Source of the DNA: an uncultured Gammaproteobacteria bacterium
Lineage (GTDB): Bacteria; Patescibacteriota; Microgenomatia; 2-02-FULL-39-11
Assembly (NCBI GenBank): GCA_964544585.1
Contig: CAZJBV010000002.1
Location: 3,468 to 67,467 of the forward strand
Reading direction: 5' to 3'
DNA length: 64,000 bases
The notes below the pieces were generated by a model. It was not told where the DNA came from. It saw only the letters and a program-made list of their open reading frames with translations, and made no database searches. Numbering within the stretch: the first letter of the stretch is position 1; every line of letters begins with the position of its first letter. A program made the position numbers and the translations under genes. Positions 1 through 64,000 of the stretch are shown piece by piece.

Positions 1-880
1 CTCCTTTCAGGTGAAGGAATCGGGAAATCCTACAATGGTGAGTTTATTTCTCTACTCTTTAGGCCTTTTGACAAACGAATTAGTCATTACTCTCCCGGCT
101 ATCCTCTTTGCCTACGAATTAATCTTAGGTAGTAAAAATCTCAAAAAGGCAGTCCCATTCGGTCTACTCTCTCTTTTCTATCTAGGCCTTCGTTTTTTCC
201 TCTTTGCACCACCTACAAAGGGCGATTATATTCAGTCAATAGGCATTAATATAATTCATAATGCCAAAGCTTATTTTCTTTGGTCATTTAATCTCCCCGA
301 CGAAATCAAAGCCCAATTTTTAAATTTCTTTCAAATAAACCCTCAATTTATAAAAGATTTTCCCTCTTTTACCACCATCCTTTTAGTTACCTTTTTTATT
401 AACCTCATAATTTATCTTCTGGGAGCCTACAAAAATCCCAAAATATTCTTCTTTGGTTTCTCCTGGTTTTTACTAGGACTTACTCCCGTTATTTTTTTCC
501 CAAAACACAGCTTTTCTTATTATCTTGAGATATCTCTCATCGGACTTCTTTTGCCTTACGCCCTTTTTATCAGCCGTTTTAGCCTCCTAAATTTTTCCCT
601 ACTTTCCCTTTTCCTCCTTACTTGGGTTATCTCTTCTTTTAATACCATCAAATTCAACGAACTAATTCATTGGGCTCCCCAAAGAGCGGCAAACAGCCTC
701 CGACTAATCACAGAAATTAAAAAAAAATATCCAAATGAAAAAAGTACTGTGTATGTCCTCAATACTCCCGAAAACCGTTATTCCCTAAATGGAGAAGAGG
801 CAGTCAAAGTTTTTTTTAAAAACCCTAAAATAAGAACCATCTATACCCAAGAAGCGCCAGGAAAACATCTAATAAGATGA
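1..880 (+). CDS. 5'-truncated CDS (reading frame enters from upstream of window); C-terminal part of a polytopic membrane protein, GT-C-like; first 25 nt are the right arm of a palindromic element read in-frame (..SFQVKESGN..)
   Basis: Open frame from nt 2 with no stop. The first nt match 'gactcctttcaggtgaaggaat' of the elements at 13649 and 14923, in the same frame. Downstream sequence is hydrophobic and TM-rich. Confidence 0.5.
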   Translation, partial: SFQVKESGNPTMVSLFLYSLGLLTNELVITLPAILFAYELILGSKNLKKAVPFGLLSLFYLGLRFFLFAPPTKGDYIQSIGINIIHNAKAYFLWSFNLPDEIKAQFLNFFQINPQFIKDFPSFTTILLVTFFINLIIYLLGAYKNPKIFFFGFSWFLLGLTPVIFFPKHSFSYYLEISLIGLLLPYALFISRFSLLNFSLLSLFLLTWVISSFNTIKFNELIHWAPQRAANSLRLITEIKKKYPNEKSTVYVLNTPENRYSLNGEEAVKVFFKNPKIRTIYTQEAPGKHLIR

Positions 881-900
881 AATTTTAGTATAATTGGAAT

Positions 901-2364
901 GTGGATGAAACCTATATTCAAGACGTAAAGAAAAAATCAATCATTGGTGTAGCTACCCTCATTGCTCGTACCTTCTTTCTCCAAATTGTTTCTCTCATTG
1001 CCATGTTTATTCTAACCATTCTTCTCTCTCCTAGTGTTTTTGGCATTTATTATATAGTCCTTGCTATTATTAACATTCTCAACTATTTTGCCGATATAGG
1101 ATTGGCATCGGCCCTCATTCAGAAAAAAGATGAACCCGGCTCCGAGGATTATAAAACTACATTTACCATCCAGCAACTTCTCGTTTCAGTCTCTGTCTTA
1201 ATTTTTCTTCTACTCTCCGAGAGTATCGGCAGCTTTTTCAATTTGACCAATGAAGGCATATTTCTCTTACGAGCTCTTCTTATTTCCTTTTTTCTTTCTT
1301 CATTAAAGACTATTCCCTCCGTCATTCTTGAAAGAAAGCTGGAATTTGGCAGAAAAGTAGTCCCCCAGATTCTGGAGGTACTTTCCTTCAATATCGTCAC
1401 CGTCTTTTTGGCCTGGAGAGGATTTGGGCTTACAAGCTTTGCATATGCAGCCCTGGTGCGCGGAGTAGTGGGCGTTGTGGCAATTTATATCCTGTCTCCC
1501 TGGAAATTGGGTTTTGGCATAAGTAGATCCTCAGCAAGGAGTCTTCTCTCATTTGGTATACCCCTCCAGGCAGGCGCAATCTTAGCCCTCGTCAAAGACG
1601 ATTTACTTACAATATACTTAGGTAAAGTCATCCCTATAAAAGCCGAAATTGGCTATATTGGTTGGGCAAAAAGATGGTCGGAGGTGCCCTTGAGACAATT
1701 TATGGACAATATCATCGCCGTCTCTTTTCCCGTATATTCTCGCATACAACACAACAAGGAAGTCCTAAGAAAAGCCCTTGAAAAAACAACTTTTTTTACC
1801 GCACTTTTTATATTTCCGGGAGTTGTGGCCATGGTAATTCTAATAAAACCCGTTGCCCTAGTAATCCCCGGATATTTTTCCAAATGGCAGTTTGCCTTTT
1901 TTTCCTTTTATTTACTCTCTGTTAATGCCATTTTAGCCTCTCTCTCAAGCCCACTGGTCCAGGCTCTAAATGCTTTGGGTAAAGTAAAGACAACTTTTAT
2001 TTTAATGCTAGTCTGGACCTTTCTTACCTGGGCGATTATCCCGATTCTAGTCTCCCGTTTAGGCTTCAATGGTTTTGCCATCGGCTCATTTATCATTTCC
2101 CTGACTGCCTTTTTACCCATTTTTCTTATTAGAAGATACACTCCCTACTCACCTATTAAACCACTCTTAAAACCCACCATCGGGACGATCATAATGGCCC
2201 TCTCAATGTCTATTCCACTTGCAACGATCGGTTCCTCCCTTTTTGGAGTCATTCTCGCAATCATATCTGGTGTAACGCTTTATAGCCTCTTTATCTACAA
2301 AACCTCCAAAGCCGAAGTCGCCCCCCTCTTTTTGCAACTTATAAAAACTATTAAAATGAGGTAA
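901..2364 (+). CDS. Polysaccharide biosynthesis protein, Wzx/MOP-superfamily oligosaccharide flippase-like (about 12 TM, 487 aa)
   Basis: Length, uniformly hydrophobic multi-helix profile, and glycan-cluster context. GTG start at 901 is the first start after the in-frame stop at 886. Confidence 0.55.
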   Translation: MDETYIQDVKKKSIIGVATLIARTFFLQIVSLIAMFILTILLSPSVFGIYYIVLAIINILNYFADIGLASALIQKKDEPGSEDYKTTFTIQQLLVSVSVLIFLLLSESIGSFFNLTNEGIFLLRALLISFFLSSLKTIPSVILERKLEFGRKVVPQILEVLSFNIVTVFLAWRGFGLTSFAYAALVRGVVGVVAIYILSPWKLGFGISRSSARSLLSFGIPLQAGAILALVKDDLLTIYLGKVIPIKAEIGYIGWAKRWSEVPLRQFMDNIIAVSFPVYSRIQHNKEVLRKALEKTTFFTALFIFPGVVAMVILIKPVALVIPGYFSKWQFAFFSFYLLSVNAILASLSSPLVQALNALGKVKTTFILMLVWTFLTWAIIPILVSRLGFNGFAIGSFIISLTAFLPIFLIRRYTPYSPIKPLLKPTIGTIIMALSMSIPLATIGSSLFGVILAIISGVTLYSLFIYKTSKAEVAPLFLQLIKTIKMR

Positions 2365-2384
2365 TTAGTTTTTACCAATATTAT

Positions 2385-2552
2385 GAAGGAGAAATTTCTG
2401 TTACAACAGGCAAGTTAATGGATGGAAAATTGCCACCACGAGCTATGAAGTTAGTTAAGGAATGGATGCAAAACCATAAAGAAGAATTAGCAGAAAATTG
2501 GAGGTTAGCAGAAGAACATAAGAAGTTAAAGAAAATTGACCCTTTGAAATAA
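2385..2552 (+). pseudogene. DUF4160 family remnant lacking the N-terminal about 25-30 aa (no PPHFH box, no start codon)
   Basis: Translation ..YYEGEISVTTGKLMDGKLPPRAMKLVKEWMQNHKEELAENWRLAEEHKKLKKIDPLK* matches the C-terminal two-thirds of DUF4160 proteins (..LEGSLPRRAL.LV.EWA..H..EL.ENW.LA......I.PL). Upstream in frame is a stop inside the flippase 3' end. Confidence 0.6.
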
Positions 2553-2554
2553 GT

Positions 2555-2800
2555 ATGACGCCTAAAATAAAAGAAATACAATACAAGGAAAAATATACTT
2601 ACTATATACGTTTCGATAATAATCGCGAAGGAAGTGTGAACTTTCAATCTTTTCTTTGGGGTGAGGTCTTTGAACCATTAAAGGATGAAAAATTTTTCCG
2701 AAAGGCATATGTTGATCAAACATCAGGTACTATAACTTGGCCAAATGGTGTCGATATAGCCGCTGAAACACTATATCAAAAAATTCTCTCAAATAACTAA
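2555..2800 (+). CDS. DUF2442 domain protein (usual partner of DUF4160)
   Basis: 81 aa. The ..YYIRFDNNREGSVNF.....FEPLKDEKFF....VDQTSGTITWPNGVDIAAETLY pattern is typical of DUF2442. It starts 3 nt after the DUF4160 remnant. Confidence 0.7.
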   Translation: MTPKIKEIQYKEKYTYYIRFDNNREGSVNFQSFLWGEVFEPLKDEKFFRKAYVDQTSGTITWPNGVDIAAETLYQKILSNN

Positions 2801-2930
2801 CCATTCCACCCAGTTCCCATATAGTTTTTCGTCTAGATGTCCTACTACGAATATTTTTACGAAGTAAGATAAATATAAAAAATATATATTTTTTGTTATT
2901 TTCAATAAATTAGATAAAATATGACGATCA

Positions 2931-3224
2931 ATGCATATGAATAACTGTGAATCTGATGCAAGAACTATATACTGTAACGGTGGAAGTGCCCCAAACCGCT
3001 GTGCCGCTTGGAATCTAGCTAGATGGCAAAAGATGAGAAGACAAGAAATTGCTGCAAATGGAGGAGAATTTATTGATATAGATCGACCAAGTTACCGTCC
3101 CGTTGGATGTAAACTTGGATTAAAACCAAATCCAACATGTAGTGCTATGACTAAACCTCTTGATGTGACTATATATTATCTTCCAGCCGAAACCACACAA
3201 AATACAAACCCACAAAATCCTTAG
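2931..3224 (+). CDS. Hypothetical small Cys-rich protein (97 aa)
   Basis: ORF preceded by a 110-bp AT-rich tract (2820-2930). No recognisable family. Confidence 0.3.
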   Translation: MHMNNCESDARTIYCNGGSAPNRCAAWNLARWQKMRRQEIAANGGEFIDIDRPSYRPVGCKLGLKPNPTCSAMTKPLDVTIYYLPAETTQNTNPQNP

Positions 3225-3263
3225 ACACTTACATCATTTTTGCTATAATCATGCTGACAGATC

Positions 3264-3602
3264 ATGCAATTTTTGGTGATTGGAAAAGACGGAAAGGATA
3301 AAAAAGCTAAGCAGCGAAGAATAGCAGCAAGACAAGCGCATCTTGCTCTTGGCGACAAGATGGAGGAGGAAGGTACCAGGTGGTACGGAGCTGTCCTAAT
3401 GGATGAAAAAAACAACATGATTGGTTCTATGGCAGTCATGGATTTTCCCTCAGAAGAAAAACTTCAAGAATGGCTGAAAAAAGAACCATATGTAACAGGA
3501 AAAGTATGGAAAACAGTAGAAGTAATAAAATGCAACGTCAAAAATCCTTGGAAATTTAATAGGCCACAATCGTTCTTTGAATCGAGGAAAAATGATAAAT
3601 GA
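3264..3602 (+). CDS. YciI-like family protein (dimeric alpha/beta barrel)
   Basis: MQFLVIGKDGKD...RRIAARQAHLALGDKMEEEG...YGAVLMDE...MIGSMAVMDFPSEE.LQEWLKKEPYV.GKVW..VEV fits the YciI-like signature. Confidence 0.7.
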   Translation: MQFLVIGKDGKDKKAKQRRIAARQAHLALGDKMEEEGTRWYGAVLMDEKNNMIGSMAVMDFPSEEKLQEWLKKEPYVTGKVWKTVEVIKCNVKNPWKFNRPQSFFESRKNDK

Positions 3603-3663
3603 TTCAAATCATTTATACATGCAAGACATTGAAAGTTGCCAAAGCATTAGATAGTATCAAACT

Positions 3664-4050
3664 ATGAAAACTATAAAACAAATCTACACAATAAATGCCT
3701 CACCCGAGAAAGTTTGGAACGCACTCGTGGATCCCAAAACGATTAATGAGTGGGGCGGGGGACCGGCCAATATGGACGAAAAGCTAGGCACAAAATTTAC
3801 TCTCTGGAGAGGAGATATCCATGGAAAAAACATAGAGGTTGTCCAAAACAAAAAAATCGTTCAAGAATGGTTTGGTGGAGACTGGGAGAAACCTTCAAAA
3901 GTGACCTTTACACTGACAAAAAAAGGTGAAACCACAGAACTAAGTCTACTTCACGAAGATATCCCGGATAACAGCGCAAAAGATATAGACGACGGCTGGA
4001 AAACTTACTACCTGGGTCCCCTCAAAGCATTATTAGAACATTATGAATAA
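3664..4050 (+). CDS. SRPBCC superfamily protein (AHSA1/Activator of Hsp90 ATPase homolog 1-like domain)
   Basis: ..I.ASPEKVWNALVDPK.I.EWGGGPA......G.KF.LWRGDIHGKN.EVV.NKKIVQEW..GDW..PS.VTF.L..KG..T.L.L.H..IPDN... is the typical AHSA1-domain profile. Confidence 0.75.
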   Translation: MKTIKQIYTINASPEKVWNALVDPKTINEWGGGPANMDEKLGTKFTLWRGDIHGKNIEVVQNKKIVQEWFGGDWEKPSKVTFTLTKKGETTELSLLHEDIPDNSAKDIDDGWKTYYLGPLKALLEHYE

Positions 4051-4076
4051 ACGAACTAACACTAGACCACCAGAAT

Positions 4077-4433
4077 ATGTGGGTATTTTTTTTCAAAACG
4101 CCAATGGGCGGAGGAATACGTCCAACTGTGGATGATATAGAAAATACTTATTTAAAAAGGGGGCGCACTTACTTGGAGTTATATTTAAAATCTCCATTGC
4201 CACCATCACAAAAAAAGAGGTGGGTTGAAATCGGGCTTCCGAGTATTAGCGAAGGAATAGGCTTAGCCGAAGTATTTGAACTACATCCAAATGAGAATTT
4301 ACTTAAAGAATGTAAAGACCTTATGGAAAATGAAAAATTAAGGCCAATTATTGATGAAATCCGCGCAGAAGAAAGACGTAGACAGGAAGAAGAAAGAGAT
4401 AGAATTGGCTTTAGAGGCTTATCTCGCAAATAA
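4077..4433 (+). CDS. Hypothetical protein with charged ER-rich C-terminus
   Basis: ORF only. Start uncertain (alternative Met at 4104). Confidence 0.25.
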   Translation: MWVFFFKTPMGGGIRPTVDDIENTYLKRGRTYLELYLKSPLPPSQKKRWVEIGLPSISEGIGLAEVFELHPNENLLKECKDLMENEKLRPIIDEIRAEERRRQEEERDRIGFRGLSRK

Positions 4434-4500
4434 TAGTCGCCTTGTTATTCAGACGTAAAAAGACTATACTCATTGTCCTATAAATTAAATAAATAAAACT

Positions 4501-4968
4501 ATGGGAGATTTCAATCCAAATTTCCGATCAGGAGGAGGAAGAAGTGGCGGCTTCCGAGGAAGAAATTTAGGTGGACGTGGTTTTGAGCGAAGAGAAGAAG
4601 GACCTCGAATGATGCACAAAGCCGTATGTGCCAATTGCGGAAGGGTTTGCGAAGTCCCATTTCGTCCTAGTGGTGACCGGCCAGTTTACTGCAGTGATTG
4701 CTTCGAAAAGAGAAGTAACGAGGGGGCAAGATTCCAGTTTCAAGACAGACGATGGGGAGAGCGACCAGGTGGCGATAGAGGAGGCGGGCAGAGAAGTAAT
4801 ACCCAACTCACACAAGAGCTACGTAACCTCAATGCCAAACTGGACAGAATTCTTAGAGTATTAGAACCCCAAACTCCAAAAGGACCGGAATCTATAATTA
4901 CAGAGCCCAAAGCCAAAAAACCAAAAGACACAAAGAAAAAAACCACAGAAGAAAAGACCAAAGAGTAA
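4501..4968 (+). CDS. CxxC-x17-CxxC zinc-ribbon domain protein with RGG-rich N-terminus and Lys-rich tail
   Basis: CANCGRVCEVPFRPSGDRPVYCSDCF is the exact CxxC-x17-CxxC spacing (TIGR04272-like). The low-complexity RGG/K-rich flanks are typical of this family. Confidence 0.7.
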   Translation: MGDFNPNFRSGGGRSGGFRGRNLGGRGFERREEGPRMMHKAVCANCGRVCEVPFRPSGDRPVYCSDCFEKRSNEGARFQFQDRRWGERPGGDRGGGQRSNTQLTQELRNLNAKLDRILRVLEPQTPKGPESIITEPKAKKPKDTKKKTTEEKTKE

Positions 4969-5015
4969 ATCAGCCTCAAAAACAAGTTTTTCTCGCAAAG
5001 TGCTACAATAGAGGT

Positions 5016-5915
5016 ATGATTTCAGCCGTCATCAATACCTACAACGAGGAAAAGAATATCGAGCGCTGCCTCTCGTCTTTATCTTCTTGGGTTTCGGAGA
5101 TCATAATCGTTGATATGGGCTCAAAAGATAAGACGCTAGATTTAGCTAGGCATTTCAAAACAAAAATATACACCCATCCTCACACTGGTTTCGTCGAACC
5201 AGCCAGAAACTTTGCACTCACCAAGGCTCAAGGCGACTGGATCCTCCTAATTGACGCAGACGAAGAAATTCCTCATCTACTCTCGGAACTTCTTCTTTCT
5301 TATATGAAATCAACCATATCTTTCCTTCGCATTCCTAGAAAAAATATTATTTTTGGCCGTTGGATGCGTCACGCCCAGTGGTGGCCGGATTATCAAATCA
5401 GATTTTTTAAAAAAGGAGCCGTCTTTTGGAGCGACAAAATCCATAGCATCCCCCTCACACGCGGAGAGGGGATAGACATAGAAGCAAAAGAAGAATATGC
5501 CATCGTTCACCACAACTATCAGACAATCGAACAGTTTTTAGATAGACTCAATAGGTATACTACCATCCAAGCAAAAGAAATGTATCTCGAAGGAAAAAAA
5601 TTTTCCTGGAAGGATCTTCTCCACGAAGGTACCCGTGAATTCGTCAGTCGTTTTTTTGCCAACGAAGGATATAAAGACGGCGTTCATGGTTTGGTTGCAT
5701 CGCTGTTGCAAAGCTATTCCATCAGCGTGATCTATGCCAAACTCTGGGAACTGGAAGGATTTAACGAAGGCAGAATCGATCTGGACGAATTCAAAGCCGA
5801 AGAGACTGCTCGATCAAAAGAAGAAACTTATTGGATTTTGGAAAAACAATTGGAAAAAGAACCCCCTCTTATCTCAAAGCTAAAACTTAAACTAGAAAAA
5901 AGGCTCCAGACATAG
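5016..5915 (+). CDS. Family 2 glycosyltransferase (GT2); paralog of 6829 and 33393
   Basis: The ..VINTYNEEKNIERCL.S...V.EIIIVDMGSKDKT.. N-terminal GT-A motif and LLIDADEEI (DxD). Confidence 0.8.
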   Translation: MISAVINTYNEEKNIERCLSSLSSWVSEIIIVDMGSKDKTLDLARHFKTKIYTHPHTGFVEPARNFALTKAQGDWILLIDADEEIPHLLSELLLSYMKSTISFLRIPRKNIIFGRWMRHAQWWPDYQIRFFKKGAVFWSDKIHSIPLTRGEGIDIEAKEEYAIVHHNYQTIEQFLDRLNRYTTIQAKEMYLEGKKFSWKDLLHEGTREFVSRFFANEGYKDGVHGLVASLLQSYSISVIYAKLWELEGFNEGRIDLDEFKAEETARSKEETYWILEKQLEKEPPLISKLKLKLEKRLQT

Positions 5916-5920
5916 ACTCA

Positions 5921-6829
5921 ATGGTAAATTTAGGTATTATTATAGTCCACTATAAAAGTCCGGATATCACAGAGAAAGCCATTATTTCTCTAAATAAAGC
6001 AGATTTAAAGTCTTTGAACGCACAAATTATACTCATCAATAATTCCAAAGATAATCTCCCTTTTTTAAAAAGAATATCTACAATACCTTTAACTACAATC
6101 AACAACAGTCAAAATTTAGGATTTGCCGAAGGTTGCAATGTTGGCATCCGTACAGCCATGGAAAAAAAAGTTGATTACCTCCTCTTTTTAAATCCCGATA
6201 CTTTTGTTGCCCAAAATACACTTCAAGTGCTCATAGAATCATTTGACAAAGAAAGAGTTGGCCTAGTCTCACCCAAAATTTATTTTGCCAAAGGACACGA
6301 ATTTCACCACAAGAGATATACAAAAAAAGATTTAGGCAGAGTCATTTGGTATGCAGGGGGTACGATCGACTGGAAAAATGTCTACGCCCACCACAGGGGA
6401 GTAGACGATGTTGATAGAGGCCAATTCAACAATCGTATCGAAACCGACTACGTCACGGGATGCTGCATGATGGTACACCATAAAGTCTTTCAGGAAATTG
6501 GACTTCTTGATCCAAATTATTTCGTCTACTATGAAGACGTTGATTTATCAGTAAGAGCAAAAAAAAAGGGATTCAAAATAATGTACGAACCCAAAACCCA
6601 TATTTTTCATAAAAACGCTCTCTCATCAAATAAGCCTGGATCTGCCTTGCATGTCTACTTTCAGACCAGAAATCGCTATTATTTTGCCCTAAAATATGCT
6701 CCAACAAAGACTAAATTGCATATCCTCAAAGAAATCATTATAAAACTAATGTCCGACGACAGAAATATAAGACTTGCATCATTCGATATCATTCTCGGCA
6801 AAATGGGAAAAGGATCTTATATTTTATAA
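5921..6829 (+). CDS. Family 2 glycosyltransferase (GT2; rhamnosyltransferase/WbbL-like subfamily)
   Basis: IIIVHYKSPD.TEKAI.SL... and LFLNPDTF (DxD-like). Confidence 0.75.
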   Translation: MVNLGIIIVHYKSPDITEKAIISLNKADLKSLNAQIILINNSKDNLPFLKRISTIPLTTINNSQNLGFAEGCNVGIRTAMEKKVDYLLFLNPDTFVAQNTLQVLIESFDKERVGLVSPKIYFAKGHEFHHKRYTKKDLGRVIWYAGGTIDWKNVYAHHRGVDDVDRGQFNNRIETDYVTGCCMMVHHKVFQEIGLLDPNYFVYYEDVDLSVRAKKKGFKIMYEPKTHIFHKNALSSNKPGSALHVYFQTRNRYYFALKYAPTKTKLHILKEIIIKLMSDDRNIRLASFDIILGKMGKGSYIL

Positions 6830-7569
6830 TGAATCTTTCAGCAGTCGTCATTACATACAACGAGGAAAAAATGCTTCCAGGTTGCCTGAAATCTCTTACT
6901 TTTGCCGACGAGATTATCGTTGTAGACAGTGGTTCAAAAGATAAAACCATCGATATAGCCAAAAAATACAATGCCAAAATATTTGATTTTAAAGGAAAAA
7001 GTTTTTCCCAAAGACGAAATATGGGATTTAAAAAAGCTCTGGGAGAATGGATCCTTTATATTGACGCTGATGAACGAGTGACTGAAAAGTTAAAGGAAAG
7101 CATTTTAAAGGTAGTAAACTCATCAAATCAAATAAAAGCTTATAAAATCGATAGAATTAATTACTATCTTGGTAAACTCTGGCCTGGGAATGAAAAAATT
7201 CTCAGACTGTTTTATAAAAGAAATTTTATGAGTTGGGAGGGTCTTCTCCACGAATCTCCTACCTTCGAAGGTCAAGTCGGGCAGCTTGAGGGAGAATTAT
7301 TACATTACTCCCATAGAAGCCTGGAAGAGATGATAAATAAAACAAATGACTGGTCCGAAATTGAAGCCGATCTGCGTCTTGCTGCCAACCATCCACCTAT
7401 GAGTCAGTGGAGATTTTTCCGAGTCATGGTATCCACTTTTTTGGACTATTATTTCAATAAAGGTGGCATTAAAGCTGGAACAATCGGGATAATAGAAAGC
7501 ATCTACCAATCATTTAGTCAATTTATTACCTACGCCAAATTATGGGAAAAACAAAAAATAAAAAAATAG
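6829..7569 (+). CDS. Family 2 glycosyltransferase (GT2)
   Basis: LSAVVITYNEEKMLPGCLKSL.FADEIIVVDSGSKDKT and LYIDADERV. Confidence 0.8.
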   Translation: MNLSAVVITYNEEKMLPGCLKSLTFADEIIVVDSGSKDKTIDIAKKYNAKIFDFKGKSFSQRRNMGFKKALGEWILYIDADERVTEKLKESILKVVNSSNQIKAYKIDRINYYLGKLWPGNEKILRLFYKRNFMSWEGLLHESPTFEGQVGQLEGELLHYSHRSLEEMINKTNDWSEIEADLRLAANHPPMSQWRFFRVMVSTFLDYYFNKGGIKAGTIGIIESIYQSFSQFITYAKLWEKQKIKK

Positions 7570-8615
7570 GAATTTATTCCCCATACCTTGATATATCCGG
7601 GGGAGGCGAGCGCTATATTTTGTCAATCGCCGAATACTTAAGTCAGGAAAACGAAGTCTACCTTTTTTGGCCGGAATCGGATTCTCTAAAGAATTCAGCT
7701 AAGATTACATTGAATATTTCCCTAGATAGAATACATTTTGTATCCAATGAAATATTTAGTTCAAAAAATTTATTCAATACTTTAAAAAGTCTCTTTACTT
7801 TCGATATATTCTTCCATATGACTGATGGAAGTGTATTCTTGAGTCCCGCACGAAAAAATTTTCTTATAATCCAGTCTCCGGCACACTGTCCCGAAAAAAA
7901 CATTACCAATATTTTAAAGCTTCTTAAATGGCGCGTTCTCTGCTATTCAGATTTTGTAGCTGATATAATAAAAAAAAGACTTGGAACTTCTGCCATTGTT
8001 TTACCTCCACCAGTTGACGTAGAAAAAGAACCCGAATTAGCAAAAGAGAATAATATTCTAAGCGTAGGTAGATTCTTTACCGGTCTTCACAATAAAAAAC
8101 AGGACATTCTTTTAGAAGAGTTTATAGATGGTGCTAAAAGTGTCTATAAAGGCGTAACCCTTACTTTTGCTGGTGGTCTGACCGAAGAGTCGGGAAAAAC
8201 GTATCTCGAATCACTTAGGGAAAAAGCCAAAAATTTTTCAGTAGATTTTCAAGTCAACATGGCCTACAAAGATTTAATGACGCTTTATGAGAAAGCCAAA
8301 GTTTATTGGCATGCGGCCGGCTTTGGCGAAAACCTTGAACTCAACCCGGAAAGGGCAGAGCATTTTGGCATCACTACAGTCGAAGCCATGTGCCATGGTT
8401 GTCTTCCTATAGTTTTTAACGCAGGCGGCCAGAGAGAAATCATTCAAGACAAAGAAGATGGATATCTCTGGACCACTACAAGGGAGTTACGCGAAAAAAC
8501 CAATATTATTTTGACAAACGAGGAGAAAAGATTGATTATGGCACAGAAAGCTCGACAAAAGGCTAGAAATTATTCCAAAGTCTCATTTTATGAAAAACTT
8601 GATGCACTTCTTTAA
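7542..8615 (+). CDS. Family 4 glycosyltransferase (GT4, glycosyl transferase group 1)
   Basis: C-terminal E..G.T.VEAMCHGCLPIVFNAGGQREII motif (EX7E-like). Confidence 0.8.
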   Translation: MGKTKNKKIGIYSPYLDISGGGERYILSIAEYLSQENEVYLFWPESDSLKNSAKITLNISLDRIHFVSNEIFSSKNLFNTLKSLFTFDIFFHMTDGSVFLSPARKNFLIIQSPAHCPEKNITNILKLLKWRVLCYSDFVADIIKKRLGTSAIVLPPPVDVEKEPELAKENNILSVGRFFTGLHNKKQDILLEEFIDGAKSVYKGVTLTFAGGLTEESGKTYLESLREKAKNFSVDFQVNMAYKDLMTLYEKAKVYWHAAGFGENLELNPERAEHFGITTVEAMCHGCLPIVFNAGGQREIIQDKEDGYLWTTTRELREKTNIILTNEEKRLIMAQKARQKARNYSKVSFYEKLDALL

Positions 8616-10848
8616 AAAAAATCCTCCCCTTATTTTATTCACTGTCATTGTGCTCTTTTTTTTCTACCCCCTTATTCTCCAAGGTAAAATTCCTATTCCG
8701 GCGGATACGATTGTCGGTATGTTCCATCCATTCAGAGATGTTATTTGGGATAATTTTACTACCGGAGTGCCTTTTAAAAACTTTCTCATTACAGACCCAG
8801 TCAGACAGCAGTATCCCTGGCGAAGTCTTTCTATGGAACTAATTAAAACGGGACAACTTCCTCTGTGGAATCCCTATTCTTTTTCCGGAACTCCGCTTCT
8901 TTCAAATTTCCAATCAGCCGTATTTTATCCCCTGAATATTCTTTTTTTTCTCCTCCCATTTCCCTTGGCGTGGGCAATATTAATTCTTCTTCAGCCTTTG
9001 CTCGCCGGATTTTTTCTCTATTTATATTTGCGCAATTTCAATGTATCAAAAACTGGCAGTATAATAGGAATGCTAGCATTTTCCTTTTCCGGCTTTTTTA
9101 TCGCCTGGCTTGAGTGGAATACGGTAATCCAGACCATTTTATGGTTGCCCCTTATTTTGCTCTCAATCGAAAGGATAACTTCACAGAATAGAAAATTTAT
9201 TTGGAGTTTGATTTTTATCTTTTCACTTTCTTCTTCATTCTTTGCCGGCCACCTCCAAGTATTCTTTTATTCTTTTTTGCTAATCCTGGCATATATTATC
9301 TCAAGAATTATTATCCTTAAAGCAGATAGATTCAAAATCTTTTTATCTTTTATCTTTTATCTTTTATCTTTTATCTTTTTAACCTCAATCCAATGGCTGC
9401 CGACTGTCCAATTCATATTACACTCAGCCCGCGAATTTGATCAGGGACTATATACAAAAGAAGGATGGTTTATTCCTTGGCAAAACCTGATTCAGTTTCT
9501 TGTGCCCGATTTTTTTGGCAACCCCTCAACCGGAAATTACTGGGGAGTCTGGAATTATGGCGAATTTATTGGCTACATCGGAATTCTACCGCTTATATTT
9601 TCCATTTACACTCTTGTCTTTATCAAAAGTAAAAAAGTTCTATTTTTCGGATGTTTTCTTTTTTTAGCCCTTTTATTTTCTCTCCCAAATTTTGTTAGTT
9701 TTATTCCCTACAAGTTGGGTCTTCCGGCAATTGCCACATCACAGCCAACGCGTTTACTTTCAATCACCGTATTTTGCCTGAGCATTTTGGCAGCCCTTGG
9801 ATTTGATCATCTTCTAAAAAACATTGCCAAAAAAGAATCGAAAAAGCAAATATTGACTATTTTAGGAGCCTTTTTCCTTACATTTCTCTTTTTATGGATA
9901 ATTATCTTTGCTAATCACCTTACTATAAGTCAAAGAAATCTTCTACTACCCACAGCGTTATTTATGCTTTCTTCGATAACTCTCTATATATTAACTGTTA
10001 AAACCAAAGTTCATCTCACCAGGTTTGCTATCTATTTGATTATATTTATTACTATAGTTGATCTCCTGCGCTTTGGCTGGAAATTTACCCCTTTTTCCGG
10101 AAGTTCATGGCTTTATCCCGACACCAAAATCCTTGACTATTTAAGGACAAATAGTCAAAACCATCGCTTCTTATCAATCGATCGTCGCATCATGCCCCCA
10201 AACTTTTCCATCATGTATAAATTACAAGACGTTTCCGGTTACGATCCCCTCTATCTTAAAAGATATGGAGAATTTATTTCTGCCTGGGAAAGAGGAAAAC
10301 CAGATATCTCTCCCGCCTCCTTCAATCGCATCATCACTCCCACCAATATCTCTTCTCCCATCACCAATCTTTTGGGCATAAAATATATCTTATCATTAGA
10401 CGAAAGAAAAGAGACTTTCTTAAAACTTGTCCAAAAAGAAGGGGAGACTCGAGTGTACGAAAACACACTTGTTTTTCCACGTGCATTCTTTGTTTCCAAA
10501 GTAATTTTTTCAAAGGACGATCAGGACGAGATTGAAAAAATATATGAGAATATCAACTCACTTGCAACAAAGGTAACGACGCAGGAGACGATCAATATTG
10601 ATTATGACCCGATTGGCAAAAACGAATCCGCATCAATAATTAAGTACGGGGAGAATCAAATAACACTCAAGACAAATTCCTCCAAAAAAAGACTTTTAAT
10701 TATCACCGATATATACTACCCTACGTGGAAAGCTTACATAGATGGTTCAGCAGAGAAAATTTATAAAGTCGATTACACCTTCAGAGGCATAGTTGTTCCT
10801 CCAGGAAAACATACAGTTATTTTAAAAGATAATCTTTTGCTACAATAG
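8590..10848 (+). CDS. YfhO-family polytopic membrane protein (GT-C type glycosyltransferase candidate)
   Basis: 752 aa, N-terminal about 500 aa multi-TM, soluble C-terminal domain ending ..DIYYPTWKAYIDGSAEKIYKVDYTFRGIVVPPGKHTVILK, the hallmark YfhO C-terminus. Contains a (TTTTATC)5 repeat at 9338-9380. Confidence 0.65.
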   Translation: MKNLMHFFKKNPPLILFTVIVLFFFYPLILQGKIPIPADTIVGMFHPFRDVIWDNFTTGVPFKNFLITDPVRQQYPWRSLSMELIKTGQLPLWNPYSFSGTPLLSNFQSAVFYPLNILFFLLPFPLAWAILILLQPLLAGFFLYLYLRNFNVSKTGSIIGMLAFSFSGFFIAWLEWNTVIQTILWLPLILLSIERITSQNRKFIWSLIFIFSLSSSFFAGHLQVFFYSFLLILAYIISRIIILKADRFKIFLSFIFYLLSFIFLTSIQWLPTVQFILHSAREFDQGLYTKEGWFIPWQNLIQFLVPDFFGNPSTGNYWGVWNYGEFIGYIGILPLIFSIYTLVFIKSKKVLFFGCFLFLALLFSLPNFVSFIPYKLGLPAIATSQPTRLLSITVFCLSILAALGFDHLLKNIAKKESKKQILTILGAFFLTFLFLWIIIFANHLTISQRNLLLPTALFMLSSITLYILTVKTKVHLTRFAIYLIIFITIVDLLRFGWKFTPFSGSSWLYPDTKILDYLRTNSQNHRFLSIDRRIMPPNFSIMYKLQDVSGYDPLYLKRYGEFISAWERGKPDISPASFNRIITPTNISSPITNLLGIKYILSLDERKETFLKLVQKEGETRVYENTLVFPRAFFVSKVIFSKDDQDEIEKIYENINSLATKVTTQETINIDYDPIGKNESASIIKYGENQITLKTNSSKKRLLIITDIYYPTWKAYIDGSAEKIYKVDYTFRGIVVPPGKHTVILKDNLLLQ
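9338..9380 (+). repeat. (TTTTATC)n heptanucleotide microsatellite, about 5 units, inside the CDS (encodes FLSFIFYLLSFIFL)
   Basis: Direct reading: tcttttt atcttttatcttttatcttttatcttttatcttttt. Confidence 0.85.
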
Positions 10849-10862
10849 AACTCATACAAAAT

Positions 10863-12530
10863 ATGACCGGAAAAGGACGCTGGTTTTTCATCGCAATTAT
10901 TATTCTTGCGGCAATTTTGCGCTTTTATAAACTAGGTGATATTCCTGTCGGACTTGAATGGGATGAAGTAGCTTTAGGCTACGACGCATACTCTATCTCC
11001 CAAACAGCAAAAGACCAGTTTGGTACATTTCTTCCCCTTACTTTTCGTTCTTTAGACGATTATAAACCTCCAATTTACATTTACGCTACGGTTCCCGGTG
11101 TAGCCCTTTTTGGCCTAAACGACTTTACCACCAGATTTCCCGCAGCCTTTTTCGGGACAGCCGCAGTCATTTCTACATTTTTTTTAGCCCAAGAACTTAC
11201 AAAATCTAAAAAAATTGCCCTTATAGCTTCTCTTTTCCTAAGTTTCTCCCCCTGGCATCTCCAGTTTAGTCGGGCTGCATTCGAAGTAAACATTTCAGAC
11301 GCGATTACCATTGCCGCGGTGGCCTGCTTTCTCATCGGCCTCAAAAAACCTAAAATATTCATTCTTGCGGCAATACTTTTTGGTCTAGACCTCTTTTCTT
11401 ATCATTCCACCCGCGTCGTTGCTCCAATTATTATGCTGACTTTATTTGTATTATTTAATAAAAGACTCCCCTCCAAAAAATATATCACGATCTTTTTTAT
11501 CGTCTTTGCAGCTTTCTTTTTGGCAGTACTTCCCATCCTCCGCTCAAAAGAGGCACAAATTAGATTTATTGCCACCAACATCTTTACTCCAGGAGCACGG
11601 TATCTGGACGATAAAGATTTGGAAAAAGTTTTCCTGGAAAAAAGGCTGGAAGATACCAAAGCAGGATTCGAAACAGCCGGAAAAATATTTCATAATCAAA
11701 GACTTAAATATCTTGACTACGATACTTTAAAAAAAGCGTTCAACAACTACATCTCAAATTTCGGCTTTGATTATCTTTTTATTAAAGGCGACGTCCCCCT
11801 TCACCACGCTCCCGGATTTGGCCTCTTATACATCGCCGAGCTTCCCTTTATTCTTATTGGTTTGGGGTACATACTTTTAAAAGCCCGTAGCCCATATACA
11901 CTCTTGATTCTTATCTGGATGCTAATCGTTCCACTTCCCAGTGCAGTCACCCGGCAGGCGCCCCACGCGGTCCGCACAGAGCTATTTTTACCCACCTACC
12001 AAATTCTTTCGGCTTTAGGACTTTTTGCTATTTATTCGCTTGCTAAAAAGCAATCTCTTTGGGTCTATTTAACAAGCTTAAGTGCAATTACTACAATCCT
12101 CTCTGTAAATCAATCATTTTATCTCCACCAGTATTATGTCCACACCAATTACGAGCTCTCAAAATACTGGATATATGGGAGAAGAGAGGCGGTCGAATTT
12201 ACCGAAAAAGAAAAAAATAATTATGAAAATGTCACCGTTTCGCTCAATGCAGATATGCCCTATATTTTCTGGCTATATTATTCAAAATATCCTCCCAAAG
12301 AATATCTTAAAAAAGGTGGCACCGTATCCGGTGGTTTTGCCGACCAAAGAAATTCCTTTGACAAATATCTATTCCGAAATTTTAATTATGAGGAAGAAAA
12401 AAAACTATCAAAAAAGCAACTTCTTATCGGTACTAAAAAAGATTTTCCACCCGATATAAATCCCCTAAAAATAATAAAGTACATCAATGGAGAAGAAGCT
12501 TTATTTATAGTAAAGACGGATGGGTCATAA
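10863..12530 (+). CDS. GT-C fold membrane glycosyltransferase, family 39 (PMT/ArnT-like, PMT_2), paralog 1 of 8
   Basis: N-terminal ..L.WDEVALGYDAYSISQTAKDQFGTFLP (periplasmic-loop DE motif), about 11 TM, C-terminal soluble domain, 555 aa. Confidence 0.75.
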   Translation: MTGKGRWFFIAIIILAAILRFYKLGDIPVGLEWDEVALGYDAYSISQTAKDQFGTFLPLTFRSLDDYKPPIYIYATVPGVALFGLNDFTTRFPAAFFGTAAVISTFFLAQELTKSKKIALIASLFLSFSPWHLQFSRAAFEVNISDAITIAAVACFLIGLKKPKIFILAAILFGLDLFSYHSTRVVAPIIMLTLFVLFNKRLPSKKYITIFFIVFAAFFLAVLPILRSKEAQIRFIATNIFTPGARYLDDKDLEKVFLEKRLEDTKAGFETAGKIFHNQRLKYLDYDTLKKAFNNYISNFGFDYLFIKGDVPLHHAPGFGLLYIAELPFILIGLGYILLKARSPYTLLILIWMLIVPLPSAVTRQAPHAVRTELFLPTYQILSALGLFAIYSLAKKQSLWVYLTSLSAITTILSVNQSFYLHQYYVHTNYELSKYWIYGRREAVEFTEKEKNNYENVTVSLNADMPYIFWLYYSKYPPKEYLKKGGTVSGGFADQRNSFDKYLFRNFNYEEEKKLSKKQLLIGTKKDFPPDINPLKIIKYINGEEALFIVKTDGS

Positions 12531-14197
12531 TGGTTAAAAATATTATTTTGATCTTTATTCTTCTTCTTGCCCTCATTCTGCGAATATTTCGTGTCGATAC
12601 AAATCCTCCCGCTCTTTATTGGGACGAAGTAGCGATGGGTTACAATGCCTACTCAATTATCAAAACCGGGGCCGACGAATACGGACACAAACTACCCTTT
12701 TTCTTCGAATCATTTCAGGATTACAAACTTCCTGGATATATATATTCTCTGATTCCGGGAATCCTACTTTTTGGAGTAAGTCCATTAACGATCCGTCTTC
12801 CTTCTATTTTGTTTGGCTTCATTAGTATTATCGGAATTTATGTTCTTGGTAAAAATATTCTGGGAACAAGAGTTGGATTATTATCAGCGTTTATAGTAAG
12901 TATCATCCCCTGGCACATCCAATTGACTAGGGTAGGTTTTGAAGTCAGCGGTGGATTTGCCCTTCTCATTTTTGGCCTCCTTTTTCTCTGCCTCGGTAGA
13001 CAAAAAAAACTCCATCTTTATATTGGTGTCTTTTTGCTTATTCTCTCCCTATCTTTTTATAATGGCCTAAGAATCATCGTCCCCGTCGTTCTCATTTCCT
13101 ATTTGCTTTTTTTTAGCAGAAGTCTTCAACTATCAATAAAAGATTTACTCTGGGGGACGATCACGCTGATATTGCTAAGTCCAGTTATTTATCAATTTAT
13201 GAATCCTGATGCTCTCGTAAGATTTAGATATACCAGCATTTTTAGTGACCCGACACTTCTCGAAGAATCGATAAATAAAAAAGAATCCGTCAACAATTTT
13301 TTAGGTAAAGTATGGTACCACCGGTATAGGGTGTATGGAGAAAAAATTGCCAGGAATTATTTTGCCCACTTTTCTCCTGATTTTCTTTTATTTGATAGCG
13401 GAGAAAATGTTCGCCACAAAGTATCGGGGATTGGCCTTCTCTATCTTTGGACCGTGCCTTTTTTAATATTTGGACTTTATACTCTCATTCACCAAAGAAA
13501 TGAGTCTTTAAAACTGATTCTTCCTTTACTACTTGCCGCCCCAATTGCCTCTTCTTTTACCATTCCCTCTCCCCACGCTCTTCGTTCATTTCCACTTCTC
13601 ATTCCCCTTATTTTCATCATCGCCTTTGGAATAACGAGTCTCGTCAAGCACCTGAAAGGTGGCAGGAATGCCTACCTGCCGGCAGGCAGGGACTCCTTTC
13701 AGGTGATGGAATCTGCATTTATAATCCTCATATTGGTATTTGCTGCTACAAGTCTTTCCAGATATTTATTCGAATTTTATTTTTTCTATCCCAAACACAC
13801 TAGTAGAGATTGGGCATACGGCTATAAAGAAGTATTTGAAAAAGCAAAAAAATTTGAGGCAAGGGCAGACACCATATTTATATCTGGAAGATATTGGCGC
13901 CCATACATTTTTGCCTTATACTATCTCGACATTGACCCAAAAACATATCAAAAAAATCCCACTCATTCCCAAATTGGCAAGTTTATATTTGGACACGCCG
14001 ATTATGACGTGTCCGATCCGTTTTATGATTATAAAACTTATGATAATAATATAGTTCACAAGCTGCGCCAAAAAGGAGGAAATAACTATCTCTTCCTTTC
14101 TCCCCAAGAAACAAAAGCTGGGGATATAGTTATTGATAATATTCAGGATCTAAAAAGGGAGACGCTTTTCAACATTACCAAGAGCAGAAGTAAATAA
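12530..14197 (+). CDS. GT39/PMT-family GT-C glycosyltransferase, paralog 2, carrying an in-frame palindromic element insertion
   Basis: YWDEVAMGYNAYSIIKTGADEYGHKLPF motif. ATGA overlap with the previous gene. Element at 13649-13706 is translated as HLKGGRNAYLPAGRDSFQV. Confidence 0.75.
   Translation: MVKNIILIFILLLALILRIFRVDTNPPALYWDEVAMGYNAYSIIKTGADEYGHKLPFFFESFQDYKLPGYIYSLIPGILLFGVSPLTIRLPSILFGFISIIGIYVLGKNILGTRVGLLSAFIVSIIPWHIQLTRVGFEVSGGFALLIFGLLFLCLGRQKKLHLYIGVFLLILSLSFYNGLRIIVPVVLISYLLFFSRSLQLSIKDLLWGTITLILLSPVIYQFMNPDALVRFRYTSIFSDPTLLEESINKKESVNNFLGKVWYHRYRVYGEKIARNYFAHFSPDFLLFDSGENVRHKVSGIGLLYLWTVPFLIFGLYTLIHQRNESLKLILPLLLAAPIASSFTIPSPHALRSFPLLIPLIFIIAFGITSLVKHLKGGRNAYLPAGRDSFQVMESAFIILILVFAATSLSRYLFEFYFFYPKHTSRDWAYGYKEVFEKAKKFEARADTIFISGRYWRPYIFALYYLDIDPKTYQKNPTHSQIGKFIFGHADYDVSDPFYDYKTYDNNIVHKLRQKGGNNYLFLSPQETKAGDIVIDNIQDLKRETLFNITKSRSK
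13649..13706. repeat. GC-rich nested palindromic element (type 1): CACCTGAAAGG-[CCTaCCTGCCGGCAGGCAGG]-CCTTTCAGGTG, in-frame inside the CDS
   Basis: Outer 11-bp inverted repeat plus inner 20-bp palindrome, read directly. The GC-rich island contrasts with an AT-rich gene. Confidence 0.9.
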
Positions 14198-15108
14198 TGA
14201 AGAAATTCTTTATTTTAGTTCTTCTAAATGCTATTACAATCCATTTCTACAAACTAACTACCATATCACCTTTAAAGACTGGGTCAATCTTTTTTAGGTA
14301 TTTTTCCAGTCTTTCCTCAATATTTTCTATTTTTTTACTTTATAAAATTGTCTTTTATTACTCTAAAAATAAAAAAATAGCCTCTCTTTCTGCACTTATA
14401 TTTTCCCTACTTCCATGGACAATATGGGAAGGAAGAATAGCATCCGAAGTAAATATCTCTTTATCATTAATTCTTGCGATTTTATTTTTAGCATCAAAAA
14501 TACATGGAATAAAAAAGTTTTTTTTACTGGGGATAATACCTCTGATTATTTATTTTTTTTATCCTTCCTTTTGGCCATTTCGTCTGAGCACAAACTTAAG
14601 AGATTCTTCTCTTTCAGACTTTGTCAACAATATTTTCTTCCTTTCTTCCCTGGAAACATTATTTTTTAAAAATCCGACATTTTGGTGGGGAGGAGTTCGG
14701 CAGTGGGGGATAAGCCTTTCTGCTTTTATCCCATTTTTTTTCATCGGTTTTTTCACCACGATAGTTCAAAAAAATATTAAACTTATTTTTATTTTAATCG
14801 GAATTCTTCTACTTGCCTCTTTATCTCCTTTTCTTCCCGAAAGTAGAGAATTTTATTTTGCCACCCCAATAATAAGCTATTTCGTTTCAAAGGGTATGCT
14901 CACTGTATGTTATGCCTTAAAACACCTGAAAGGTGGCCGGAATGCCTGCCTGCCGGCAGGCAGGGACTCCTTTCAGGTGAAGGAATTTGCAATTGCTCTT
15001 TTCATTTTTTTATTTATTTATGAATACCAAAATTTTCTCCATTATTACATGGTCCATTTTCCCCAAAATGTGAAAGGACATCTCTATGATATCAAAGGAA
15101 ATTTCTAA
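14197..15108 (+). pseudogene. Decayed GT39 paralog (303 aa). Internal deletions remove the DE-motif loop, the central helices and the C-terminal domain. Retains the palindromic element at the position homologous to paralog 2.
   Basis: ..SLSALIFSLLPWTIWEGRIASEVNISL.. aligns with ..LLSAFIVSIIPWHIQLTRVGFEVSGG.. of 12530. The tail ..ALKHLKGGRNACLPAGRDSFQVKEFAIALFIF matches ..LVKHLKGGRNAYLPAGRDSFQVMESAFIILIL. No DE motif. Ends where the next paralog begins. Confidence 0.5.
14923..14979. repeat. GC-rich nested palindromic element (type 1), in-frame inside the truncated paralog
   Basis: CACCTGAAAGGTGGCCGGAATGCCTGCCTGCCGGCAGGCAGGGACTCCTTTCAGGTG read directly. Confidence 0.9.
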
Positions 15109-16732
15109 AAGAGAAATAATTTTATTAATTTTTATTCTTATTTTTTCTGCCATCGTCAGACTATACCGAATTGACACTATACCTCCATCTCTATATTCTG
15201 ACGAGGCAAGTCAAGGTTACAATGCCTATTCCATCCTAAAGACCGGCAAAGACGAACACGGAAATTTTCTCCCAGTTTCCCTTCGCTCATTTGGAGATTG
15301 GAAACCACCCCTGCCTACTTATCTCATGATTCCTGGTATTGCTCTATTTGGCCTAAACGAATTTTCAGTCCGAATACCCTCTGTTGTACTCGGAATTGGC
15401 AGCGTTTATATTGCCTATCTTCTCATCAAAGAATTAATTAAAGAAAAGGGCTCAGAAAAAATTGCCCTTTTGGGAGCATGGGCAATGAGCATCTCTCCCT
15501 GGCATATCCTCCAAAGTCGCGCAAGTATGCTGGTTATCGTCTCACTTTTTTTTGTCGAAGCAGGTATATTATTTTTTCTAAAAGTAAGCCAAAATCCCAA
15601 AAATCTAATTTTCTCATCCATAATGTTTGCCCTTTCTATTTATGCTTATTATGGCACAAGAATTGTTACGCCTCTTATTATTATTGTTTTTCTTTTTTAC
15701 TCGCGAAAATGGATTTTAGAAAATAAAAGAGTTTCACTAGCCGCATTCTTTATTGGAGTAATTATTTTATTTCCACTTTTAGTCTCTTTTATCGGAAATC
15801 AAAACGTTATTTTTGGCCGGGCCAAAACAGTCAGTGTTTTTTATGATCAAGGCGTAAAATTAAAACAATGGGAGCTGATTACTCAAGACGGAACACAACA
15901 AAATCCAAAAGTTACTCTTTATTTTCATAATGATACTTATCTATACGCCAAAGATATACTAGAGCGATATTTATCCCATTTTGACCCTAGATATCTCTTT
16001 TTTAAAGGAGATGGAGCCTATCCTTTCAAGATCCCCAATATGGGAATTTTATATTTCGTTGAAGGAATATTAATAATTATAGGAATTACATATTTATTTA
16101 ATAGAAAATTAGAGACAAGGTTTATAATTATATTTTTAATACTCATCTCAATCATTCCCGCTTCACTAACCTTTGCTACTCCGTCATCTAACAGAACATT
16201 TCATTTGCTATTCCCAGCTTCTATACTCATTGCTTTAGGTTTGTATAGAATTTCAACCTCGAAAATTATTGCTGCACTCAGCGTTCTAATATACATTACT
16301 AGCATCAACTATTTTTTTGTCCAGTATTTCCTCGTTCTCCCCAAAGATTATACTTTCGTGTGGAATTTCGGCTGGAAAGAGGTTTTTGCTGCCACCAGAA
16401 AATATGAAAAAGACTCTCAATATATATTAGTCTCTGACGTCAATGGCATGCCCTATATATATTATCTCTTTTACAACCAGTACGATCCTTTAAAGTTTCA
16501 AAAAAAAGTCGTCCGCACAAATATTGCAGATCGCTTCGGTTTTGAACACATTAACAGTATCGATAAATATATTTTCCTTCCCGAGTTCGACTGGAATAGC
16601 ATAAAAGATAGCCCCCTACCAAATAGCATATACATAGCTTCCCAAAAAGAAATAGAGAATAATGCGGGTATCACCGAAATAGTATATTATCCAAATGGAA
16701 AAGAGGTCTGGAAAATAGTCAAATCACCATGA
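15086..16732 (+). CDS. GT39/PMT-family GT-C glycosyltransferase, paralog 3
   Basis: SLYSDEASQGYNAYSILKTGKDEHGNFLPV motif, 548 aa, multi-TM plus C-terminal domain. Confidence 0.75.
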   Translation: MISKEISKREIILLIFILIFSAIVRLYRIDTIPPSLYSDEASQGYNAYSILKTGKDEHGNFLPVSLRSFGDWKPPLPTYLMIPGIALFGLNEFSVRIPSVVLGIGSVYIAYLLIKELIKEKGSEKIALLGAWAMSISPWHILQSRASMLVIVSLFFVEAGILFFLKVSQNPKNLIFSSIMFALSIYAYYGTRIVTPLIIIVFLFYSRKWILENKRVSLAAFFIGVIILFPLLVSFIGNQNVIFGRAKTVSVFYDQGVKLKQWELITQDGTQQNPKVTLYFHNDTYLYAKDILERYLSHFDPRYLFFKGDGAYPFKIPNMGILYFVEGILIIIGITYLFNRKLETRFIIIFLILISIIPASLTFATPSSNRTFHLLFPASILIALGLYRISTSKIIAALSVLIYITSINYFFVQYFLVLPKDYTFVWNFGWKEVFAATRKYEKDSQYILVSDVNGMPYIYYLFYNQYDPLKFQKKVVRTNIADRFGFEHINSIDKYIFLPEFDWNSIKDSPLPNSIYIASQKEIENNAGITEIVYYPNGKEVWKIVKSP

Positions 16733-18525
16733 AGAGTGCCTGGATTAGATATATCATCATAACTATAATTCTTGCCGGCATATTAATCCGCTTTTTAAAT
16801 CTGCTCGAAGGCACCGGATTTAAATGGGATCAGGAAAATTTGGTTGCCTATCCTGCCAAAAATATTATTGCTACCCATCATCTACCCTTAATTGGAGCCA
16901 GAACCTCAATAGGCGATATACATATTGGCCCTCTCTATTCCTATCTTGCTGCTTTTTATTTTTATATTTTTAAACTCGATCCCATTGCCGCTGCATATCT
17001 TTCTACCTCGATAGGCGTAATCTCTGCTCTCACAGGATACATCCTCATCAAAATTTTGTTCGACGACGACACTGCCCTCTTTTTTACTCTTATTTTTGCA
17101 GTGTCCCCATTAATCGTCTTTTTTGATCGCATCCCTTGGAATGTAAATCTACTTTTACCTTCGTCGATATTAGTTCTTGTTGGATTACTATTCATCGGAT
17201 TAAAAAATAGATTATTTATAGGATTTACCCTCCTGGGCTTAGGAATTTTTTTGGGACTTCAGAGCCACTTTAGCATCATAATTATAGGAATAAGTGCACT
17301 ACTTTATCTCCTTTTAAAAAGAAAATTGTATAAAAAACCTTTTTTCCTCACCATTATGTTTATAGCCCTTGGACTCTTGCCTCTTATTATTTTTGACCTC
17401 AGACATGATGCCTATCTTCTTAAAAATATTCTTAAGTTGATGGATAAGAAAGATATATATGCCGGTCATAACCTGCTTAAAAATTTTTTTAGCACAATCT
17501 CTATATCATTTGAAACAGTAGGCAGGTTATTTATTTATGATGGTCCTTCATTCTTACAAAAAACTTTTGCTATTGGATTATTACTAATTTTTATTTTTGT
17601 TAAAAAGACAAAAGAAATGTCGGAAGTTGTCAAAATTATACTTATTTATCTTCTTGGCTTTTTCGGCATACTTGGATTATATAGCGGGCCAAAACCTGAT
17701 TATTATTTTTTTGGCTTATTGCCGCCATTTATATTACTGCTCTCACTCGGCGCCAAAGCTTTGAGCCAGAAAAATACGCCAATAACTTTATTATTAATAA
17801 CTTTTGCCGTCTCCTTATTGGTGCAATCATTTAACAATACAACGAAAAAACCCGGAGACAATCTTTCTGCCATGCAAAAAATTGTCAAAACGATAAAAAA
17901 GACCGCAAAAGAAAAGAAGGTATCAATCGTTTATGAAATGGATTATGGTAATCAATTTGGCTATGACTATCTTTTTGACTTCTATGGAGTAAAACGTCAA
18001 GAAAGAAAAGATGGGATCAATGAATATTGGATAAGTTTCCCTAAAAGTAGATCTCCATTTACTCCAGATTATACATTCGGGCAAATCGGCCTTCTTACCC
18101 CACTCCACACTCCCAAAATATATAATACAAAGAAGTTAACTTTATACAATGGGTTATTTTCCCTTAGAGTTCCTAAAAAGTGGTCTGTCCTGCAATGTCC
18201 TTATATAGACTTCGACACCTATATCATAACTCCAAACGAAGAATCATCATGTTCCTCCGCAAAAGTTGAAAAAGAAGGAATACACATTCTCAATATTCCT
18301 CACTGTAATATTAAGCTTGCTAAAAATAGAAAAAGTCTAAAAGTAAAATCGAAAGTAACTTTCTATCTCATCTCAGTCAACGAAAGGAATAGTGATGTCC
18401 CCATAAATGAAGCAGTCGTTGCCTCATTTGAAATAGATAGATGTATCATATTTATAGATCGTGCGGCAAAAGAAGTGCTTCCTCTAACAAATGATCTGGA
18501 AGATTTATTAAAATCATTAAAATGA
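16729..18525 (+). CDS. Polytopic membrane protein with about 200-aa soluble C-terminal domain (possible GT-C-like). Not a member of the flanking GT39 paralog family.
   Basis: 598 aa. N-terminal two-thirds hydrophobic. Lacks the YxDExxxGYNAYS motif. 4-nt overlaps with both neighbours. Confidence 0.35.
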   Translation: MKSAWIRYIIITIILAGILIRFLNLLEGTGFKWDQENLVAYPAKNIIATHHLPLIGARTSIGDIHIGPLYSYLAAFYFYIFKLDPIAAAYLSTSIGVISALTGYILIKILFDDDTALFFTLIFAVSPLIVFFDRIPWNVNLLLPSSILVLVGLLFIGLKNRLFIGFTLLGLGIFLGLQSHFSIIIIGISALLYLLLKRKLYKKPFFLTIMFIALGLLPLIIFDLRHDAYLLKNILKLMDKKDIYAGHNLLKNFFSTISISFETVGRLFIYDGPSFLQKTFAIGLLLIFIFVKKTKEMSEVVKIILIYLLGFFGILGLYSGPKPDYYFFGLLPPFILLLSLGAKALSQKNTPITLLLITFAVSLLVQSFNNTTKKPGDNLSAMQKIVKTIKKTAKEKKVSIVYEMDYGNQFGYDYLFDFYGVKRQERKDGINEYWISFPKSRSPFTPDYTFGQIGLLTPLHTPKIYNTKKLTLYNGLFSLRVPKKWSVLQCPYIDFDTYIITPNEESSCSSAKVEKEGIHILNIPHCNIKLAKNRKSLKVKSKVTFYLISVNERNSDVPINEAVVASFEIDRCIIFIDRAAKEVLPLTNDLEDLLKSLK

Positions 18526-20165
18526 AAAAAAGATTTGCCTTTATTATCCTCATCTTTATTTATGCTTTAACAGTTCGCTTTTTCAAAATCGACGACATTC
18601 CCTCAGGCTTTTATAGCGATGAGGCCCTTTTTGGCTACGAAGCTTATTCCATATTAAAAACGGGAAAAGATCAGTTTGGAAATATATTACCAGTTTCATT
18701 TAAGGGATTTGGAGACTTTCGCCCAGGGTTATTTATCTACACTACAATTCCTTTTATTTTTTTGTTTGGCCTGACTGAATTTGCTACCCGCCTTCCTAGC
18801 GTCATATTTAGTACTCTTACAATCCTGATAATTATTGCCCTCTCTAAAGAATTATTTGGAAGATGGAAAATAGCTCTTTTAGGAGGATTTATATTTGCCA
18901 TTTCTCCCTGGAGCATCCAGTTTGCCAGAATGTCACACGAAACAAATCTATCCACGGCGATTGCACTGTCTGGGATTTTATTTTTAGTCAAAAGTATAAA
19001 AAATAAAATTTATCTACCAATTTCTTTCATCCTTTTTTCCTTAGCAGCTTATGCATATTACACCACCAGACTTTTCGTTCCCATTTTTCTTCTGGCATCC
19101 CTAATAATTTACAGAAAAGAATTTTTCTCCAAAAAGAAAATCCTTATTTTGGGAGCCGGTCTTGCCCTAATCCTTCTTATTCCTCTTGGATTAAACCTTT
19201 TGGACAAAGAAAGGGGTTGGTCTCGCGTTTCCGGAGTAAGTCTCTGGGGTGACAAAGGTATTAAAGCCAAGCTTATTAACTTTCGACAGGAGGATGCACT
19301 CACCAATACCCTTTTTTCCAGAGTTTTTCATAATAAGCTAGTCGACAATACACACGCATTGCTAGACAGCTTCCTGATCCATTTTGAACCAAAATTTTTA
19401 TTAACGACCGGCGACCCCAATAAACTATACAATACGCCTGGCAATGGTCTTCTCCTATATATCGAACCTATTCTTATTCTTGTTGCTATTGTTTATGTAG
19501 TAAGTACCAAAAATAGTTATAATAAATTATTCCTCGTTTGGCTCTGTCTAGGATTATTACCAGATGCTCTGACACGATTTGCACCTGCTTCTCCACGTAT
19601 TCACCTTGTGCTACCTCTGGTGAGTATTATGGGAGGCTTAGGATTGGCAATTATAGGAGATTATCTGAAAATATTTAAAAGAAGACATATTTGGCTTACA
19701 GGTATAACAATCTTGATTTTATCTAATTTTGCTTACTTTCTCCATTCAAATATTTTTCATGTCCCTATACGATACGCCAAAGAGTGGCAATACGGCATAA
19801 GAGAATTAGTAACGAAAATGAATAAATACCAAAACACACACGACCGAATCTGGATTTCAACTAGAGCAGGATTATGGATTTATTATGTATTTTATCTTAA
19901 ATATCCTCCACAAAATTTACAAAAAGAAATAGTCCTCACACCAAAAGATGAGTTTGGATTCGGAAGAGTAAATGATTTTGGAAAATATCACTTCGAGATA
20001 ATTCCAGGAGCATTCGATTACACAAAAAACATTCTCTACATAGGTGAACCAGATGAATTTAATTCAAAAATAGTGCCCGACGAAATAGTATATTATCCAA
20101 ACAGGGAACCAGCTTATTATATCGTCTCTACAACTAGTATAAAGAAAACACTAGAGATTAAATGA
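18522..20165 (+). CDS. GT39/PMT-family GT-C glycosyltransferase, paralog 4
   Basis: GFYSDEALFGYEAYSILKTGKDQFGNILPV motif, 547 aa. Confidence 0.75.
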   Translation: MKKRFAFIILIFIYALTVRFFKIDDIPSGFYSDEALFGYEAYSILKTGKDQFGNILPVSFKGFGDFRPGLFIYTTIPFIFLFGLTEFATRLPSVIFSTLTILIIIALSKELFGRWKIALLGGFIFAISPWSIQFARMSHETNLSTAIALSGILFLVKSIKNKIYLPISFILFSLAAYAYYTTRLFVPIFLLASLIIYRKEFFSKKKILILGAGLALILLIPLGLNLLDKERGWSRVSGVSLWGDKGIKAKLINFRQEDALTNTLFSRVFHNKLVDNTHALLDSFLIHFEPKFLLTTGDPNKLYNTPGNGLLLYIEPILILVAIVYVVSTKNSYNKLFLVWLCLGLLPDALTRFAPASPRIHLVLPLVSIMGGLGLAIIGDYLKIFKRRHIWLTGITILILSNFAYFLHSNIFHVPIRYAKEWQYGIRELVTKMNKYQNTHDRIWISTRAGLWIYYVFYLKYPPQNLQKEIVLTPKDEFGFGRVNDFGKYHFEIIPGAFDYTKNILYIGEPDEFNSKIVPDEIVYYPNREPAYYIVSTTSIKKTLEIK

Positions 20166-21778
20166 ATAAAAAAATATTTCTTATCCTCATACTTATCCTA
20201 GCGTTTTTTCTCCGGACATTTAGTATTTCAAATTTCCCCAAAACACTTTACGGCGACGAACAGGCTTTTGCCTGGAATGCCTATAGCATCCTCAAAACAG
20301 GCCAAGATGAATATGGCTCTCCCTATCCCTTGCAGTTTCGCTCCTTTGACGACTACAAAGCTCCAATTCCCGTCTATCTTCTCGTCCCATTTGTTCATAT
20401 GTTCGGCTTAAATGCCTATGCAATCCGCTTACCTATATCACTCGCCGGAACCCTTACAATTTTAGTAGCATACTTCCTCTTCAAAATATTCTTTAATAAA
20501 AAAATTGCCCTTCTTGGGACTTTCTTTTTTGCCATATCTCCCTGGCACGTCCATCTTTCCAGAGGTTTTTTTGAATCCACTCTGAGCCTACTTTTCTTTA
20601 CGGCAGGTATTTGGCTTTTCCTAAAAAAACCCATGAGTTTAGGATTTATAATTTTAGGAAGTATTTTATTTATCGCCACTCTCTACAGTTATTTCACTCC
20701 CAGAATCTACCTCCCAATTTTTTTCTTGGGCTTATCAGCCTACTTATTGTATTTCCACAAAACAGAAAGAATTAAAATTGCCAAGAATTTAATTTTTGGA
20801 ATAATTATAATTTTTATTTTATCTCTGCCTCTAATCAAGGCTTCACTCTTTGATAAAGGACTATCAAGAATTGGAAAGCTCGTCGCTACCAACGAGTCTC
20901 AAATTATAGAAACCATAAATCGAGAGCGCAATGCCTCAAATCTTCCCCTCTGGGCAAGGGTAACACTCCACAATAAAGCTACAGGTTGGGTACGTTTTAT
21001 TAGTACAAATTATTTAGAACTTCTCTCTACCAACTATCTTTTTATTACAGGCGACACATCCCTCAGATATTTCCTCGGCAATATGGGCATGCTGTATCTT
21101 GCCGAATTACCCCTATTTCTAATAGGAGTATATTTTATGTTCAGACAAAAAGCCTCCGCTGCCATCTTTTTCTTTATCTGGCTTATAATCATGCCCATTC
21201 CCGCAGCCATTGCCGGCAAACCATTTGGAATAAGAAGTTTAAGTATACTTCCTGCTCCCTTTATCTTTGTGGCTTTAGGGATATATGCCCTGAAAAGAAA
21301 AACCCTTTTTAATATTTTATTATCTATAGTTTTTATAGTCAGTCTTGGAAATTATCTTGTCCGATATTATTTTGAATACCCTGTATATGCCGCCACTTGG
21401 TGGGGATGGGAGAATAAAGCCGCCCTGGATTACGCCAAAGCTAGGCAGTCCAATTATGATAAAATTTTTCTCTCTGATTTCTATACTGGTATGCCCCTTG
21501 CCTTTGCAGTCTACGAAAAAATGGACCCAAATATATATAGGCAGGCGCTCCAAAATAAAATAATTCTCGCCGACGACAGAGGATTCATCAAATTTGGTAA
21601 ATATTACATCGGCTCTCTGGATCTGGATAAAAAACGCCTTTCCCAAAACCTTATCCCAGAAAAAAGTCTTTATATCGGCCGTCCCGAAGAAGCAGAAGCG
21701 GGCATCACTATCAATGCACCAGATGAAGCCGGCAGAATCATATTCAGGATTTATGAAACTTTAAAAAAAAGTGAATGA
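20162..21778 (+). CDS. GT39/PMT-family GT-C glycosyltransferase, paralog 5
   Basis: LYGDEQAFAWNAYSILKTGQDEYGSPYPL motif, 538 aa. Confidence 0.75.
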   Translation: MNKKIFLILILILAFFLRTFSISNFPKTLYGDEQAFAWNAYSILKTGQDEYGSPYPLQFRSFDDYKAPIPVYLLVPFVHMFGLNAYAIRLPISLAGTLTILVAYFLFKIFFNKKIALLGTFFFAISPWHVHLSRGFFESTLSLLFFTAGIWLFLKKPMSLGFIILGSILFIATLYSYFTPRIYLPIFFLGLSAYLLYFHKTERIKIAKNLIFGIIIIFILSLPLIKASLFDKGLSRIGKLVATNESQIIETINRERNASNLPLWARVTLHNKATGWVRFISTNYLELLSTNYLFITGDTSLRYFLGNMGMLYLAELPLFLIGVYFMFRQKASAAIFFFIWLIIMPIPAAIAGKPFGIRSLSILPAPFIFVALGIYALKRKTLFNILLSIVFIVSLGNYLVRYYFEYPVYAATWWGWENKAALDYAKARQSNYDKIFLSDFYTGMPLAFAVYEKMDPNIYRQALQNKIILADDRGFIKFGKYYIGSLDLDKKRLSQNLIPEKSLYIGRPEEAEAGITINAPDEAGRIIFRIYETLKKSE

Positions 21779-23421
21779 TTAAAATAAATAACATTTTAAT
21801 ACTATTACTGTTGGTTTTAGCAAGTCTTTTACGACTTTTTTTTCTGACAGAATATCCTTCAGGTTTCCACATAGATGAGGTAACTCTTGGTTACAACTCG
21901 TATCTTTTATTGCATACGCTCAAAGATGAAACCGGTAAGGTACTGCCTCTTTATTCTCAATCCTTCGGTCTTGATAGAGCTTTAGGAAATTTTCTTCTTG
22001 TGGCAGGGAGCGAAAAATTATTTGGCCTAACCGAACTAGCTATTCGCCTTCCTTTTGCCATATTTGGAATAGGCTCTGTCTTTCTTATGTATCTTCTCTC
22101 CCTAAAATTTCTCAGAAAAAGGCTCTATGCCTTAATTGTAGTTTTTGTGATAACCATCTCTCCTTGGCACATAAGTATAGTCCGGGCAAGTTCTGAAGCA
22201 AGTGTTTCTCTCTTTCTGATCCTATTGAGTCACTATCTCTTTTTCAACTTTCTCGAGGAAAAAAGGATAAAATTTCTTCTAACTTCTTTATTTAGTCTTA
22301 TCCTCTCTATCTTTTTCTACCATGCGGCATTTGGATACGTCCTTATTCTTCTTCCGGCTATCGGAATATTTATCCTATTTACATTGCCTCAAGAAAAAAT
22401 GAAATTGTTTTCACTCCTGGGTGTTATTGGGATAACAGTATTACTTCTAATCTATTTTTTCCTAAGTCGCGGAGGAGCAACAAGGTTAGATCAAGTAGGA
22501 TTTCACAAAGATACAAAAGTTATAATGGAGCAACAGAAAATGTTTTTCGAAGAAGGATCAAATTCCGTTTCTCAAGCAAGATTCTATCATAATAAAGTCG
22601 TCACATATATAAGAGCCATGTTGAATAACTATTCTGAATATTTTTCTCTTTCCTATCTATTTACACAGGGAGGACTACCGCCGCGCTATACAGCACCAGC
22701 CATGGGTTTACTCTATCTATTTGAAATACCCCTCCTTCTCTATGGCCTCTATAAATTATTTTCTAAAGACGTTCACTATGGAAGCTTTCTTGCGCTTTTA
22801 TTGATAACTAGTCCCTTTGTCGCCGCAACTACTTACGAATATTCCCCCAACGTTCAAAGATCTTTCTTCATGCTTCCTTACCTTATTCTTATAGTCGGCA
22901 TAGGTTTATATTACTCAATTAAAAAAGCCCAAAATAATAAAATATTTATTATCCTCATCGTTTTTTTCGTTTTTCTAAATACCCATTACTTCATGCATCA
23001 ATACTTTAAACATTTTCCAGTTCATAATCCACTCTACAGAAACGACGGCGCAAAAGAACTTGTCTCCTATGTTACTCAAAAAGTATCAAAGTATAATAGA
23101 ATTTTTATAACTAACTCTCCTGAATCTCCCTACTACTATTTCTTCTTTTATAATAAGTTGGATCCACAAAAATTTCATAATCTCTATAGTCAAATAAGAA
23201 ATAGTCCCGTCGGCTGGCTGTATGAAAAAAAGATTTTCTTCACCACATTTGAATGTCCATCCTTTTCAAAGGAACTACCTCAATTAAAAAATGCTCTTTA
23301 CATAGACAGCGGGGAATGCAAATACACTACAGATATAGAAACAGATTTTCATATAGAAAAAGAAATTTTAAGGAAGGATAATTCAGTAGCTTATCGATTG
23401 CTTATAAGAAAAGAAGAATGA
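21775..23421 (+). CDS. GT39/PMT-family GT-C glycosyltransferase, paralog 6 (most divergent)
   Basis: GFHIDEVTLGYNSYLLLHTLKDETGKVLPL motif, 548 aa. Confidence 0.7.
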   Translation: MIKINNILILLLLVLASLLRLFFLTEYPSGFHIDEVTLGYNSYLLLHTLKDETGKVLPLYSQSFGLDRALGNFLLVAGSEKLFGLTELAIRLPFAIFGIGSVFLMYLLSLKFLRKRLYALIVVFVITISPWHISIVRASSEASVSLFLILLSHYLFFNFLEEKRIKFLLTSLFSLILSIFFYHAAFGYVLILLPAIGIFILFTLPQEKMKLFSLLGVIGITVLLLIYFFLSRGGATRLDQVGFHKDTKVIMEQQKMFFEEGSNSVSQARFYHNKVVTYIRAMLNNYSEYFSLSYLFTQGGLPPRYTAPAMGLLYLFEIPLLLYGLYKLFSKDVHYGSFLALLLITSPFVAATTYEYSPNVQRSFFMLPYLILIVGIGLYYSIKKAQNNKIFIILIVFFVFLNTHYFMHQYFKHFPVHNPLYRNDGAKELVSYVTQKVSKYNRIFITNSPESPYYYFFFYNKLDPQKFHNLYSQIRNSPVGWLYEKKIFFTTFECPSFSKELPQLKNALYIDSGECKYTTDIETDFHIEKEILRKDNSVAYRLLIRKEE

Positions 23422-25034
23422 AGAAAGTCATATTTTTTTTATTGATTGTTGTTTTATCTCTCGCTTTGCGATTGTATAATCTATCCACCAATCCTCCATC
23501 TCTCTACTGGGACGAAGCTTCCCTGGGTTACAACGCCTACTCCATTCTTACTTCCGGCAAAGACGAACACGGAGAATTCTTCCCCCTGGCCCGCTTTATT
23601 GCTTTCGGCGATTTCAAACCACCCGGATATATTTATGCCGCGGCTTCTTCAATTGCCCTCTTTGGTTTAAATGAATTTGCCATCCGCTTTCCCTCATTTC
23701 TTTCCGGAACTCTATTGGTTCTTGGCGCATATCTTCTCACATCAAAGCTCCTGGGAAACACAAAAATTGCCCTCATTGCCGCATTTATAATGTCGATCTC
23801 ACCCTGGGGAATCCATTTTTCCCGCGCCGCCTTCGAAGCAAATATGGCTGCTACTCTAAACCTCTTTGCCATTTATTTTTTTATTTGCCAAAAAAAAAGA
23901 AGTTGGTATCTGGTTCTTTCTTTAATTTTCTTTATTCTTGCATTTTATACATTCAACGCCAACAGAATAATTTCTCCACTTCTAATAATAATTCTCTCTT
24001 TCTTATTTTGGCGTGATACTTTCAAAAATTGGCGCTGGGCAATTGCCGGAATTATTATTTCGGTATTTTTGCTATTACCTAGTGCCAAATATCTTTTAGA
24101 TAGAGAGAGTAGAATTCGTTTTCAGGAAGTCTCTATCTTCAACAACCTTGAAACTGTCAAAACGTCAAATGAAAGAATAGAAAGAGAAGGAGGGAACGTT
24201 ATCGCCAGGGTTCTTTACAACAGAAGAGTTTTATTTAGCCTTGATTTTTTAAAACATCTCACAGACAATTTTAACCTTCGCTTTCTTTTTACCCAGGCAG
24301 ACGCAAATCCCAGACTTTCTATAGAGGGGTTGGGTCTTCTTTATTTTTATGAATTACCATTTCTTATTATCGGAATAATATATCTATTAAAAACCAATCG
24401 TAAAGCCGCACTTTTAATTTTCACATGGATGATAATAGCGGCAGTTCCAGCTGGAACTGCTAGAGAAACACCACATGCGCTGCGCACCATTTCCATTCTT
24501 CCCACCTATCAAATCCTTATAGCTTCTGGCGTTTTGGCTCTATATTATTGGGTTAAAAATCTATCTGGCAAAAAAATACTGCCCATTAGTATAACTACCC
24601 TGACTATAGTAATCGCCTTTCATCTATATTATTTTCTTCACATGTATCTTATCCATTATCCCGTAAACTGGCCCGCTCAGTGGCAATATGGATATAAAGA
24701 GATGGTTCGATTTGTCCTCCAAAATAGGCAAAACTACGATAAAATTTATGTAACAGAAGCGCTTGGCCGTCCCTATATTTATTTTGCTTTATTTACGCCA
24801 TATAGCCAAGACGATTTCCAATTCAGACGCGATGCCTCTCGCGACTGGTTTGGTTTTTGGACAGTTCATTCACTAGATAATATCTATTTTAGTATCCCCC
24901 AAAGTCAGGAGTTAAAAGGCAAAGTCCTTTTAGTTGAGGGCAGAGACGCAATACTTCCACCAGACTTTATAATTATAAAAGAAATAAAAGAGCCAAACGG
25001 GAACGTAGTCTTTAAGATCGCCCAAAAAATATGA
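23418..25034 (+). CDS. GT39/PMT-family GT-C glycosyltransferase, paralog 7
   Basis: SLYWDEASLGYNAYSILTSGKDEHGEFFPL motif, 538 aa. Confidence 0.75.
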   Translation: MKKVIFFLLIVVLSLALRLYNLSTNPPSLYWDEASLGYNAYSILTSGKDEHGEFFPLARFIAFGDFKPPGYIYAAASSIALFGLNEFAIRFPSFLSGTLLVLGAYLLTSKLLGNTKIALIAAFIMSISPWGIHFSRAAFEANMAATLNLFAIYFFICQKKRSWYLVLSLIFFILAFYTFNANRIISPLLIIILSFLFWRDTFKNWRWAIAGIIISVFLLLPSAKYLLDRESRIRFQEVSIFNNLETVKTSNERIEREGGNVIARVLYNRRVLFSLDFLKHLTDNFNLRFLFTQADANPRLSIEGLGLLYFYELPFLIIGIIYLLKTNRKAALLIFTWMIIAAVPAGTARETPHALRTISILPTYQILIASGVLALYYWVKNLSGKKILPISITTLTIVIAFHLYYFLHMYLIHYPVNWPAQWQYGYKEMVRFVLQNRQNYDKIYVTEALGRPYIYFALFTPYSQDDFQFRRDASRDWFGFWTVHSLDNIYFSIPQSQELKGKVLLVEGRDAILPPDFIIIKEIKEPNGNVVFKIAQKI

Positions 25035-26635
25035 AAAAAATAATTATCCTTTCTATTTTTCTTCTTGCTTTTATCCTTCGTTTTTTCCATCTCGGACAAA
25101 ACCCTCCTTCCCTTGATTGGGACGAAGCTTCTCTCGGTTACAACGCATTTAGCCTCCTCAAAACTGGCAGAGATGAATATGGAGAGTTTCTCCCGCTTTC
25201 AATTCGTTCCTTTGGAGACTACAAACCTCCGCTTTATACCTATTTATCAATACCATTTGTAGCAATTTTCGGCCTCAACGAATTTTCAGTCCGATTTATT
25301 TCTGCATTATTCGGTACATTAACTACACTTGTTGTTTACCTTCTTGTCAAAAAAATATTTCCCGGAAAATCCTATATCTTTTATCTCTTATCTTTTATCT
25401 TTTTCGCCCTCTCGCCTTGGCATATCCAATTCTCCCGCATCGCCTTCGAAGCCAATCTCGCCCTCTTTTGGTTTATATTTGGAATTTATCTTCTCTTCAA
25501 AGGATTAGAAAAGGGACCATTTTTATTCATTGCATCATTTTCATTTGCTCTTTCCATGTATTCCTATCACAGTCCCAGGCTTCTTGTGCCTTTTCTTTTA
25601 GTTGGTTTTTCTCTCATCTTTAGAAAGTCGATAAAACAAAATTTAGCCTGGGCGGCAGTAGGCGCCATAACGATTATTTTATTAATCCTGCCAATTATTT
25701 ATCAGTTGACCTCAACCTCCGCAAGGCTAGGATCAGTCACTCTCTTTAATCCTTATGAAAGACTGGGGTCATCAATAAGAGATTTAGAGTACGATATGAA
25801 AAGAAATGATAACTTTGGCAAAATTCTCCATAACCGTCGCCTAATTTATGCCAAAGAGGCTTTCGCAGGATATTTAGATCACTTCAATTTTGACTTTTTG
25901 TTTTTGATAGGTGATCCACCCGGTAGACACCACGCGGCCGGCATGGGCATGCTCTATTTATGGGATTTCCCCTTTATTATTTTAGGTCTTGTCTATTTTC
26001 TCAAACATAGGGATAAGAGCGTTTCTTTCTTATTTTTATGGTTTCTCATTTCCCCCTTGGCATCTGCTATCACCACTGGTACTCCCCATGCAGTCCGAGC
26101 CATCTTTTATCTCCCTACATACCAGATTTTTTCCGCAGCTGGTGTAATTTTCTTTCTTACGTGGATCAAAAATCTTAACAAAAATATTAGATATTTTATA
26201 TTTATCTTTTATCTTTTATCTTTTATCTTTAATTTCTATTATTATCTCCGCATGTATTATATTCATACTCCAGTAGAGTACTCCTCGTGGTGGCAATACG
26301 GCTATAAACAAGTAGTTGAAGAAGTTTCAAAAAGGCAAAATCAATACGACAAAATCATCGTTACCTATAAATATGATCAACCCTATATATTCTTTCTTTT
26401 TTATCAAAAGTTCGATCCATCGGTATATCAAAAAAAATGGAGCGAAAGCAAAATAGAGCGAAGCGTTCGCTCATATGGAAAATATGAATTTCGCAACATT
26501 GAATGGTCAAAAGATAGCCAAAGCCCCAATACTCTCATCGTCGGAACCCCAGACGAAATACCAGAAGATATTAGTACCCTAAAAGAAATTAAATTTCTCG
26601 ACGGCACTCCCGCATTTAAGATAGTTGGGACCTAA
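25031..26635 (+). CDS. GT39/PMT-family GT-C glycosyltransferase, paralog 8; contains two (TTTTATC)n tracts
   Basis: SLDWDEASLGYNAFSLLKTGRDEYGEFLPL motif, 534 aa. Confidence 0.75.
   Translation: MKKIIILSIFLLAFILRFFHLGQNPPSLDWDEASLGYNAFSLLKTGRDEYGEFLPLSIRSFGDYKPPLYTYLSIPFVAIFGLNEFSVRFISALFGTLTTLVVYLLVKKIFPGKSYIFYLLSFIFFALSPWHIQFSRIAFEANLALFWFIFGIYLLFKGLEKGPFLFIASFSFALSMYSYHSPRLLVPFLLVGFSLIFRKSIKQNLAWAAVGAITIILLILPIIYQLTSTSARLGSVTLFNPYERLGSSIRDLEYDMKRNDNFGKILHNRRLIYAKEAFAGYLDHFNFDFLFLIGDPPGRHHAAGMGMLYLWDFPFIILGLVYFLKHRDKSVSFLFLWFLISPLASAITTGTPHAVRAIFYLPTYQIFSAAGVIFFLTWIKNLNKNIRYFIFIFYLLSFIFNFYYYLRMYYIHTPVEYSSWWQYGYKQVVEEVSKRQNQYDKIIVTYKYDQPYIFFLFYQKFDPSVYQKKWSESKIERSVRSYGKYEFRNIEWSKDSQSPNTLIVGTPDEIPEDISTLKEIKFLDGTPAFKIVGT
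25374..25410 (+). repeat. (TTTTATC)n-like heptanucleotide tract (imperfect) inside the CDS, encoding ..IFYLLSFIFF..
   Basis: tatcttttatctcttatcttttatcttttt read directly. Confidence 0.7.
26209..26232 (+). repeat. (TTTTATC)n heptanucleotide tract inside the CDS, encoding ..FIFYLLSFIFNF..
   Basis: tttatcttttatcttttatcttttatcttt read directly. Confidence 0.8.
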
Positions 26636-26668
26636 AATTCATTCATGATACAATTATCTAGCCTAAAC

Positions 26669-26755
26669 CACCTCGGACCTGCCTGCCGCCCTGCCTGCCG
26701 GCAGGCAGGGCAGGCAGGTTGGTGGCCCCGCTTAGCAGTGACTCCTCCGAGGTGG
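26669..26755. repeat. GC-rich nested palindromic element (type 2, long), intergenic, ending 13 nt before the start of the next gene
   Basis: CACCTCGGA-CCTGCCTGCCgccCTGCCTGCCGGCAGGCAGGgCAGGCAGG-...-CTCCTCCGAGGTGG. Outer inverted repeat CACCTCGGAG/CTCCGAGGTG, inner duplicated-arm palindrome. Confidence 0.9.
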
Positions 26756-26768
26756 GTGAATCAAAACT

Positions 26769-27695
26769 ATGAAAATCATGGTGACCGGCGGAGCCGGTTT
26801 TATTGGATCAAATATTGTAGATGACTTTATTAAATTAGGCCACCAGGTAGTTGTGGTTGATGACCTAAGCTCTGGGAAAAAAGAGTTCATCAATCCCAAA
26901 GCTAAATTTTACCAAATAGATATTCGCAAAAGGGAAGACTTAAAAGCAATTTTTACCAAGGAAAAGCCAGAAATCCTCAATCACCAAGCAGCCCAAATAA
27001 GCGTCAGAAAATCAGTCGAAGATCCCCATTTTGACGCAGAAATAAACATCTTGGGACTCATAAATCTCTTGGAGGAGGTAAAAGAAAATGGTATCAAAAA
27101 AGTAATTTTTGCTTCATCAGGCGGAGCCATTTATGGAGATGCCAAAACCATTCCTACCCCAGAAGATTACGAACCAAAAATCCCTTTATCCCCCTATGGA
27201 GTCACAAAACTTACCTCCGAATTTTATCTCCAATACTATTTCTCCAATTTTAAAATTCCTTATATTTCTCTTCGGTATGCCAATGTTTATGGACCCAGGC
27301 AAAATCCAGATGGAGAAGCCGGTGTCGTTGCCATTTTTAGTAAAAAACTACTCAAAAATATTCCCCCCACCATAAATGGGGACGGAAAGCAAACCCGAGA
27401 TTATATATTTGTTGGTGACGTCGTCGACGCAAACATAAAGGCCCTTACTTCCAATTTTGTAGGCCTAGTCAATATTGCCACCGGAAAAGAAACAGACGTC
27501 ATAACTATTTTCAATAAATTAGTAAATATGGTCGGAGTAAAAATTAATCCAATTTTTGGCCCTGCCAAACAAGGCGAGCAAAAAAAAAGTTGCCTTAAAA
27601 TTGATCGAGCAAAAAAAGTATTATCCTGGACTCCAGAGGTAAATTTGGAACAAGGTCTCAGAAAAACTATTGACTATTTTAGGACCAGAAATTGA
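26769..27695 (+). CDS. NAD-dependent epimerase/dehydratase, extended SDR (UDP-glucose 4-epimerase GalE-like)
   Basis: MKIMVTGGAGFIGSN Rossmann motif, YANVYGPRQ, and the catalytic S...YxxxK context. 308 aa. Confidence 0.75.
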   Translation: MKIMVTGGAGFIGSNIVDDFIKLGHQVVVVDDLSSGKKEFINPKAKFYQIDIRKREDLKAIFTKEKPEILNHQAAQISVRKSVEDPHFDAEINILGLINLLEEVKENGIKKVIFASSGGAIYGDAKTIPTPEDYEPKIPLSPYGVTKLTSEFYLQYYFSNFKIPYISLRYANVYGPRQNPDGEAGVVAIFSKKLLKNIPPTINGDGKQTRDYIFVGDVVDANIKALTSNFVGLVNIATGKETDVITIFNKLVNMVGVKINPIFGPAKQGEQKKSCLKIDRAKKVLSWTPEVNLEQGLRKTIDYFRTRN

Positions 27696-29161
27696 AAAAA
27701 AATAAGCAAAAAAAAGTAATTATTTTAGGCGGAGGTCTTGCCGGCCTCGCCGCGGGTTTTGAACTAACCAAAAATAAATTCGATGTCACAGTTATTGAAA
27801 AGTGGTCTGAAGTAGGCGGCCTTGCACGCACCATAAAAGTAGGCGATTTTAAATTTGATACAGGCCCTCATCGTTGGTACACCAAAAGTGACATGGTCAA
27901 TAAATGGATGCTAGCTCTTCTTGGGGATGAAGTCATCAAAGTACCCAGACTTACGCGAATTTATTTTGACAAAACATTCTTTTTCTATCCCATCAAACTC
28001 AAAAATGCTCTCCTTGGCATTGGAGTAATCAACGCCTTTATGTCTGTAGTGGATTATTTTTCCGCAAGACTTAAAGCCCGACTATTCCCACCCCCCCTAA
28101 AGACGATGGAAGACGGCTATATAAACCAGTTTGGCCGCAAACTTTATGAAATCTTTTTTAAAAGATATAGTGAAAAACTCTGGGGGGTAGACTGTAGTGA
28201 GATAAGCGTCGATTGGGTAGGACAAAGAACCAGGGGTTTAAGCATATTAACCATCATCAAAGACGCCTTTATCAAATCTCGCCATGTAGTCTCCCTAGTC
28301 GACGAATTTTCATATCCCAAAAAAGGAGTAGGCAGAATTGCCGAAAAGCTAAAAGAAGGAATAGAAAAACACAAAGGTCAAGTCATTCTTTCAGCCGAGG
28401 TAACCAAAATCATCACCAAAGACGATAAAATTATGGGAGTCGAGTATAAAAAAAACGGCAAAATTTACAAACAAGAAGGAGACGAATTTATCTCCAGCAT
28501 TCCCATAACAGATTTTGTGAAGCGCTTAGATCAGAAACCAGATACCCAAACACAAAAAAGTACCAACAAGTTAAAATATAGAGACGAAGTCCAAGTAGTT
28601 CTTTTTATAGGAAAAACCCATATTACTCCCGATACATGGGTCTATGTCCATCCCAAAGATATTTCCTTTATGCGCTTTATGGAAATGGATAACTGGAGTA
28701 ACGTTTTGTCCCCCGAAGGTAAAACTTCAATTGTCTTCGAAATTGCCTGTAATGAGGGCGATAAAATCTGGAATAAAAAGGACAAAGAGCTAATCAAAAT
28801 GGTATCCCAGGAATTTATCAAGGAATTTGGCCTTGTCTCTCCTAAAGACATAATCGGCGGATACGTTCATCGGGTACCAAAAGAGTACCCCGTCTATCAT
28901 ATAGGATATAAAGAGGATGTCGCCGCATTAAAAAATTATCTCCATAGATTCAAAAATCTGCAACTAGTAGGTAGAAATGGCACATTTCGCTACAACAACA
29001 TGGATCATTCCATAGAAATGGGTTTATATGCCGCCTTGAATATAAGAGCTGGGAATAAAAAGTATGATATAGACTCTGTCAATATAGAAAGAGAATATCT
29101 TGAGGAAAAGAAGATAGAAACAATAGAAGATGAAAGAGTAGAAAAACCTATTACATCATGA
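27692..29161 (+). CDS. FAD/NAD(P)-binding oxidoreductase (amine-oxidase/protoporphyrinogen-oxidase-like fold)
   Basis: VIILGGGLAGLAAGFEL...V.V.EK....GG dinucleotide-binding motif. 489 aa. Confidence 0.55.
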   Translation: MKKNKQKKVIILGGGLAGLAAGFELTKNKFDVTVIEKWSEVGGLARTIKVGDFKFDTGPHRWYTKSDMVNKWMLALLGDEVIKVPRLTRIYFDKTFFFYPIKLKNALLGIGVINAFMSVVDYFSARLKARLFPPPLKTMEDGYINQFGRKLYEIFFKRYSEKLWGVDCSEISVDWVGQRTRGLSILTIIKDAFIKSRHVVSLVDEFSYPKKGVGRIAEKLKEGIEKHKGQVILSAEVTKIITKDDKIMGVEYKKNGKIYKQEGDEFISSIPITDFVKRLDQKPDTQTQKSTNKLKYRDEVQVVLFIGKTHITPDTWVYVHPKDISFMRFMEMDNWSNVLSPEGKTSIVFEIACNEGDKIWNKKDKELIKMVSQEFIKEFGLVSPKDIIGGYVHRVPKEYPVYHIGYKEDVAALKNYLHRFKNLQLVGRNGTFRYNNMDHSIEMGLYAALNIRAGNKKYDIDSVNIEREYLEEKKIETIEDERVEKPITS

Positions 29162-29907
29162 AAAAAGTAATTGTGGTTATGCCTGCTTATAACGCAGAAA
29201 AGACGATTGAGAAGACATACTGGGATATTCCTAAAAATGTCATTTCCGAGGTCATAGTCGTAGATGACGATAGTCGTGACAAAACAGTTGAGATTGCTAA
29301 ACGTCTAAAACTCCCGGTCGTAGTCCACCCCAAAAATCTCGGTTACGGTGGTAATCAAAAGACATGCTATAAAAATGCACTGGAAAGGCATGCTGATATC
29401 GTCGTCATGATTCACCCCGATTATCAATACGACGCCACCCTAACCGTTGACCTAATTAAACCAATTAAAGAAGGAAAAGCAGATATCATGCTTGGAAGCA
29501 GAATCCGCTCGAGACAGGAAGCATTGGCAGGCGGCATGCCATTATATAAATACATCAGTAATAGAGTTCTGACTCTTATCGAAAATATTATTCTCGGCCT
29601 AAACCTTTCCGAATATCACACCGGCTTTAGAGCTTTTAAAAGAGAAGTTTTATATAAACTTCCCCTCAAGAATTTTTCCAATGACTTTGTCTTCGACCAA
29701 GAAATTTTAATTTCTGCCCACGCCGCCGGCTTTAAAATGGGCGAAATCGCAGTCCCAGTTCGCTATTTCAAAGAAGCTTCATCAATAAATTTTATTAAGT
29801 CTGTTGTTTATGGAATAATGATCCTTGCAACATTGGCAAAATTTATTCTATTTAAATTAGGCGTCCCAAGCAATCAATTTAAATTCGCAAAGTCATCGCC
29901 CAAATGA
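29158..29907 (+). CDS. GT2 polyprenyl-phosphate sugar synthase (Dpm1/GtrB/CsbB-like)
   Basis: VIVVMPAYNAEKTIEKT.......EVIVVDDDSRDKT..IA......V.....N.GYGGN....... ..DIVVMIHPDYQYD. 249 aa. 4-nt overlap with the downstream YfhO-like gene. Confidence 0.7.
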   Translation: MKKVIVVMPAYNAEKTIEKTYWDIPKNVISEVIVVDDDSRDKTVEIAKRLKLPVVVHPKNLGYGGNQKTCYKNALERHADIVVMIHPDYQYDATLTVDLIKPIKEGKADIMLGSRIRSRQEALAGGMPLYKYISNRVLTLIENIILGLNLSEYHTGFRAFKREVLYKLPLKNFSNDFVFDQEILISAHAAGFKMGEIAVPVRYFKEASSINFIKSVVYGIMILATLAKFILFKLGVPSNQFKFAKSSPK

Positions 29908-31547
29908 AAAAAGATATTTTCGTTATTATTCTTATTTTTGTCATCTCTTTCTTTACCCTCAAAGACCTTTGGAAGCCCGAATTCTATACTAGTCACGATG
30001 GAGCCCATCAAGTCGTCCGTCTTTACTATTGGGATCAAGCCATCAAGGATGGACATATTCCCCCAAGATGGGTAGGAGGGCTCCTCAATGGTGCGGGTTA
30101 CCCTCTCTTTATTTTTTCCTATCATATGCCTTGGATTATTGCCGAGCCATTCGTCCTGGCAGGCTTTTCTATTATTGAGGCAATAGAGATCACTTTTTTT
30201 CTAGGCTTTGCCCTCTCCGGCACAACCATGTATATTCTTCAAAAGGCGCTTTACGGTCGATTTGGAGCTTTGGTGGGTACAACTATCTATCTTTTTGCTC
30301 CCTACCGCTTCTCCAACATTTTTGTTAGGGGTGCCATAGGCGACGCAACCACTTTTATTTTTATACCACTTTTATTTTTATCTCTCTATAAAATTGTTCA
30401 GGAAAAAAGTATTTCCTGGATTTATGTCACTTTAGGGGCTCTTTCACTTGCCGCCATACTTCTTTCTCACGCCATGGTCTTTCTCTTTATTTTTCTCGCC
30501 ATGTTTTTATTCTTTTTTTATTTTTTACCGCATGCTACCAACAAAAAAATATTTTCTCTAAATACACTCTTTATTATTGCATTTGGTTTTGCCATATCAA
30601 GTTATTACTTTTTACCATCGCTTCTTGAAAGAAATTTAACCATGTTTCCGCAAGTTATAAAACAAGTTTTTAGCGGACAGACATTTCTCACCATTCGCGA
30701 TCTTCTCTACACTCCCTGGGGATATGGTTTACTCGACGCCAAAATTGGTCGCATGTCTTTTCAAGTAGGTATAGCTCAATGGATTGCATTCTTAATAAGT
30801 CTTTTAGTATTGGTTTGGGAAATAATCAAGAGGAAAACAAATAAGCTTGCATTATTTTATGTATTACTATTTTTATTATCCATATTTATGATGCTTGAAA
30901 TATCTTATCCAATCTGGTTATTAATAGAAAAAATTGCCATCATTGATTTTTCCTGGCGTATTCTCCCCTTGACAGTATTTTCCGCATCAGTATTGGCTGG
31001 ATTTATCATTTCAAGATCTCGCATAGGAATTATTTTCGGAATCTTATTAATTTCCCTTGCAGTCTATGGAAACAGAAATCACTTACGCATTAATAAGCCT
31101 CTAGATTGGGATATACCCTTTTATTTAACACTCGAAAAGACTACAAATAGCTACGATGAATATACCCCTCTTTCCGCCCGTCAAGATAAAATAAAGGTAA
31201 AACGGCCCAAAATTGACTTAGTTGGCGTCAAAGGTACTTTTAAAATTTTGAAAAATTCATCAAATAAAGTTCTTGCCGAAGTTAATACCGAAACGAGTGG
31301 ACATGTCAGCATAAATAATATCTACTATCCTGGCTGGGAAATAAAAGTCAACGGTATAAAAACCAATATCTTCGACTATTATGGATTTCTAGGTATCAAC
31401 GTCCCACGAGGATTTTCCAAAATCGAAGCAAAATTTACCGAAACTCCCTTACGAAAGGCAGGTAATATAATTACTCTTGTATCCATGTTATTCTTATTTT
31501 ATAAAGTATTTAGATCATTCAAAAAGAAAAAGAAATTACATGCATAA
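29904..31547 (+). CDS. YfhO-family polytopic membrane protein (GT-C candidate), second copy
   Basis: Multi-TM N-terminal region. C-terminus ..NIYYPGWEIKVNGIKTNIFDYYGFLGINVPRGFSKIEAKF is the YfhO signature. Directly downstream of the CsbB-like GT2, as in csbB-yfhO of Bacillus. Confidence 0.6.
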   Translation: MKKDIFVIILIFVISFFTLKDLWKPEFYTSHDGAHQVVRLYYWDQAIKDGHIPPRWVGGLLNGAGYPLFIFSYHMPWIIAEPFVLAGFSIIEAIEITFFLGFALSGTTMYILQKALYGRFGALVGTTIYLFAPYRFSNIFVRGAIGDATTFIFIPLLFLSLYKIVQEKSISWIYVTLGALSLAAILLSHAMVFLFIFLAMFLFFFYFLPHATNKKIFSLNTLFIIAFGFAISSYYFLPSLLERNLTMFPQVIKQVFSGQTFLTIRDLLYTPWGYGLLDAKIGRMSFQVGIAQWIAFLISLLVLVWEIIKRKTNKLALFYVLLFLLSIFMMLEISYPIWLLIEKIAIIDFSWRILPLTVFSASVLAGFIISRSRIGIIFGILLISLAVYGNRNHLRINKPLDWDIPFYLTLEKTTNSYDEYTPLSARQDKIKVKRPKIDLVGVKGTFKILKNSSNKVLAEVNTETSGHVSINNIYYPGWEIKVNGIKTNIFDYYGFLGINVPRGFSKIEAKFTETPLRKAGNIITLVSMLFLFYKVFRSFKKKKKLHA

Positions 31548-33237
31548 AAAAATATTTTTGTGGATAAACAATCATCGAAAACTTTTGTTAATATTTGCCT
31601 TTATTTTTATAAGTTTTTTAGTTAATTCAATTCACACCCAGTTTCCCGACGAATTCGATAATATATTCGGTGGATACCTCATTAACCAAGGAAAGCTTCC
31701 CTATATTGGTTTTTTCACCCATCACAACCCTGGTGCCTACGTACTAGCATCTTTTATTACCATGTTTACAGAAAGAAGCTTCGTATTTTTCCGAATTATT
31801 TTTTCTTTTATTTTATTTATTTGGTTTGTTGTTAGCTTTTTTATAATTAAAAATAGACTAAAAGACCAAAATCCAATTTATTTTATTCTTTATGGAGTAC
31901 TCATCGCCCTGGGAAGTACATACTGGTGGGGACAAATGTTATTGTCAGAAACGATCGTCGGCCACCTTCTAGTTCCCGTAATGCTTATTATGATTGGCAA
32001 GGATCTCATGCAAATTCGATTTGATATAAAAGATATATGGATAATATCTCTTCTTACATTCTTGTCTCTTTTTACATCCCTCACCTATATTTATTTTATT
32101 CCTTTTGTATTACTAATTACTTTTTATTTTTATTTAAGGGATAATAAACCCTTTACCCCCAAAAACATAATTACCCCACTTATTATATTCACTTTCCCTT
32201 ATCTTATCTTTTTTATATACCTTATCTTAACAGGATCATTATTTGAGTTTTATTTTGCCTCAATTTATTACAACGTAAATTATTATATTTACAATTTCCC
32301 CAAGGTTGCAGGTATACATTCACACCACCCTGTTCGATACGCCATCTCAATTGCCAGAAATTCCATAGATGGCATTTCGGCTCTTCTTACCCAAATTCCT
32401 TCATTCAATCTCTCTTATCCCATGAACATTTCTCTAGCCCTAGGAAATCTCATCGCCATTATTTATTTTCTCCTAAAACGTCGCTTTGGCCTGACTTTAC
32501 TCTTAACTAGCATGATGATATATACAAACGCCAGAAGCGAGCCACTCAATATTCATGAAACCGATTTTCATGCCACCGTGTATATCATGCTCACCATCGC
32601 CACCACTATGTATATTTTTTCTAAAATAAAAAATGATTTAGATAAAAAGTATCCTTTTTCATTTAAAAGCATTTTTGCCTTCTTATTTATTCTTGGCGGA
32701 GTATACTGGCTTTTTGCCGCCATGTTTTGGGGCAATAGTTTTATGAATAAAGCCTATGATAAATTAATGGGTAATGCTCCTCTTATTTACGATAGACCTC
32801 AAACTGGACGCATACTAAACACACTCCTTACCAAAGATGATTATTATTGGATAGGACCCTTTGAACTCCAGGAACTATTATTTATAAATGGTCAACAGGC
32901 ATCAAAATACTTTTGGTTTCTTCCCGCCAACAGTCGCGATGAAAAAATTAAAAGGGAAATAATTGCCGATTTTGACAAAACCAAACCAAAAGTCATCCTC
33001 TTTAAAGATTGGTGGTCTAATTTTGGCGTCACACCGGAACAGTTCAACACAACGATTGTCACTTACCTTGACAAAAATTATTTCCAGTTAGAAGATCTCA
33101 AAAACGAAGGTTTAGAATTTACCGTAAATATGCCCCGCGAAAGAGATTTCGATTTTGAGAATGAACTCTATTTTAGAAAAGATCAAAAAGAAAAAATAGT
33201 CGCCGAATTATTTTCTAAAAATTTAATTCAAAAATAG
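31540..33237 (+). CDS. Polytopic membrane protein, hypothetical (N-terminal about 400 aa TM-rich, soluble C-terminal domain)
   Basis: ORF. ATG at 31540 overlaps the previous stop (ATGCATAA). The ORF track extends in-frame to 31477, but that would overlap the upstream gene by 70 nt. Confidence 0.4.
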   Translation: MHKKIFLWINNHRKLLLIFAFIFISFLVNSIHTQFPDEFDNIFGGYLINQGKLPYIGFFTHHNPGAYVLASFITMFTERSFVFFRIIFSFILFIWFVVSFFIIKNRLKDQNPIYFILYGVLIALGSTYWWGQMLLSETIVGHLLVPVMLIMIGKDLMQIRFDIKDIWIISLLTFLSLFTSLTYIYFIPFVLLITFYFYLRDNKPFTPKNIITPLIIFTFPYLIFFIYLILTGSLFEFYFASIYYNVNYYIYNFPKVAGIHSHHPVRYAISIARNSIDGISALLTQIPSFNLSYPMNISLALGNLIAIIYFLLKRRFGLTLLLTSMMIYTNARSEPLNIHETDFHATVYIMLTIATTMYIFSKIKNDLDKKYPFSFKSIFAFLFILGGVYWLFAAMFWGNSFMNKAYDKLMGNAPLIYDRPQTGRILNTLLTKDDYYWIGPFELQELLFINGQQASKYFWFLPANSRDEKIKREIIADFDKTKPKVILFKDWWSNFGVTPEQFNTTIVTYLDKNYFQLEDLKNEGLEFTVNMPRERDFDFENELYFRKDQKEKIVAELFSKNLIQK

Positions 33238-33276
33238 TTCTATAAACAAACTGATTAAGACAAAATTGACTTAAAA

Positions 33277-33377
33277 CACCTCGGACCTGCCTGCCGCCCT
33301 GCCTGCCGGCAGGCAGGGCAGGCAGGTTGGTGGCCCGCCAGCAACTGCGTAGCTGTGGGCGGGACTCCTCCGAGGTG
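33277..33377. repeat. GC-rich nested palindromic element (type 2, longest copy), intergenic, ending 15 nt before the start codon
   Basis: Identical to 26669-26730 over the first 62 nt, then diverges, and re-converges at GGGACTCCTCCGAGGTGG. Followed by AGGAATCAAAACTCATGAAAAT. Confidence 0.9.
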
Positions 33378-33392
33378 GAGGAATCAAAACTC

Positions 33393-34181
33393 ATGAAAAT
33401 TTCAGTTGCAATAGCCACATACAACGAGGAACAAAACATCGGTAGATGTCTCAAAAGCGTTGCCGATTGGGTTTCCGAAATTGTAGTCGTTGATGGAGGA
33501 TCCACCGATAAAACTAGAGAAATAGCCAGGCAGTACAAAGCAAGAGTCATCAAAACAGATAACCCACCCATATTTCATATTAATAAAAATAAGGCCATAG
33601 ACGCATGTCGGGGAGACTGGATATTACAGCTTGACGCCGACGAAGTAGTCACGCCTCCCTTAAAAGAAGAAATACTCAAAACGATCAACAATCGGTTTGA
33701 TGGTTTCTGGCTTCCCCGCAAAAACTTTTTTTTAGGGAAATTTTTGACCAAAGGAGGTCAATATCCCGACTACACTCTTCGGCTTTATAGAAAAGGTAAA
33801 GGCAAACTCCCAGCCAAATCAGTCCATGAACAAGCCGCTATCGTTGGGGAAGTTGGCTTTTTACATAACCCCTTGGAGCATTTCCCTTATCCAGATTTTT
33901 CTCATTACCTGGATCATTTCAACCGCTACACTACTATCCTTGCGACTGAATTTGCCAGCCAAAATGTTTCTTTAAACTTTTTAAATACGATTATTTATAT
34001 GTTCATAAAGCCCAAATTATGGTTTTTGTCTACATATTTAAGGCATAAAGGATTTATAGACGGATTTCCGGGATTGGTTTTTTCATTCTTTTCTGCTCTT
34101 CGATTTCCCACAGCCTATATCAAATATTGGGAAATGTCGGTCAAAGGCCGATCCGCCTTTGGCGGAAATAAAAAGGCATGA
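33393..34181 (+). CDS. Family 2 glycosyltransferase (GT2), paralog of 5016 and 6829
   Basis: MKISVAIATYNEEQNIGRCLKSVADWVSEIVVVDGGSTDKT and LQLDADEVV. The start is taken at the Met just after the palindromic element. The ORF track's 33327 start lies inside the element. Confidence 0.75.
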   Translation: MKISVAIATYNEEQNIGRCLKSVADWVSEIVVVDGGSTDKTREIARQYKARVIKTDNPPIFHINKNKAIDACRGDWILQLDADEVVTPPLKEEILKTINNRFDGFWLPRKNFFLGKFLTKGGQYPDYTLRLYRKGKGKLPAKSVHEQAAIVGEVGFLHNPLEHFPYPDFSHYLDHFNRYTTILATEFASQNVSLNFLNTIIYMFIKPKLWFLSTYLRHKGFIDGFPGLVFSFFSALRFPTAYIKYWEMSVKGRSAFGGNKKA

Positions 34182-35170
34182 AAGTTGCACTTATCAAGCC
34201 CCCCCTGATTGGCCATACAATGCGTGGCACCGGAAAATATACCACAGAATTATTCAAAGCCCTCAAAAAACAAAATATTGATATCGATCTGGTTGAATAT
34301 CATTCCAACCTCAATTCCTTTGACCTGGTTCACTACCCCTATTTTGACCCCTTTTTTCTTACACTTCCATTATTTAAAAAAAGACCAACAATTGTCACAG
34401 TCCACGATCTTATTCCTCTTGTCTTTCCAGAGCATTTCCCTAAAGGCATAAAAGGTAACATAAAATGGCAAATGCAAAAGTTTGCCTTAAAAAACGTAGA
34501 CGAAATAATAACTGATTCAAATGCATCCAAAAAAGATATTATCAGACTCATCCCATACCCTGAAAATAAGATCAATGTTATTTATCTTGGTGTAGGCAAG
34601 GAGTTCAGGCAAATTAAAGACTCAGCAATCCTTTCCAAAACAAAAAATAAATATTCATTGCCAGATCAGTTTATACTTTACGTTGGAGATCGAAATTATA
34701 ATAAAAATGTAGATGGCCTTTTAATGGCTTTCCAGAAGATTGCAAAAGATTATTCCAATATTTATTTGGTATTAATCGGCAAAGGCTTCACTGATCTTCA
34801 AACCCCACCGCATGTTCTCAAATTTCATTCATTAACAAGCGAGGAGATGGTACACATATATAATCTTTCCAGAGCATACATTCAACCATCTTTTGCCGAA
34901 GGTTTTGGTTTACCGGTATTGGAGGCAATGGCTTGCGGCTGTCCCACAGTAGTCAGCAATACCTCAAGTCTTTCTGAAATAAAGGCTCCCAAATCAGTTT
35001 TAATCGATCCAAAAAATGTCGAAAGCATAAAGAGAGGAATTATAAAAGTATTAACAAGTAGTCCACAGCAAATTAACGAAATAATAATTGATGGTCTAAA
35101 AAACGCCCAACAATTTTCCTGGGATAAATGCGCCCAAGAAACAATCAAAATATATAAGATATATGTTTAA
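34178..35170 (+). CDS. Family 4 glycosyltransferase (GT4)
   Basis: ..FAEGFGLPVLEAMACGCPTVVSNTSSLSEI C-terminal GT-B motif. Confidence 0.8.
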   Translation: MKVALIKPPLIGHTMRGTGKYTTELFKALKKQNIDIDLVEYHSNLNSFDLVHYPYFDPFFLTLPLFKKRPTIVTVHDLIPLVFPEHFPKGIKGNIKWQMQKFALKNVDEIITDSNASKKDIIRLIPYPENKINVIYLGVGKEFRQIKDSAILSKTKNKYSLPDQFILYVGDRNYNKNVDGLLMAFQKIAKDYSNIYLVLIGKGFTDLQTPPHVLKFHSLTSEEMVHIYNLSRAYIQPSFAEGFGLPVLEAMACGCPTVVSNTSSLSEIKAPKSVLIDPKNVESIKRGIIKVLTSSPQQINEIIIDGLKNAQQFSWDKCAQETIKIYKIYV

Positions 35171-36311
35171 GCGGATTTTATTAGTATTTAGCATCTGGAG
35201 AATATTACTTTTCCTGCTAGCTTATTTGGCTACTTTTATTTTACCCTTTACACCCCGCTTTCCCTATTCAGAAGCGCTTCTTATTCCATCCCTACTCCCT
35301 CCTTGGATATGGAGCTTTGCCAATTTTGATGGGGTACACTATATTACCATCGCCACCCGAGGTTATAGCGCCCAGTTTACTCAAGTATTTTTCCCCTTAT
35401 ACCCACTCCTTATTAGTCCAATTGTTTATTTATTTTCAGACAAATTCGCCATCATTTCAGGTTTAATAATTTCCAATTTAGCCTTCTTGCTATCTCTTTA
35501 CTTATTTACCAAACTAATTCTTCTTGACTATAGTCCAAAAATAATGTTTTGGACTCTCATATTTTTATTGACATTTCCTACTTCTTTCTATTTTGGCGGA
35601 CTCTACTCCGAAAGCTTATTTTTTCTTTTTATAATTGGTAGTTTTTACGCCGCCCGAAAAAAAAGGTGGTGGTTGGCAGGAATATTGGGTGCGCTAGCAA
35701 GTGCCACCCGTCTAGTAGGTATATTTTTACTCCCCGCACTATTATGGGAATATTATCATCAAAATAAAATAAAAAATAAAAATCTTTTATCTTTTATCTT
35801 TTATCTTTTATCTTCTCCAATTTTATATCTCGTTCCCCTCGGACTAATAAGCTATATGTTATATTTGCAACTAGCCTTCGGCGACTGGCTCTATTTCTGG
35901 CATATCCAACCGATCTTCGGTGCCGAAAGAAGTGGTACTAGCATAATCCTACTTCCACAAGTATTTTTTCGTTATCTAAAAATTCTTCTTTCAGTTCCTT
36001 TCACCATTGAATCGTTTTTTATTCCCCTTACCGAATTATTATCAACTACATTGGCCATCATGTTACTTTTCGTCGCTTGGAAAAAACGAGTCAGAATTTC
36101 TTATATTATCTTTTCATCTCTTGCCGTGTTAGTACCTACTTTGACTGGAACATTTTCCAGTATGCCCAGATACATTCTCATAGCTTTCCCCCTTTATATT
36201 GTTTTAGGATCAATAAAATCTCCCTTCGTAAAGATAATTTTACTAACTGTCGCAAGCCTCCTTTTAGGATTTTTGCTAATCCTATTTACTAGAGGTACAT
36301 GGGTGGCGTAA
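35163..36311 (+). CDS. Polytopic membrane glycosyltransferase candidate (GT-C; PIG-V/DUF2029-like mannosyltransferase family)
   Basis: ..W.W.FANFDGVHYITIATRGY motif near the N-terminus, resembling the 'FD..HY..IA..GY' box of PIG-V/DUF2029 proteins. About 10 TM. Contains a (TTTTATC)n tract. Confidence 0.4.
   Translation: MFKRILLVFSIWRILLFLLAYLATFILPFTPRFPYSEALLIPSLLPPWIWSFANFDGVHYITIATRGYSAQFTQVFFPLYPLLISPIVYLFSDKFAIISGLIISNLAFLLSLYLFTKLILLDYSPKIMFWTLIFLLTFPTSFYFGGLYSESLFFLFIIGSFYAARKKRWWLAGILGALASATRLVGIFLLPALLWEYYHQNKIKNKNLLSFIFYLLSSPILYLVPLGLISYMLYLQLAFGDWLYFWHIQPIFGAERSGTSIILLPQVFFRYLKILLSVPFTIESFFIPLTELLSTTLAIMLLFVAWKKRVRISYIIFSSLAVLVPTLTGTFSSMPRYILIAFPLYIVLGSIKSPFVKIILLTVASLLLGFLLILFTRGTWVA
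35782..35814 (+). repeat. (TTTTATC)n heptanucleotide tract, about 4.5 units, inside the CDS, encoding NLLSFIFYLLSS
   Basis: atcttttatcttttatcttttatcttttatcttc read directly. Confidence 0.85.
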
Positions 36312-36320
36312 AATGGCAGC

Positions 36321-37001
36321 ATGAAATTATTAATAGCCATCCCGGCCTACAACGAAGAATCAACTATCAGAAAAGTAATTAAATCTATTCCTCCAAAAAT
36401 AAAAGACATAAAAAAGATAGAGACTATTATCATAGATGACGGCTCTGAAGATAACACGGGAAAAGTAGCAGAAAAATATGGGGCAATAGTCTTAAGACAC
36501 CTAATCAATAGGGGATTGGGAGGAGCCATCGCCACTGCCTTAGAGTATGCAAAGATCAATAATTATGACTTACTCATTACCCTGGACGCTGATGGACAAC
36601 ATGAACCCAAAGATATTCCTATATTTATAAACTCAATTAGAGTCAACAAAAATGATGTAGTTATCGGCTCGCGATGGTTGAATGGTAGCGATGCACCCCT
36701 GTCGAGAATCTTTATAAATAAAATAGCCAATTTCCTTACTTTTTTTCTTTGCGGCGTATTTTCTACCGATTCGCAGTCTGGTTATCGCGCATTTAGTAAA
36801 AATGCAATTCAGAAAGTCAATCTCCACACCAGCGGTATGGAAGTATCAAGCGAAATATTTAGTGAAATTTATAAAAATAAGTTAAAATATGGTGAAGTAC
36901 CGATAAAGGCAATTTACACTAAATATTCAAAAGCCAAAGGACAACGTTTGTCTGATGCTCCGGATGTTTTAATTCGTTTAATAATAAGAATTTTAAGTTA
37001 G
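36321..37001 (+). CDS. GT2 polyprenyl-phosphate sugar synthase (Dpm1/GtrB-like), second copy
   Basis: LLIAIPAYNEESTIRKVI.......IIIDDGSEDNTGKVAEKYGA.V.RH..N.GLGGA......A......LLITLDADGQHEP. Confidence 0.7.
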   Translation: MKLLIAIPAYNEESTIRKVIKSIPPKIKDIKKIETIIIDDGSEDNTGKVAEKYGAIVLRHLINRGLGGAIATALEYAKINNYDLLITLDADGQHEPKDIPIFINSIRVNKNDVVIGSRWLNGSDAPLSRIFINKIANFLTFFLCGVFSTDSQSGYRAFSKNAIQKVNLHTSGMEVSSEIFSEIYKNKLKYGEVPIKAIYTKYSKAKGQRLSDAPDVLIRLIIRILS

Positions 37002-37006
37002 ATACT

Positions 37007-37363
37007 ATGACGCTAACTCAAATTGTTTTAACCCTCTTTCTCATATTTGCCTTAAGTAGGGTGATACTCAGGTACCAAAGCAAAGAAGTATCTTTCCGTG
37101 GGCTTATATTTTGGACTTGTGTTTTTGGCTTGGCCATAATTGCCGAGCTCTTTCCCAATATCACTACCGAAATTGCCAAAATGTTAGGAATCACCAGAGG
37201 AGTCGACGCCGTAGTTTATACATCCATTGCTCTTTTATTTTATCTTGTATTTAGGCTCTATGTTTACTTAGAGGATATCAGAAAAGAAATTACCGCCCTA
37301 ATAAGAATGATAGCCATAAAAGATAAGTCTTCGCATGATCACAAAAAATCTTCCCAAAATTAG
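37007..37363 (+). CDS. DUF2304 family small membrane protein (usual partner of Dpm1-like GT2s; possible GtrA-like accessory)
   Basis: 118 aa, two TM helices separated by ..FPNIT.EIAKMLGI.RGVDAV.. Located 6 nt downstream of the Dpm1-like GT2. Confidence 0.55.
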   Translation: MTLTQIVLTLFLIFALSRVILRYQSKEVSFRGLIFWTCVFGLAIIAELFPNITTEIAKMLGITRGVDAVVYTSIALLFYLVFRLYVYLEDIRKEITALIRMIAIKDKSSHDHKKSSQN

Positions 37364-38150
37364 CATCATCACTCCCTCATACAACCAAGGAACATTGATA
37401 GAGGAGACTATTAAGTCGGTCCTATCTCAAAAGTATCAAAATCTAGAATATATCATCATCGATGCTCTATCAACAGATGGAACACTTAATATCCTAAAAA
37501 AATATCAAAAATATATTATTTGGAAGAGGGAATTAGATTCTGGCCAGTCAGATGCTCTCAACAAAGGTCTAAAGATGGCTACAGGCGAAATAATCGGATT
37601 TCTCAATGCAGACGATATCTATCTTCCGGAGGCACTAAACACCGTTGCTTCCTATTTTAAAAGTGAAAAAAATATTATGTGGGCCATAGGCGGTTGTGAA
37701 ATTATTGATGATAAAGGGAAAAAGACAAGAAATATAGTCAAATTATGGAAAGACTTTTGCTGGCAAATTGCCAGAGCTTCTAATTTAGAGCAATCAATTC
37801 TTCTTATTCTTAATTACATACCCCAACCGTCTACATTTTGGAGGAAAAATTCAGTAGGCGCATCAAATATATTTGACCAGAAATTAAAATTCACCATGGA
37901 TTATGATTTGTGGTTACGATTGGGAAGGCGATATACTCCGGGAATGATTAAGTATAATCTTGCCGCATTTCGCATCCATAAAGATTCTAAAGGGTCAAAG
38001 TTTTACCCAGCACAGATGCAAGAAGGATTAAAAGTGGCTAGTCGCTATACAAATTCAAAAGCCATTCTCTCTTTACACAAGCTCCATGATAAAGGTACAA
38101 TTGGTCTCTACAAAATATTTAATCAGGAACTCATTTCACAACATGGATAA
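37335..38150 (+). CDS. Family 2 glycosyltransferase (GT2)
   Basis: KISIITPSYNQGTLIEETIKSVLSQKY.NLEYIIIDALSTDGT. Confidence 0.8.
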   Translation: MITKNLPKISIITPSYNQGTLIEETIKSVLSQKYQNLEYIIIDALSTDGTLNILKKYQKYIIWKRELDSGQSDALNKGLKMATGEIIGFLNADDIYLPEALNTVASYFKSEKNIMWAIGGCEIIDDKGKKTRNIVKLWKDFCWQIARASNLEQSILLILNYIPQPSTFWRKNSVGASNIFDQKLKFTMDYDLWLRLGRRYTPGMIKYNLAAFRIHKDSKGSKFYPAQMQEGLKVASRYTNSKAILSLHKLHDKGTIGLYKIFNQELISQHG

Positions 38151-39078
38151 AAGATTTTGGACCAATAAAAAAGTTCTTATTACCGGTGGCGCTGGATTTC
38201 TTGGTACTCACGTCACCAGATTAGTAAAAGACCTTGGGGGAAATGTCTTTGTCCCCAGATCGAAAGAATATGATTTGAGAAACGAATATCTGTGCCGGAA
38301 AGTTGTTAAAGGAAAAGATATAGTTATCCATCTTGCCGCAAAAGTAGGTGGTATTGGATTTAATATGGCACATCCTGCTGAAATGTTTTATGACAATATT
38401 TTGATGGGGGTTCATCTTATAGAAGAAGCTCGAAAGGCAAAAGTAAAAAAATTCGTCTTACTCGGAACAATTTGTGCATACCCCAAATTCACGCCCGTTC
38501 CCTTTAATGAAGATAATCTCTGGAATGGATATCCAGAAGAAACCAATGCTCCATATGGATTAGCCAAAAAAGCTCTTCTCGTCCAAGCTCAAAGCTATAA
38601 AAGTCAATATAATTTTAATATTATCTATTTGCTCCCAGTCAATTTATACGGCCCGGGAGACAAATTTGATCCCAAAGTTTCTCACGTGATACCAGCAATG
38701 GTACGAAAAACTATTGAGGCAATTGAGAAAAAAAAGAAAGAACTAATTCTTTGGGGAACAGGTCGGGCTACCAGAGAATTTCTTTATGTTGAAGACGCTG
38801 CCAAAGGTATAATCCTTGCCACTGAAAAATATAATAAAACCTATCCGGTAAACTTGGGTTCAGGGAAAGAAATCTCTATTCGAGAGCTAGCAGAGATGAT
38901 CACTCAAATATTAGGATTCAAAGGAAATATTATCTGGGATACGACAAAACCAGATGGTCAACCGAGAAGAAAATTGGATACCAGCCGGGCCCAGAAAGAA
39001 TTTGGATTTATAGCCACAACTAAATTCAAAACAGGGCTCAAAAAAACAATCGATTGGTATTTAAAAAATAAGAAGTAA
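38143..39078 (+). CDS. fcl: GDP-L-fucose synthase (GDP-4-keto-6-deoxy-D-mannose 3,5-epimerase/4-reductase)
   Basis: KVLITGGAGFLG.H; ..IHLAAKVGGI..N...PAEMFYDNI.M...LIE.A....VKKFV.LGT.C.YPKF...PF.E..L..G..E.TN.PYG.AK.A.....QSY..QY.FN.IYL.P.NLYGP.D.F....SHVIPA. Start moved to the ATG at 38143, which overlaps the previous stop. The ORF track starts at 38086. Confidence 0.75.
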   Translation: MDKRFWTNKKVLITGGAGFLGTHVTRLVKDLGGNVFVPRSKEYDLRNEYLCRKVVKGKDIVIHLAAKVGGIGFNMAHPAEMFYDNILMGVHLIEEARKAKVKKFVLLGTICAYPKFTPVPFNEDNLWNGYPEETNAPYGLAKKALLVQAQSYKSQYNFNIIYLLPVNLYGPGDKFDPKVSHVIPAMVRKTIEAIEKKKKELILWGTGRATREFLYVEDAAKGIILATEKYNKTYPVNLGSGKEISIRELAEMITQILGFKGNIIWDTTKPDGQPRRKLDTSRAQKEFGFIATTKFKTGLKKTIDWYLKNKK

Positions 39079-40766
39079 TGATAGTTTTAGGTATACATGA
39101 TGGTCATAATGCCGGCGCAGCCTTATTAAAAGACGGAATAGTTTTGGCAGCCATCTCCGAAGAGCGATTAAACAATATTAAAAATTACTCTGGTTCTCCG
39201 CTTCTTGCCATCCAAAAAGTATACGAAATTGCTAAATTAAAACCCCAGGACACAAACCATATTGCTATTGGTTGTCTTGTCAGAGTGGGTCCTCCCTATG
39301 CCGATATCAACCCCCTTGCCCATCTACAAGTCAAAATAGCTCCCTACATTCACTCCCATCTCTTTGCCAAAACTTATGTCAAAATTCTTCATCAATTTCG
39401 CCAAACCAATAGTCTGATCAAATTTTTTAAACAAAGCGGACTCTCCCATATTCCCATCCAATTTGTCGAGCATCATTTGACGCACGCAGCTTGTGCTTAC
39501 TACCAGCGTCCTTGGAAGGATGAAACCCTTATCTTGACCCTTGACGGTTCCGGCGATGGCCTTTGTGCAACAGTATCAGTTGGACGCGGAACCACCATCC
39601 AAAGAATAGCCGAAACCACTTTTTACGACAGCCCTTCCAACAATCTTTATAGCGAAATCACCGGATTCTTAGGCATGAAAAGGTGGGAGCATGAGTATAA
39701 AGTCATGGGCCTTGCTCCTTATGGAAAAGATGACGGATTGATTGACGAGTTTAAAGGAGTAATCCGCATAAATCCTCATAAACCCTTAGAATTTCAAAAT
39801 ACTTACAATGCCTATCTTTACGACGTCACCAAAAAATTGCAAAAAGTATTAGTAGGTAGACGCTTTGACAATATTGCTTGGGCGACCCAGACCTATTTTG
39901 AAGAATTAGTCACAAATTGGGTCAAAAATAGCATTAAAGAAATTGGAGTTCATAAAGTAGTTCTATCCGGAGGTTCTTTCCTAAATGTCAAAACAAACAA
40001 AAAAATTCGCGAGCTTTCAGAAGTTAGGGATGCATTTTTTTATCCAGCAGCAGACGATGGCGGAACACCAGTTGGCGCAGCATTTATTGGTTATATCAGA
40101 GCATGCGTTCAAAAGAGGCTAAAACCTAATCTCTATCCCTTACAAGATTTATACTACGGCAAAAAATGGCACGATAGGGAAATAGAAGAGATAATAACTC
40201 GTACCAAATGGAAAAATAAAGCAGCGTATTTTAAGCAGGGGATCGAAGAACAAATATCACAACTCCTATTAAAAGGAAAAATAATTGCCAGATTTTCGGG
40301 AAGAGACGAGTGGGGTCCCAGAGCACTGGGTAATAGAAGCATACTCGCCGATCCCCGAGATCTAAAAGTCATTCAAAAACTTAATTTTGCCATCAAACAA
40401 CGAGACTTCTGGATGCCTTTTGCCCCTTCCATCCTTAAAAGTGATATAAGAAAATATCTAAAAAACGGTCGATTTTCTCCTTACATGATAGAAGCGTTCG
40501 ATACCACAAAGAATGCTGAGGAAATTATTGCCACTCTCCATCCTTTTGATAAAACGGCAAGGCCCCAAGTCATAAATAGCTGGAACCCCCAATACCAAAA
40601 AATAATCCAAGAATTCAAACGAAAAACCGGAGTGGGGGGGATCCTCAACACCTCATTTAATTTGCACGGATTTCCCATAGTCGGTACGCCAGAAATAGCT
40701 CTTAACACATTTAAAAATTCTGGATTGGACGTATTAGTCTTAGAAAATTGGCTAATCGAAAAATGA
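39078..40766 (+). CDS. Carbamoyltransferase, NodU/CmcH (HypF-like) family
   Basis: MIVLGIHDGHNAGAALLKDG....AISEERL...K...G.P. N-terminus. 562 aa. Length and N-terminal Kae1-like fold signature are typical of O-carbamoyltransferases. Confidence 0.75.
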   Translation: MIVLGIHDGHNAGAALLKDGIVLAAISEERLNNIKNYSGSPLLAIQKVYEIAKLKPQDTNHIAIGCLVRVGPPYADINPLAHLQVKIAPYIHSHLFAKTYVKILHQFRQTNSLIKFFKQSGLSHIPIQFVEHHLTHAACAYYQRPWKDETLILTLDGSGDGLCATVSVGRGTTIQRIAETTFYDSPSNNLYSEITGFLGMKRWEHEYKVMGLAPYGKDDGLIDEFKGVIRINPHKPLEFQNTYNAYLYDVTKKLQKVLVGRRFDNIAWATQTYFEELVTNWVKNSIKEIGVHKVVLSGGSFLNVKTNKKIRELSEVRDAFFYPAADDGGTPVGAAFIGYIRACVQKRLKPNLYPLQDLYYGKKWHDREIEEIITRTKWKNKAAYFKQGIEEQISQLLLKGKIIARFSGRDEWGPRALGNRSILADPRDLKVIQKLNFAIKQRDFWMPFAPSILKSDIRKYLKNGRFSPYMIEAFDTTKNAEEIIATLHPFDKTARPQVINSWNPQYQKIIQEFKRKTGVGGILNTSFNLHGFPIVGTPEIALNTFKNSGLDVLVLENWLIEK

Positions 40767-41626
40767 AGAAGAGAATAATCCTCACTGGCGCGAGCGGCTA
40801 TATAGGCTCGCAATTTTTGAATCTTAAACCAAAAGAATTTGATATCACGGAAGTTACCCACGACAGGTTGGATATTACCGACAGTAGGCTAGTCCATGAT
40901 TTCTTTAGTAAAAACGATGCTCCGATAGTAGTTCATCTCGCGGCAAAAACGCATATAGACGCCTGTGAAACGGATCGACCGCTAAAAAATATAGGTCAAA
41001 CATGGAAAGTAAACATCCTCGGTACAAAAAATATTATCAAAGCATGCCTTGCATTTAATAAAAGACTTATATATCTTTCCACAGAATGCGTCTTTGACGG
41101 AAGGAAGCCTTTTTACACAGAAAAAGACAATCCACACCCCATCAACTGGTACGGAGAAACTAAAAAAATTGCCGAGGAAATGATTAAAAAAGACATGGAA
41201 AATTATGTTATCCTTCGTTCAGTATTAACATATGGTAACCCAAACAATAATAAAAATGATTTAATTAAAACATTCGCCAGAACATTACAGCAAGGCCGTA
41301 AACTCAAGGCCGTTACAGATCAAAGATTATCGATTACTTACATTGATGATCTTATAAACACGATTCACGCCGTAGTCAACAGCAACATGTCAGGAATTTA
41401 CCATTTCGCCGGCAGTGAAATTTTTACTCCTTTTGATATTGCCCAAATTGTCAAAAGAACTCTCCGCTTAACACATGGAGAAATAGTTCCCGTCACTTTA
41501 AAAGAGTTTTTTAATAATAGGAAGAAATTAAGACTAAGGAATGCCGTTCTTTCTTCGGCTAAAATAAGAGAAAATCTCAATGTAAAAACGACACCGCTCA
41601 AAACTGTACTCAATAGAATTCTTTAA
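40748..41626 (+). CDS. NAD(P)-dependent sugar reductase/epimerase, RmlD (dTDP-4-dehydrorhamnose reductase)-like
   Basis: ILTGASGYIGS...; YGETK..AEE. 292 aa without the dehydratase insertion. Confidence 0.55.
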   Translation: MANRKMKKRIILTGASGYIGSQFLNLKPKEFDITEVTHDRLDITDSRLVHDFFSKNDAPIVVHLAAKTHIDACETDRPLKNIGQTWKVNILGTKNIIKACLAFNKRLIYLSTECVFDGRKPFYTEKDNPHPINWYGETKKIAEEMIKKDMENYVILRSVLTYGNPNNNKNDLIKTFARTLQQGRKLKAVTDQRLSITYIDDLINTIHAVVNSNMSGIYHFAGSEIFTPFDIAQIVKRTLRLTHGEIVPVTLKEFFNNRKKLRLRNAVLSSAKIRENLNVKTTPLKTVLNRIL

Positions 41627-41641
41627 TAACATAAAAAATCC

Positions 41642-43078
41642 ATGAAATGGCTTGATAAACTTTTCCTTTTCTCCATTCTTCTCCTCTTTCTTTTTTTGAC
41701 AACACGCAATCTAAAAAAACCATTCTACGGAGCTCACGAATTTAATAGCATCATTTTCCAGGAGGCAGCCAAATCTTATGTTGATTATGGACTACTAAAG
41801 ACTAAACTGGCGCCAATGCCCAAAGCCCCTTTTGAAGATATGTCTCAAGCATATTACTACCTCAATCATCCTATCGGACTTCCTTTGCTTCTCTCATTTT
41901 TCCAAAAAATTTTAGGATTTGACCATTGGGTCGGACGGCTTCTCCCCATTATTTTTTCGTTTGGAAGCCTTATAGTTTACTACTATTTAGTAAAACAGAT
42001 AGAAAAAGGATTCGTCGCTTTCATATCCCTTTTTATTTTTGCCACACTCCCTATTTTTGTTTATTACTCACAAGTTATCGTTCATGAATCTCCCGTTTTA
42101 TTTTTTTACCTCTTAACCACATTTCTTTATTTTTCCAATCGCATCTATTTTCTTGGAAGCCTATTCCTTATGACCCAATTCGGTTGGCCCGGCTATTATT
42201 TCGGAATTATTTTAATCTTTTTGCAATTAATAAAATTCAAGACTATAACAAAATTAACTCTTCTTACCGCGGCAACAATGGCAACTTCCTTAATCATAAC
42301 TCTAACACATTTTATGATTGTCAAAGGTTCACTCTCTTTTCTATTTTCTCAATTTTTAGTCCGTGCAAACATTGTTGCCTTAAACGTCTCATTTCTTGTC
42401 TGGATGAATAAGATACTAAAACACGCTAATAATGGATTTAGCCAAATAGGCATTCTGATCTTCATCATCGCCTTAATATTCACTATCATAAAATGGAAAT
42501 CCCTCGCCAAAAAAGAAAAGGAATTCATTATTCTGCTCTTATTTCTTCCTTTGATCCATATAGCTTTATTTCCCCAAGGAGCGTTTATCCATGATTATTG
42601 GTTATTTTATTTTTCTCCCATATTAGCATACCTTTTCGCCAAAATTTTATATCTCTTTTGGCAGAAAAAAATAATTTTATTGATTATCCTAACCATAATT
42701 CTGACTTTACATACTTACTTAAGTTTCATTAAAATAAGAGACTATTTTACTTTTACTGAAATAACTTTCTATATTTCCTGGGAACAAGCTGAAATAATCA
42801 ATTCCTATATGAGGAAGCAAAAAATAAAAAAAGTTAGCTTATTGACACTGAAACCATCGTTAAATCCCGCCCTTAAATTTTATCTAAAATATCCTTTTTC
42901 TTTTGCTAAAATACCAAAAGATTTAAACAATATAAATATAAATAGAGACAGTGTAAATTTTCTTCTTCTTATAGAAACATTTCCCAGACAAATAGTTGAC
43001 TCAATATGTCAAAAATATAAATGCCAAGTTTTATTGGATAGGGATCTCAATCTTGTCGCCGTTTTGGGAGTTAAATGA
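41642..43078 (+). CDS. Polytopic membrane protein, hypothetical (GT-C-like candidate)
   Basis: 478 aa, about 12 predicted TM helices. No diagnostic motif recognised. Confidence 0.35.
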   Translation: MKWLDKLFLFSILLLFLFLTTRNLKKPFYGAHEFNSIIFQEAAKSYVDYGLLKTKLAPMPKAPFEDMSQAYYYLNHPIGLPLLLSFFQKILGFDHWVGRLLPIIFSFGSLIVYYYLVKQIEKGFVAFISLFIFATLPIFVYYSQVIVHESPVLFFYLLTTFLYFSNRIYFLGSLFLMTQFGWPGYYFGIILIFLQLIKFKTITKLTLLTAATMATSLIITLTHFMIVKGSLSFLFSQFLVRANIVALNVSFLVWMNKILKHANNGFSQIGILIFIIALIFTIIKWKSLAKKEKEFIILLLFLPLIHIALFPQGAFIHDYWLFYFSPILAYLFAKILYLFWQKKIILLIILTIILTLHTYLSFIKIRDYFTFTEITFYISWEQAEIINSYMRKQKIKKVSLLTLKPSLNPALKFYLKYPFSFAKIPKDLNNININRDSVNFLLLIETFPRQIVDSICQKYKCQVLLDRDLNLVAVLGVK

Positions 43079-44253
43079 AAATATTATACGTCATACCACA
43101 TTATTATCCGGCAACTGACTTTGGAGGACCCGTCGTGGCTCTTCATGAGTTGGGAAAAGAACTTCTATCTTTAGGACACGATATCACCGTCTATACAACC
43201 GATGTCTATACCAAGAAAAGACGCGTCACAACTGCCCAAAACATTATTGATGGTATAAAAATACACTATTTTCCCAACATTAGTAATACTTTAGCCTTTA
43301 TATATAATGGATATTTTGCCCCGAACTTCGCCAAAAACTATAAAGATTCGATTGACTCATTTGATCTAGTCCATATACACGAATTTTATTCAATTCTAAA
43401 TTTCCAAGCTGCATATTACGCCGCTAAATTTGGCATTCCCGTTGTCCTCTCGGCCCATGGCAGTTTTACCAAATCTTCTTTCCGCGGGAAAAATATACTG
43501 AAAAATATCTTCCTTTCTATTTTTGGAAACCAGATGTTAAATAAAGTAAATCACTTTATTGCCCTTTCGGATAGAGAATTTTATCAGTATAAAAAATTTG
43601 GCATAAAAGATAATCGTATATCAATAATACCCAACGGCGTCTCGCAAGTTTTAAAAGTAAAAAATAACCTTGGTGAAAAATTAATAACTAAATTAAGAAT
43701 CCCTAAAAACCATAAAATTATTCTTTTTGTCGGTCGACTTCATAAAGTAAAAAATTTAGAGCTTTTAATAGATGCTTTTATAGAAGTCCACAAAAAAGAT
43801 GAAAAAATAAAATTGATAATTGCCGGTCCAGATGCCGGAGAAGAAAAATATTTAAAAGAATATGCCAAAGGTCACGATAAATTCGATAGCACCATTTTTA
43901 CAGGCTTTGTCAATGAACAAGAAAAAGAAGCTCTTTATGAAATGGCAGACGTTTTTGCAATGACATCACATTTTGAAGGGCTTCCCACCGCCGCTCTTGA
44001 AGCATCATCCCATGGACTGCCACTTATATTGACTACATCATGTAGTATAAAAGAGATAATGGAATACTCTGCCGGTTTCATAGTCAAAGAAGATTCCAAA
44101 ATCATTGCTGATAAAATAGATTATCTTCTAAAAAGAGAAAAAACTAGAAAACTTATAGGCAGAAATGGTCAAAGAATGATAAAACAGAAGTTTTCCTGGA
44201 AAATAATAGTTTCAAAATACATTGATCTTTATAACTCTCTATTAAAAAAATGA
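43075..44253 (+). CDS. Family 4 glycosyltransferase (GT4)
   Basis: ..SHFEGLPTAALEASSHGLPLILTTSCS.. Confidence 0.8.
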   Translation: MKILYVIPHYYPATDFGGPVVALHELGKELLSLGHDITVYTTDVYTKKRRVTTAQNIIDGIKIHYFPNISNTLAFIYNGYFAPNFAKNYKDSIDSFDLVHIHEFYSILNFQAAYYAAKFGIPVVLSAHGSFTKSSFRGKNILKNIFLSIFGNQMLNKVNHFIALSDREFYQYKKFGIKDNRISIIPNGVSQVLKVKNNLGEKLITKLRIPKNHKIILFVGRLHKVKNLELLIDAFIEVHKKDEKIKLIIAGPDAGEEKYLKEYAKGHDKFDSTIFTGFVNEQEKEALYEMADVFAMTSHFEGLPTAALEASSHGLPLILTTSCSIKEIMEYSAGFIVKEDSKIIADKIDYLLKREKTRKLIGRNGQRMIKQKFSWKIIVSKYIDLYNSLLKK

Positions 44254-45710
44254 AATATATATTTATCATATTTGTAATATTATTCTCTTTTTTGCGAATC
44301 TCCAGTTTTTCTTCTGGTTATGCCTATTGGGGTGACGATTTTGCCCAATATATTCATCATGCTGTTAACCTCGCTAAAGGAATTAATTATTCCGACACCG
44401 GCTACATATTTAATCTCCAAAGTCCACTCATCGGACCCCAAGTTTATCCTCCCGGCTATCCGATTATCCTGTCTCCCCTTATATTTTTATTTGGACTTAA
44501 CTTCCTCAGCCTAAAAATTCTCAATGTCTTATTATTTGAGATTTTCATACTGATCATATTTTTTCTCACAAAAGAAGCTGCTAAAAACGAAATGCTTGCT
44601 CTATTTATTGCCCTATTTTTACAAACTTCCTCCTCATTTCTTTATCTCGAAACTTGGATCATGCCAGAATTTCTCCTTTTATTATGCGTCTATTTAATGC
44701 TTTTTTTAATTTACAAACTGCAAACGGATAAGTCCAAAAAATCTATCTCGTTGGAAATCTTGCTCTATTTTGTTGCCATACTTACCTCACTTACGCATCC
44801 AATAGGACTGTTGATAACAGGAGGATTGAGTCTCTATACGATTAGTGTGGCAAGGAAGAATTGGATAGTTGGAATCGGACTTTTAATAATCGCCATTCTA
44901 TCGATCATTCTCTACCAGAGGTTGGGAGTTATAGGCTATTACTCTGAAACAAACATCGGATTTAGCTTTTCTTCCCTAAAAGACACTTATTTGGAGAATG
45001 TAATCTATTATTTTCAAGAATTCCGTACTTTCTTAGGAACACCCTTTACAAAACATTTTTCTTTCCTCAATACCTTTTATTCCCTTTTATTTCCGATGAT
45101 TGCAGCTATCTATGCAATCCACTACCTCTTATATAATCGGCGAAGTAGTCTCATCAACCTTCTTTTATTTTTACTTCTCTTTCACACCCAAATTCTTTTC
45201 TTTTGGGATTTTCGCCAAGGGGTAAGATACCTTCTCCCCTCAATCCCCATCATTATCATCTTCTTTTTTCTTGGGATAGAAAAACTAACCAAATTTAAAA
45301 GAAAAATAGCCTTTTTAGGCGTTGCGGTTTTGATATTGCTACAGACACTTCAATCCCGTCATGTTTTAAAGCCAGAATATGATCTTTTTGCCGATAGCAA
45401 AAACCGCCAGTTCCTTTCTTATTTTGCCAAGTTTAATAGAAAAACCGTAGTCGTCTTTGAAAAACCTCGTCTCTTAAGCCTTATGACTCCGGTTTCTTCT
45501 TTGGCAATCGCCGATAGTCTAAAACCTAAAGAAAATCTGGAAATAATTAGAAAAAATAGGACCTGCTTTATTGTCTCTCACAAATTACCAAAAGACATAG
45601 GCGTAGAAAGAGCAATAACTTCTCTTGTCTCCAATACGTCTCTATTTACCAAAGTATTGGAAAATGATGATTTTATCATTTTTAAATTTAGAGACTGCCC
45701 GGAAGGATAG
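44250..45710 (+). CDS. Polytopic membrane protein (PMT_2/GT-C-like candidate)
   Basis: 486 aa, multi-TM. N-terminal ..YWGDDFAQYIHHAVNL..G box in the first loop. Confidence 0.35.
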   Translation: MKYIFIIFVILFSFLRISSFSSGYAYWGDDFAQYIHHAVNLAKGINYSDTGYIFNLQSPLIGPQVYPPGYPIILSPLIFLFGLNFLSLKILNVLLFEIFILIIFFLTKEAAKNEMLALFIALFLQTSSSFLYLETWIMPEFLLLLCVYLMLFLIYKLQTDKSKKSISLEILLYFVAILTSLTHPIGLLITGGLSLYTISVARKNWIVGIGLLIIAILSIILYQRLGVIGYYSETNIGFSFSSLKDTYLENVIYYFQEFRTFLGTPFTKHFSFLNTFYSLLFPMIAAIYAIHYLLYNRRSSLINLLLFLLLFHTQILFFWDFRQGVRYLLPSIPIIIIFFFLGIEKLTKFKRKIAFLGVAVLILLQTLQSRHVLKPEYDLFADSKNRQFLSYFAKFNRKTVVVFEKPRLLSLMTPVSSLAIADSLKPKENLEIIRKNRTCFIVSHKLPKDIGVERAITSLVSNTSLFTKVLENDDFIIFKFRDCPEG

Positions 45711-45816
45711 AACTTAGTTCAGAACCGATTTCGTAGCGAAAGACCATAGGTTCTCGCGAAATTGGTGAAAAGCGACGAAGGAGTATATGGCAATATACTT
45801 CTAGGAGCTTTGAACC

Positions 45817-45836
45817 CTGCCTGCCGGCAGGCAGGC
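45817..45836. repeat. Solo copy of the 20-bp palindrome core CCTGCCTGCCGGCAGGCAGG in the 188-bp intergenic region upstream of asnB
   Basis: Perfect palindrome read directly. No flanking outer inverted repeat. Confidence 0.85.
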
Positions 45837-45898
45837 AATTGCAGCAGAACATATGGACTTGCAGTAGAAATAAGGTTTTGAAATAAGTTCTAATAAAT

Positions 45899-47845
45899 AT
45901 GTGTGGCATCGCAGGATTATTTGATCTTTCAGGAAAAAATATTGATGGAAAACTACTCCACCGTATGGACACGGCCCTATCCCATAGAGGCCCAGACGGT
46001 CATGGAGAATATATAAACAAAAATGTAGGACTCTCAAATAGACGCCTGGCAATTATCGATCCCAGGCCCGAAGGCAATCAGCCTCTTGCATCCGCTGATG
46101 GAAATCTTGTCATCACTTTCAATGGTGAAATATTTAATTATAGCAATTTACGTAACGATTTAGAAAAATTAGGCTACACATTTAAAACAAAAACAGATAC
46201 GGAGACGATTCTTTTAGCATACCGACATTTTGGTAAATCTTGTGTCGAAAAATTACGGGGGCAATTCGCCTTTTGCATTTATGATAAAAAAAGGCAAGAA
46301 TTATTTCTGGCCCGTGATCAAATTGGCGTAAACCCTCTTTACTATACATTAGTCGGAAAAACGTTCTTTTTTGCTTCAGAATTAAAAGGTATTCTTGCGT
46401 CCACCCTCGTCAAGAAAGAGATAAACATCGAAGCACTTCACCATTTTCTTTCTATGTTTGTCATACCGCAACCATTAACCATTATAAAAGGAGTTTACAG
46501 TCTATTACCAGGCCATTTTATGAAAGTTACCCAAAAGGGGATATCAATACAAAAGTATTATTCTCTTCCGGTAGGAAACGTTGAATACAGTCACTTATCA
46601 TTTGATAATTTAAAAAATGAGTTAAAAAATAAGTTAATTTCCGCAGTTGAAAGAGCAAAAGTTGCCGATGTTCCCATCGGCGCATTTCTTTCCGGAGGAA
46701 TAGATTCTTCTCTTGTCGTCTCTCTTCTTGCCAAAACTACCAAAAAGCTCAAAACCTACAGTATATATACAGAAGGGGAAAGCTATTTCGATGAAAGGAA
46801 ATACGCCCAAAAAGTATCCCAAATGTACTCCACCAACCACCACGAATATACGGTCACTCAACCCGAGCTTGTAAAAGAATTTCCCCAAATAGTTTACTTT
46901 TTCGATCAACCCACAGGTGGCTCTCTTGAGACATACTTTGTTTCCAAATACGCAAGTCGCGATGTAAAAGTAGCTCTGTCAGGACTCGGAGGAGACGAAC
47001 TTTTTTCCGGCTACCACACCAATGTCTTAAATACGCTAAAATTTGCCGGCTTTTATAGGAAAATCCCCACCAAAATTCGCCAAACTTTAATTGACGTCTT
47101 AAAAGCTATCCCTTTAGAAAATCGTATGAAAAAAACTATTACAATTGCCGACAGTTTTCTAAGTCTTCCTACACCCCTCTCGCGACTACTTTTTCTCTAT
47201 TTTACCTTCTCCGAAAGAGAAAAGGATAAACTCTATTCAGCAAATTTTAAAAAAGAAGCAAGGAAATACAACACGGAAAATTACTTCAGCCAAATAGAAA
47301 GGGAAATTCCCACAAAAAATCCGGTTGACTTATTTTCATACATTGACCTCAATTCATATACCCGTGACGACCTACTCACTGGTATGAATATGTCAAGTAT
47401 GTCCCATTCTCTGGAATCACGAGTTCCTCTACTTGATGTAGATCTCCTAGATTTTGCCTCCCGTATTCCCCCAAAATATAAATACTTAAATGGTCAAGGA
47501 AAATATATCCTCAAAGAGACTGCCAGAGAGTATCTTCCAAATGAAATTATAGACAGGAAAAAAGTTGGCTTTGCCATTCCCAGAATTAATTACATGAAAG
47601 ACATGCTTTACCCCCATATTCAAAATGTCTTGCGACCAGAATCCATAAAAAAAAGGGGTTTATTTAGAAGTAAGTATGTCAATAAAATAGTTTCGGATTT
47701 TTATAACCAGTCAAAAGGCAGAATGCTTTGGAGTGAGCATCTCCGCGTCTGGAGTCTGTTTGTATTCGAATTATGGTGTCGACTTTATATAGATAGTAAA
47801 GAAATTAGAAAGCCAACCAGCTCACTAGAAGAATTATGCGCATAA
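45899..47845 (+). CDS. asnB: Asparagine synthetase B-type glutamine amidotransferase (likely sugar/uronate amidotransferase in this context)
   Basis: N-terminal MCGIAG (Ntn Cys2). AFLSGGIDSS PP-loop. 648 aa. Confidence 0.8.
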   Translation: MCGIAGLFDLSGKNIDGKLLHRMDTALSHRGPDGHGEYINKNVGLSNRRLAIIDPRPEGNQPLASADGNLVITFNGEIFNYSNLRNDLEKLGYTFKTKTDTETILLAYRHFGKSCVEKLRGQFAFCIYDKKRQELFLARDQIGVNPLYYTLVGKTFFFASELKGILASTLVKKEINIEALHHFLSMFVIPQPLTIIKGVYSLLPGHFMKVTQKGISIQKYYSLPVGNVEYSHLSFDNLKNELKNKLISAVERAKVADVPIGAFLSGGIDSSLVVSLLAKTTKKLKTYSIYTEGESYFDERKYAQKVSQMYSTNHHEYTVTQPELVKEFPQIVYFFDQPTGGSLETYFVSKYASRDVKVALSGLGGDELFSGYHTNVLNTLKFAGFYRKIPTKIRQTLIDVLKAIPLENRMKKTITIADSFLSLPTPLSRLLFLYFTFSEREKDKLYSANFKKEARKYNTENYFSQIEREIPTKNPVDLFSYIDLNSYTRDDLLTGMNMSSMSHSLESRVPLLDVDLLDFASRIPPKYKYLNGQGKYILKETAREYLPNEIIDRKKVGFAIPRINYMKDMLYPHIQNVLRPESIKKRGLFRSKYVNKIVSDFYNQSKGRMLWSEHLRVWSLFVFELWCRLYIDSKEIRKPTSSLEELCA

Positions 47846-48966
47846 TACACCTTATTGATTATTTTCAGCCCAAAATCGGCTATCAAGAAACATTCTTGGC
47901 TAAAGAACATTTAAAAATGGAACATGAGACAATAGTCGTCACTTCTGACAGATATTACCCATTTCCCAACTTTAAAGAGTCCGTAGGAAATGTATTAGGC
48001 AAAAGATATGTAGGTATTGGACCTAAGACAGAAGAAAATATCAATATAATAAGATTAAAATCCCTTGAACTTCCCCATACAAACCTCATCTATCTTTTCG
48101 GTCTTGAAAAAACTATTAAAAAAATAAATCCTGATTTAATTCTTTGTCATGGCATTCATTCTTTGACTTCCTATCGCATCGCCAAATTAAAAGAAAAGCT
48201 TTCGGCAAAGCTAATCTATGATACTCACGCCACATCATTCAATACTAATTTTTCCGCCAATTTATTAAAGAGACTTTATCATTACATCCTAAAGATTTAT
48301 TTTTTTCCTTTAATTAAAAAACAAGCCCATAAAATAATTGCCGTGGGTGATGATGAACAACAATTCCTGGGAAGTGAAATAGAAATTCCAAGAGAAAAAA
48401 TACCCATCATTCGTTTGGGCGTAGATACAAATATATTCAACTACTCTCCCAAAAGAGGGCTAGATGTGCGTCGTACTCTTAATCTTAAAAAAGAAGATAT
48501 TCTTATCTTATACGCAGGAAAGATCACACCCAATAAAGAAGTAGATATTCTCATCAAAGCATTTCGCGTATTAAACAGGAAAAATTCTAAACTTTTAATT
48601 ATAGGCGGCAACTTGCCATCTTCTCCTCATATAATTTTTAAGCCCTTTATCCCAAACAAGGAACTACCTGCTTTTTATTCAGCCGCTGACATTGGCGTCT
48701 GGCCAGGTGATTTTTCCATTACCATCTATGAAGCCCTAGGTTGTGGTTTGCCTACAATAGTTGCCAAAACAGAAAGTACCAAATATATTTTGAGTCATAA
48801 AAGTGCCATGGGATTTAATAGGAGAGACGTGAAAGAACTCGTGCGAAAACTAAATATATTATCTTCAAATAAAAAAAAGAGAGACGAACTGACCAACAAT
48901 GCCCGAAGCTTAGTTTCCCAAAAATTATCATGGGAAAATCTCGCCAAGCAATTCCTAGAAATATAA
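47836..48966 (+). CDS. Family 4 glycosyltransferase (GT4)
   Basis: ..EALGCGLPTIVAKTEST.. and GT-B architecture. Confidence 0.75.
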   Translation: MRIIHLIDYFQPKIGYQETFLAKEHLKMEHETIVVTSDRYYPFPNFKESVGNVLGKRYVGIGPKTEENINIIRLKSLELPHTNLIYLFGLEKTIKKINPDLILCHGIHSLTSYRIAKLKEKLSAKLIYDTHATSFNTNFSANLLKRLYHYILKIYFFPLIKKQAHKIIAVGDDEQQFLGSEIEIPREKIPIIRLGVDTNIFNYSPKRGLDVRRTLNLKKEDILILYAGKITPNKEVDILIKAFRVLNRKNSKLLIIGGNLPSSPHIIFKPFIPNKELPAFYSAADIGVWPGDFSITIYEALGCGLPTIVAKTESTKYILSHKSAMGFNRRDVKELVRKLNILSSNKKKRDELTNNARSLVSQKLSWENLAKQFLEI

Positions 48967-48993
48967 TTTATTGTATAATGTTCGAAGTAAAAA

Positions 48994-49830
48994 ATGAAAA
49001 AAGATAAAATCCAGACCGTAGTAATAACCCCGAATAATAGCTGGAATATTTTCAACTTAAAAGAAATTTTAGATTATCGCGAACTAATTTATATCTTTTC
49101 CTGGCGGGATCTCAAAGTTAAGTACAAGCAAACCCTGTTAGGAATTATCTGGGTAGTATTTCAGCCACTCATTAGCATGATTATATTTACAGTTTTATTT
49201 GGAAACCTGGCCAAAGTCCAATCTGGCAATCTTCCCTACTCCCTATTTGTTCTCATAGGACTGGTTTTTTGGAATTTTTTTTCCGGATCACTTACCAGCA
49301 TAAATGATAGTCTCCTGGCAAATGAAAATATAATTAAAAAAGTTTATTTTCCCAAAATTATACTTCCACTGGCATCATTATTAACCAATTCAGTAGATTT
49401 TATTATCAATACAATTATAGTTATTATATTTGCCATAATTTTAGGCTATCCACCGGGGTTAAATTTTATTATTATTTATCCATTTCTTTTCATACTTGCC
49501 GCCTTTTCCATTCTCGGAATTGGACTATTTATGTCTTCATTAAACGTCAAGTATCGCGATGTCCGCTATATCTTACCCTTTTTTGTGCAAATATTATTCT
49601 TTTTTACGCCGATCATCTATCCCACCTCAATCGTTGCGACCGCGAAAAAATATATTTTGGCTTTAAATCCTATGACTACGGTCATTGAAGGAGCAAGATT
49701 TATTTTCGATCCAGCCTCAAAAGTAAATATCCAGTTTGCCGCCATATCATTATTATCACTAATCATTATCTTTGCCGTCGGCCTTTGGCATTTTAATAAA
49801 ACCGAGAGATTTATCGCCGATATTGTCTAA
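48994..49830 (+). CDS. ABC-2 type polysaccharide exporter permease (Wzm/TagG-like)
   Basis: 278 aa, 6 TM. ..RDLKVKYKQTLLGI.W....P. is the conserved N-terminal box of Wzm/TagG. Confidence 0.75.
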   Translation: MKKDKIQTVVITPNNSWNIFNLKEILDYRELIYIFSWRDLKVKYKQTLLGIIWVVFQPLISMIIFTVLFGNLAKVQSGNLPYSLFVLIGLVFWNFFSGSLTSINDSLLANENIIKKVYFPKIILPLASLLTNSVDFIINTIIVIIFAIILGYPPGLNFIIIYPFLFILAAFSILGIGLFMSSLNVKYRDVRYILPFFVQILFFFTPIIYPTSIVATAKKYILALNPMTTVIEGARFIFDPASKVNIQFAAISLLSLIIIFAVGLWHFNKTERFIADIV

Positions 49831-49840
49831 TTCTAAAAAA

Positions 49841-51115
49841 ATGGAACCAATAATTGAAGTAAACAATCTGTCGAAAAAATACAAAATTGGCAGAATCATG
49901 CCTTATTATTCGTTACGAGACGATATTATGAACTTTTTCCATAAACCAAAAGACTTATTAAATAAGGGTCAAAATAAGAATAACTCAAAGGATGAATTCT
50001 GGGCTTTAAAAAATGTCTCTTTCAAAATCATGCCGGGCGAAGTAATTGGAATAATTGGCAAAAATGGTGCCGGCAAGTCTACTCTTCTCAAGATTCTAAG
50101 CAGAATCACGCCCCCCACAGAAGGTAAGGCCATAATTCGCGGGAAACTGGCAAGCCTCCTAAATGTCGGTACAGGCTTTCATCCCGAACTAACCGGAAGA
50201 GAAAATATTTACCTCAATGGTGTAATTTTAGGCATGAAGGGAAAAGATATTAGAAAAAAGTTAGAGAAAATTATCGATTTTGCCGAAATAGAAAAATTTA
50301 TTGACACACCCGTCAAATATTATTCTTCAGGAATGTATATTAGACTTGCCTTCGCGGTCGCTTCACATCTTGAACCGGACATTCTCCTTATTGATGAAGT
50401 ATTGGCCGTCGGTGATTTTGGCTTTCAGAAAAAGTGCCTCAAGAAAATGGGCGAAATTCAGAAAGAAGGAAGAACAATCCTTCTCGTTTCACATGACATG
50501 TCTGCCATAGAATCATTAGCCAACGGTGTAATTTTATTCGTCAATGGCAAAACTAAAGGAATCACTACAGTCGACAAAGGCGTCGATAAATATCTTCATG
50601 TCCAAAAAAGTATTTTATCTCCACATTTCACTCCAGTTAGATTCGCCACCGATAGAAATGCATATATCATCGAGGCTAATATTATTAACAGAGAAGGCAA
50701 TAAGACTACTCAAATACCCGTCTTTGAACCCTTTTTTGTAGAAATTGTTTGGCAAAATAAAAAGGGAGTTCCGGTAACACCAAATTTCGCCATAGACAAT
50801 CAAAACGGCACAAGAGTAATGGTTGCGGGGGATAATCCTATCGATTGGGACGGAAAGAAAAAAAGAAAAAAAGGAAGATATATAAGTAGGGCCAAAATAC
50901 CAGCAAATTTGTTAAACTCCAATACTTATTTTGTTCACATATCTTTGGATACTGCGCTACCATTCAAAAAAAGTTATGACAATTATAAAGAAGCTCTTTC
51001 TTTCTCCATCCTCGATCCCATGGACGAACGAAGTATAGCCAGGGGCGCTTTTCAACACCTAAGAAAGGAATACGCGCTCTGGTCGGCATTAGAATGGACT
51101 TATAAAAAAATATGA
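49841..51115 (+). CDS. ABC polysaccharide exporter ATP-binding protein (Wzt/TagH-like) with about 170-aa C-terminal extension (putative glycan-binding domain)
   Basis: Walker A GKNGAGKSTLLKIL. LSGG-equivalent YSSGMYIRLAFA. Walker B LLIDEVLAVGD. Start taken at MEPIIEVNNL (the ORF track begins at 49772, overlapping the permease). Confidence 0.75.
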   Translation: MEPIIEVNNLSKKYKIGRIMPYYSLRDDIMNFFHKPKDLLNKGQNKNNSKDEFWALKNVSFKIMPGEVIGIIGKNGAGKSTLLKILSRITPPTEGKAIIRGKLASLLNVGTGFHPELTGRENIYLNGVILGMKGKDIRKKLEKIIDFAEIEKFIDTPVKYYSSGMYIRLAFAVASHLEPDILLIDEVLAVGDFGFQKKCLKKMGEIQKEGRTILLVSHDMSAIESLANGVILFVNGKTKGITTVDKGVDKYLHVQKSILSPHFTPVRFATDRNAYIIEANIINREGNKTTQIPVFEPFFVEIVWQNKKGVPVTPNFAIDNQNGTRVMVAGDNPIDWDGKKKRKKGRYISRAKIPANLLNSNTYFVHISLDTALPFKKSYDNYKEALSFSILDPMDERSIARGAFQHLRKEYALWSALEWTYKKI

Positions 51116-52212
51116 TTTCAATCTTTAATACTTATATAGACAAAAATGCAGCTAAAATAGTAAAACATACGCTGGATTCAACATTTATAAGCGAAGGAAA
51201 AGCTGTCAAGGAATTCGAAGCTGCATTATCTAATAAATTAGGCTGGATAAATCCCTTGACAGTAAATAGCGGCACAAGCGCTCTTCATTTGGCTCTAGCT
51301 ACCATCGGCATAAAAGGCGGAGATGAAGTCATTATTCCACCCCAAACGTTTATTGCCACAGGCCTTGCCGTTTTATATCAAGGGGCAAAACCAGTTTTTG
51401 CCGATATAGACTATATGACAGGAAATATCGATACCGAATCCATAAAATCCAAAATAACTCAAAAAACAAAAGCCATAATTCCAGTTCATTGGGGAGGGTA
51501 TCCTTGTGATATGGACGAAATATTAAAAATTGCCCATGAGTATAACCTCATTATCGTTGAAGACGCAGCCCATGCCTTAGGTGCAGAATATAAAAAAAAG
51601 CCAATTGGCTCAATTTCGCCTCTAACCTGTTTTTCTTTTCAAGCCATAAAACATGTTACTACGGCAGATGGAGGAGCCATCTGTTTTAAAGATAAAAATC
51701 TCTATCAAAAAGCTTTTCGTCTGCGCTGGTTTGGCATAGACAGAGATAAAGATAAATCATCAATTTTGGGCGAAAGACAGTATAATCTCCACGAAATTGG
51801 TTTTAAGTACCACATGAATGATTATGAAGCCTCCCTTGGCCTAGCCAATCTCGAATCTATAAACAAACGATTAAGAAAAAGAAGAAAAATAGCAAAACAA
51901 TATAGGGAAAGTTTGGGAAAGATAAGTGGCATTAAGTTGTTTGACTATCGTCAAGACAGAGAAAGCGCCTATTGGCTATTTGGGATGCATGTCGAAAAAA
52001 GGAATGATTTTATTAAAGCTATGAAATCAAAGAACATAACAGTTTCTGTTGTCCACCAAGGTATTGATAGAAATGATATCTTTGGAGGGTTAAGAAAAGA
52101 CCTCCCCAATCAAAGACTATTCGATAAGACTCAAATACACATCCCAGTGCACGAAGGTTTAACTCCGCCTCAAGTACAATATATAATCAATTCTATTAAA
52201 AAAGGGTGGTAG
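51112..52212 (+). CDS. DegT/DnrJ/EryC1/StrS family PLP-dependent sugar aminotransferase
   Basis: ..NSGTSALHLAL...GIKGGDEVI.PP.TFIAT..AV.Y.GAKPVFADID.. and the downstream ..F.A.K catalytic Lys region. Confidence 0.8.
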   Translation: MISIFNTYIDKNAAKIVKHTLDSTFISEGKAVKEFEAALSNKLGWINPLTVNSGTSALHLALATIGIKGGDEVIIPPQTFIATGLAVLYQGAKPVFADIDYMTGNIDTESIKSKITQKTKAIIPVHWGGYPCDMDEILKIAHEYNLIIVEDAAHALGAEYKKKPIGSISPLTCFSFQAIKHVTTADGGAICFKDKNLYQKAFRLRWFGIDRDKDKSSILGERQYNLHEIGFKYHMNDYEASLGLANLESINKRLRKRRKIAKQYRESLGKISGIKLFDYRQDRESAYWLFGMHVEKRNDFIKAMKSKNITVSVVHQGIDRNDIFGGLRKDLPNQRLFDKTQIHIPVHEGLTPPQVQYIINSIKKGW

Positions 52213-52219
52213 GTACAAA

Positions 52220-53176
52220 ATGGATTTCTTTTTTTTACATTCTTCCAAACTTATTCAAAGCCAATTAATACTTTTGCAAAAAATGAAGAAAGATAATGAT
52301 AAAGCTAAAGCTCCTTTCAGACCCACTCCGATGTGGAAAGAGATTGGGCGGCAGATTGAAAAAGAATTTCACAAGATAGGTATTGAAATAGCAGAACAGC
52401 AAATATACAATACTATGTTTTCTCAAAGCCTTCCTTCCAATAAACGATATTTTCGCTACGCGCTATGGATGTTATATAAAATTGTAAAAAAAAAGGACAA
52501 GTTTGAATTATTGAAGAAAGTACCATCTACTATTGGTATAGATTCAGGTTTAGCTTATGAATTTGAAGGGATCGTTGTTAATTGGGATCTTTTGATATCA
52601 ATTGATAATCTTTACTCAATTTACGAAATTGATAAACGAATTTTCACAAAGCCACTTATCTTTGTAGATTTGGGTTCCGGTTGGGGTAGATTAGGTTATG
52701 TATTAAAGTCTATAAACAAAAAATGTGTGTATATCGCTCTTGATCTTCCTGAAGCATTACTTATATGTATTACAAGATTAAGTAAATTATTTTCTAAACA
52801 AAAAATACTTTCATATGAAAAGTTACAAACTCAAAGATCGTGGACTAAAGATCAATTGCTATCTTATGATCTAGCATTTGGTGGCCCACAAGATTTAGAG
52901 CGTTGTATGAATAAATCCATAGATGTACTCGTAAATATAGGGAGCTTTCAGGAAATGACTCAACCTCAAGTCAATGCCTACTTAAAACTGATTAACCGCA
53001 AATTAAAAGGTGTTTTCTATACTTCACAATATTGGCAACCTCCACGGATAGCTAAAAAATATGATGCAATTGAAGGATATAACAGCTATCGATTTCCAGT
53101 AACATGGAAAAGGAAGTATTTAAGAAACATATCATACTCCGAAAGATACTTTGAAACTGGATACACTGCATATTGA
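52220..53176 (+). CDS. Class I SAM-dependent methyltransferase (putative sugar O-methyltransferase)
   Basis: ..FVDLGSGWGRLGYVL.. (motif I). Start uncertain. Confidence 0.5.
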   Translation: MDFFFLHSSKLIQSQLILLQKMKKDNDKAKAPFRPTPMWKEIGRQIEKEFHKIGIEIAEQQIYNTMFSQSLPSNKRYFRYALWMLYKIVKKKDKFELLKKVPSTIGIDSGLAYEFEGIVVNWDLLISIDNLYSIYEIDKRIFTKPLIFVDLGSGWGRLGYVLKSINKKCVYIALDLPEALLICITRLSKLFSKQKILSYEKLQTQRSWTKDQLLSYDLAFGGPQDLERCMNKSIDVLVNIGSFQEMTQPQVNAYLKLINRKLKGVFYTSQYWQPPRIAKKYDAIEGYNSYRFPVTWKRKYLRNISYSERYFETGYTAY

Positions 53177-53197
53177 CTAAAATTACTAAAATGAATT

Positions 53198-53443
53198 ATG
53201 GCTGAGACAAATAACAAAATTAAAAGGCTAAAAAGAATATTCTCGACTGTTTTAGATATCCCGCAAGATTCGATAACTCAAAACACCAAGCAGGAAAATA
53301 TTGGCAGTTGGGATTCGCTCAATCACCTTCAATTGATTATGGCAATTGAACAGGAATTTAAGGTAAAATTTGATATTCCCAAAATACCCTCTTTGACCTC
53401 ATTTACTTCCATAATAAAAGAACTAAATCATGTCAATCGATAA
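53198..53443 (+). CDS. Acyl carrier protein
   Basis: 81 aa. ..IGSWDSLNHLQLIMAIEQEF.. carries the phosphopantetheine-attachment Ser in a DSL motif. Confidence 0.75.
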   Translation: MAETNNKIKRLKRIFSTVLDIPQDSITQNTKQENIGSWDSLNHLQLIMAIEQEFKVKFDIPKIPSLTSFTSIIKELNHVNR

Positions 53444-54371
53444 GAAACTTATTCAAAAATTAAGGAATTTAAATAGAGGCATTAAGATTCGCAAACTACC
53501 CCTTGCGGAAGCTTCAATCTTTGTCAAGTGTATGAACAATTACTATTCACGCAAAAAAACAAATGATTATTTTAGATGGCAGTTTTACTCATATCCAAAG
53601 TCTATATATTTCGGTGCATTCGATAAAAAAAGATATATTGGAGGTTTTGGTATACAACTTCAGAAAGTTAAGTATTATAACGATATAGTCATTGTCGGAA
53701 AGGGCCTAGATTTAATTGTAGATCCTCATTATCAAAATAGAGGCATAGGCGCACTTCTTGTTTTAAATTGTGAGAAATGGGCAAAGGAAAAAAAAGCATC
53801 TGCCATAATGACTTTATCCAATATCAATGGACAAAGACTTCTATCGAGAATGAACTATAAATTCAAAACTATATACCAAATGGAAAAGAATTTAAAAGGA
53901 AGAATCAAGAAATTTAATTTATCCAAATATCATAAAATAAAGGCAAAACGGAATGAAAAGTTTTATTTCCTAAAAAATGATCAATGGTATACCTGGAGAT
54001 TTTTCCAAAACCCAGAATACAAATATTCGCAAATTAATATATCAGATGAACTCAGGGTTTTCGTCAAGATTTTCAAAGATCCTGAAACTCAAAAATCATT
54101 TGGAGACATCGTTGAAGTAAGTAATACTAAAAATATAGATCTTTTATGGAAAGCATACACAGAAGCTGAAAGATTTTTCAAACAAAAGTCTGTTTCCTCA
54201 ATCACTACCTGGGCATTACCAAATACACTAAATTTTAAAATCACCGGAAGGTTGGGATTTAAAGAGGTAGCAAAGCAGAGATATTTCTGTATTCGTATCT
54301 TAAATAAGAACATTGATCTTGAGAATTTTGATTCTTGGTTTCTAATGCAGTCAGATTCAGAAATATATTAG
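53430..54371 (+). CDS. GNAT-fold acyltransferase (putative ACP-dependent N-acyltransferase)
   Basis: ..LIVDPHYQNRGIGALLVLNCEKWAKE.. (Q/R-x-x-G-x-G/A motif). 313 aa. 14-nt overlap with the ACP gene. Confidence 0.5.
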   Translation: MSIDKKLIQKLRNLNRGIKIRKLPLAEASIFVKCMNNYYSRKKTNDYFRWQFYSYPKSIYFGAFDKKRYIGGFGIQLQKVKYYNDIVIVGKGLDLIVDPHYQNRGIGALLVLNCEKWAKEKKASAIMTLSNINGQRLLSRMNYKFKTIYQMEKNLKGRIKKFNLSKYHKIKAKRNEKFYFLKNDQWYTWRFFQNPEYKYSQINISDELRVFVKIFKDPETQKSFGDIVEVSNTKNIDLLWKAYTEAERFFKQKSVSSITTWALPNTLNFKITGRLGFKEVAKQRYFCIRILNKNIDLENFDSWFLMQSDSEIY

Positions 54372-54378
54372 AACTCAT

Positions 54379-54726
54379 ATGAACCAATCAGTAGGTACAG
54401 ACATTGTTAAAAATAAAAGAGTAATTGAATTATTCAATAAATATAAGGATAATTTTTTAGAGAAGATTCTAACTCCGGAAGAAGTAACAAGATTCAAAAA
54501 AAATAACAATATCCAAAGTTTGGTCGGAACTTTTGCCGCAAAAGAAGCAACGATAAAAGCACTCCATGATTTAGGATTTACTGAAATCACCATGCAGGAT
54601 ATAGTAATAATATCTCGGGCAAACTCATCTCCGCTGGCGTTCGTTAAGTCTAATGTAAAAATTCATATTTCCATAAGCCACGAAACAGAGTATACTATTG
54701 CAATTGCTTTATGCACAACCACATGA
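54379..54726 (+). CDS. acpS: Holo-ACP synthase (4'-phosphopantetheinyl transferase, AcpS type)
   Basis: 115 aa. VGTDIV...R...........F.....T.EE........N.....G.FAAKEA.IKAL............I..........ISISHE..Y..A.A. Confidence 0.7.
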   Translation: MNQSVGTDIVKNKRVIELFNKYKDNFLEKILTPEEVTRFKKNNNIQSLVGTFAAKEATIKALHDLGFTEITMQDIVIISRANSSPLAFVKSNVKIHISISHETEYTIAIALCTTT

Positions 54727-55649
54727 AAATACTTATAACCGGCGGCCATGGTTTTATCGGTAAACACTTAATAAGTGAGTTAAAAAAAAGGGCTTTAAAT
54801 TCAGAAATCATTCCATTATCAAGGAGGGATGGCTTTGATTTAAGGGACCTAAAAATCACCCAAAAATACGTAAAAAAAATAAAGCCGGATTTTATTTTTA
54901 ACCTTTCCTCTCATGTAGGCAGCGTTCACTATTCAACAATACACGCCGCTGACATCATTTATGACAATACAGAAATGTCTTTGAATCTCTACAAAGCAGT
55001 ACAAGAATATGCACCGCTTGCAAAGATAATAAACCCATTGTCTAATTGCTCTTACCCCGGTGATGCTGACATTCATTATGAACCAGACTGGTGGAAGGGA
55101 GAAGTGCACGACAGTGTCATTGCCTCCGGAAATTCAAGGCGGATGCTATATGTTATATCAAAGTGTTTTAATATGCAGTATGGCATAAAAACATATAATT
55201 TCCTCGTTCCAAACTCATTTGGTCCAGGCGACTATACAGATCCGAATAAAACGCATGCCCTAAATGGCATGATCATCCGCATGCTTAAAGCGCACAAAAA
55301 TAAAGAAAAAATTTTTGAAATCTGGGGAACGGGAAAACCAATAAGGGAATGGGGGTACGTAAAAGACATTGTCAGGATTCTTAGCAAAAGTTTAACATTA
55401 AAGACAGATTTAATTTATCCAGTAAATATAGCCCAAAATAAAGGCTATTCAATAAAAGAATCTGCCCATATGATAAAAGAAGCCATAGGTTTTAAAGGGA
55501 AAATTGTCTTTAATACAAAATATCAGGATGGCGCAGCCAGAAAAATCTTGGATAATAGAAGATTCAAAAAAATTTTCCCTAATTTTATGTTTACGGATCA
55601 TAAACAGGGGATAGAAGAGACAATCAAGTACTATAATAAAGTTTTATGA
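54711..55649 (+). CDS. NAD-dependent epimerase/dehydratase family protein (fucose-synthase-like SDR)
   Basis: KILITGGHGFIGKHL Rossmann motif. 312 aa. Confidence 0.6.
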   Translation: MHNHMKILITGGHGFIGKHLISELKKRALNSEIIPLSRRDGFDLRDLKITQKYVKKIKPDFIFNLSSHVGSVHYSTIHAADIIYDNTEMSLNLYKAVQEYAPLAKIINPLSNCSYPGDADIHYEPDWWKGEVHDSVIASGNSRRMLYVISKCFNMQYGIKTYNFLVPNSFGPGDYTDPNKTHALNGMIIRMLKAHKNKEKIFEIWGTGKPIREWGYVKDIVRILSKSLTLKTDLIYPVNIAQNKGYSIKESAHMIKEAIGFKGKIVFNTKYQDGAARKILDNRRFKKIFPNFMFTDHKQGIEETIKYYNKVL

Positions 55650-55666
55650 TATGAATCTTATAAATC

Positions 55667-57241
55667 ATGTTGCAAAAGCTATTCATAATTTTGGCTTTTC
55701 TTCTCTTAGGAATATTTTTTCACTTTATTCCCAATAAAGGAATTCCCTTAAATAGCGACGTCACCTGGATCTTCCGCCTGCAAACAGTTAATGATGCTAA
55801 TCTCCAAAAATCTATCCCTTCTGGCTTAAGACTGATGGGTGCATTTAAACAGAATTTTTGGCAATATTTCATCGACTGGTATCAGCTAACTGGACGTTGG
55901 AATATTTTTGATATTGCCTCATTTCGTCTTTTAGCCATCATAGGAGGAAACAATGCAGATATATGGCGTTTATTTTATATCATTATATTAAGTGGCAGTG
56001 TGAGTCTATTCTATCTAATATCTAAGGAATTAAAAATACCAACTCTCATCTCATTATTCCTTTCTCTAGGATTATTTTTCTATCCACTGGATGCCTGGAC
56101 AGATCATAAAACAGCCGAACCAAAAGCCTTGCTTTTTTTACTTATAGCCATTTATTCATCTTTGAAATGGAAACATCTTCTTGGATCAATTACAGCAAGT
56201 TTGGCTATGCTTTTTTCTATCTTATCAAAAGAGTCGTTCATAATTTTCTGGCTTATTATCCCAGCCATTTCTTTTACCCAAATAAAAATAAGGAAAAAGA
56301 GCTGGAAAGATTTTAATTATTTTTTATTTCCCCACTTAGCAAGCCTTTCTTTAATCTTATTCTATGTAATATTTCTAAAATTGAATTTTCCCCAAGATAC
56401 TCGCGGCTATATTTTAACCAATGCGAATAATGTGATTCCTTTTTTTATATTTTTTCAGAATTATATTTATCAATTATTTCAAGGATTTATTATTCCAAAG
56501 CCCATTATTTATCAAGTAGGACTTCTCTTTCTAACTTTATTAATTCTGATAAAAGCACATCTCAAAATCAAAAAGAAATATTTTTTTGAATATATAAAAA
56601 GATTAAATTTTATACTTTTAGGAACTTTGATAATAACTATAGTATTGCACGGAATGATTTATTATCTAACCGGACGCAATATCTCCGGTAGATATGTAAT
56701 TCCGGCAAATTATATTGCTCTATTAACTATAGTTTTACTTTTTAAACCAATCTTAATAGAAAGTTTAAAGAATATCAGAAGAAAAAAAATGTTTGTCATG
56801 GTAGTTACCCCTCTTTTTTTAATATTCATAATTACTTCAATAAAAATTAGAATTTTACCAAACGCAGCTCAAAATAGGTTAGACCAGGATAAATGGCAAG
56901 GATTAATCGAAGAAGTATCCCAAAAGGCTCCCACCAATAGTCATATTGTCTTAAAATTTGCCGAGCCATATATGATTGAAACCGCTCAAAGTCTTGAAGC
57001 AAATACACTTCTTCGAGGTCGATACGATTTAATCTATCACTTGGAATTTAAAGATACTCAGGCTTATCAACAAGACTCCGGATTTCTGAAATATTTAGTG
57101 GATTCTTATAATAAGTCGAGAAAATTAATTCCTCCCCAAGGAAATCGAAATATTTTATACGTTAAAGCAGATAGAAAAGGTGGAAATGGATTGCCATATC
57201 TCAATTACGAACTGTCACTGGATTCATCTCTACATCCATAG
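55667..57241 (+). CDS. Polytopic membrane protein, hypothetical
   Basis: 524 aa, TM-rich throughout. No motif recognised. Confidence 0.3.
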   Translation: MLQKLFIILAFLLLGIFFHFIPNKGIPLNSDVTWIFRLQTVNDANLQKSIPSGLRLMGAFKQNFWQYFIDWYQLTGRWNIFDIASFRLLAIIGGNNADIWRLFYIIILSGSVSLFYLISKELKIPTLISLFLSLGLFFYPLDAWTDHKTAEPKALLFLLIAIYSSLKWKHLLGSITASLAMLFSILSKESFIIFWLIIPAISFTQIKIRKKSWKDFNYFLFPHLASLSLILFYVIFLKLNFPQDTRGYILTNANNVIPFFIFFQNYIYQLFQGFIIPKPIIYQVGLLFLTLLILIKAHLKIKKKYFFEYIKRLNFILLGTLIITIVLHGMIYYLTGRNISGRYVIPANYIALLTIVLLFKPILIESLKNIRRKKMFVMVVTPLFLIFIITSIKIRILPNAAQNRLDQDKWQGLIEEVSQKAPTNSHIVLKFAEPYMIETAQSLEANTLLRGRYDLIYHLEFKDTQAYQQDSGFLKYLVDSYNKSRKLIPPQGNRNILYVKADRKGGNGLPYLNYELSLDSSLHP

Positions 57242-58898
57242 TCGAAAGATCACCCGCTTCTGTATTCGTTTCTCTCGCGCGCAATACCCGCCTCATAATC
57301 TTCCCACTTCTTGTCTTTGGCAATTTCTTTACAAACTCTATCTCCCGCGGCACTTCAAATGAAGCCAACTTTTCTCTCACATGACGAACCAGAGCCCGCT
57401 TCAAGGCGCTCGTTGGCCGCACTCCAGGTTTAAGTAGTACAAAAGCTTTTACAATCTGACCGAAAATTTTATCTGGCTTACCAATTACACCGGCTTCAGC
57501 CACCCCCGGATGTGCTACCAGCACACTTTCTATTTCAAAGGGACTAATACGTTCCGCCGCACTTTTGATCATATCGTCTTGCCTCCCTTGAAACCAGAAA
57601 TATCCATCATTATCCTGATAAGCCGTATCACCAGATATATACCATTTATTTTTAAAATAAGCCGAAAATTTTTTTGGGTTATTCCATATTGCTTTCATCA
57701 GCCCCGGCCATGGGGTTCTAACCGCCAAGTGGCCGATTTGTCCGCGTGGTAATTCCTTTCCTCTGTCATCAATAATCGCCGCATAAATACCCGGCAAGCT
57801 CTTTCCCATAGAGCCCTTTTTTATTGGCAGACAACGGTAATTATTGATTAATTGATGTCCATTTTCGGTCATATACCATGAATCATGGATAGGAATACCC
57901 AAATTTTCCATTGTCCAGTCGATAAGACTAGGGTTAAGAGGTTCCCCGGCGCTGACAATATGCCGCAGAGTTGATACTTTCTTTCGGTTAAGCGGTACGT
58001 TGTAGTAACGAAGTAATCTAAATACAGTAGGAGTGCTGTACCATACATTTATTTTCATTTTAGACATGAACTTCACCCATTCAATAGGCTGAAATGGTCC
58101 CTGGTAAATATGAGCGGCAATCCCTAATAAAAATGGAGCAAAGAAATTATAGACCATGCCAGTAACCCATCCCGGATCACCTGTATTCCAATAACAATCA
58201 GTAGGTTTTAAATCCAAAACATACTTTGCCGTTACCAGATGACCGATCATAGCTCGATTAGGAAGAAGTACGCCCTTTGGTTTTGCCGTCGAACCTGAAG
58301 TATAGTGAATGATAAAAGGCGTTTCTAAACTGCCAAAATGTATGGTCGAGCCATTAGTCTTAGAATGAAACTTATCAATATTTTTATCCGTCAAAATATG
58401 CTTCACAGAGGGAATAGAGGCAAAGGAGACGTTTTTAATAAGATCGGAAGTCGTATAAAGCCAATTAGCAGTACAATCGTTCAAGCGATCTGAAATTGCA
58501 TCCCGACCAAAAGCCTGAAACAATGGGACAACAATAGCTCCACACTTTATTGCTGAAAGCATAACAACAACATATTGAATTGATTTTGCAGCATAGAGCC
58601 CAAAACGATCGCCCGCTTTTAGCCCAGATAAGTGTAAATGACTAGCCAAACTGCTTGTCTTTTCAGAAAGTTCTGCAAAAGTAATACGTTCAATTTTCCC
58701 AGAAGGAAGTTGAGTAATAATTGCCCACTTTTTTCCGTTACCTTTTAAAACTTGATAATCAGTAATTTCATAAGCATAATTTACCCGTCCGCTCTTATAA
58801 AAAGAGAATTCTTTATGCCAATCCCGCCAAGAAAAATTATTTCTTGTCTCATCATAATTAACCAGGTTTGGCCGCGTATTCAGAATGTCTGATTTCAT
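57201..58898 (-). CDS. AMP-forming acyl-CoA/acyl-carrier synthetase (acetyl-CoA synthetase-like adenylating enzyme)
   Basis: ..IIHYTSGSTAKPKGVL.. (AMP-binding motif I). ..YGPTE-like and ..GD.A..D.DGY.W..GR.DD.IK..G.RI core. The only minus-strand gene. Start taken at MKSDILN (rc ATG 58898); the ORF track extends to 58946. Confidence 0.7.
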   Translation of the reverse strand: MKSDILNTRPNLVNYDETRNNFSWRDWHKEFSFYKSGRVNYAYEITDYQVLKGNGKKWAIITQLPSGKIERITFAELSEKTSSLASHLHLSGLKAGDRFGLYAAKSIQYVVVMLSAIKCGAIVVPLFQAFGRDAISDRLNDCTANWLYTTSDLIKNVSFASIPSVKHILTDKNIDKFHSKTNGSTIHFGSLETPFIIHYTSGSTAKPKGVLLPNRAMIGHLVTAKYVLDLKPTDCYWNTGDPGWVTGMVYNFFAPFLLGIAAHIYQGPFQPIEWVKFMSKMKINVWYSTPTVFRLLRYYNVPLNRKKVSTLRHIVSAGEPLNPSLIDWTMENLGIPIHDSWYMTENGHQLINNYRCLPIKKGSMGKSLPGIYAAIIDDRGKELPRGQIGHLAVRTPWPGLMKAIWNNPKKFSAYFKNKWYISGDTAYQDNDGYFWFQGRQDDMIKSAAERISPFEIESVLVAHPGVAEAGVIGKPDKIFGQIVKAFVLLKPGVRPTSALKRALVRHVREKLASFEVPREIEFVKKLPKTRSGKIMRRVLRARETNTEAGDLSTMDVEMNPVTVRN

Positions 58899-59006
58899 TA
58901 CATGATATAAAATACCATAGTAATCTATAACCAGCAATAGAAACAAAAGACCTGTATTTTTGAAATATTTAGTGGATTCATATAATATGTCAAGAAGAGC
59001 AAATTA

Positions 59007-59807
59007 ATGACGATGATAAAAAAACGTATATCATTTTTATTGGCTACCAAAAACAGAGGCAAGTTTTTGAAAAAAGCATTTGCGTATATTAAAAAAATCA
59101 AAAGCAGAGATGACGAATTAATTATTATCGATGGTTTATCGACCGATAATACCAAAGCAGTCATCAAAAAATATAAAGATTGGGTAGACATATTTATATC
59201 CGAAAAAGACCAAAGCGAAGCTCACGCTTTAAACAAGGGTATTCTTTTATCCCAAGGTAAATATATTAAATTTCTTACCGACGATGACATCATTTATAAA
59301 AGCGGATTAGAAAAGGCAGTTAGGATAATGGAAGAAAATCCTTATGTTGATGTACTATTATGCGGTGGCACAAGACTTGTCGAGGGGAAAAGGAGAAAGT
59401 TTTATGTCAATCCAGGCACAAATTATGGTAAAGATGTCGCAGACGTTTTTAAATACGGAGCATGTGGCATTGGGCTTGTTATCAGAAAAGATATTTTTGC
59501 CAAAGTGGGACTACTAAATAGCAAATCATTTGCCCTAGACATTGATTTTCTCACCCAGGCAATAAGTGGCGGCGCTAACGTCAGATTTTGCCGAATTCAC
59601 CTTTTCTACCACCCAATACTTCCACATAGCGGTACAATTAAAAGCTATCAAAAATGGAAGGCAGATAAAGAAAAAATAAAAAAGAGATATGGCTTAGAAA
59701 ATATAGTTCCCGGCAAAGAAGTTATATCTATCATAAAAGTCTTAAAGCAAAAAATATTAAATAAAAAAAAGCAAACTAAATATATTTGGGATGGTGGTTT
59801 CAGCTAA
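59007..59807 (+). CDS. Family 2 glycosyltransferase (GT2)
   Basis: ..ISFLLATKNRGKFLKKA......S.DDELIIIDGLSTDNT.. Confidence 0.7.
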   Translation: MTMIKKRISFLLATKNRGKFLKKAFAYIKKIKSRDDELIIIDGLSTDNTKAVIKKYKDWVDIFISEKDQSEAHALNKGILLSQGKYIKFLTDDDIIYKSGLEKAVRIMEENPYVDVLLCGGTRLVEGKRRKFYVNPGTNYGKDVADVFKYGACGIGLVIRKDIFAKVGLLNSKSFALDIDFLTQAISGGANVRFCRIHLFYHPILPHSGTIKSYQKWKADKEKIKKRYGLENIVPGKEVISIIKVLKQKILNKKKQTKYIWDGGFS

Positions 59808-61090
59808 TATTTATGAAGCGAATCGATATTTTATGGTTAATTGAACACGTTGCCAGAGAAATGGAAGTTGCCATAATAGCAAAATATTTCCTTGAAAAAA
59901 AATATAATTTTTCGGTAGAAATACGACATATTTATTTACATGCTGAAAATAATATGCACACAATTTATCCCCGCATTGTCTTATTGCCATTTTTTTATAA
60001 AGCAAAAGATTTAGCAGTAGAAGAGTATCTCAATCTTTGGAAAGATGCAATCTTTATCAACCTCGCCTGGGAACAAATGTTTTACAAAGCACACAAACTG
60101 ATCAAAGCTCCGCAAGATAAATGGGCAAGAGAAAAAGTTATCCATCACGCATGGGGAAAGTCATTTAAACAATATTTAATAGACCATGGTGTAAAAAAGA
60201 GAAATATTTTTTTCAACAGTAATCCAATATATGAGCTTTATTCCAACCCTCTGAAGAGGATCTATAAAACCAGAAAAGATCTTGCCAGAATATATAAAAT
60301 CCCTTTAAATAAAAAATGGATCTTTTTTCCTGAAAATTATAGATGGGCATTCTTAAGCCCGACAAAAAAGCAAAAATTTGCCTCAGAAGGCTTATCAACA
60401 AAAAATATTAAAAGTCTTTCAGCCTTTTGTAACAGCTCACTCTACGAAGTATTACATTGGTTTTTGGATAGAAAAAAAAGTAATTACATATTCATACTTC
60501 GACCGCGGCCAGCTACAACGAAACAACAGTTTATGAATATAATTAATAAGATAGCCGGAAAAATTCCCTCGGATGTATTTATCATAAAGAACGAATCAGT
60601 AAGAAATTGGGTTTTGGCAAGCGATGTGGTCGTTTCATCCTACAGTACGACACTTTTGGAGGCGTCAGTTGGGGAAAAACCAAGTTTTATTTTGGAGCCA
60701 AAGCCAATACATCCTTTACTTCGCTATAGTTGGTTCAAATTTATTAAAAGTATAAAAGCAAAAAGGGAACTCGATTCCATAATTGGAAGTAACCCAAATT
60801 CCAAAAATAAGTCATTACAAAAATGGATTGAAAAAGAATATTTTACCAATCCGACACCTATAAAAAACTTATGTAACTATATTGGAAAACTTTCAAGGAA
60901 AAATACCCAGACTATAAACCCTTTTCTCTTTCTTCGTGCGCGTACACTATCGTACTTGTTAAGAATAAGAAACTCTTTGTCAAAAAAACAGTATTTCAAC
61001 TACGAAACTCATGAGAACGATATATTTAATGTTTCTGATATTACAGAAATAAGCCAAAAGTGGAAACCAATATTAAAGATGTATGTCTAA
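59786..61090 (+). CDS. GT-B-like TagF/TagB-family (CDP-alditol phosphotransferase) or 'surface carbohydrate biosynthesis protein' family
   Basis: C-terminal ..ASDVVVSSYSTTLLEASVGEKPSFIL.. resembles the D.LITDYSS...D.....KP.IF box of TagF-like enzymes. 434 aa. Confidence 0.35.
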   Translation: MGWWFQLIFMKRIDILWLIEHVAREMEVAIIAKYFLEKKYNFSVEIRHIYLHAENNMHTIYPRIVLLPFFYKAKDLAVEEYLNLWKDAIFINLAWEQMFYKAHKLIKAPQDKWAREKVIHHAWGKSFKQYLIDHGVKKRNIFFNSNPIYELYSNPLKRIYKTRKDLARIYKIPLNKKWIFFPENYRWAFLSPTKKQKFASEGLSTKNIKSLSAFCNSSLYEVLHWFLDRKKSNYIFILRPRPATTKQQFMNIINKIAGKIPSDVFIIKNESVRNWVLASDVVVSSYSTTLLEASVGEKPSFILEPKPIHPLLRYSWFKFIKSIKAKRELDSIIGSNPNSKNKSLQKWIEKEYFTNPTPIKNLCNYIGKLSRKNTQTINPFLFLRARTLSYLLRIRNSLSKKQYFNYETHENDIFNVSDITEISQKWKPILKMYV

Positions 61091-62009
61091 CCCACAATTA
61101 TCGATCATTATTTGCACCTATAATAGAGAGGAAGAATTGAAAAAATGCCTCTATAGTCTTATAGAGCAATCTTACACAAAAAAAGATTTTGAGGCTATAA
61201 TAGTTGATAATAATTCTACAGACAAAACAAACAAAATATTCCAAGATTTCCAAAAAAAACTAACTAATGCAAGATACATAGTCGAAAAAAAGCAAGGATT
61301 ATCTCATGCACGAAATAAGGGATTTGATGTCAGCCGGGGAAAATATTTAGTCTATTTAGATGATGACGTTATCCTCCCTAAAAATTACATTTCAAATATA
61401 AAAAAAGTTATTAACAAATATAATCCCGACATTTTAGGTGGTCCAATTTATCCATATTATACCACTCCAAAACCCTTTTGGTATAAAGATAGTTATGAAA
61501 CAAGGAAATATGAAAACAAATCAGGTTTTTCTACCTCCTGTAATATTTCAGGTGGTAATTTTATTATCAAGAAAGTAGTCTTAAAAAAAACAGGTAAATT
61601 TAATATTCAATTTGGCATGATAGGAGACAAAGATTGGCTCGGCGAAGAACGAGAAGTACTTGAAATCTATCGAAAAATAATACCCATAAATAAACAAAAA
61701 GTATTTTATGATCTAGACTGTTTTCTTAATCATCATGTACCAAAAAAAAAGATTAAGCTTTTTTATTTAATTAATCGAAGCTTTATAGGAGGTAGGGCAT
61801 TAGCAAGAATTTACAAGAAACATAATATAGACCCCAAAATAGGGAAAAATAAACAACTTGGTTTAATCGGAAAATTTCTGAATAATCTATACGAAATCGG
61901 TAAATTAACTTTAGAAGATATTAAAAATAGCAAAGAGCCATTTGATTTGATCGAAATTATCAGAATTACAGCATTTAGAATCGGATTAAGAATAGAATAC
62001 TTATGGTAA
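61083..62009 (+). CDS. Family 2 glycosyltransferase (GT2)
   Basis: LSIIICTYNREEELKKCLYSLIEQSY......IIVDNNSTDKT and LVYLDDDV. Confidence 0.8.
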   Translation: MSNPQLSIIICTYNREEELKKCLYSLIEQSYTKKDFEAIIVDNNSTDKTNKIFQDFQKKLTNARYIVEKKQGLSHARNKGFDVSRGKYLVYLDDDVILPKNYISNIKKVINKYNPDILGGPIYPYYTTPKPFWYKDSYETRKYENKSGFSTSCNISGGNFIIKKVVLKKTGKFNIQFGMIGDKDWLGEEREVLEIYRKIIPINKQKVFYDLDCFLNHHVPKKKIKLFYLINRSFIGGRALARIYKKHNIDPKIGKNKQLGLIGKFLNNLYEIGKLTLEDIKNSKEPFDLIEIIRITAFRIGLRIEYLW

Positions 62010-62578
62010 AAAAACATCACTCTGCAATTGTATCTAATAAAGCTCATATAGGAGAAAAAACTATAATCTGGCATTTTTCACACATCCGGAAGAATGTAAC
62101 CATTGGCAGAAATTGTATCATCGGTCAATCCGTATATATAGATTCAAACGTCAAAATAGGAAATAATGTCAAAATCCAGAATGGTTGCTATCTCTATCAT
62201 GGATCAAACTTAGAAGATGGTGTTTTTTTAGGACCGGCGGTTATATTGACAAACGACCGCATTCCAAGGGCTATCAATCCGGATGGATCGCTTAAAAATA
62301 AAAGGGATTGGCAGGCAGGAAAGATTTTAATAAAAAAAGGAGCATCTTTAGGAACAGGAGTTATAGTCTTACCCAACATAACAATCGGCAAGTTTGCCAT
62401 GATAGCCGCGGGTTCTGTAGTGACTAAAAATGTGCCAGATCAGGCATTAGTAATGGGAATTCCAGCAAGAAATGTCGGTTTCGTCTGTATTTGCGGTGAA
62501 ACTCTTAGAAAAAAAGATTCGAATGAAAAAAGGATAAAAATTAAATGCAAAAATTGTGGCAATGAAAATCTATTATGA
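62003..62578 (+). CDS. Hexapeptide-repeat (left-handed beta-helix) sugar N-acetyltransferase, WbpD/WlbB-like
   Basis: 191 aa of [LIV]-G-x-x-x-x hexapeptide repeats (IGRNCIIGQSVYIDSNVKIGNNVKIQNG...). Size and pairing with the downstream DegT aminotransferase. Confidence 0.65.
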   Translation: MVKKHHSAIVSNKAHIGEKTIIWHFSHIRKNVTIGRNCIIGQSVYIDSNVKIGNNVKIQNGCYLYHGSNLEDGVFLGPAVILTNDRIPRAINPDGSLKNKRDWQAGKILIKKGASLGTGVIVLPNITIGKFAMIAAGSVVTKNVPDQALVMGIPARNVGFVCICGETLRKKDSNEKRIKIKCKNCGNENLL

Positions 62579-63669
62579 TTCCACTATCAAAACCTATTTT
62601 AGGAAGAGAAGAAGAAAGAGCAGTTTTGGAGGTACTCCGCTCAGGAAAACTTTCTCAAGGGCAAAAAGTCGAAGAATTTGAAAAAAAATTCGCTAAGTTT
62701 ATAGGTAGTAAATATGCCGTTGCTACCTCATCTGGCACCACTGCCCTCCATCTTTGCCTTTTGGTTTTGAACATCGGCCCAGGAGATGAAGTTATTACCA
62801 CCCCATTTTCATTTATTGCCTCTGCAAATGTAATTTTATACGTCGGTGCCCGTCCCATTTTCGTCGACATAAATCCCCAAACATTTAATTTAAATCCACG
62901 ACTTATTGAAAAGGCAATCACCCCCAAAACCAAGGCCATCCTTCCTGTGCATTTATTTGGCTTGCCCGCCGATATGGAAAAAATACTCTACATTGCCAAA
63001 GAATACAAACTATTTGTCATCGAAGATGCCTGTCAATCCCATGACGCCGAAGTAAAAATGGGTGCAGTTTGGAAAAAGGTTGGTTCAATAGGAGATGTGG
63101 GTTGCTTTTCATTTTACCCCACCAAAAATATGACCACCGCCGAAGGTGGCATGGTAGTCACCAACAAGAAAGAAATCGCCCAGAAAATAAAAATGCTTAG
63201 AAATCACGGAATGAGAGTTCGCTATCAGTATGAACAACTAGGATACAATTTCCGCATGACAGAGATCCAAGCTGCAATTGGCATTGAGCAATTAAAAAAG
63301 ATAGCGAAGTTTACTCATAAAAGAATCCAAAATGCAAAAATTTTGTCAAAGCTTCTTTACGGAGTCCAAATTCCGTATGTGTCCGACAATACAAAACACG
63401 TCTTTCACCAGTTCACCATCAAAGTTCCATCAACATTAAGAGATAAATTATCAAACGAATTAAATAAAAAAGGCATCGCTACAGGAATCTATTATCCGAA
63501 GATAATAACCAAATATAATATATATCGAAAGCACAATTCCAAAAATTTATTTCAGGCAGAAAAGGCATGTAAAGAAGTGTTATCCATTCCCATTCATCCC
63601 CAACTTTCCAACAGCGATTTAATGAAAATTGCCAAAATCATTAATACATTCATTAAAAATAATTCATGA
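62575..63669 (+). CDS. DegT/DnrJ/EryC1/StrS family sugar aminotransferase (WbpE/WlbC-like)
   Basis: ..ATSSGTTALHLCLLVLNIGPGDEVITTPFSFIASANVILYVGARPIFVDI.. 364 aa. Confidence 0.8.
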   Translation: MIPLSKPILGREEERAVLEVLRSGKLSQGQKVEEFEKKFAKFIGSKYAVATSSGTTALHLCLLVLNIGPGDEVITTPFSFIASANVILYVGARPIFVDINPQTFNLNPRLIEKAITPKTKAILPVHLFGLPADMEKILYIAKEYKLFVIEDACQSHDAEVKMGAVWKKVGSIGDVGCFSFYPTKNMTTAEGGMVVTNKKEIAQKIKMLRNHGMRVRYQYEQLGYNFRMTEIQAAIGIEQLKKIAKFTHKRIQNAKILSKLLYGVQIPYVSDNTKHVFHQFTIKVPSTLRDKLSNELNKKGIATGIYYPKIITKYNIYRKHNSKNLFQAEKACKEVLSIPIHPQLSNSDLMKIAKIINTFIKNNS

Positions 63670-64000
63670 TTAGAGGAAAAAGAGTACTTGTTACGGGTGG
63701 AGCAGGCTTTATCGGCAGTCACCTAGTCGATGAATTACTTAAATATGATAATAAAGTCATAGTCTTGGATGATTTCTCGTGTGGCTCTACCAAAAATTTA
63801 CAGAATGCTACGCTTAGTAGAAATTACCGACTACAAAAAGGTACTGTTACAGATAAAAAAATTGTTACAAAATTAATTGCGAGACGCGGAGTTGATATTG
63901 TTTATCATCTAGCTGCAGGCAACTTGTTGACCTCCATAAAAAATCCACATCATGATATTGACGTTACTCTTCACGGCACATTAAATATTCTTGACGCTAT
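63666..64000 (+). CDS. NAD-dependent epimerase/dehydratase (3'-truncated by the window end)
   Basis: MIRGKRVLVTGGAGFIGSHLVDEL Rossmann motif. The ORF runs off the window. Confidence 0.7.
   Translation, partial: MIRGKRVLVTGGAGFIGSHLVDELLKYDNKVIVLDDFSCGSTKNLQNATLSRNYRLQKGTVTDKKIVTKLIARRGVDIVYHLAAGNLLTSIKNPHHDIDVTLHGTLNILDA

Follow-up and report, generated by a model that had tools for sequence, protein, structure and literature searches.

A conserved four-gene cassette in a Gottesmanbacteria genome combines a putative lipid-linked glycosylation pair with a UDP-galactopyranose mutase-like flavoenzyme

Main finding

The GT2 glycosyltransferase at 29158 (GT2a) and the GT-C membrane glycosyltransferase at 29904 are the last two genes of a four-gene cassette (26769-31547) that is conserved, translationally coupled, and headed by a GalE-type epimerase and a flavoenzyme (Table 1). 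In the reading we favour, to which we assign a probability of roughly 60%, this cassette is a surface-glycan unit of Gottesmanbacteria (Patescibacteria/CPR) for three-component-like lipid-linked glycosylation, with the flavoenzyme probably generating UDP-galactofuranose. The GT2/GT-C pair most likely decorates the cell surface by means of a lipid-carried sugar and, because GalE and a flavoenzyme resembling UDP-galactopyranose mutases (UGM) belong to the same unit, the transferred sugar may be galactose in its five-membered-ring (furanose) form. Throughout the text, the window denotes the whole stretch of 64,000 nucleotides that was analysed.

Table 1. Features of the window discussed in the text (scores are followed by model cutoffs in brackets where given)
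Feature	Position	Strand	Remarks
Wzx-like MOP-family transporter	901..2364	+	Polysacc_synt_3 167 bits; candidate flippase
Genuine YfhO-family GT-C, 752 aa	8590..10848	+	PF09586 108.8 bits (28.5)
Nine divergent PMT_2 (GT39/GT83-like) GT-C paralogues and a half-length fragment (14197-15108)	10863..26635	+	PMT_2/PMT matches
GalE-type SDR, UDP-glucose 4-epimerase	26769..27695	+	First cassette gene; Pfam Epimerase 194 bits
UGM-like flavoenzyme	27692..29161	+	NCBIfam NF005548 / PRK07208 family, without assigned function
Dpm1/AglJ/PpgS-like GT2 (GT2a), 249 aa	29158..29907	+	PF00535 78 bits; putative polyprenyl-phosphate sugar synthase
GT-C glycosyltransferase, 547 aa, ~12 TM	29904..31547	+	PF10131 32.5 bits (26.4)
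Unassigned membrane protein, polytopic, 565 aa (ATG at 31540)	31540..33237	+	Optional locus member
PIG-V-like GT-C	35163..36311	+	PF04188 35.1 bits (22.4); ~9 TM segments
PpgS/GacI-like GT2 (GT2c), 226 aa	36321..37001	+	Second putative polyprenyl-phosphate sugar synthase
DUF2304 small membrane protein, 118 aa	37007..37363	+	PF10066 81.1 bits (25.5); 3 TM predicted

Layout and conservation of the cassette

The coordinates of the GT2/GT-C pair and its 4 nt overlap (ATGA) were correctly given in the earlier note on this DNA, which did not mention GalE and the flavoenzyme as parts of the unit. GT2a overlaps by 4 nt with the flavoenzyme upstream as well as with the GT-C downstream. GalE, which matched the UDP-glucose 4-epimerase of T. 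maritima (4zrm) with 293.5 bits (E 1.6e-86), has a stop that overlaps the flavoenzyme start. As gene overlaps are routine in these compact operons, such coupling is weak evidence of a common pathway. The adjacency of GT2 and GT-C is not due to chance: among 12 independent contexts, covering homologues with identities as low as 37%, the two genes were direct neighbours in 11, and one PMT_2 gene lay between them in the twelfth. A GT2 of the HPDYQ type accompanied this GT-C family in all 12 loci. In the window, the flavoenzyme precedes the pair, as it does in 7 of the 11 other loci for which the upstream side is visible; six of these seven have GalE too (syntenic in L005, L006, L007, L009, L010, and L089). 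GT2a comes immediately 3' of the flavoenzyme in the window as well as in L005-L010. In four distant loci (L003, L004, L088, L090), the GT2 and the GT-C were kept, and neither flavoenzyme nor GalE was found within the flanks; the pair may therefore not depend on the mutase. The polytopic protein that follows the cassette (start taken from the Logan gene call) gave no Pfam match and no HHalign match against GT-C profiles; its orthologues were present in L006 and L010 and absent from L005, L007, and L008.

The GT2/GT-C pair

GT2a had been described as Dpm1/CsbB-like, and its best matches are polyprenyl-phosphate-sugar synthases, not processive synthases: AglJ, PpgS, and Dol-P-hexose transferase among the NCBIfam models (all far under their equivalog cutoffs) and the P. 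furiosus Dol-P-Man synthase 5mlz in the PDB. It carries a single C-terminal TM segment (residues 209-227) and an invariant HPDYQYD in place of DADLQH, the first Asp of the DXD motif being absent (HPD).

The membrane protein at 29904 had been assigned to the YfhO family, an assignment we do not retain, as it gave no match to the Pfam YfhO model (PF09586) even at E <= 10 and matched PF10131 instead. It is a distant relative of YfhO with a YfhO-like architecture, outside the family: HHalign against the window's own YfhO returned a probability of 93.9%, and the protein shares its layout of about 12 TM helices, the last two of which enclose a large outside domain. In the AF2 model (pLDDT 91.3), a beta-sandwich (residues 437-511) separates TM11 from the last helix (515-546), and Foldseek searches with this model retrieved STT3, AftA, AftD, DPY19, and ArnT. 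Two residues of the first outside loop, H31 and D32, are invariant. The GT2 matches, the GT-C fold, and this His-Asp pair support, on the level of sequence and predicted structure, the idea already put forward that the GT2 would make a lipid-phosphate sugar for extracytoplasmic transfer by the GT-C.

The flavoenzyme

In both sequence and fold, the flavoenzyme resembles eukaryote-type UDP-galactopyranose mutases most. It scored 477.7 bits against NF005548 (cutoff 389), every top PDB sequence match was a UDP-galactopyranose mutase, and across the full length the family profile reached E 7e-25. The best match of its AF2 model (pLDDT 83.9) was the T. cruzi enzyme (TcUGM; TM 0.80/0.84, rmsd 3.3-3.4). 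Eight of nine active-site residues of eukaryote-type UGM are kept, i.e., H60, R179, Y318, R328, Y399, R428, Y434, and N436, which align with TcUGM H62, R176, Y317, R327, Y395, R423, Y429, and N433; across 30 members of the family, all eight are invariant. TcUGM Asn201 is without a clear counterpart. Identity to the T. cruzi and A. fumigatus enzymes is only about 18-21%, and the protein stays below the curated UGM models (TIGR00031, 48 bits vs. cutoff 304; PF03275, 18.8 vs. 26.3).

The neighbourhood of the family was surveyed in 71 flavoenzyme loci from other phyla, where polytopic membrane proteins made up 25% of the flavoenzyme-adjacent genes vs. 7.8% of those farther off (Fisher p 1e-7). These neighbours included at least 14 GT-C proteins of the PMT_2 type and five of the DUF6020 type, one of the latter fused to GtrA. 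A Dpm1-like GT2 was found within 8 kb of the flavoenzyme in only 8 of 77 loci from other lineages, and many homologues have an adjacent GT-C but no GT2 in the vicinity; the seven top-scoring Dpm1-like GT2s near flavoenzymes of other phyla had ArnC, AglJ, PpgS, or Dol-P-hexose transferase as best match. Homologues from Desulfobacterales have a C-terminal two-TM hairpin and are hence membrane-anchored; the protein of the window has no TM segment.

The second module and the wider window

A second Dpm1-like GT2 followed by a DUF2304 protein had also been noted, and both reading frames as well as the PF10066 match were recovered, with three rather than two TM segments predicted for the DUF2304 protein. 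GT2c carries a canonical DADGQH motif and, in agreement with its proposed class, is matched best by lipid-sugar synthases (PpgS NF058614 at 143 bits, under the equivalog cutoff of 370; 5mlz and then ArnC in the PDB). The flippase-like (GtrA-like) role suggested for the DUF2304 protein was rejected: GacJ, a member of DUF2304, stimulates GacI, and Rv3632 stimulates PpgS (bioRxiv 10.1101/180810), by analogy with which the protein would be an activating subunit of the GT2. The transferase partner of this module is likely the PIG-V-like GT-C, which in L007 and L089 adjoins the GT2/DUF2304 pair and in L003, L004, and L090 comes right after the 29904-type GT-C.

The protein at 8590 proved to be a genuine YfhO, as had been supposed; it has no adjoining GT2 of the Dpm1 type, the GT2s upstream being SunS-like or rhamnosyltransferase-like. 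The nine PMT_2 paralogues share 18-39% pairwise identity and have a D-E motif in loop 1 each, and the fragment matches their C-terminal half at 97.7% (HHalign). In total, 15 GT-C-type proteins are supported (one YfhO, nine PMT_2, the half-length PMT_2 fragment, the cassette GT-C, one PIG-V-like protein, and those at 41642 and 44250, both counted by HHalign), with three further polytopic proteins left outside the count. The set is dense, as the earlier note had it, with its figure of about 17 slightly high, but the density is not unusual: it is typical of the lineage (L005-L010, L089) and not peculiar to this genome. The mention of several complete three-component modules was overstated, since only two of the nine GT2s in the window are lipid-sugar synthases (the other seven do not match these best) and the window proteins scanned gave no match to GtrA (PF04138). 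The Wzx-like protein appears to be the only obvious candidate flippase besides the ABC-2 pair (48994-51115).

Proposed pathway and alternatives

In the scheme that we infer, GalE would convert UDP-glucose to UDP-galactose, the UGM-like flavoenzyme would probably contract the ring to yield UDP-galactofuranose, and GT2a, held at the membrane by its one C-terminal helix, would transfer the sugar to a polyprenyl phosphate at the cytoplasmic face. The lipid-sugar would then be flipped outward, with the Wzx-like protein as a candidate because the window has no GtrA, and the YfhO-like GT-C, through its His31-Asp32 loop and outside beta-sandwich, would hand the sugar to an extracytoplasmic acceptor (glycopolymer or protein). 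The second module (35163-37363) consists of the PIG-V-like GT-C, the PpgS/GacI-like GT2, and its putative DUF2304 (GacJ-like) activator, and the two lipid-sugar donors probably also supply the many other GT-C paralogues of the window. The analysis shows families and folds, conserved residues, overlapping genes, and synteny, from which all substrates (sugar, ring form, lipid, and acceptor) and the flipping step are inferred. Lipid-carried galactofuranose made through GalE, a UGM-like enzyme, and a GT2 would, if true, be a route not yet described.

UDP-galactofuranose could equally be consumed by Leloir enzymes of the GT2 and GT4 families encoded in this locus. A possible though distinctly less probable alternative is an ordinary three-component module with a common hexopyranose (Glc, Gal, Man, GlcNAc), in which GalE and the UGM-like enzyme are merely operon mates feeding Leloir enzymes for a main polymer exported by Wzx or ABC systems. 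UDP-galactofuranose is used by cytoplasmic transferases in known systems, the window encodes seven GT2s of the Leloir type along with several GT4s, the Wzx-like protein, and an ABC-2 exporter, and the four distant loci have the pair without a nearby flavoenzyme. The position of GT2a directly after the flavoenzyme (window, L005-L010) speaks against it, as does the enrichment, across unrelated phyla, of this family beside GT-C, GtrA-fused, and Dpm1-like genes, a pattern that would be unexpected if the flavoenzyme served Leloir enzymes only.

We consider it unlikely that the substrate of the flavoenzyme is the lipid-linked product of the GT2 instead of a nucleotide sugar, with ring contraction or oxidation by analogy with DprE1/DprE2 and the Citrobacter pentofuranose epimerase. 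Epimerisation at the lipid level has a precedent (PMC11127046), and the anchored Desulfobacterales homologues and those that adjoin a GT-C but have no GT2 near would fit such a role. Two uridine-contact positions of A. fumigatus UGM, which we take to be Gln107 and Asn163, appear replaced; however, the family is invariant for the Arg and Tyr residues that bind the diphosphate in UGM and for the His loop, the window protein lacks a TM segment, its fold is not that of DprE1 (VAO), and GalE is by similarity a self-sufficient nucleotide-sugar epimerase. About as unlikely, finally, is a GT2a that is a Leloir transferase acting straight on the growing glycan, with the 29904 protein as a polymerase, ligase, or other membrane enzyme: the scores far under the NCBIfam cutoffs, the atypical DXD motif, and the one TM helix, as compared with two in GtrB and CsbB, would agree with it, but yeast-type Dpm1 likewise has one C-terminal helix, the best NCBIfam and PDB matches are all polyprenyl-phosphate-sugar synthases, and the pairing with a GT-C enzyme is strict (12/12 loci).

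Comparison with known systems

As in CsbB-YfhO(-GtcA), which serves lipoteichoic acid (LTA) glycosylation in Bacillus subtilis and Staphylococcus aureus and for which synthesis of a C55-P-sugar, flipping, and transfer outside the membrane have been proposed (PMC7389260), the GT2 gene of the cassette immediately precedes a GT-C gene within the same operon. The cassette differs in that its GT-C gives no match to the Pfam YfhO model and is much shorter (547 aa, compared with 752 aa in the YfhO at 8590), its GT2 has one TM helix and the HPD motif, GtcA/GtrA is absent, and GalE and the UGM-like flavoenzyme are additional members of the operon. The Pgf system of Streptococcus mutans (PgfS, PgfE, PgfM1, PgfM2) likewise unites a lipid-sugar synthase of the GT-A type with a 4-epimerase and with GT-C proteins of YfhO-type build acting outside, and its protein O-glycosylation shows that proteins can be acceptors of such modules (PMC12041528); in contrast to the cassette, Pgf has no flavoenzyme, its sugar is GalNAc, a pyranose, and its GT-Cs are annotated with the YfhO domain. 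The second module resembles GacI-GacJ-GacK-GacL of Group A Streptococcus and PpgS-Rv3632 of M. tuberculosis in having a PpgS/GacI-like GT2 followed by DUF2304, and a GT-C gene adjoins, as gacL lies near gacIJ; GT2c, however, falls under the PpgS equivalog cutoff, the adjoining GT-C is PIG-V-like, and a GacK-like neighbour is missing.

With the UGM of T. cruzi and A. fumigatus, the flavoenzyme shares a low-confidence segment where the mobile flaps sit, whereas an extra conserved C-terminal motif (NIEREYLEEK) sets it apart, and so does its genomic company of GT-C, GtrA, and Dpm1-like proteins instead of cytoplasmic galactofuranosyltransferases. Lipid-phosphate furanose donors, an outside GT-C, and auxiliary enzymes that fix the identity of the sugar are also found in ORF12-15 (GT136) of Citrobacter youngae and in the mycobacterial decaprenyl-P-arabinofuranose pathway (PMC11127046). 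In these pentofuranose systems, the donors derive from PRPP via UbiA-type synthases and the sugar is altered at the lipid level, whereas the cassette has no UbiA-type protein and would lead to a hexofuranose by way of UDP-sugars, through GalE, the UGM-like enzyme, and the GT2.

A four-gene cassette around the GT2 and GT-C pair

The GT2 and the membrane protein that the earlier note had compared with csbB-yfhO (GT2a and the 29904 protein in the table) are part of a larger unit with GalE and a flavoenzyme, which the note had missed and which is referred to here as the cassette. All ORFs named in that note were recovered at their positions in the window, and the overlap of GT2a (249 aa) with the 29904 protein (547 aa) was borne out, with an ATGA common to both; the start of GT2a overlaps the upstream gene too (ATGA). 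Five comparison loci (L005, L006, L007, L009, and L010) share the sequence epimerase - flavoenzyme - GT2a - GT-C, while L008 keeps the last three genes without the epimerase and L089 (38% identity) has the cassette order with one PMT_2 gene inserted. In the more distant loci L003, L004, L088, and L090 no flavoenzyme was found within the flank, though GT2a and the GT-C were retained, and a GT2 of the HPDYQ type was present in all 12 loci carrying a 29904-type GT-C. A promoter and terminator scan of 26400-38300 returned no more sites than in shuffled sequence, so the operon boundaries were drawn from gene overlaps alone.

For the next ORF (31477-33237), the mechanical start TTG 31477 (586 aa) is probably wrong, as the gene predicted on an identical Logan contig points to ATG 31540, i.e., a protein of 565 aa with an 8-nt overlap with the GT-C stop. 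Neither Pfam nor HHalign gave an assignment for this polytopic protein (31540-33237), which only some of the related loci contain.

Features of the window and of one comparison locus
Feature	Coordinates	Model or method	Remarks
Wzx-like protein	901-2364		transporter candidate
Genuine YfhO	8590-10848	PF09586	GT-C
Nine PMT_2 paralogues			GT-C; 18-39% identity, loop-1 D-E motif in each
Half-length PMT_2 fragment	14197-15108	HHalign	GT-C
GalE (cassette)	26769-27695
Flavoenzyme (cassette)	27692-29161
GT2a (cassette)	29158-29907 (+)
29904 protein (cassette)	29904-31547 (+)		GT-C
PIG-V-like protein (second module)	35163-36311	PF04188	GT-C
GT2c (second module)	36321-37001
DUF2304 protein (second module)	37007-37363
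41642 and 44250 proteins		HHalign	GT-C
Carbamoyltransferase, AsnB-type amidotransferase, GNAT, phosphopantetheinyl transferase, acyl-AMP ligase	39078-40766, 45899-47845, 53430-55649, 57201-58946 (-)
ABC-2 exporter	48994-51115		transporter candidate
Palindrome cores	13671-13690, 14945-14964, 26690-26709, 33298-33317, 45816-45835		element of about 70-110 nt around each
Divergent flavoenzyme paralogue (Altiarchaeota)	L028:4266-6383 (-)		Leu-His for the Arg-Tyr pair

The 29904 protein, a GT-C enzyme outside the YfhO family

The 29904 protein had been assigned to the YfhO family, with the YfhO model (PF09586) named as the check; no match to this model was obtained even at E ≤ 10, and the assignment was dropped. 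The protein matched PF10131 (PTPS_related; 32.5 bits, cutoff 26.4), and the precomputed Pfam labels of 310 homologues were PF10131, a faint PF09586, both, or none, which places the family between the two models. The AF2 model, built with 51 homologues (pLDDT 91.3, pTM 0.92), shows roughly 12 TM helices, the last two of which (375-389 and 515-546) flank a beta-sandwich (437-511). Both termini are Lys-rich and hence probably cytoplasmic, so that the beta-sandwich and the first loop would face the outside. This matches the architecture described for YfhO, i.e., around 12 TM helices with a big extracytoplasmic domain between the last two (PMC7389260).

The top Foldseek matches of the model were all GT-C enzymes (STT3, AftA, AftD, DPY19, ArnT, and PglB; probability 1.0, TM about 0.45), with no YfhO structure among its PDB matches, and no PDB chain was matched by sequence. 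His31-Asp32 in the first extracytoplasmic loop is invariant in 51 sequences, so the protein combines the polytopic fold and the acidic residue in the first outer loop that mark GT-C membership. In HHalign comparisons the family alignment matched the window YfhO, itself genuine by PF09586 (108.8 bits), at 93.9% probability, confined to the catalytic N-terminal core (columns 45-240 vs. 83-273), and the PMT_2 paralogues at 64.7%. The 29904 protein is a GT-C enzyme of YfhO-like architecture, probably a distant relative of YfhO and outside its family.

Lipid-sugar synthase candidates and the second module

As the earlier note had proposed, GT2a and GT2c are nearest to Dpm1-type polyprenyl-P-sugar synthases, and neither resembles a processive synthase (NCBIfam, PDB). 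The best NCBIfam matches were AglJ, PpgS, and a haloarchaeal Dol-P-hexose transferase for GT2a, and PpgS, AglJ, Dol-P-hexose transferase, PgfS, and ArnC for GT2c, with equivalog cutoffs reached by neither (e.g., PpgS 143 vs. 370, AglJ 82 vs. 325); the top PDB match of both was the P. furiosus Dol-P-mannose synthase (DPMS, 5mlz). Both are short (226-249 aa) with at most one TM segment, predicted at the C terminus of GT2a and absent from that of GT2c. GT2c carries a canonical DADGQH motif. At the position of DPMS DADLQH, HPDYQYD is found in GT2a and every one of its orthologues, a motif that keeps the Gln and the second Asp of D-x-D-x-Q but has the first Asp replaced. The putative product of both enzymes is a polyprenyl-phosphate sugar. 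The remaining seven GT2s of the window (SunS-, rhamnosyltransferase-, TuaG-, or HpsE-like, no TM segment) look like ordinary Leloir enzymes by sequence, and with two synthase candidates the "several complete modules" of the note could not be upheld.

Across the orthologues of GT2a (L002-L010, L088-L090) HPDYQYD is invariant and accompanied by a conserved insertion, RSRQEALAGGMPLYKY; this subfamily was seen only in company of 29904-type GT-Cs. One HPDYQ-type candidate beside an archaeal flavoenzyme (L028) was rejected, as the motif sits in a spurious reverse-frame ORF and the true GT2 has DCD; in the adjoining flavoenzyme paralogue the Arg-Tyr pair is missing.

The DUF2304 protein, for which a role as GtrA-like flippase or as accessory had been suggested, matched PF10066 (81.1 bits) with three predicted TM segments, and its gene begins 6 nt past the GT2c stop; the pair recurs in L007 and L089. 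The DUF2304 proteins GacJ and Rv3632 are activators of their GT2 synthases (bioRxiv 10.1101/180810). From this literature role of the family, the protein is taken for a synthase-activating subunit, and the flippase was discarded. Since a PIG-V-like GT-C (PF04188) is encoded upstream of GT2c, the layout of this second module is much like gacI-gacJ-...-gacL (the GacI-GacJ-GacL system), and PpgS-Rv3632 is likewise resembled.

Glycan-biosynthesis content of the window

Pfam scans of about 55 proteins showed that the whole 64 kb (G+C about 36%, nearly all genes on the + strand) is a glycan-biosynthesis locus, with exact or close homologues in Candidatus Gottesmanbacteria and other Patescibacteria. 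From the roughly 17 GT-C proteins counted earlier, 15 are supported by Pfam or HHalign and the full number is not; three more polytopic proteins received no assignment. The glycosylation capacity is dense, as had been claimed, and with the same arrangement in related genomes it is typical of the lineage. GtrA (PF04138) had no match among the window proteins scanned, and the small upstream ORFs at 3264-4968, inspected separately from that scan for a GtrA-type flippase, are hydrophilic; the only transporter candidates were the Wzx-like protein and the ABC-2 exporter. Taken together, the carbamoyltransferase, AsnB-type amidotransferase, GNAT, phosphopantetheinyl transferase, and acyl-AMP ligase hint at a product whose sugars are carbamoylated, amidated, or acylated; no other long gene of the locus than that of the ligase is on the minus strand.

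The window has five copies of a nested, GC-rich palindrome (core CCTGCCTGCCGGCAGGCAGG), none being expected at 36% GC; it resembles a mobile palindromic element of the REP or RPE kind. Three copies lie just upstream of GalE, the GT2 at 33327, and AsnB (45899), and two are translated in frame within PMT_2 ORFs (LKHLKGGRNA[Y/C]LPAGRDSFQV); the copy at 26655-26768 folds with -61.6 kcal/mol (z -4.9). The half-length ORF in the PMT_2 array (303 aa) bears one copy, aligns with its paralogues over their C-terminal half alone (HHalign 97.7%), and is probably a truncated or decaying PMT_2 copy.

The UGM-like flavoenzyme and its neighbors

The gene 5' of the flavoenzyme is clearly a GalE as judged by sequence (293.5 bits to the T. 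maritima UDP-glucose 4-epimerase). The flavoenzyme itself belongs to NCBIfam NF005548 (477.7 bits, cutoff 389), named "hypothetical protein" by NCBI. Its best matches in a PDB sequence search were all UDP-galactopyranose mutases (UGMs), and a profile of 30 NF005548 members matched the T. cruzi and A. fumigatus UGMs over their full length (E 7e-25 to 1e-22); curated UGM models were missed (TIGR00031 48.3 vs. 303.75, PF03275 18.8 vs. 26.3). The best structural match of the AF2 model (pLDDT 83.9) was TcUGM (TM 0.80/0.84, rmsd 3.3-3.4 Å), followed by protoporphyrinogen oxidases (TM about 0.72). Nine active-site residues and their roles are described for TcUGM (PMC4192007; the chain numbering in the alignment is +3 relative to it), of which eight are identical in the flavoenzyme and invariant in its family: in the HMMER alignment His62, Arg176, Tyr317, Arg327, Tyr395, Arg423, Tyr429, and Asn433 correspond to H60, R179, Y318, R328, Y399, R428, Y434, and N436, with only Asn201 ambiguous. 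Fold and active-site set together identify the flavoenzyme, as predicted from sequence and model, as UGM-like, and its putative reaction would be the interconversion of UDP-Galp and UDP-Galf. Segment 179-203 has low confidence in the model and lies in what we take to be the place of the mobile UGM flaps.

With one genome scanned per species, the family turned up in at least 596 bacterial and archaeal species. Its gene neighbors were analyzed in 71 loci of lineages other than Gottesmanbacteria/Microgenomates, where polytopic membrane proteins made up 25% of the flavoenzyme-adjacent genes vs. 7.8% of those farther off (Fisher p about 1e-7), and 31 loci had one directly beside the flavoenzyme on the same strand. 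At least 14 of these polytopic neighbors are PMT_2-type GT-Cs (Pfam and HHalign) and five form a DUF6020 cluster, one of them GtrA-fused. The fused protein (L046:1361-3292, uncultured Bacilli), directly upstream of the flavoenzyme homologue, consists of DUF6020 and a C-terminal GtrA (PF04138, 85 bits), the other members being in L035, L056, L063, and L067; no described function of DUF6020 was found in the literature searched.

In L028 the gene immediately 5' of an AglJ/PpgS-like GT2 encodes the divergent paralogue, and a second, canonical flavoenzyme copy is 1.5 kb off on the opposite strand. Homologues from Desulfobacterales and relatives (L014-L017, L020-L022) end in a conserved two-TM hairpin and are thus membrane-anchored; they exceed the window flavoenzyme by about 100-150 aa, and the acidic motif (E)EYLEE that precedes their hairpin also ends the window protein.

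Proposed pathway and alternative readings

The best-supported reading of the cassette, with its family and fold assignments and its synteny, is a pathway of the three-component type. GalE and the UGM-like enzyme would prepare the nucleotide sugar, GT2a would load the sugar onto polyprenyl phosphate, a putative flippase would export the loaded lipid, and the YfhO-like 29904 protein would transfer the sugar to an acceptor outside. GT2c and the DUF2304 protein may supply a second donor to the PIG-V-like GT-C and possibly to others. The sugar, its ring form, the lipid, the flippase, and the acceptor are all inferred.

As a caveat to this pathway, a Dpm1-like GT2 was found within 8 kb of the flavoenzyme in only 8 of 77 loci. 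In the main rival reading, the mutase would do no more than feed Leloir enzymes of this locus in the cytoplasm. The window has seven Leloir-like GT2s; on the other side stand the synteny of the cassette and the polytopic membrane proteins beside the flavoenzyme in other lineages. Among the seven highest-scoring Dpm1-like GT2s in the flanks, all with ArnC, AglJ, PpgS, or Dol-P-hexose transferase as best match, that of L014 is the immediate neighbor of the flavoenzyme and that of L028 adjoins the divergent paralogue. A minor rival has the flavoenzyme working at the lipid level; its specific form, a DprE1/DprE2-type epimerization by the flavoenzyme and the SDR, ranks low, as the SDR matches GalE strongly and the flavoenzyme has the UGM rather than the VAO fold.

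We put the probability that the cassette is the sign of a so far undescribed lipid-linked galactofuranose route at roughly 0.3. Equally tentative, and rather doubtful, is the wider idea that NF005548/PRK07208 is a widespread prokaryotic branch of eukaryote-type UGMs dedicated to a lipid-phosphate hexofuranose donor for GT-C enzymes. Polyprenyl-P-galactofuranose would be an example of such a donor, and GalE - flavoenzyme - HPDYQ GT2 - YfhO-like GT-C would be the most complete genetic example. If the cassette works as proposed, it would show how furanoses are added outside the membrane with a UDP-sugar as precursor, and it would assign a role to a large group of flavoenzymes that NCBI calls "hypothetical". 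It would also give access to the surface chemistry of uncultivated CPR bacteria, whose small genomes are given over to GT-C enzymes to an unusually large extent. Should the ordinary reading be true, it is one more three-component module typical of the lineage.

Comparison with known systems

Three-component glycosylation is well known with hexopyranoses. The GT2a/29904 pair would work like CsbB-YfhO, with the difference that its GT-C lies outside the YfhO family, and the cassette resembles the S. mutans Pgf system, whose operon contains an epimerase (PMC12041528). Literature searches, incomplete in coverage, returned no lipid-phosphate galactofuranose donor or other hexofuranose equivalent and no function for NF005548, and nothing relevant on Und-P-Galf or CPR GT-C systems. 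In 2024, three-component glycosylation was extended to lipid-linked pentofuranose donors for GT-C enzymes, which are made from PRPP (PMC11127046); the route proposed here would be their hexofuranose counterpart, starting from a UDP-sugar precursor instead of PRPP.

What the first reader, a model, noticed from the sequence alone, without database searches (positions are those of the whole stretch)
51112..58946. Dedicated ACP - AcpS - GNAT acyltransferase - aminotransferase - methyltransferase module converging on an acyl-AMP ligase inside the glycan cluster
Consecutive genes are: DegT aminotransferase (51112), SAM methyltransferase (52220), an 81-aa acyl carrier protein with a DSL phosphopantetheine site (53198), a GNAT-fold acyltransferase overlapping the ACP gene (53430), its own holo-ACP synthase (54379), an SDR epimerase (54711), and on the opposite strand an AMP-forming acyl synthetase (57201-58898). 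A private ACP with its own AcpS next to a sugar aminotransferase implies ACP-dependent N-acylation of an amino sugar, for example a hydroxyacyl or unusual acyl decoration. Organisms of this type usually lack fatty-acid synthesis. This ACP system is therefore probably devoted to glycan modification and fed by the ligase from scavenged acids.
Basis: inference. Interest (0 to 1): 0.65.

Follow-up and report, generated by a model that had tools for sequence, protein, structure and literature searches.

The report
Carrier-protein-fed amino-sugar acylation cassette
Inside a large surface-sugar gene cluster, probably from a tiny-genome (CPR-type) bacterium, sits a compact gene set that most likely decorates an amino sugar with an acyl group handed over from its own small carrier protein, and comparison with relatives shows this carrier/transferase pair is a recurring, unstudied cassette that here has lost its usual loading enzyme.

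Summary

The 313-aa GNAT belongs to an uncharacterised family with a predicted tandem-GNAT fold. In 17 of 18 long related loci it sits with orthologues of the window's DegT aminotransferase, and in most with the Fcl-like SDR. It is therefore a sugar enzyme, not a protein acetyltransferase.

The window's GNAT falls in a sub-clade (bootstrap 87). In 11 of its 13 members the gene is preceded by a carrier-protein pathway, typically FkbH–ACP(–MaoC–FabG)–GNAT(–AcpS). The window's ACP scores 83.5 bits against a profile of those FkbH-linked ACPs, against 29.5 for E. coli AcpP. It also shares their WDSLxH motif and the 14-nt ACP/GNAT overlap. ACP-dependent N-acylation of an amino sugar is thus the best reading. 

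The ligase link is unproven. No related locus has the ligase. It is an AcsA-type acetyl-CoA-synthetase homologue that keeps two CoA-site arginines, although its acyl pocket is altered (Val→Ala, Trp→Tyr). The window has no FkbH, so the ACP loader is unknown. I rate it a new variant of a known kind, of moderate interest.

The parts
48994..51115 (+). Wzm (48994-49830) and Wzt (about 49841-51115), an ABC-2 glycan exporter. Wzt overlaps DegT1 by 4 nt.
   Evidence: Pfam ABC2_membrane, ABC_tran and Wzt_C on the identical contig L001. Orthologues at 47% and 53% identity lie next to DegT1/SDR/GNAT in the Parcubacteria locus L012.
51112..52212 (+). DegT1, a PLP-dependent sugar aminotransferase, probably acting at C4 of an NDP-4-keto-6-deoxyhexose.
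   Evidence: PF01041, E 3e-99. Best solved relatives are 4zwv/4xau, CalS13 and GDP-perosamine synthase. Orthologues at 52-65% identity lie beside the GNAT in 17 of 18 long related loci.
52220..53176 (+). SAM methyltransferase of the NanM type, a putative sugar O-methyltransferase.
   Evidence: TIGR04371, 89.9 bits against a cut-off of 44. No homologue in any related locus. FkbH-type loci carry an unrelated Methyltransf_3/24 enzyme at the same position.
53198..53443 (+). Dedicated 81-aa carrier protein with motif WDSLNH (Ser40). It is basic, pI 9.2.
   Evidence: PF00550, 29.1 bits. Below all AcpP cut-offs. Scores 83.5 bits against an HMM built from 8 FkbH-linked ACPs, versus 29.5 for E. coli AcpP. 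Best solved relative is 2lml. pI.
53430..54371 (+). Tandem-GNAT N-acyltransferase (313 aa), the predicted amino-sugar N-acyltransferase that takes its acyl group from the ACP.
   Evidence: PF00583 covers residues 45-141 only. The family has 349 representatives. AF2 model pLDDT 91.7, with best fold matches to N-myristoyltransferase and Eis double-GNAT enzymes. Lies in a clade with the ACP-linked members, bootstrap 87.
54379..54726 (+). AcpS-type 4'-phosphopantetheinyl transferase (115 aa).
   Evidence: PF01648, 52.8 bits; TIGR00556, 66.7 bits against 45.35. A 30%-identical AcpS occupies the same position after the GNAT in locus L021.
54723..55649 (+). GDP-fucose-synthase-like SDR, an epimerase and/or 4-reductase acting on the nucleotide sugar.
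   Evidence: PF01370. NF047922, 133 bits, below its cut-off. Matches solved GDP-L-fucose synthases at E 3e-33. Orthologues at 38-60% identity lie beside the GNAT in most related loci.
55667..57241 (+). 524-aa polytopic membrane protein, the last gene of the plus-strand run. Its role is unknown; it may be a GT-C type transferase.
   Evidence: No Pfam or NCBIfam hit. A homologous N-terminus is present in the Daviesbacteria locus L011.
57201..58898 (-). AcsA-type AMP-forming short-chain acyl ligase (565 aa) with an altered acyl pocket: V245, T246, A317, Y342. A candidate but unproven supplier of the acyl group.
   Evidence: NF003313 acetate-CoA ligase, 649.5 bits against a cut-off of 729. PDB 9g79 at E 6e-160 and 46.7% identity. 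Pocket and CoA-site residues read from alignments to 9g79 and Salmonella Acs. No homologue in the 33 related loci.
59007..59807 (+). GT2 glycosyltransferase, the likely transferase for the modified sugar.
   Evidence: PF00535. Homologues lie next to or near the GNAT in L011 (57% identity), L013, L015, L016, L024 and L028.

Best explanation
Genes 51112-55649 form a packed operon segment that makes an N-acylated amino-(deoxy)hexose nucleotide for the glycan exported by Wzm/Wzt.

Proposed steps:
1. DegT1 puts an amino group on a keto-sugar nucleotide.
2. The 313-aa tandem-GNAT enzyme acylates that amine.
3. The Fcl-like SDR and the NanM-type methyltransferase tailor the sugar.
4. The GT2 at 59007 probably installs it.

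The acyl donor is most likely a thioester on the 81-aa carrier protein, whose gene overlaps the GNAT gene. The adjacent AcpS converts that protein to its holo form.

This ACP-GNAT pair descends from a cassette found elsewhere as FkbH-ACP(-MaoC-FabG)-GNAT(-AcpS). In that cassette an FkbH-domain enzyme loads a glyceryl unit on the ACP. In this window FkbH is absent, so the loading step is unresolved. Either the convergent AcsA-like ligase supplies a short acid (directly or through CoA), or a loader is encoded outside the 64 kb.

Shown: gene content, domain identities, conserved synteny and clade structure. Inferred: every catalytic step.
For: 1. A conserved DegT1-GNAT-SDR triad across Daviesbacteria, Parcubacteria, Elusimicrobia and Myxococcales MAGs and many metagenome contigs ties the GNAT to amino-sugar synthesis.
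2. In an NJ tree of 33 GNATs, a clade with bootstrap 87 holds the window's GNAT and every member preceded by ACP-pathway genes. That is 11 of 13 members, against 0 of 20 outside the clade (Fisher p about 4e-7, not corrected for phylogeny).
3. The neighbours in those loci are bona fide FkbH proteins (TIGR01686, 309 and 284 bits against a cut-off of 147), MaoC, FabG-like SDR and AcpS.
4. The window's ACP scores 83.5 bits on an HMM of the FkbH-linked ACPs. It shares WDSLxH, the 81-aa length and the 14-nt overlap with the GNAT seen in L017 and L020.
5. AcpS follows the GNAT in L021 as well.
6. The L019 order DegT1-MT-VOC-FkbH-ACP-GNAT-NUDIX-SDR mirrors the window's DegT1-MT-ACP-GNAT-AcpS-SDR.
7. 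In these cassettes the GNAT is the only transferase available to unload the ACP.
8. Chemistry of this kind is known: N-(2,3-di-O-methylglyceroyl) pseudaminic acid in C. jejuni 11168, whose glycosylation locus has an fkbH-domain gene (PMC3068675, PMC7099621).
Against: - No member of this GNAT family has been studied biochemically, so all links rest on gene neighbourhood.
- Most family members (type A loci) have no ACP nearby and presumably use an acyl-CoA.
- Two members of the ACP-linked clade (L022, L025) also lack an ACP.
- The window's GNAT has a textbook CoA-type P-loop, QNRGIG.
- The window has no FkbH, MaoC, FabG or VOC in any of its 571 six-frame ORFs. The ACP therefore has no evident loader, and it could be a relic.
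- The sugar and its nucleotide carrier were not identified.
Confidence: 0.55

Rival explanations
1. One reading: the convergent ligase adenylates a scavenged short-chain acid and loads it directly onto the holo-ACP, acting as an acyl-ACP synthetase. The GNAT then passes it to the amino sugar.
For: - The ligase is the only acyl-activating enzyme in the 64 kb.
- It is embedded, antisense, in an otherwise plus-strand glycan cluster, and it sits at the same place in a second sample.
- Its acyl pocket differs from true acetyl-CoA synthetases: Val386 is Ala and the almost invariant Trp414 is Tyr. It also scores below the acetate-CoA ligase equivalog cut-off (PMC10455477).
- FkbH, the usual loader, is missing, and the ACP has switched from acidic to basic, which may reflect a new partner.
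Against: - No ligase homologue occurs in any of the 33 related GNAT loci.
- It is 46.7% identical over its full length to a solved AcsA acetyl-CoA synthetase.
- It keeps the equivalents of Arg526 and of Arg584. The latter contacts the 3'-phosphate of CoA, a group that an ACP arm lacks (PMC10455477).
- It lies on the opposite strand and has its own promoter-like site.
- No AcsA-clade enzyme is known to me to load an ACP.
Confidence: 0.2
2. The GNAT is an ordinary acyl-CoA-dependent N-acetyl (or N-propionyl) transferase like its ACP-less relatives. The ligase supplies acetyl- or short acyl-CoA for this enzyme and for the LbH acetyltransferase at 62003. The ACP and AcpS are leftovers of a decayed FkbH cassette or serve another process.
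For: - Canonical QxxGxG CoA-binding loop in the window's GNAT.
- Type A loci, plus two clade members, have no ACP.
- No ACP loader in the window.
- The ligase is of the AcsA type and retains CoA-site arginines.
Against: - The ACP, GNAT and AcpS ORFs are intact and tightly coupled, with a 14-nt overlap and a 7-nt gap.
- The ACP keeps the Ser motif and the family signature at 83.5 bits.
- AcpS passes the domain cut-offs over its full length.
- The same ACP sequence occurs on 8 contigs from several samples, and only one 95% variant was found.
- Small genomes rarely keep useless genes (general knowledge).
Confidence: 0.25
3. The ACP, AcpS and ligase are a housekeeping system that activates scavenged fatty acids for membrane lipid synthesis and merely happen to lie in the glycan cluster.
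For: Organisms without fatty-acid synthesis still need activated acyl chains (general knowledge). The window contains no fab genes.
Against: - The ACP is far below the AcpP cut-offs (25.8 against 70.45 bits) and is basic.
- Its relatives sit in FkbH/glycan cassettes.
- The ligase belongs to the acetate/short-chain clade, not the long-chain clade.
- The ACP gene overlaps a sugar-pathway GNAT.
Confidence: 0.05
4. The GNAT is a protein lysine acetyltransferase that regulates the neighbouring AcsA-like ligase, as AcuA does for Bacillus AcsA.
For: The ligase keeps the acetylatable catalytic lysine, SGK533IMRR. The best solved match, 9g79, is an AcsA entry.
Against: - The GNAT family is syntenic with the DegT and SDR sugar genes in 17 of 18 long loci, and never with a ligase.
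- It is a 310-aa tandem GNAT, unlike AcuA (my recollection of AcuA as a roughly 210-aa single GNAT domain).
- It lies on the opposite strand, about 3 kb away.
Confidence: 0.03

Closest known systems
FkbH/FkbJ-type glyceryl-ACP pathway (methoxymalonyl-ACP and tetronate biosynthesis; FkbH domain TIGR01686)
   Same: Relatives of this ACP-GNAT pair sit directly behind an FkbH-domain protein, often with an O-methyltransferase of the FkbG-like Methyltransf_3 type. The window's ACP belongs to the same carrier subfamily.
   Different: The window has no FkbH. The acyl group goes to a sugar amine via a tandem GNAT, not into a polyketide. FkbH loading from 1,3-bisphosphoglycerate is taken from my knowledge of the literature and was not tested here.
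Campylobacter jejuni NCTC 11168 flagellin-glycosylation sub-cluster (fkbH-domain gene cj1302) and its N5-(2,3-di-O-methylglyceroyl) pseudaminic acid
   Same: It is a glycan locus that combines an FkbH-domain gene with an N-acyl group of glycerate origin plus O-methylation on an amino sugar (PMC7099621, PMC3068675, bioRxiv 10.64898/2026.04.20.719630). From memory, the locus also has ACP genes.
   Different: The transferase that attaches the acyl group in C. jejuni is not established. I could not test whether it is related to this GNAT. The sugar there is a nonulosonic acid, and no NeuB-type synthase is seen in the window.
NodF/NodE/NodA (Nod-factor N-acylation) and LpxD (lipid A)
   Same: An acyl group on a carrier protein (NodF is a dedicated ACP) is transferred to the free amine of an amino sugar. 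This is established knowledge, from memory.
   Different: NodA and LpxD have unrelated folds (NodA-specific; left-handed beta-helix) and use long fatty acyl chains made by FAS-type enzymes. Here the transferase is a tandem GNAT, and the relatives use FkbH.
Vibrio cholerae O1 rfbK-rfbO genes (tetronate N-acylation of perosamine; Morona et al. 1995, from memory)
   Different: That cluster also has reductase and dehydrogenase genes and a different acyltransferase. It was not compared by sequence here, and my literature search found no text to cite.
Bacillus-type acetyl-CoA synthetase AcsA (NF003313; PDB 9g79)
   Same: Full-length alignment at 46.7% identity. All ANL motifs, the catalytic Lys, and the Arg526 and Arg584 equivalents are present.
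   Different: It scores below the equivalog cut-off (649.5 against 729). Acetate-pocket Val386 is Ala, Trp414 is Tyr and Gly524 is Ala.
PDB 2lml, an atypical 'putative acyl carrier protein' (I believe this is Geobacter GmACP3, proposed to act in LPS synthesis; the identity of the entry is from memory)
   Same: Best solved match of the window's ACP (E 1e-7). It shares the W-D-S-L-x-H motif and scores 60.8 bits on the FkbH-linked ACP profile.
   Different: Its function is also unproven. The paper was not available to read.

Membership tests
Acyl carrier protein (PF00550) | PP-binding domain above the Pfam gathering score, with a Ser in a D-S-L motif at the start of helix II | tested here: met
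   29.1 bits against 20.8. The sequence reads GSWDSLNH.
Housekeeping AcpP (TIGR00517 / NF002148-51) | Score at or above the equivalog cut-off; strongly acidic protein | tested here: not met
   25.8 bits against a cut-off of 70.45, and all other AcpP models are also below cut-off. pI 9.2, against 4.05 for E. coli AcpP.
FkbH-associated WDSLxH carrier proteins (ad hoc family defined here) | Matches a profile built from ACPs that lie directly after an FkbH gene and before the GNAT | tested here: met
   83.5 bits, against 29.5 for AcpP and 15.9 for DltC.
FkbH-ACP glyceryl-loading cassette | An FkbH-domain (TIGR01686) protein encoded with the ACP | tested here: not met
   The FkbH HMM scored no hit better than E 0.17 on all 571 six-frame ORFs of the 64-kb window, and tblastn was negative. 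The rest of the genome was not available.
AcpS-type phosphopantetheinyl transferase | Single ACPS domain of about 120 aa above cut-off, with the GxD, KE(A)xxKA and SxSH motifs | tested here: met
   PF01648, 52.8 against 25. TIGR00556, 66.7 against 45.35. TIGR00516, 59.5 against 59.8, just short. The motifs GTDIV, FAAKEATIKA and SISHE are seen in the translation; their roles are from memory.
GNAT superfamily | Acetyltransf_1 domain above cut-off, with a Q/RxxGxG/A loop | tested here: met
   38.5 bits against 20.7, residues 45-141. The loop reads QNRGIG. The predicted fold is two GNAT-like halves, as in N-myristoyltransferase and Eis (TM about 0.6, about 10% identity).
Acyl-ACP-dependent acyltransferase (function) | Demonstrated use of acyl-ACP rather than acyl-CoA | not testable with these tools
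   Only gene-neighbourhood and clade evidence is available.
Acetate-CoA ligase AcsA (NF003313) | Score at or above the equivalog cut-off | tested here: not met
   649.5 bits against 729.
Acetate-CoA ligase AcsA (NF003313) | Acetate pocket Val310, Thr311, Val386, Trp414 (Salmonella numbering) | tested here: not met
   The window has V245, T246, A317, Y342. The Trp is 'almost completely conserved among Acs' (PMC10455477).
Acetate-CoA ligase AcsA (NF003313) | Catalytic Lys609 and CoA-site Arg526 and Arg584 | tested here: met
   K533, R450 and R508 align with these residues. The Arg191 equivalent could not be aligned reliably.
Acyl-ACP synthetase (AasS / FAAL-like carrier loaders) | Closer to known carrier-loading ligases than to CoA ligases | tested here: not met
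   All 25 listed NCBIfam hits are CoA ligases or synthetases, led by acetate-CoA ligase. The 60 listed solved matches are led by acetyl-CoA synthetases, and the only carrier-loading enzymes among them (an NRPS adenylation domain) score far lower. No dedicated phylogeny was run.
DegT/DnrJ/EryC1 sugar aminotransferase | PF01041 above cut-off; a specific equivalog (PseC, LegC, WecE and so on) above cut-off | tested here: inconclusive
   PF01041, 332.9 bits, is met. The best equivalog, PseC, scores 296.8 against 423.5 and is not met. The family is certain but the substrate is unknown.

The most novel reading that the evidence does not exclude
An AcsA-derived ligase with a widened pocket (Ala/Tyr) has been recruited in place of FkbH. 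It would load a scavenged short (hydroxy)acid directly onto a charge-reversed carrier protein. A tandem-GNAT enzyme would then use that carrier to N-acylate a nucleotide amino sugar. This would be a CoA-independent salvage route for glycan decoration, and the only use of ACP and AcpS in a bacterium without fatty-acid synthesis.
Probability: 0.15. Interest if true: 0.75.

Novelty: new variant of a known kind. Interest (0 to 1): 0.55.

Why it matters
Unusual N-acyl groups on surface amino sugars (glyceroyl, methylglyceroyl, hydroxybutyryl and others) shape antigenicity and phage and host recognition. The enzymes that attach them are mostly unknown.

This work points to a widespread, unstudied tandem-GNAT family as the sugar N-acyltransferase. 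One sub-clade of it is wired to a dedicated carrier protein, usually loaded by FkbH. That gives a concrete candidate for the transfer step in pathways that make N-glyceroyl-type sugars.

The window's version has no FkbH, a private AcpS, a basic ACP and a nearby AcsA-like ligase with a changed pocket, in what is probably a CPR bacterium. It would show what ACP and AcpS are for in organisms thought to lack fatty-acid synthesis.

Tried and rejected
- Word-index homology searches with the GNAT and the ACP returned only the query itself, plus one 95% variant for the ACP. A profile search returned 5 proteins.
- The 60-sequence GNAT alignment was too divergent for locus finding, so a 13-sequence subset was used instead.
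- tRNA and Rfam scans of the window found nothing.
- The promoter and terminator scan did not exceed shuffled controls.
- tblastn of the GNAT against plasmids found nothing.
- The GmACP3 paper was not held.
- Literature searches for FkbH with O-antigen or polysaccharide, and for the perosamine tetronate ACP, found nothing.
- GC and GC3 content do not mark the MT-ACP-GNAT-AcpS block as clearly foreign: 30.5-33% against 35-37% in the flanks.
- Clade-specific residues in the GNAT gave no clear ACP-docking signature.
- The AcuA-like protein acetyltransferase reading was rejected on synteny, and the housekeeping lipid ACP reading on family scores.

Full report
**Observation**

- DegT aminotransferase, 51112-52212: PF01041, E 3e-99.
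- Methyltransferase, 52220-53176: TIGR04371 'putative sugar O-methyltransferase', 89.9 bits against a cut-off of 44.
- ACP, 53198-53443: 81 aa, PF00550 29.1 bits, motif GSWDSLNH.
- GNAT, 53430-54371: 313 aa. Only residues 45-141 match PF00583.
- AcpS, 54379-54726: PF01648 52.8 bits, TIGR00556 66.7 bits.
- GDP-fucose-synthase-like SDR, 54723-55649.
- AMP-forming ligase, 57201-58898, on the minus strand.

The GNAT start codon lies 14 nt inside the ACP gene. From Wzt to the 524-aa membrane protein, the plus-strand genes are separated by 21 nt or less, or overlap. The ligase is convergent and overlaps the membrane-protein gene by 41 nt.

The whole 64-kb window is a plus-strand glycan cluster. It contains:
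- GT2 and GT4 glycosyltransferases and about ten tandem PMT_2-type paralogues;
- YfhO, a carbamoyltransferase, an RmlD-like protein and an AsnB-like protein;
- the Wzm/Wzt exporter;
- a second DegT with an LbH acetyltransferase.

It has no tRNA or Rfam feature. Identical genes occur on metagenome contigs from several runs of one project.

**What the GNAT is**

The word-index search found only the query itself. A full HMMER search of 1.84 billion representatives found 349 relatives, nearly all about 300 aa and aligned end to end. Seven columns are invariant, and the C-terminal half is conserved although no Pfam model covers it.

An AlphaFold model built on 60 relatives is confident (pLDDT 91.7, pTM 0.89). 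It shows two GNAT-like halves. The best solved matches are N-myristoyltransferases, Eis enzymes and two Enterococcus Eis-like proteins, all at about 10% identity and TM about 0.6. This is therefore an unstudied tandem-GNAT family with no close solved structure.

**Genomic context of the family**

I collected 33 loci that carry a family member:
- 3 by exact look-up;
- 5 from species genomes: Ca. Daviesbacteria, a Parcubacteria MAG, Elusimicrobia and two Myxococcales;
- 26 from metagenomes, one of which is the same contig as one of the species-genome loci.

I compared all of them with the window's proteins by tblastn.

Two patterns appear.
- **Type A:** a DegT1 orthologue (52-65% identity), the GNAT and the Fcl-like SDR orthologue (28-60% identity), often with a homologue of the window's GT2 at 59007, and no ACP. 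Of the 18 loci of 10 kb or more, 17 contain the DegT1 orthologue.
- **Type B:** the GNAT is preceded by a carrier-protein pathway.

The GNAT is a sugar-pathway enzyme, not a protein acetyltransferase.

The type B loci read as follows.

| Locus | Gene order |
|---|---|
| L019 | DegT1 - Methyltransf_3/24 - glyoxalase-fold - FkbH - ACP - GNAT - NUDIX - SDR |
| L027 | MT - FkbH - ACP - MaoC hotdog - FabG-like SDR - GNAT |
| L021 | FkbH - ACP - MaoC - FabG - GNAT - AcpS |
| L017, L018, L020, L023 | FkbH - ACP - GNAT |
| L024, L029 | FabG - GNAT |
| L016 | ACP tail - GNAT - MBOAT |

The FkbH assignments are firm: TIGR01686 at 309 and 284 bits against a cut-off of 147.

**Clade structure**

An NJ tree of the 33 GNATs places the window's protein in a clade with 87% bootstrap support. 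That clade contains every type B member plus two members without an ACP (L022, L025). Inside the clade, 11 of 13 members are linked to ACP-pathway genes. Outside it, 0 of 20 are. One outside locus (L008) has an ACP next to a glyoxalase-fold gene 9 kb away in the same cluster. Fisher's p is about 4e-7, but the loci are not phylogenetically independent, so this overstates the significance.

**The ACP and AcpS**

The ACP falls below every AcpP equivalog cut-off (25.8 bits against 70.45). Its best solved relative is the atypical ACP 2lml, which shares WDSLxH.

A profile built only from eight FkbH-linked ACPs gives these scores:
- the window's ACP, 83.5 bits;
- 2lml, 60.8 bits;
- E. coli AcpP, 29.5 bits;
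- DltC, 15.9 bits.

The 81-aa length and the 14-nt overlap with the GNAT are identical in L017 and L020. The window's ACP-GNAT pair therefore shares ancestry with the FkbH-type cassette. Unusually, the window's ACP is basic (pI 9.2, net charge +1.7), while its closest cassette relatives have a pI of about 4.5-5.

AcpS passes the domain cut-offs over its full length. A 30%-identical AcpS follows the GNAT in L021.

**What is missing**

No FkbH, MaoC, FabG, glyoxalase-fold or Methyltransf_3 homologue is present in any of the 571 six-frame ORFs of the window. The window's NanM-type methyltransferase has no counterpart in the related loci.

Compared with the Daviesbacteria locus, DegT1, the SDR and the GT2 are 57-60% identical but the GNAT is only 30% identical. 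It looks as if an MT-ACP-GNAT-AcpS block replaced a type A GNAT between DegT1 and the SDR. At the position where the window has AcpS, the Daviesbacteria locus has a formyltransferase.

**The ligase**

Its best family is acetate-CoA ligase NF003313, at 649.5 bits against a cut-off of 729. Its best solved match is the 572-aa acetyl-CoA synthetase 9g79 (E 6e-160; 46.7% identity over 544 positions).

I aligned it to Salmonella Acs.
- The acetate pocket Val310, Thr311, Val386, Trp414 reads V245, T246, A317, Y342 in the window.
[quoted passage not shown] The pocket is therefore altered, probably enlarged.
- The catalytic Lys (K533) and the equivalents of Arg526 (R450) and Arg584 (R508) are kept. Arg584 contacts the 3'-phosphate of CoA (PMC10455477).
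- Gly524 is Ala.

None of the 33 related loci has a ligase homologue. The ligase therefore looks like a short-chain acyl-CoA synthetase with a non-acetate preference. Its link to the ACP rests only on proximity and on the absence of another loader.

**Mechanism proposed**

1. DegT1 aminates an NDP-keto-deoxyhexose.
2. The tandem GNAT acylates the amine from acyl-S-ACP.
3. AcpS makes the ACP holo.
4. The SDR and the methyltransferase tailor the sugar.
5. The GT2 installs the sugar, and Wzm/Wzt export the polymer.

Gene identities and synteny are shown. All the chemistry is inferred. The source of the acyl group is open. It could be the ligase (acting directly or through CoA) or an unseen loader.

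The main rival is that the GNAT, which has a canonical QNRGIG CoA loop, simply uses an acyl-CoA, and that the ACP and AcpS are relics.

**Comparison with known systems**

Carrier-protein-dependent N-acylation of amino sugars is known for LpxD and for NodF/NodA, and is predicted for V. cholerae RfbK-O (all from memory). FkbH-plus-ACP genes are known in the C. jejuni 11168 flagellin glycosylation locus (PMC7099621). That organism makes N-(2,3-di-O-methylglyceroyl) pseudaminic acid (PMC3068675).

What differs here:
- the tandem-GNAT transferase family;
- its split into ACP-linked and ACP-free clades;
- in this window, an FkbH-less form with a private AcpS and a basic ACP.

The organism is probably a CPR/Patescibacteria bacterium. 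That inference rests only on the best synteny and identity matches, which are to Daviesbacteria and Parcubacteria MAGs.

**Verdict**

This is a new variant of a known kind. I rate the interest at 0.55.

Noticed in passing
window 53198-53443: The carrier protein is basic (pI 9.2, net +1.7 at pH 7), unlike E. coli AcpP (pI 4.05) and unlike its closest FkbH-linked relatives (pI about 4.5-5). Helix II lacks the usual acidic run. This may signal a change of partner enzymes.
   Followed up: partly
window 57201-58898 (-): The AcsA-like ligase has Ala for Val386, Tyr for the near-invariant Trp414 and Ala for Gly524 (Salmonella numbering). It keeps the catalytic Lys and two CoA-site Arg residues. The substrate is unknown.
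   Followed up: partly
window 10863-26635 and 29904-33237: A run of about ten to twelve tandem genes of roughly 540 aa. The two I scanned are PMT_2/PMT-type membrane glycosyltransferase paralogues, and a YfhO-like gene lies at 8590-10848.
   Followed up: no
window 62003-63669 and beyond 64000: There is a second amino-sugar branch. It comprises a NeuD/PglB/VioB-type LbH acetyltransferase, a second DegT (PseC-like, 308 bits, below cut-off) and an SDR that runs off the window end. Contig L042 shows a 320-aa Polysacc_synt_2-type SDR there.
   Followed up: partly
window 59786-61090: A 434-aa protein weakly matches TIGR04396 'surface carbohydrate biosynthesis protein' and the BFO_1060 glycosyltransferase family (about 65 bits, below cut-offs). 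That hints at a nonulosonic-acid-type transferase, yet no NeuB-type synthase was seen among the window genes I scanned.
   Followed up: no
L011 8929-9690 and 15128-16048 (Ca. Daviesbacteria): In the type A locus most similar to the window, a formyltransferase (PF00551) sits between the GNAT and the SDR, where the window has AcpS. A second formyltransferase-like gene follows the second DegT.
   Followed up: no
L016 1119-3416: In the closest GNAT relative, the ACP-GNAT pair is followed by what looks, by my reading of the translations, like a split MBOAT (AlgI/DltB-like) gene and a 334-aa protein that may be DltD/AlgJ-like. No family scan was run on them. They would suggest carrier-dependent O-acylation of a polymer as well.
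   Followed up: no
L008, L009, L010: Several type A loci combine the GNAT with a GHMP kinase, a nucleotidyltransferase, split transketolase genes and B12-radical-SAM enzymes. That suggests heptose or branched-sugar pathways.
   Followed up: no
window 39078-40766 and 45899-47845: A NodU-like carbamoyltransferase and an AsnB-type amidotransferase (TIGR03108-like, 499 bits, below cut-off) indicate further glycan decorations, namely carbamoylation and amidation.
   Followed up: no
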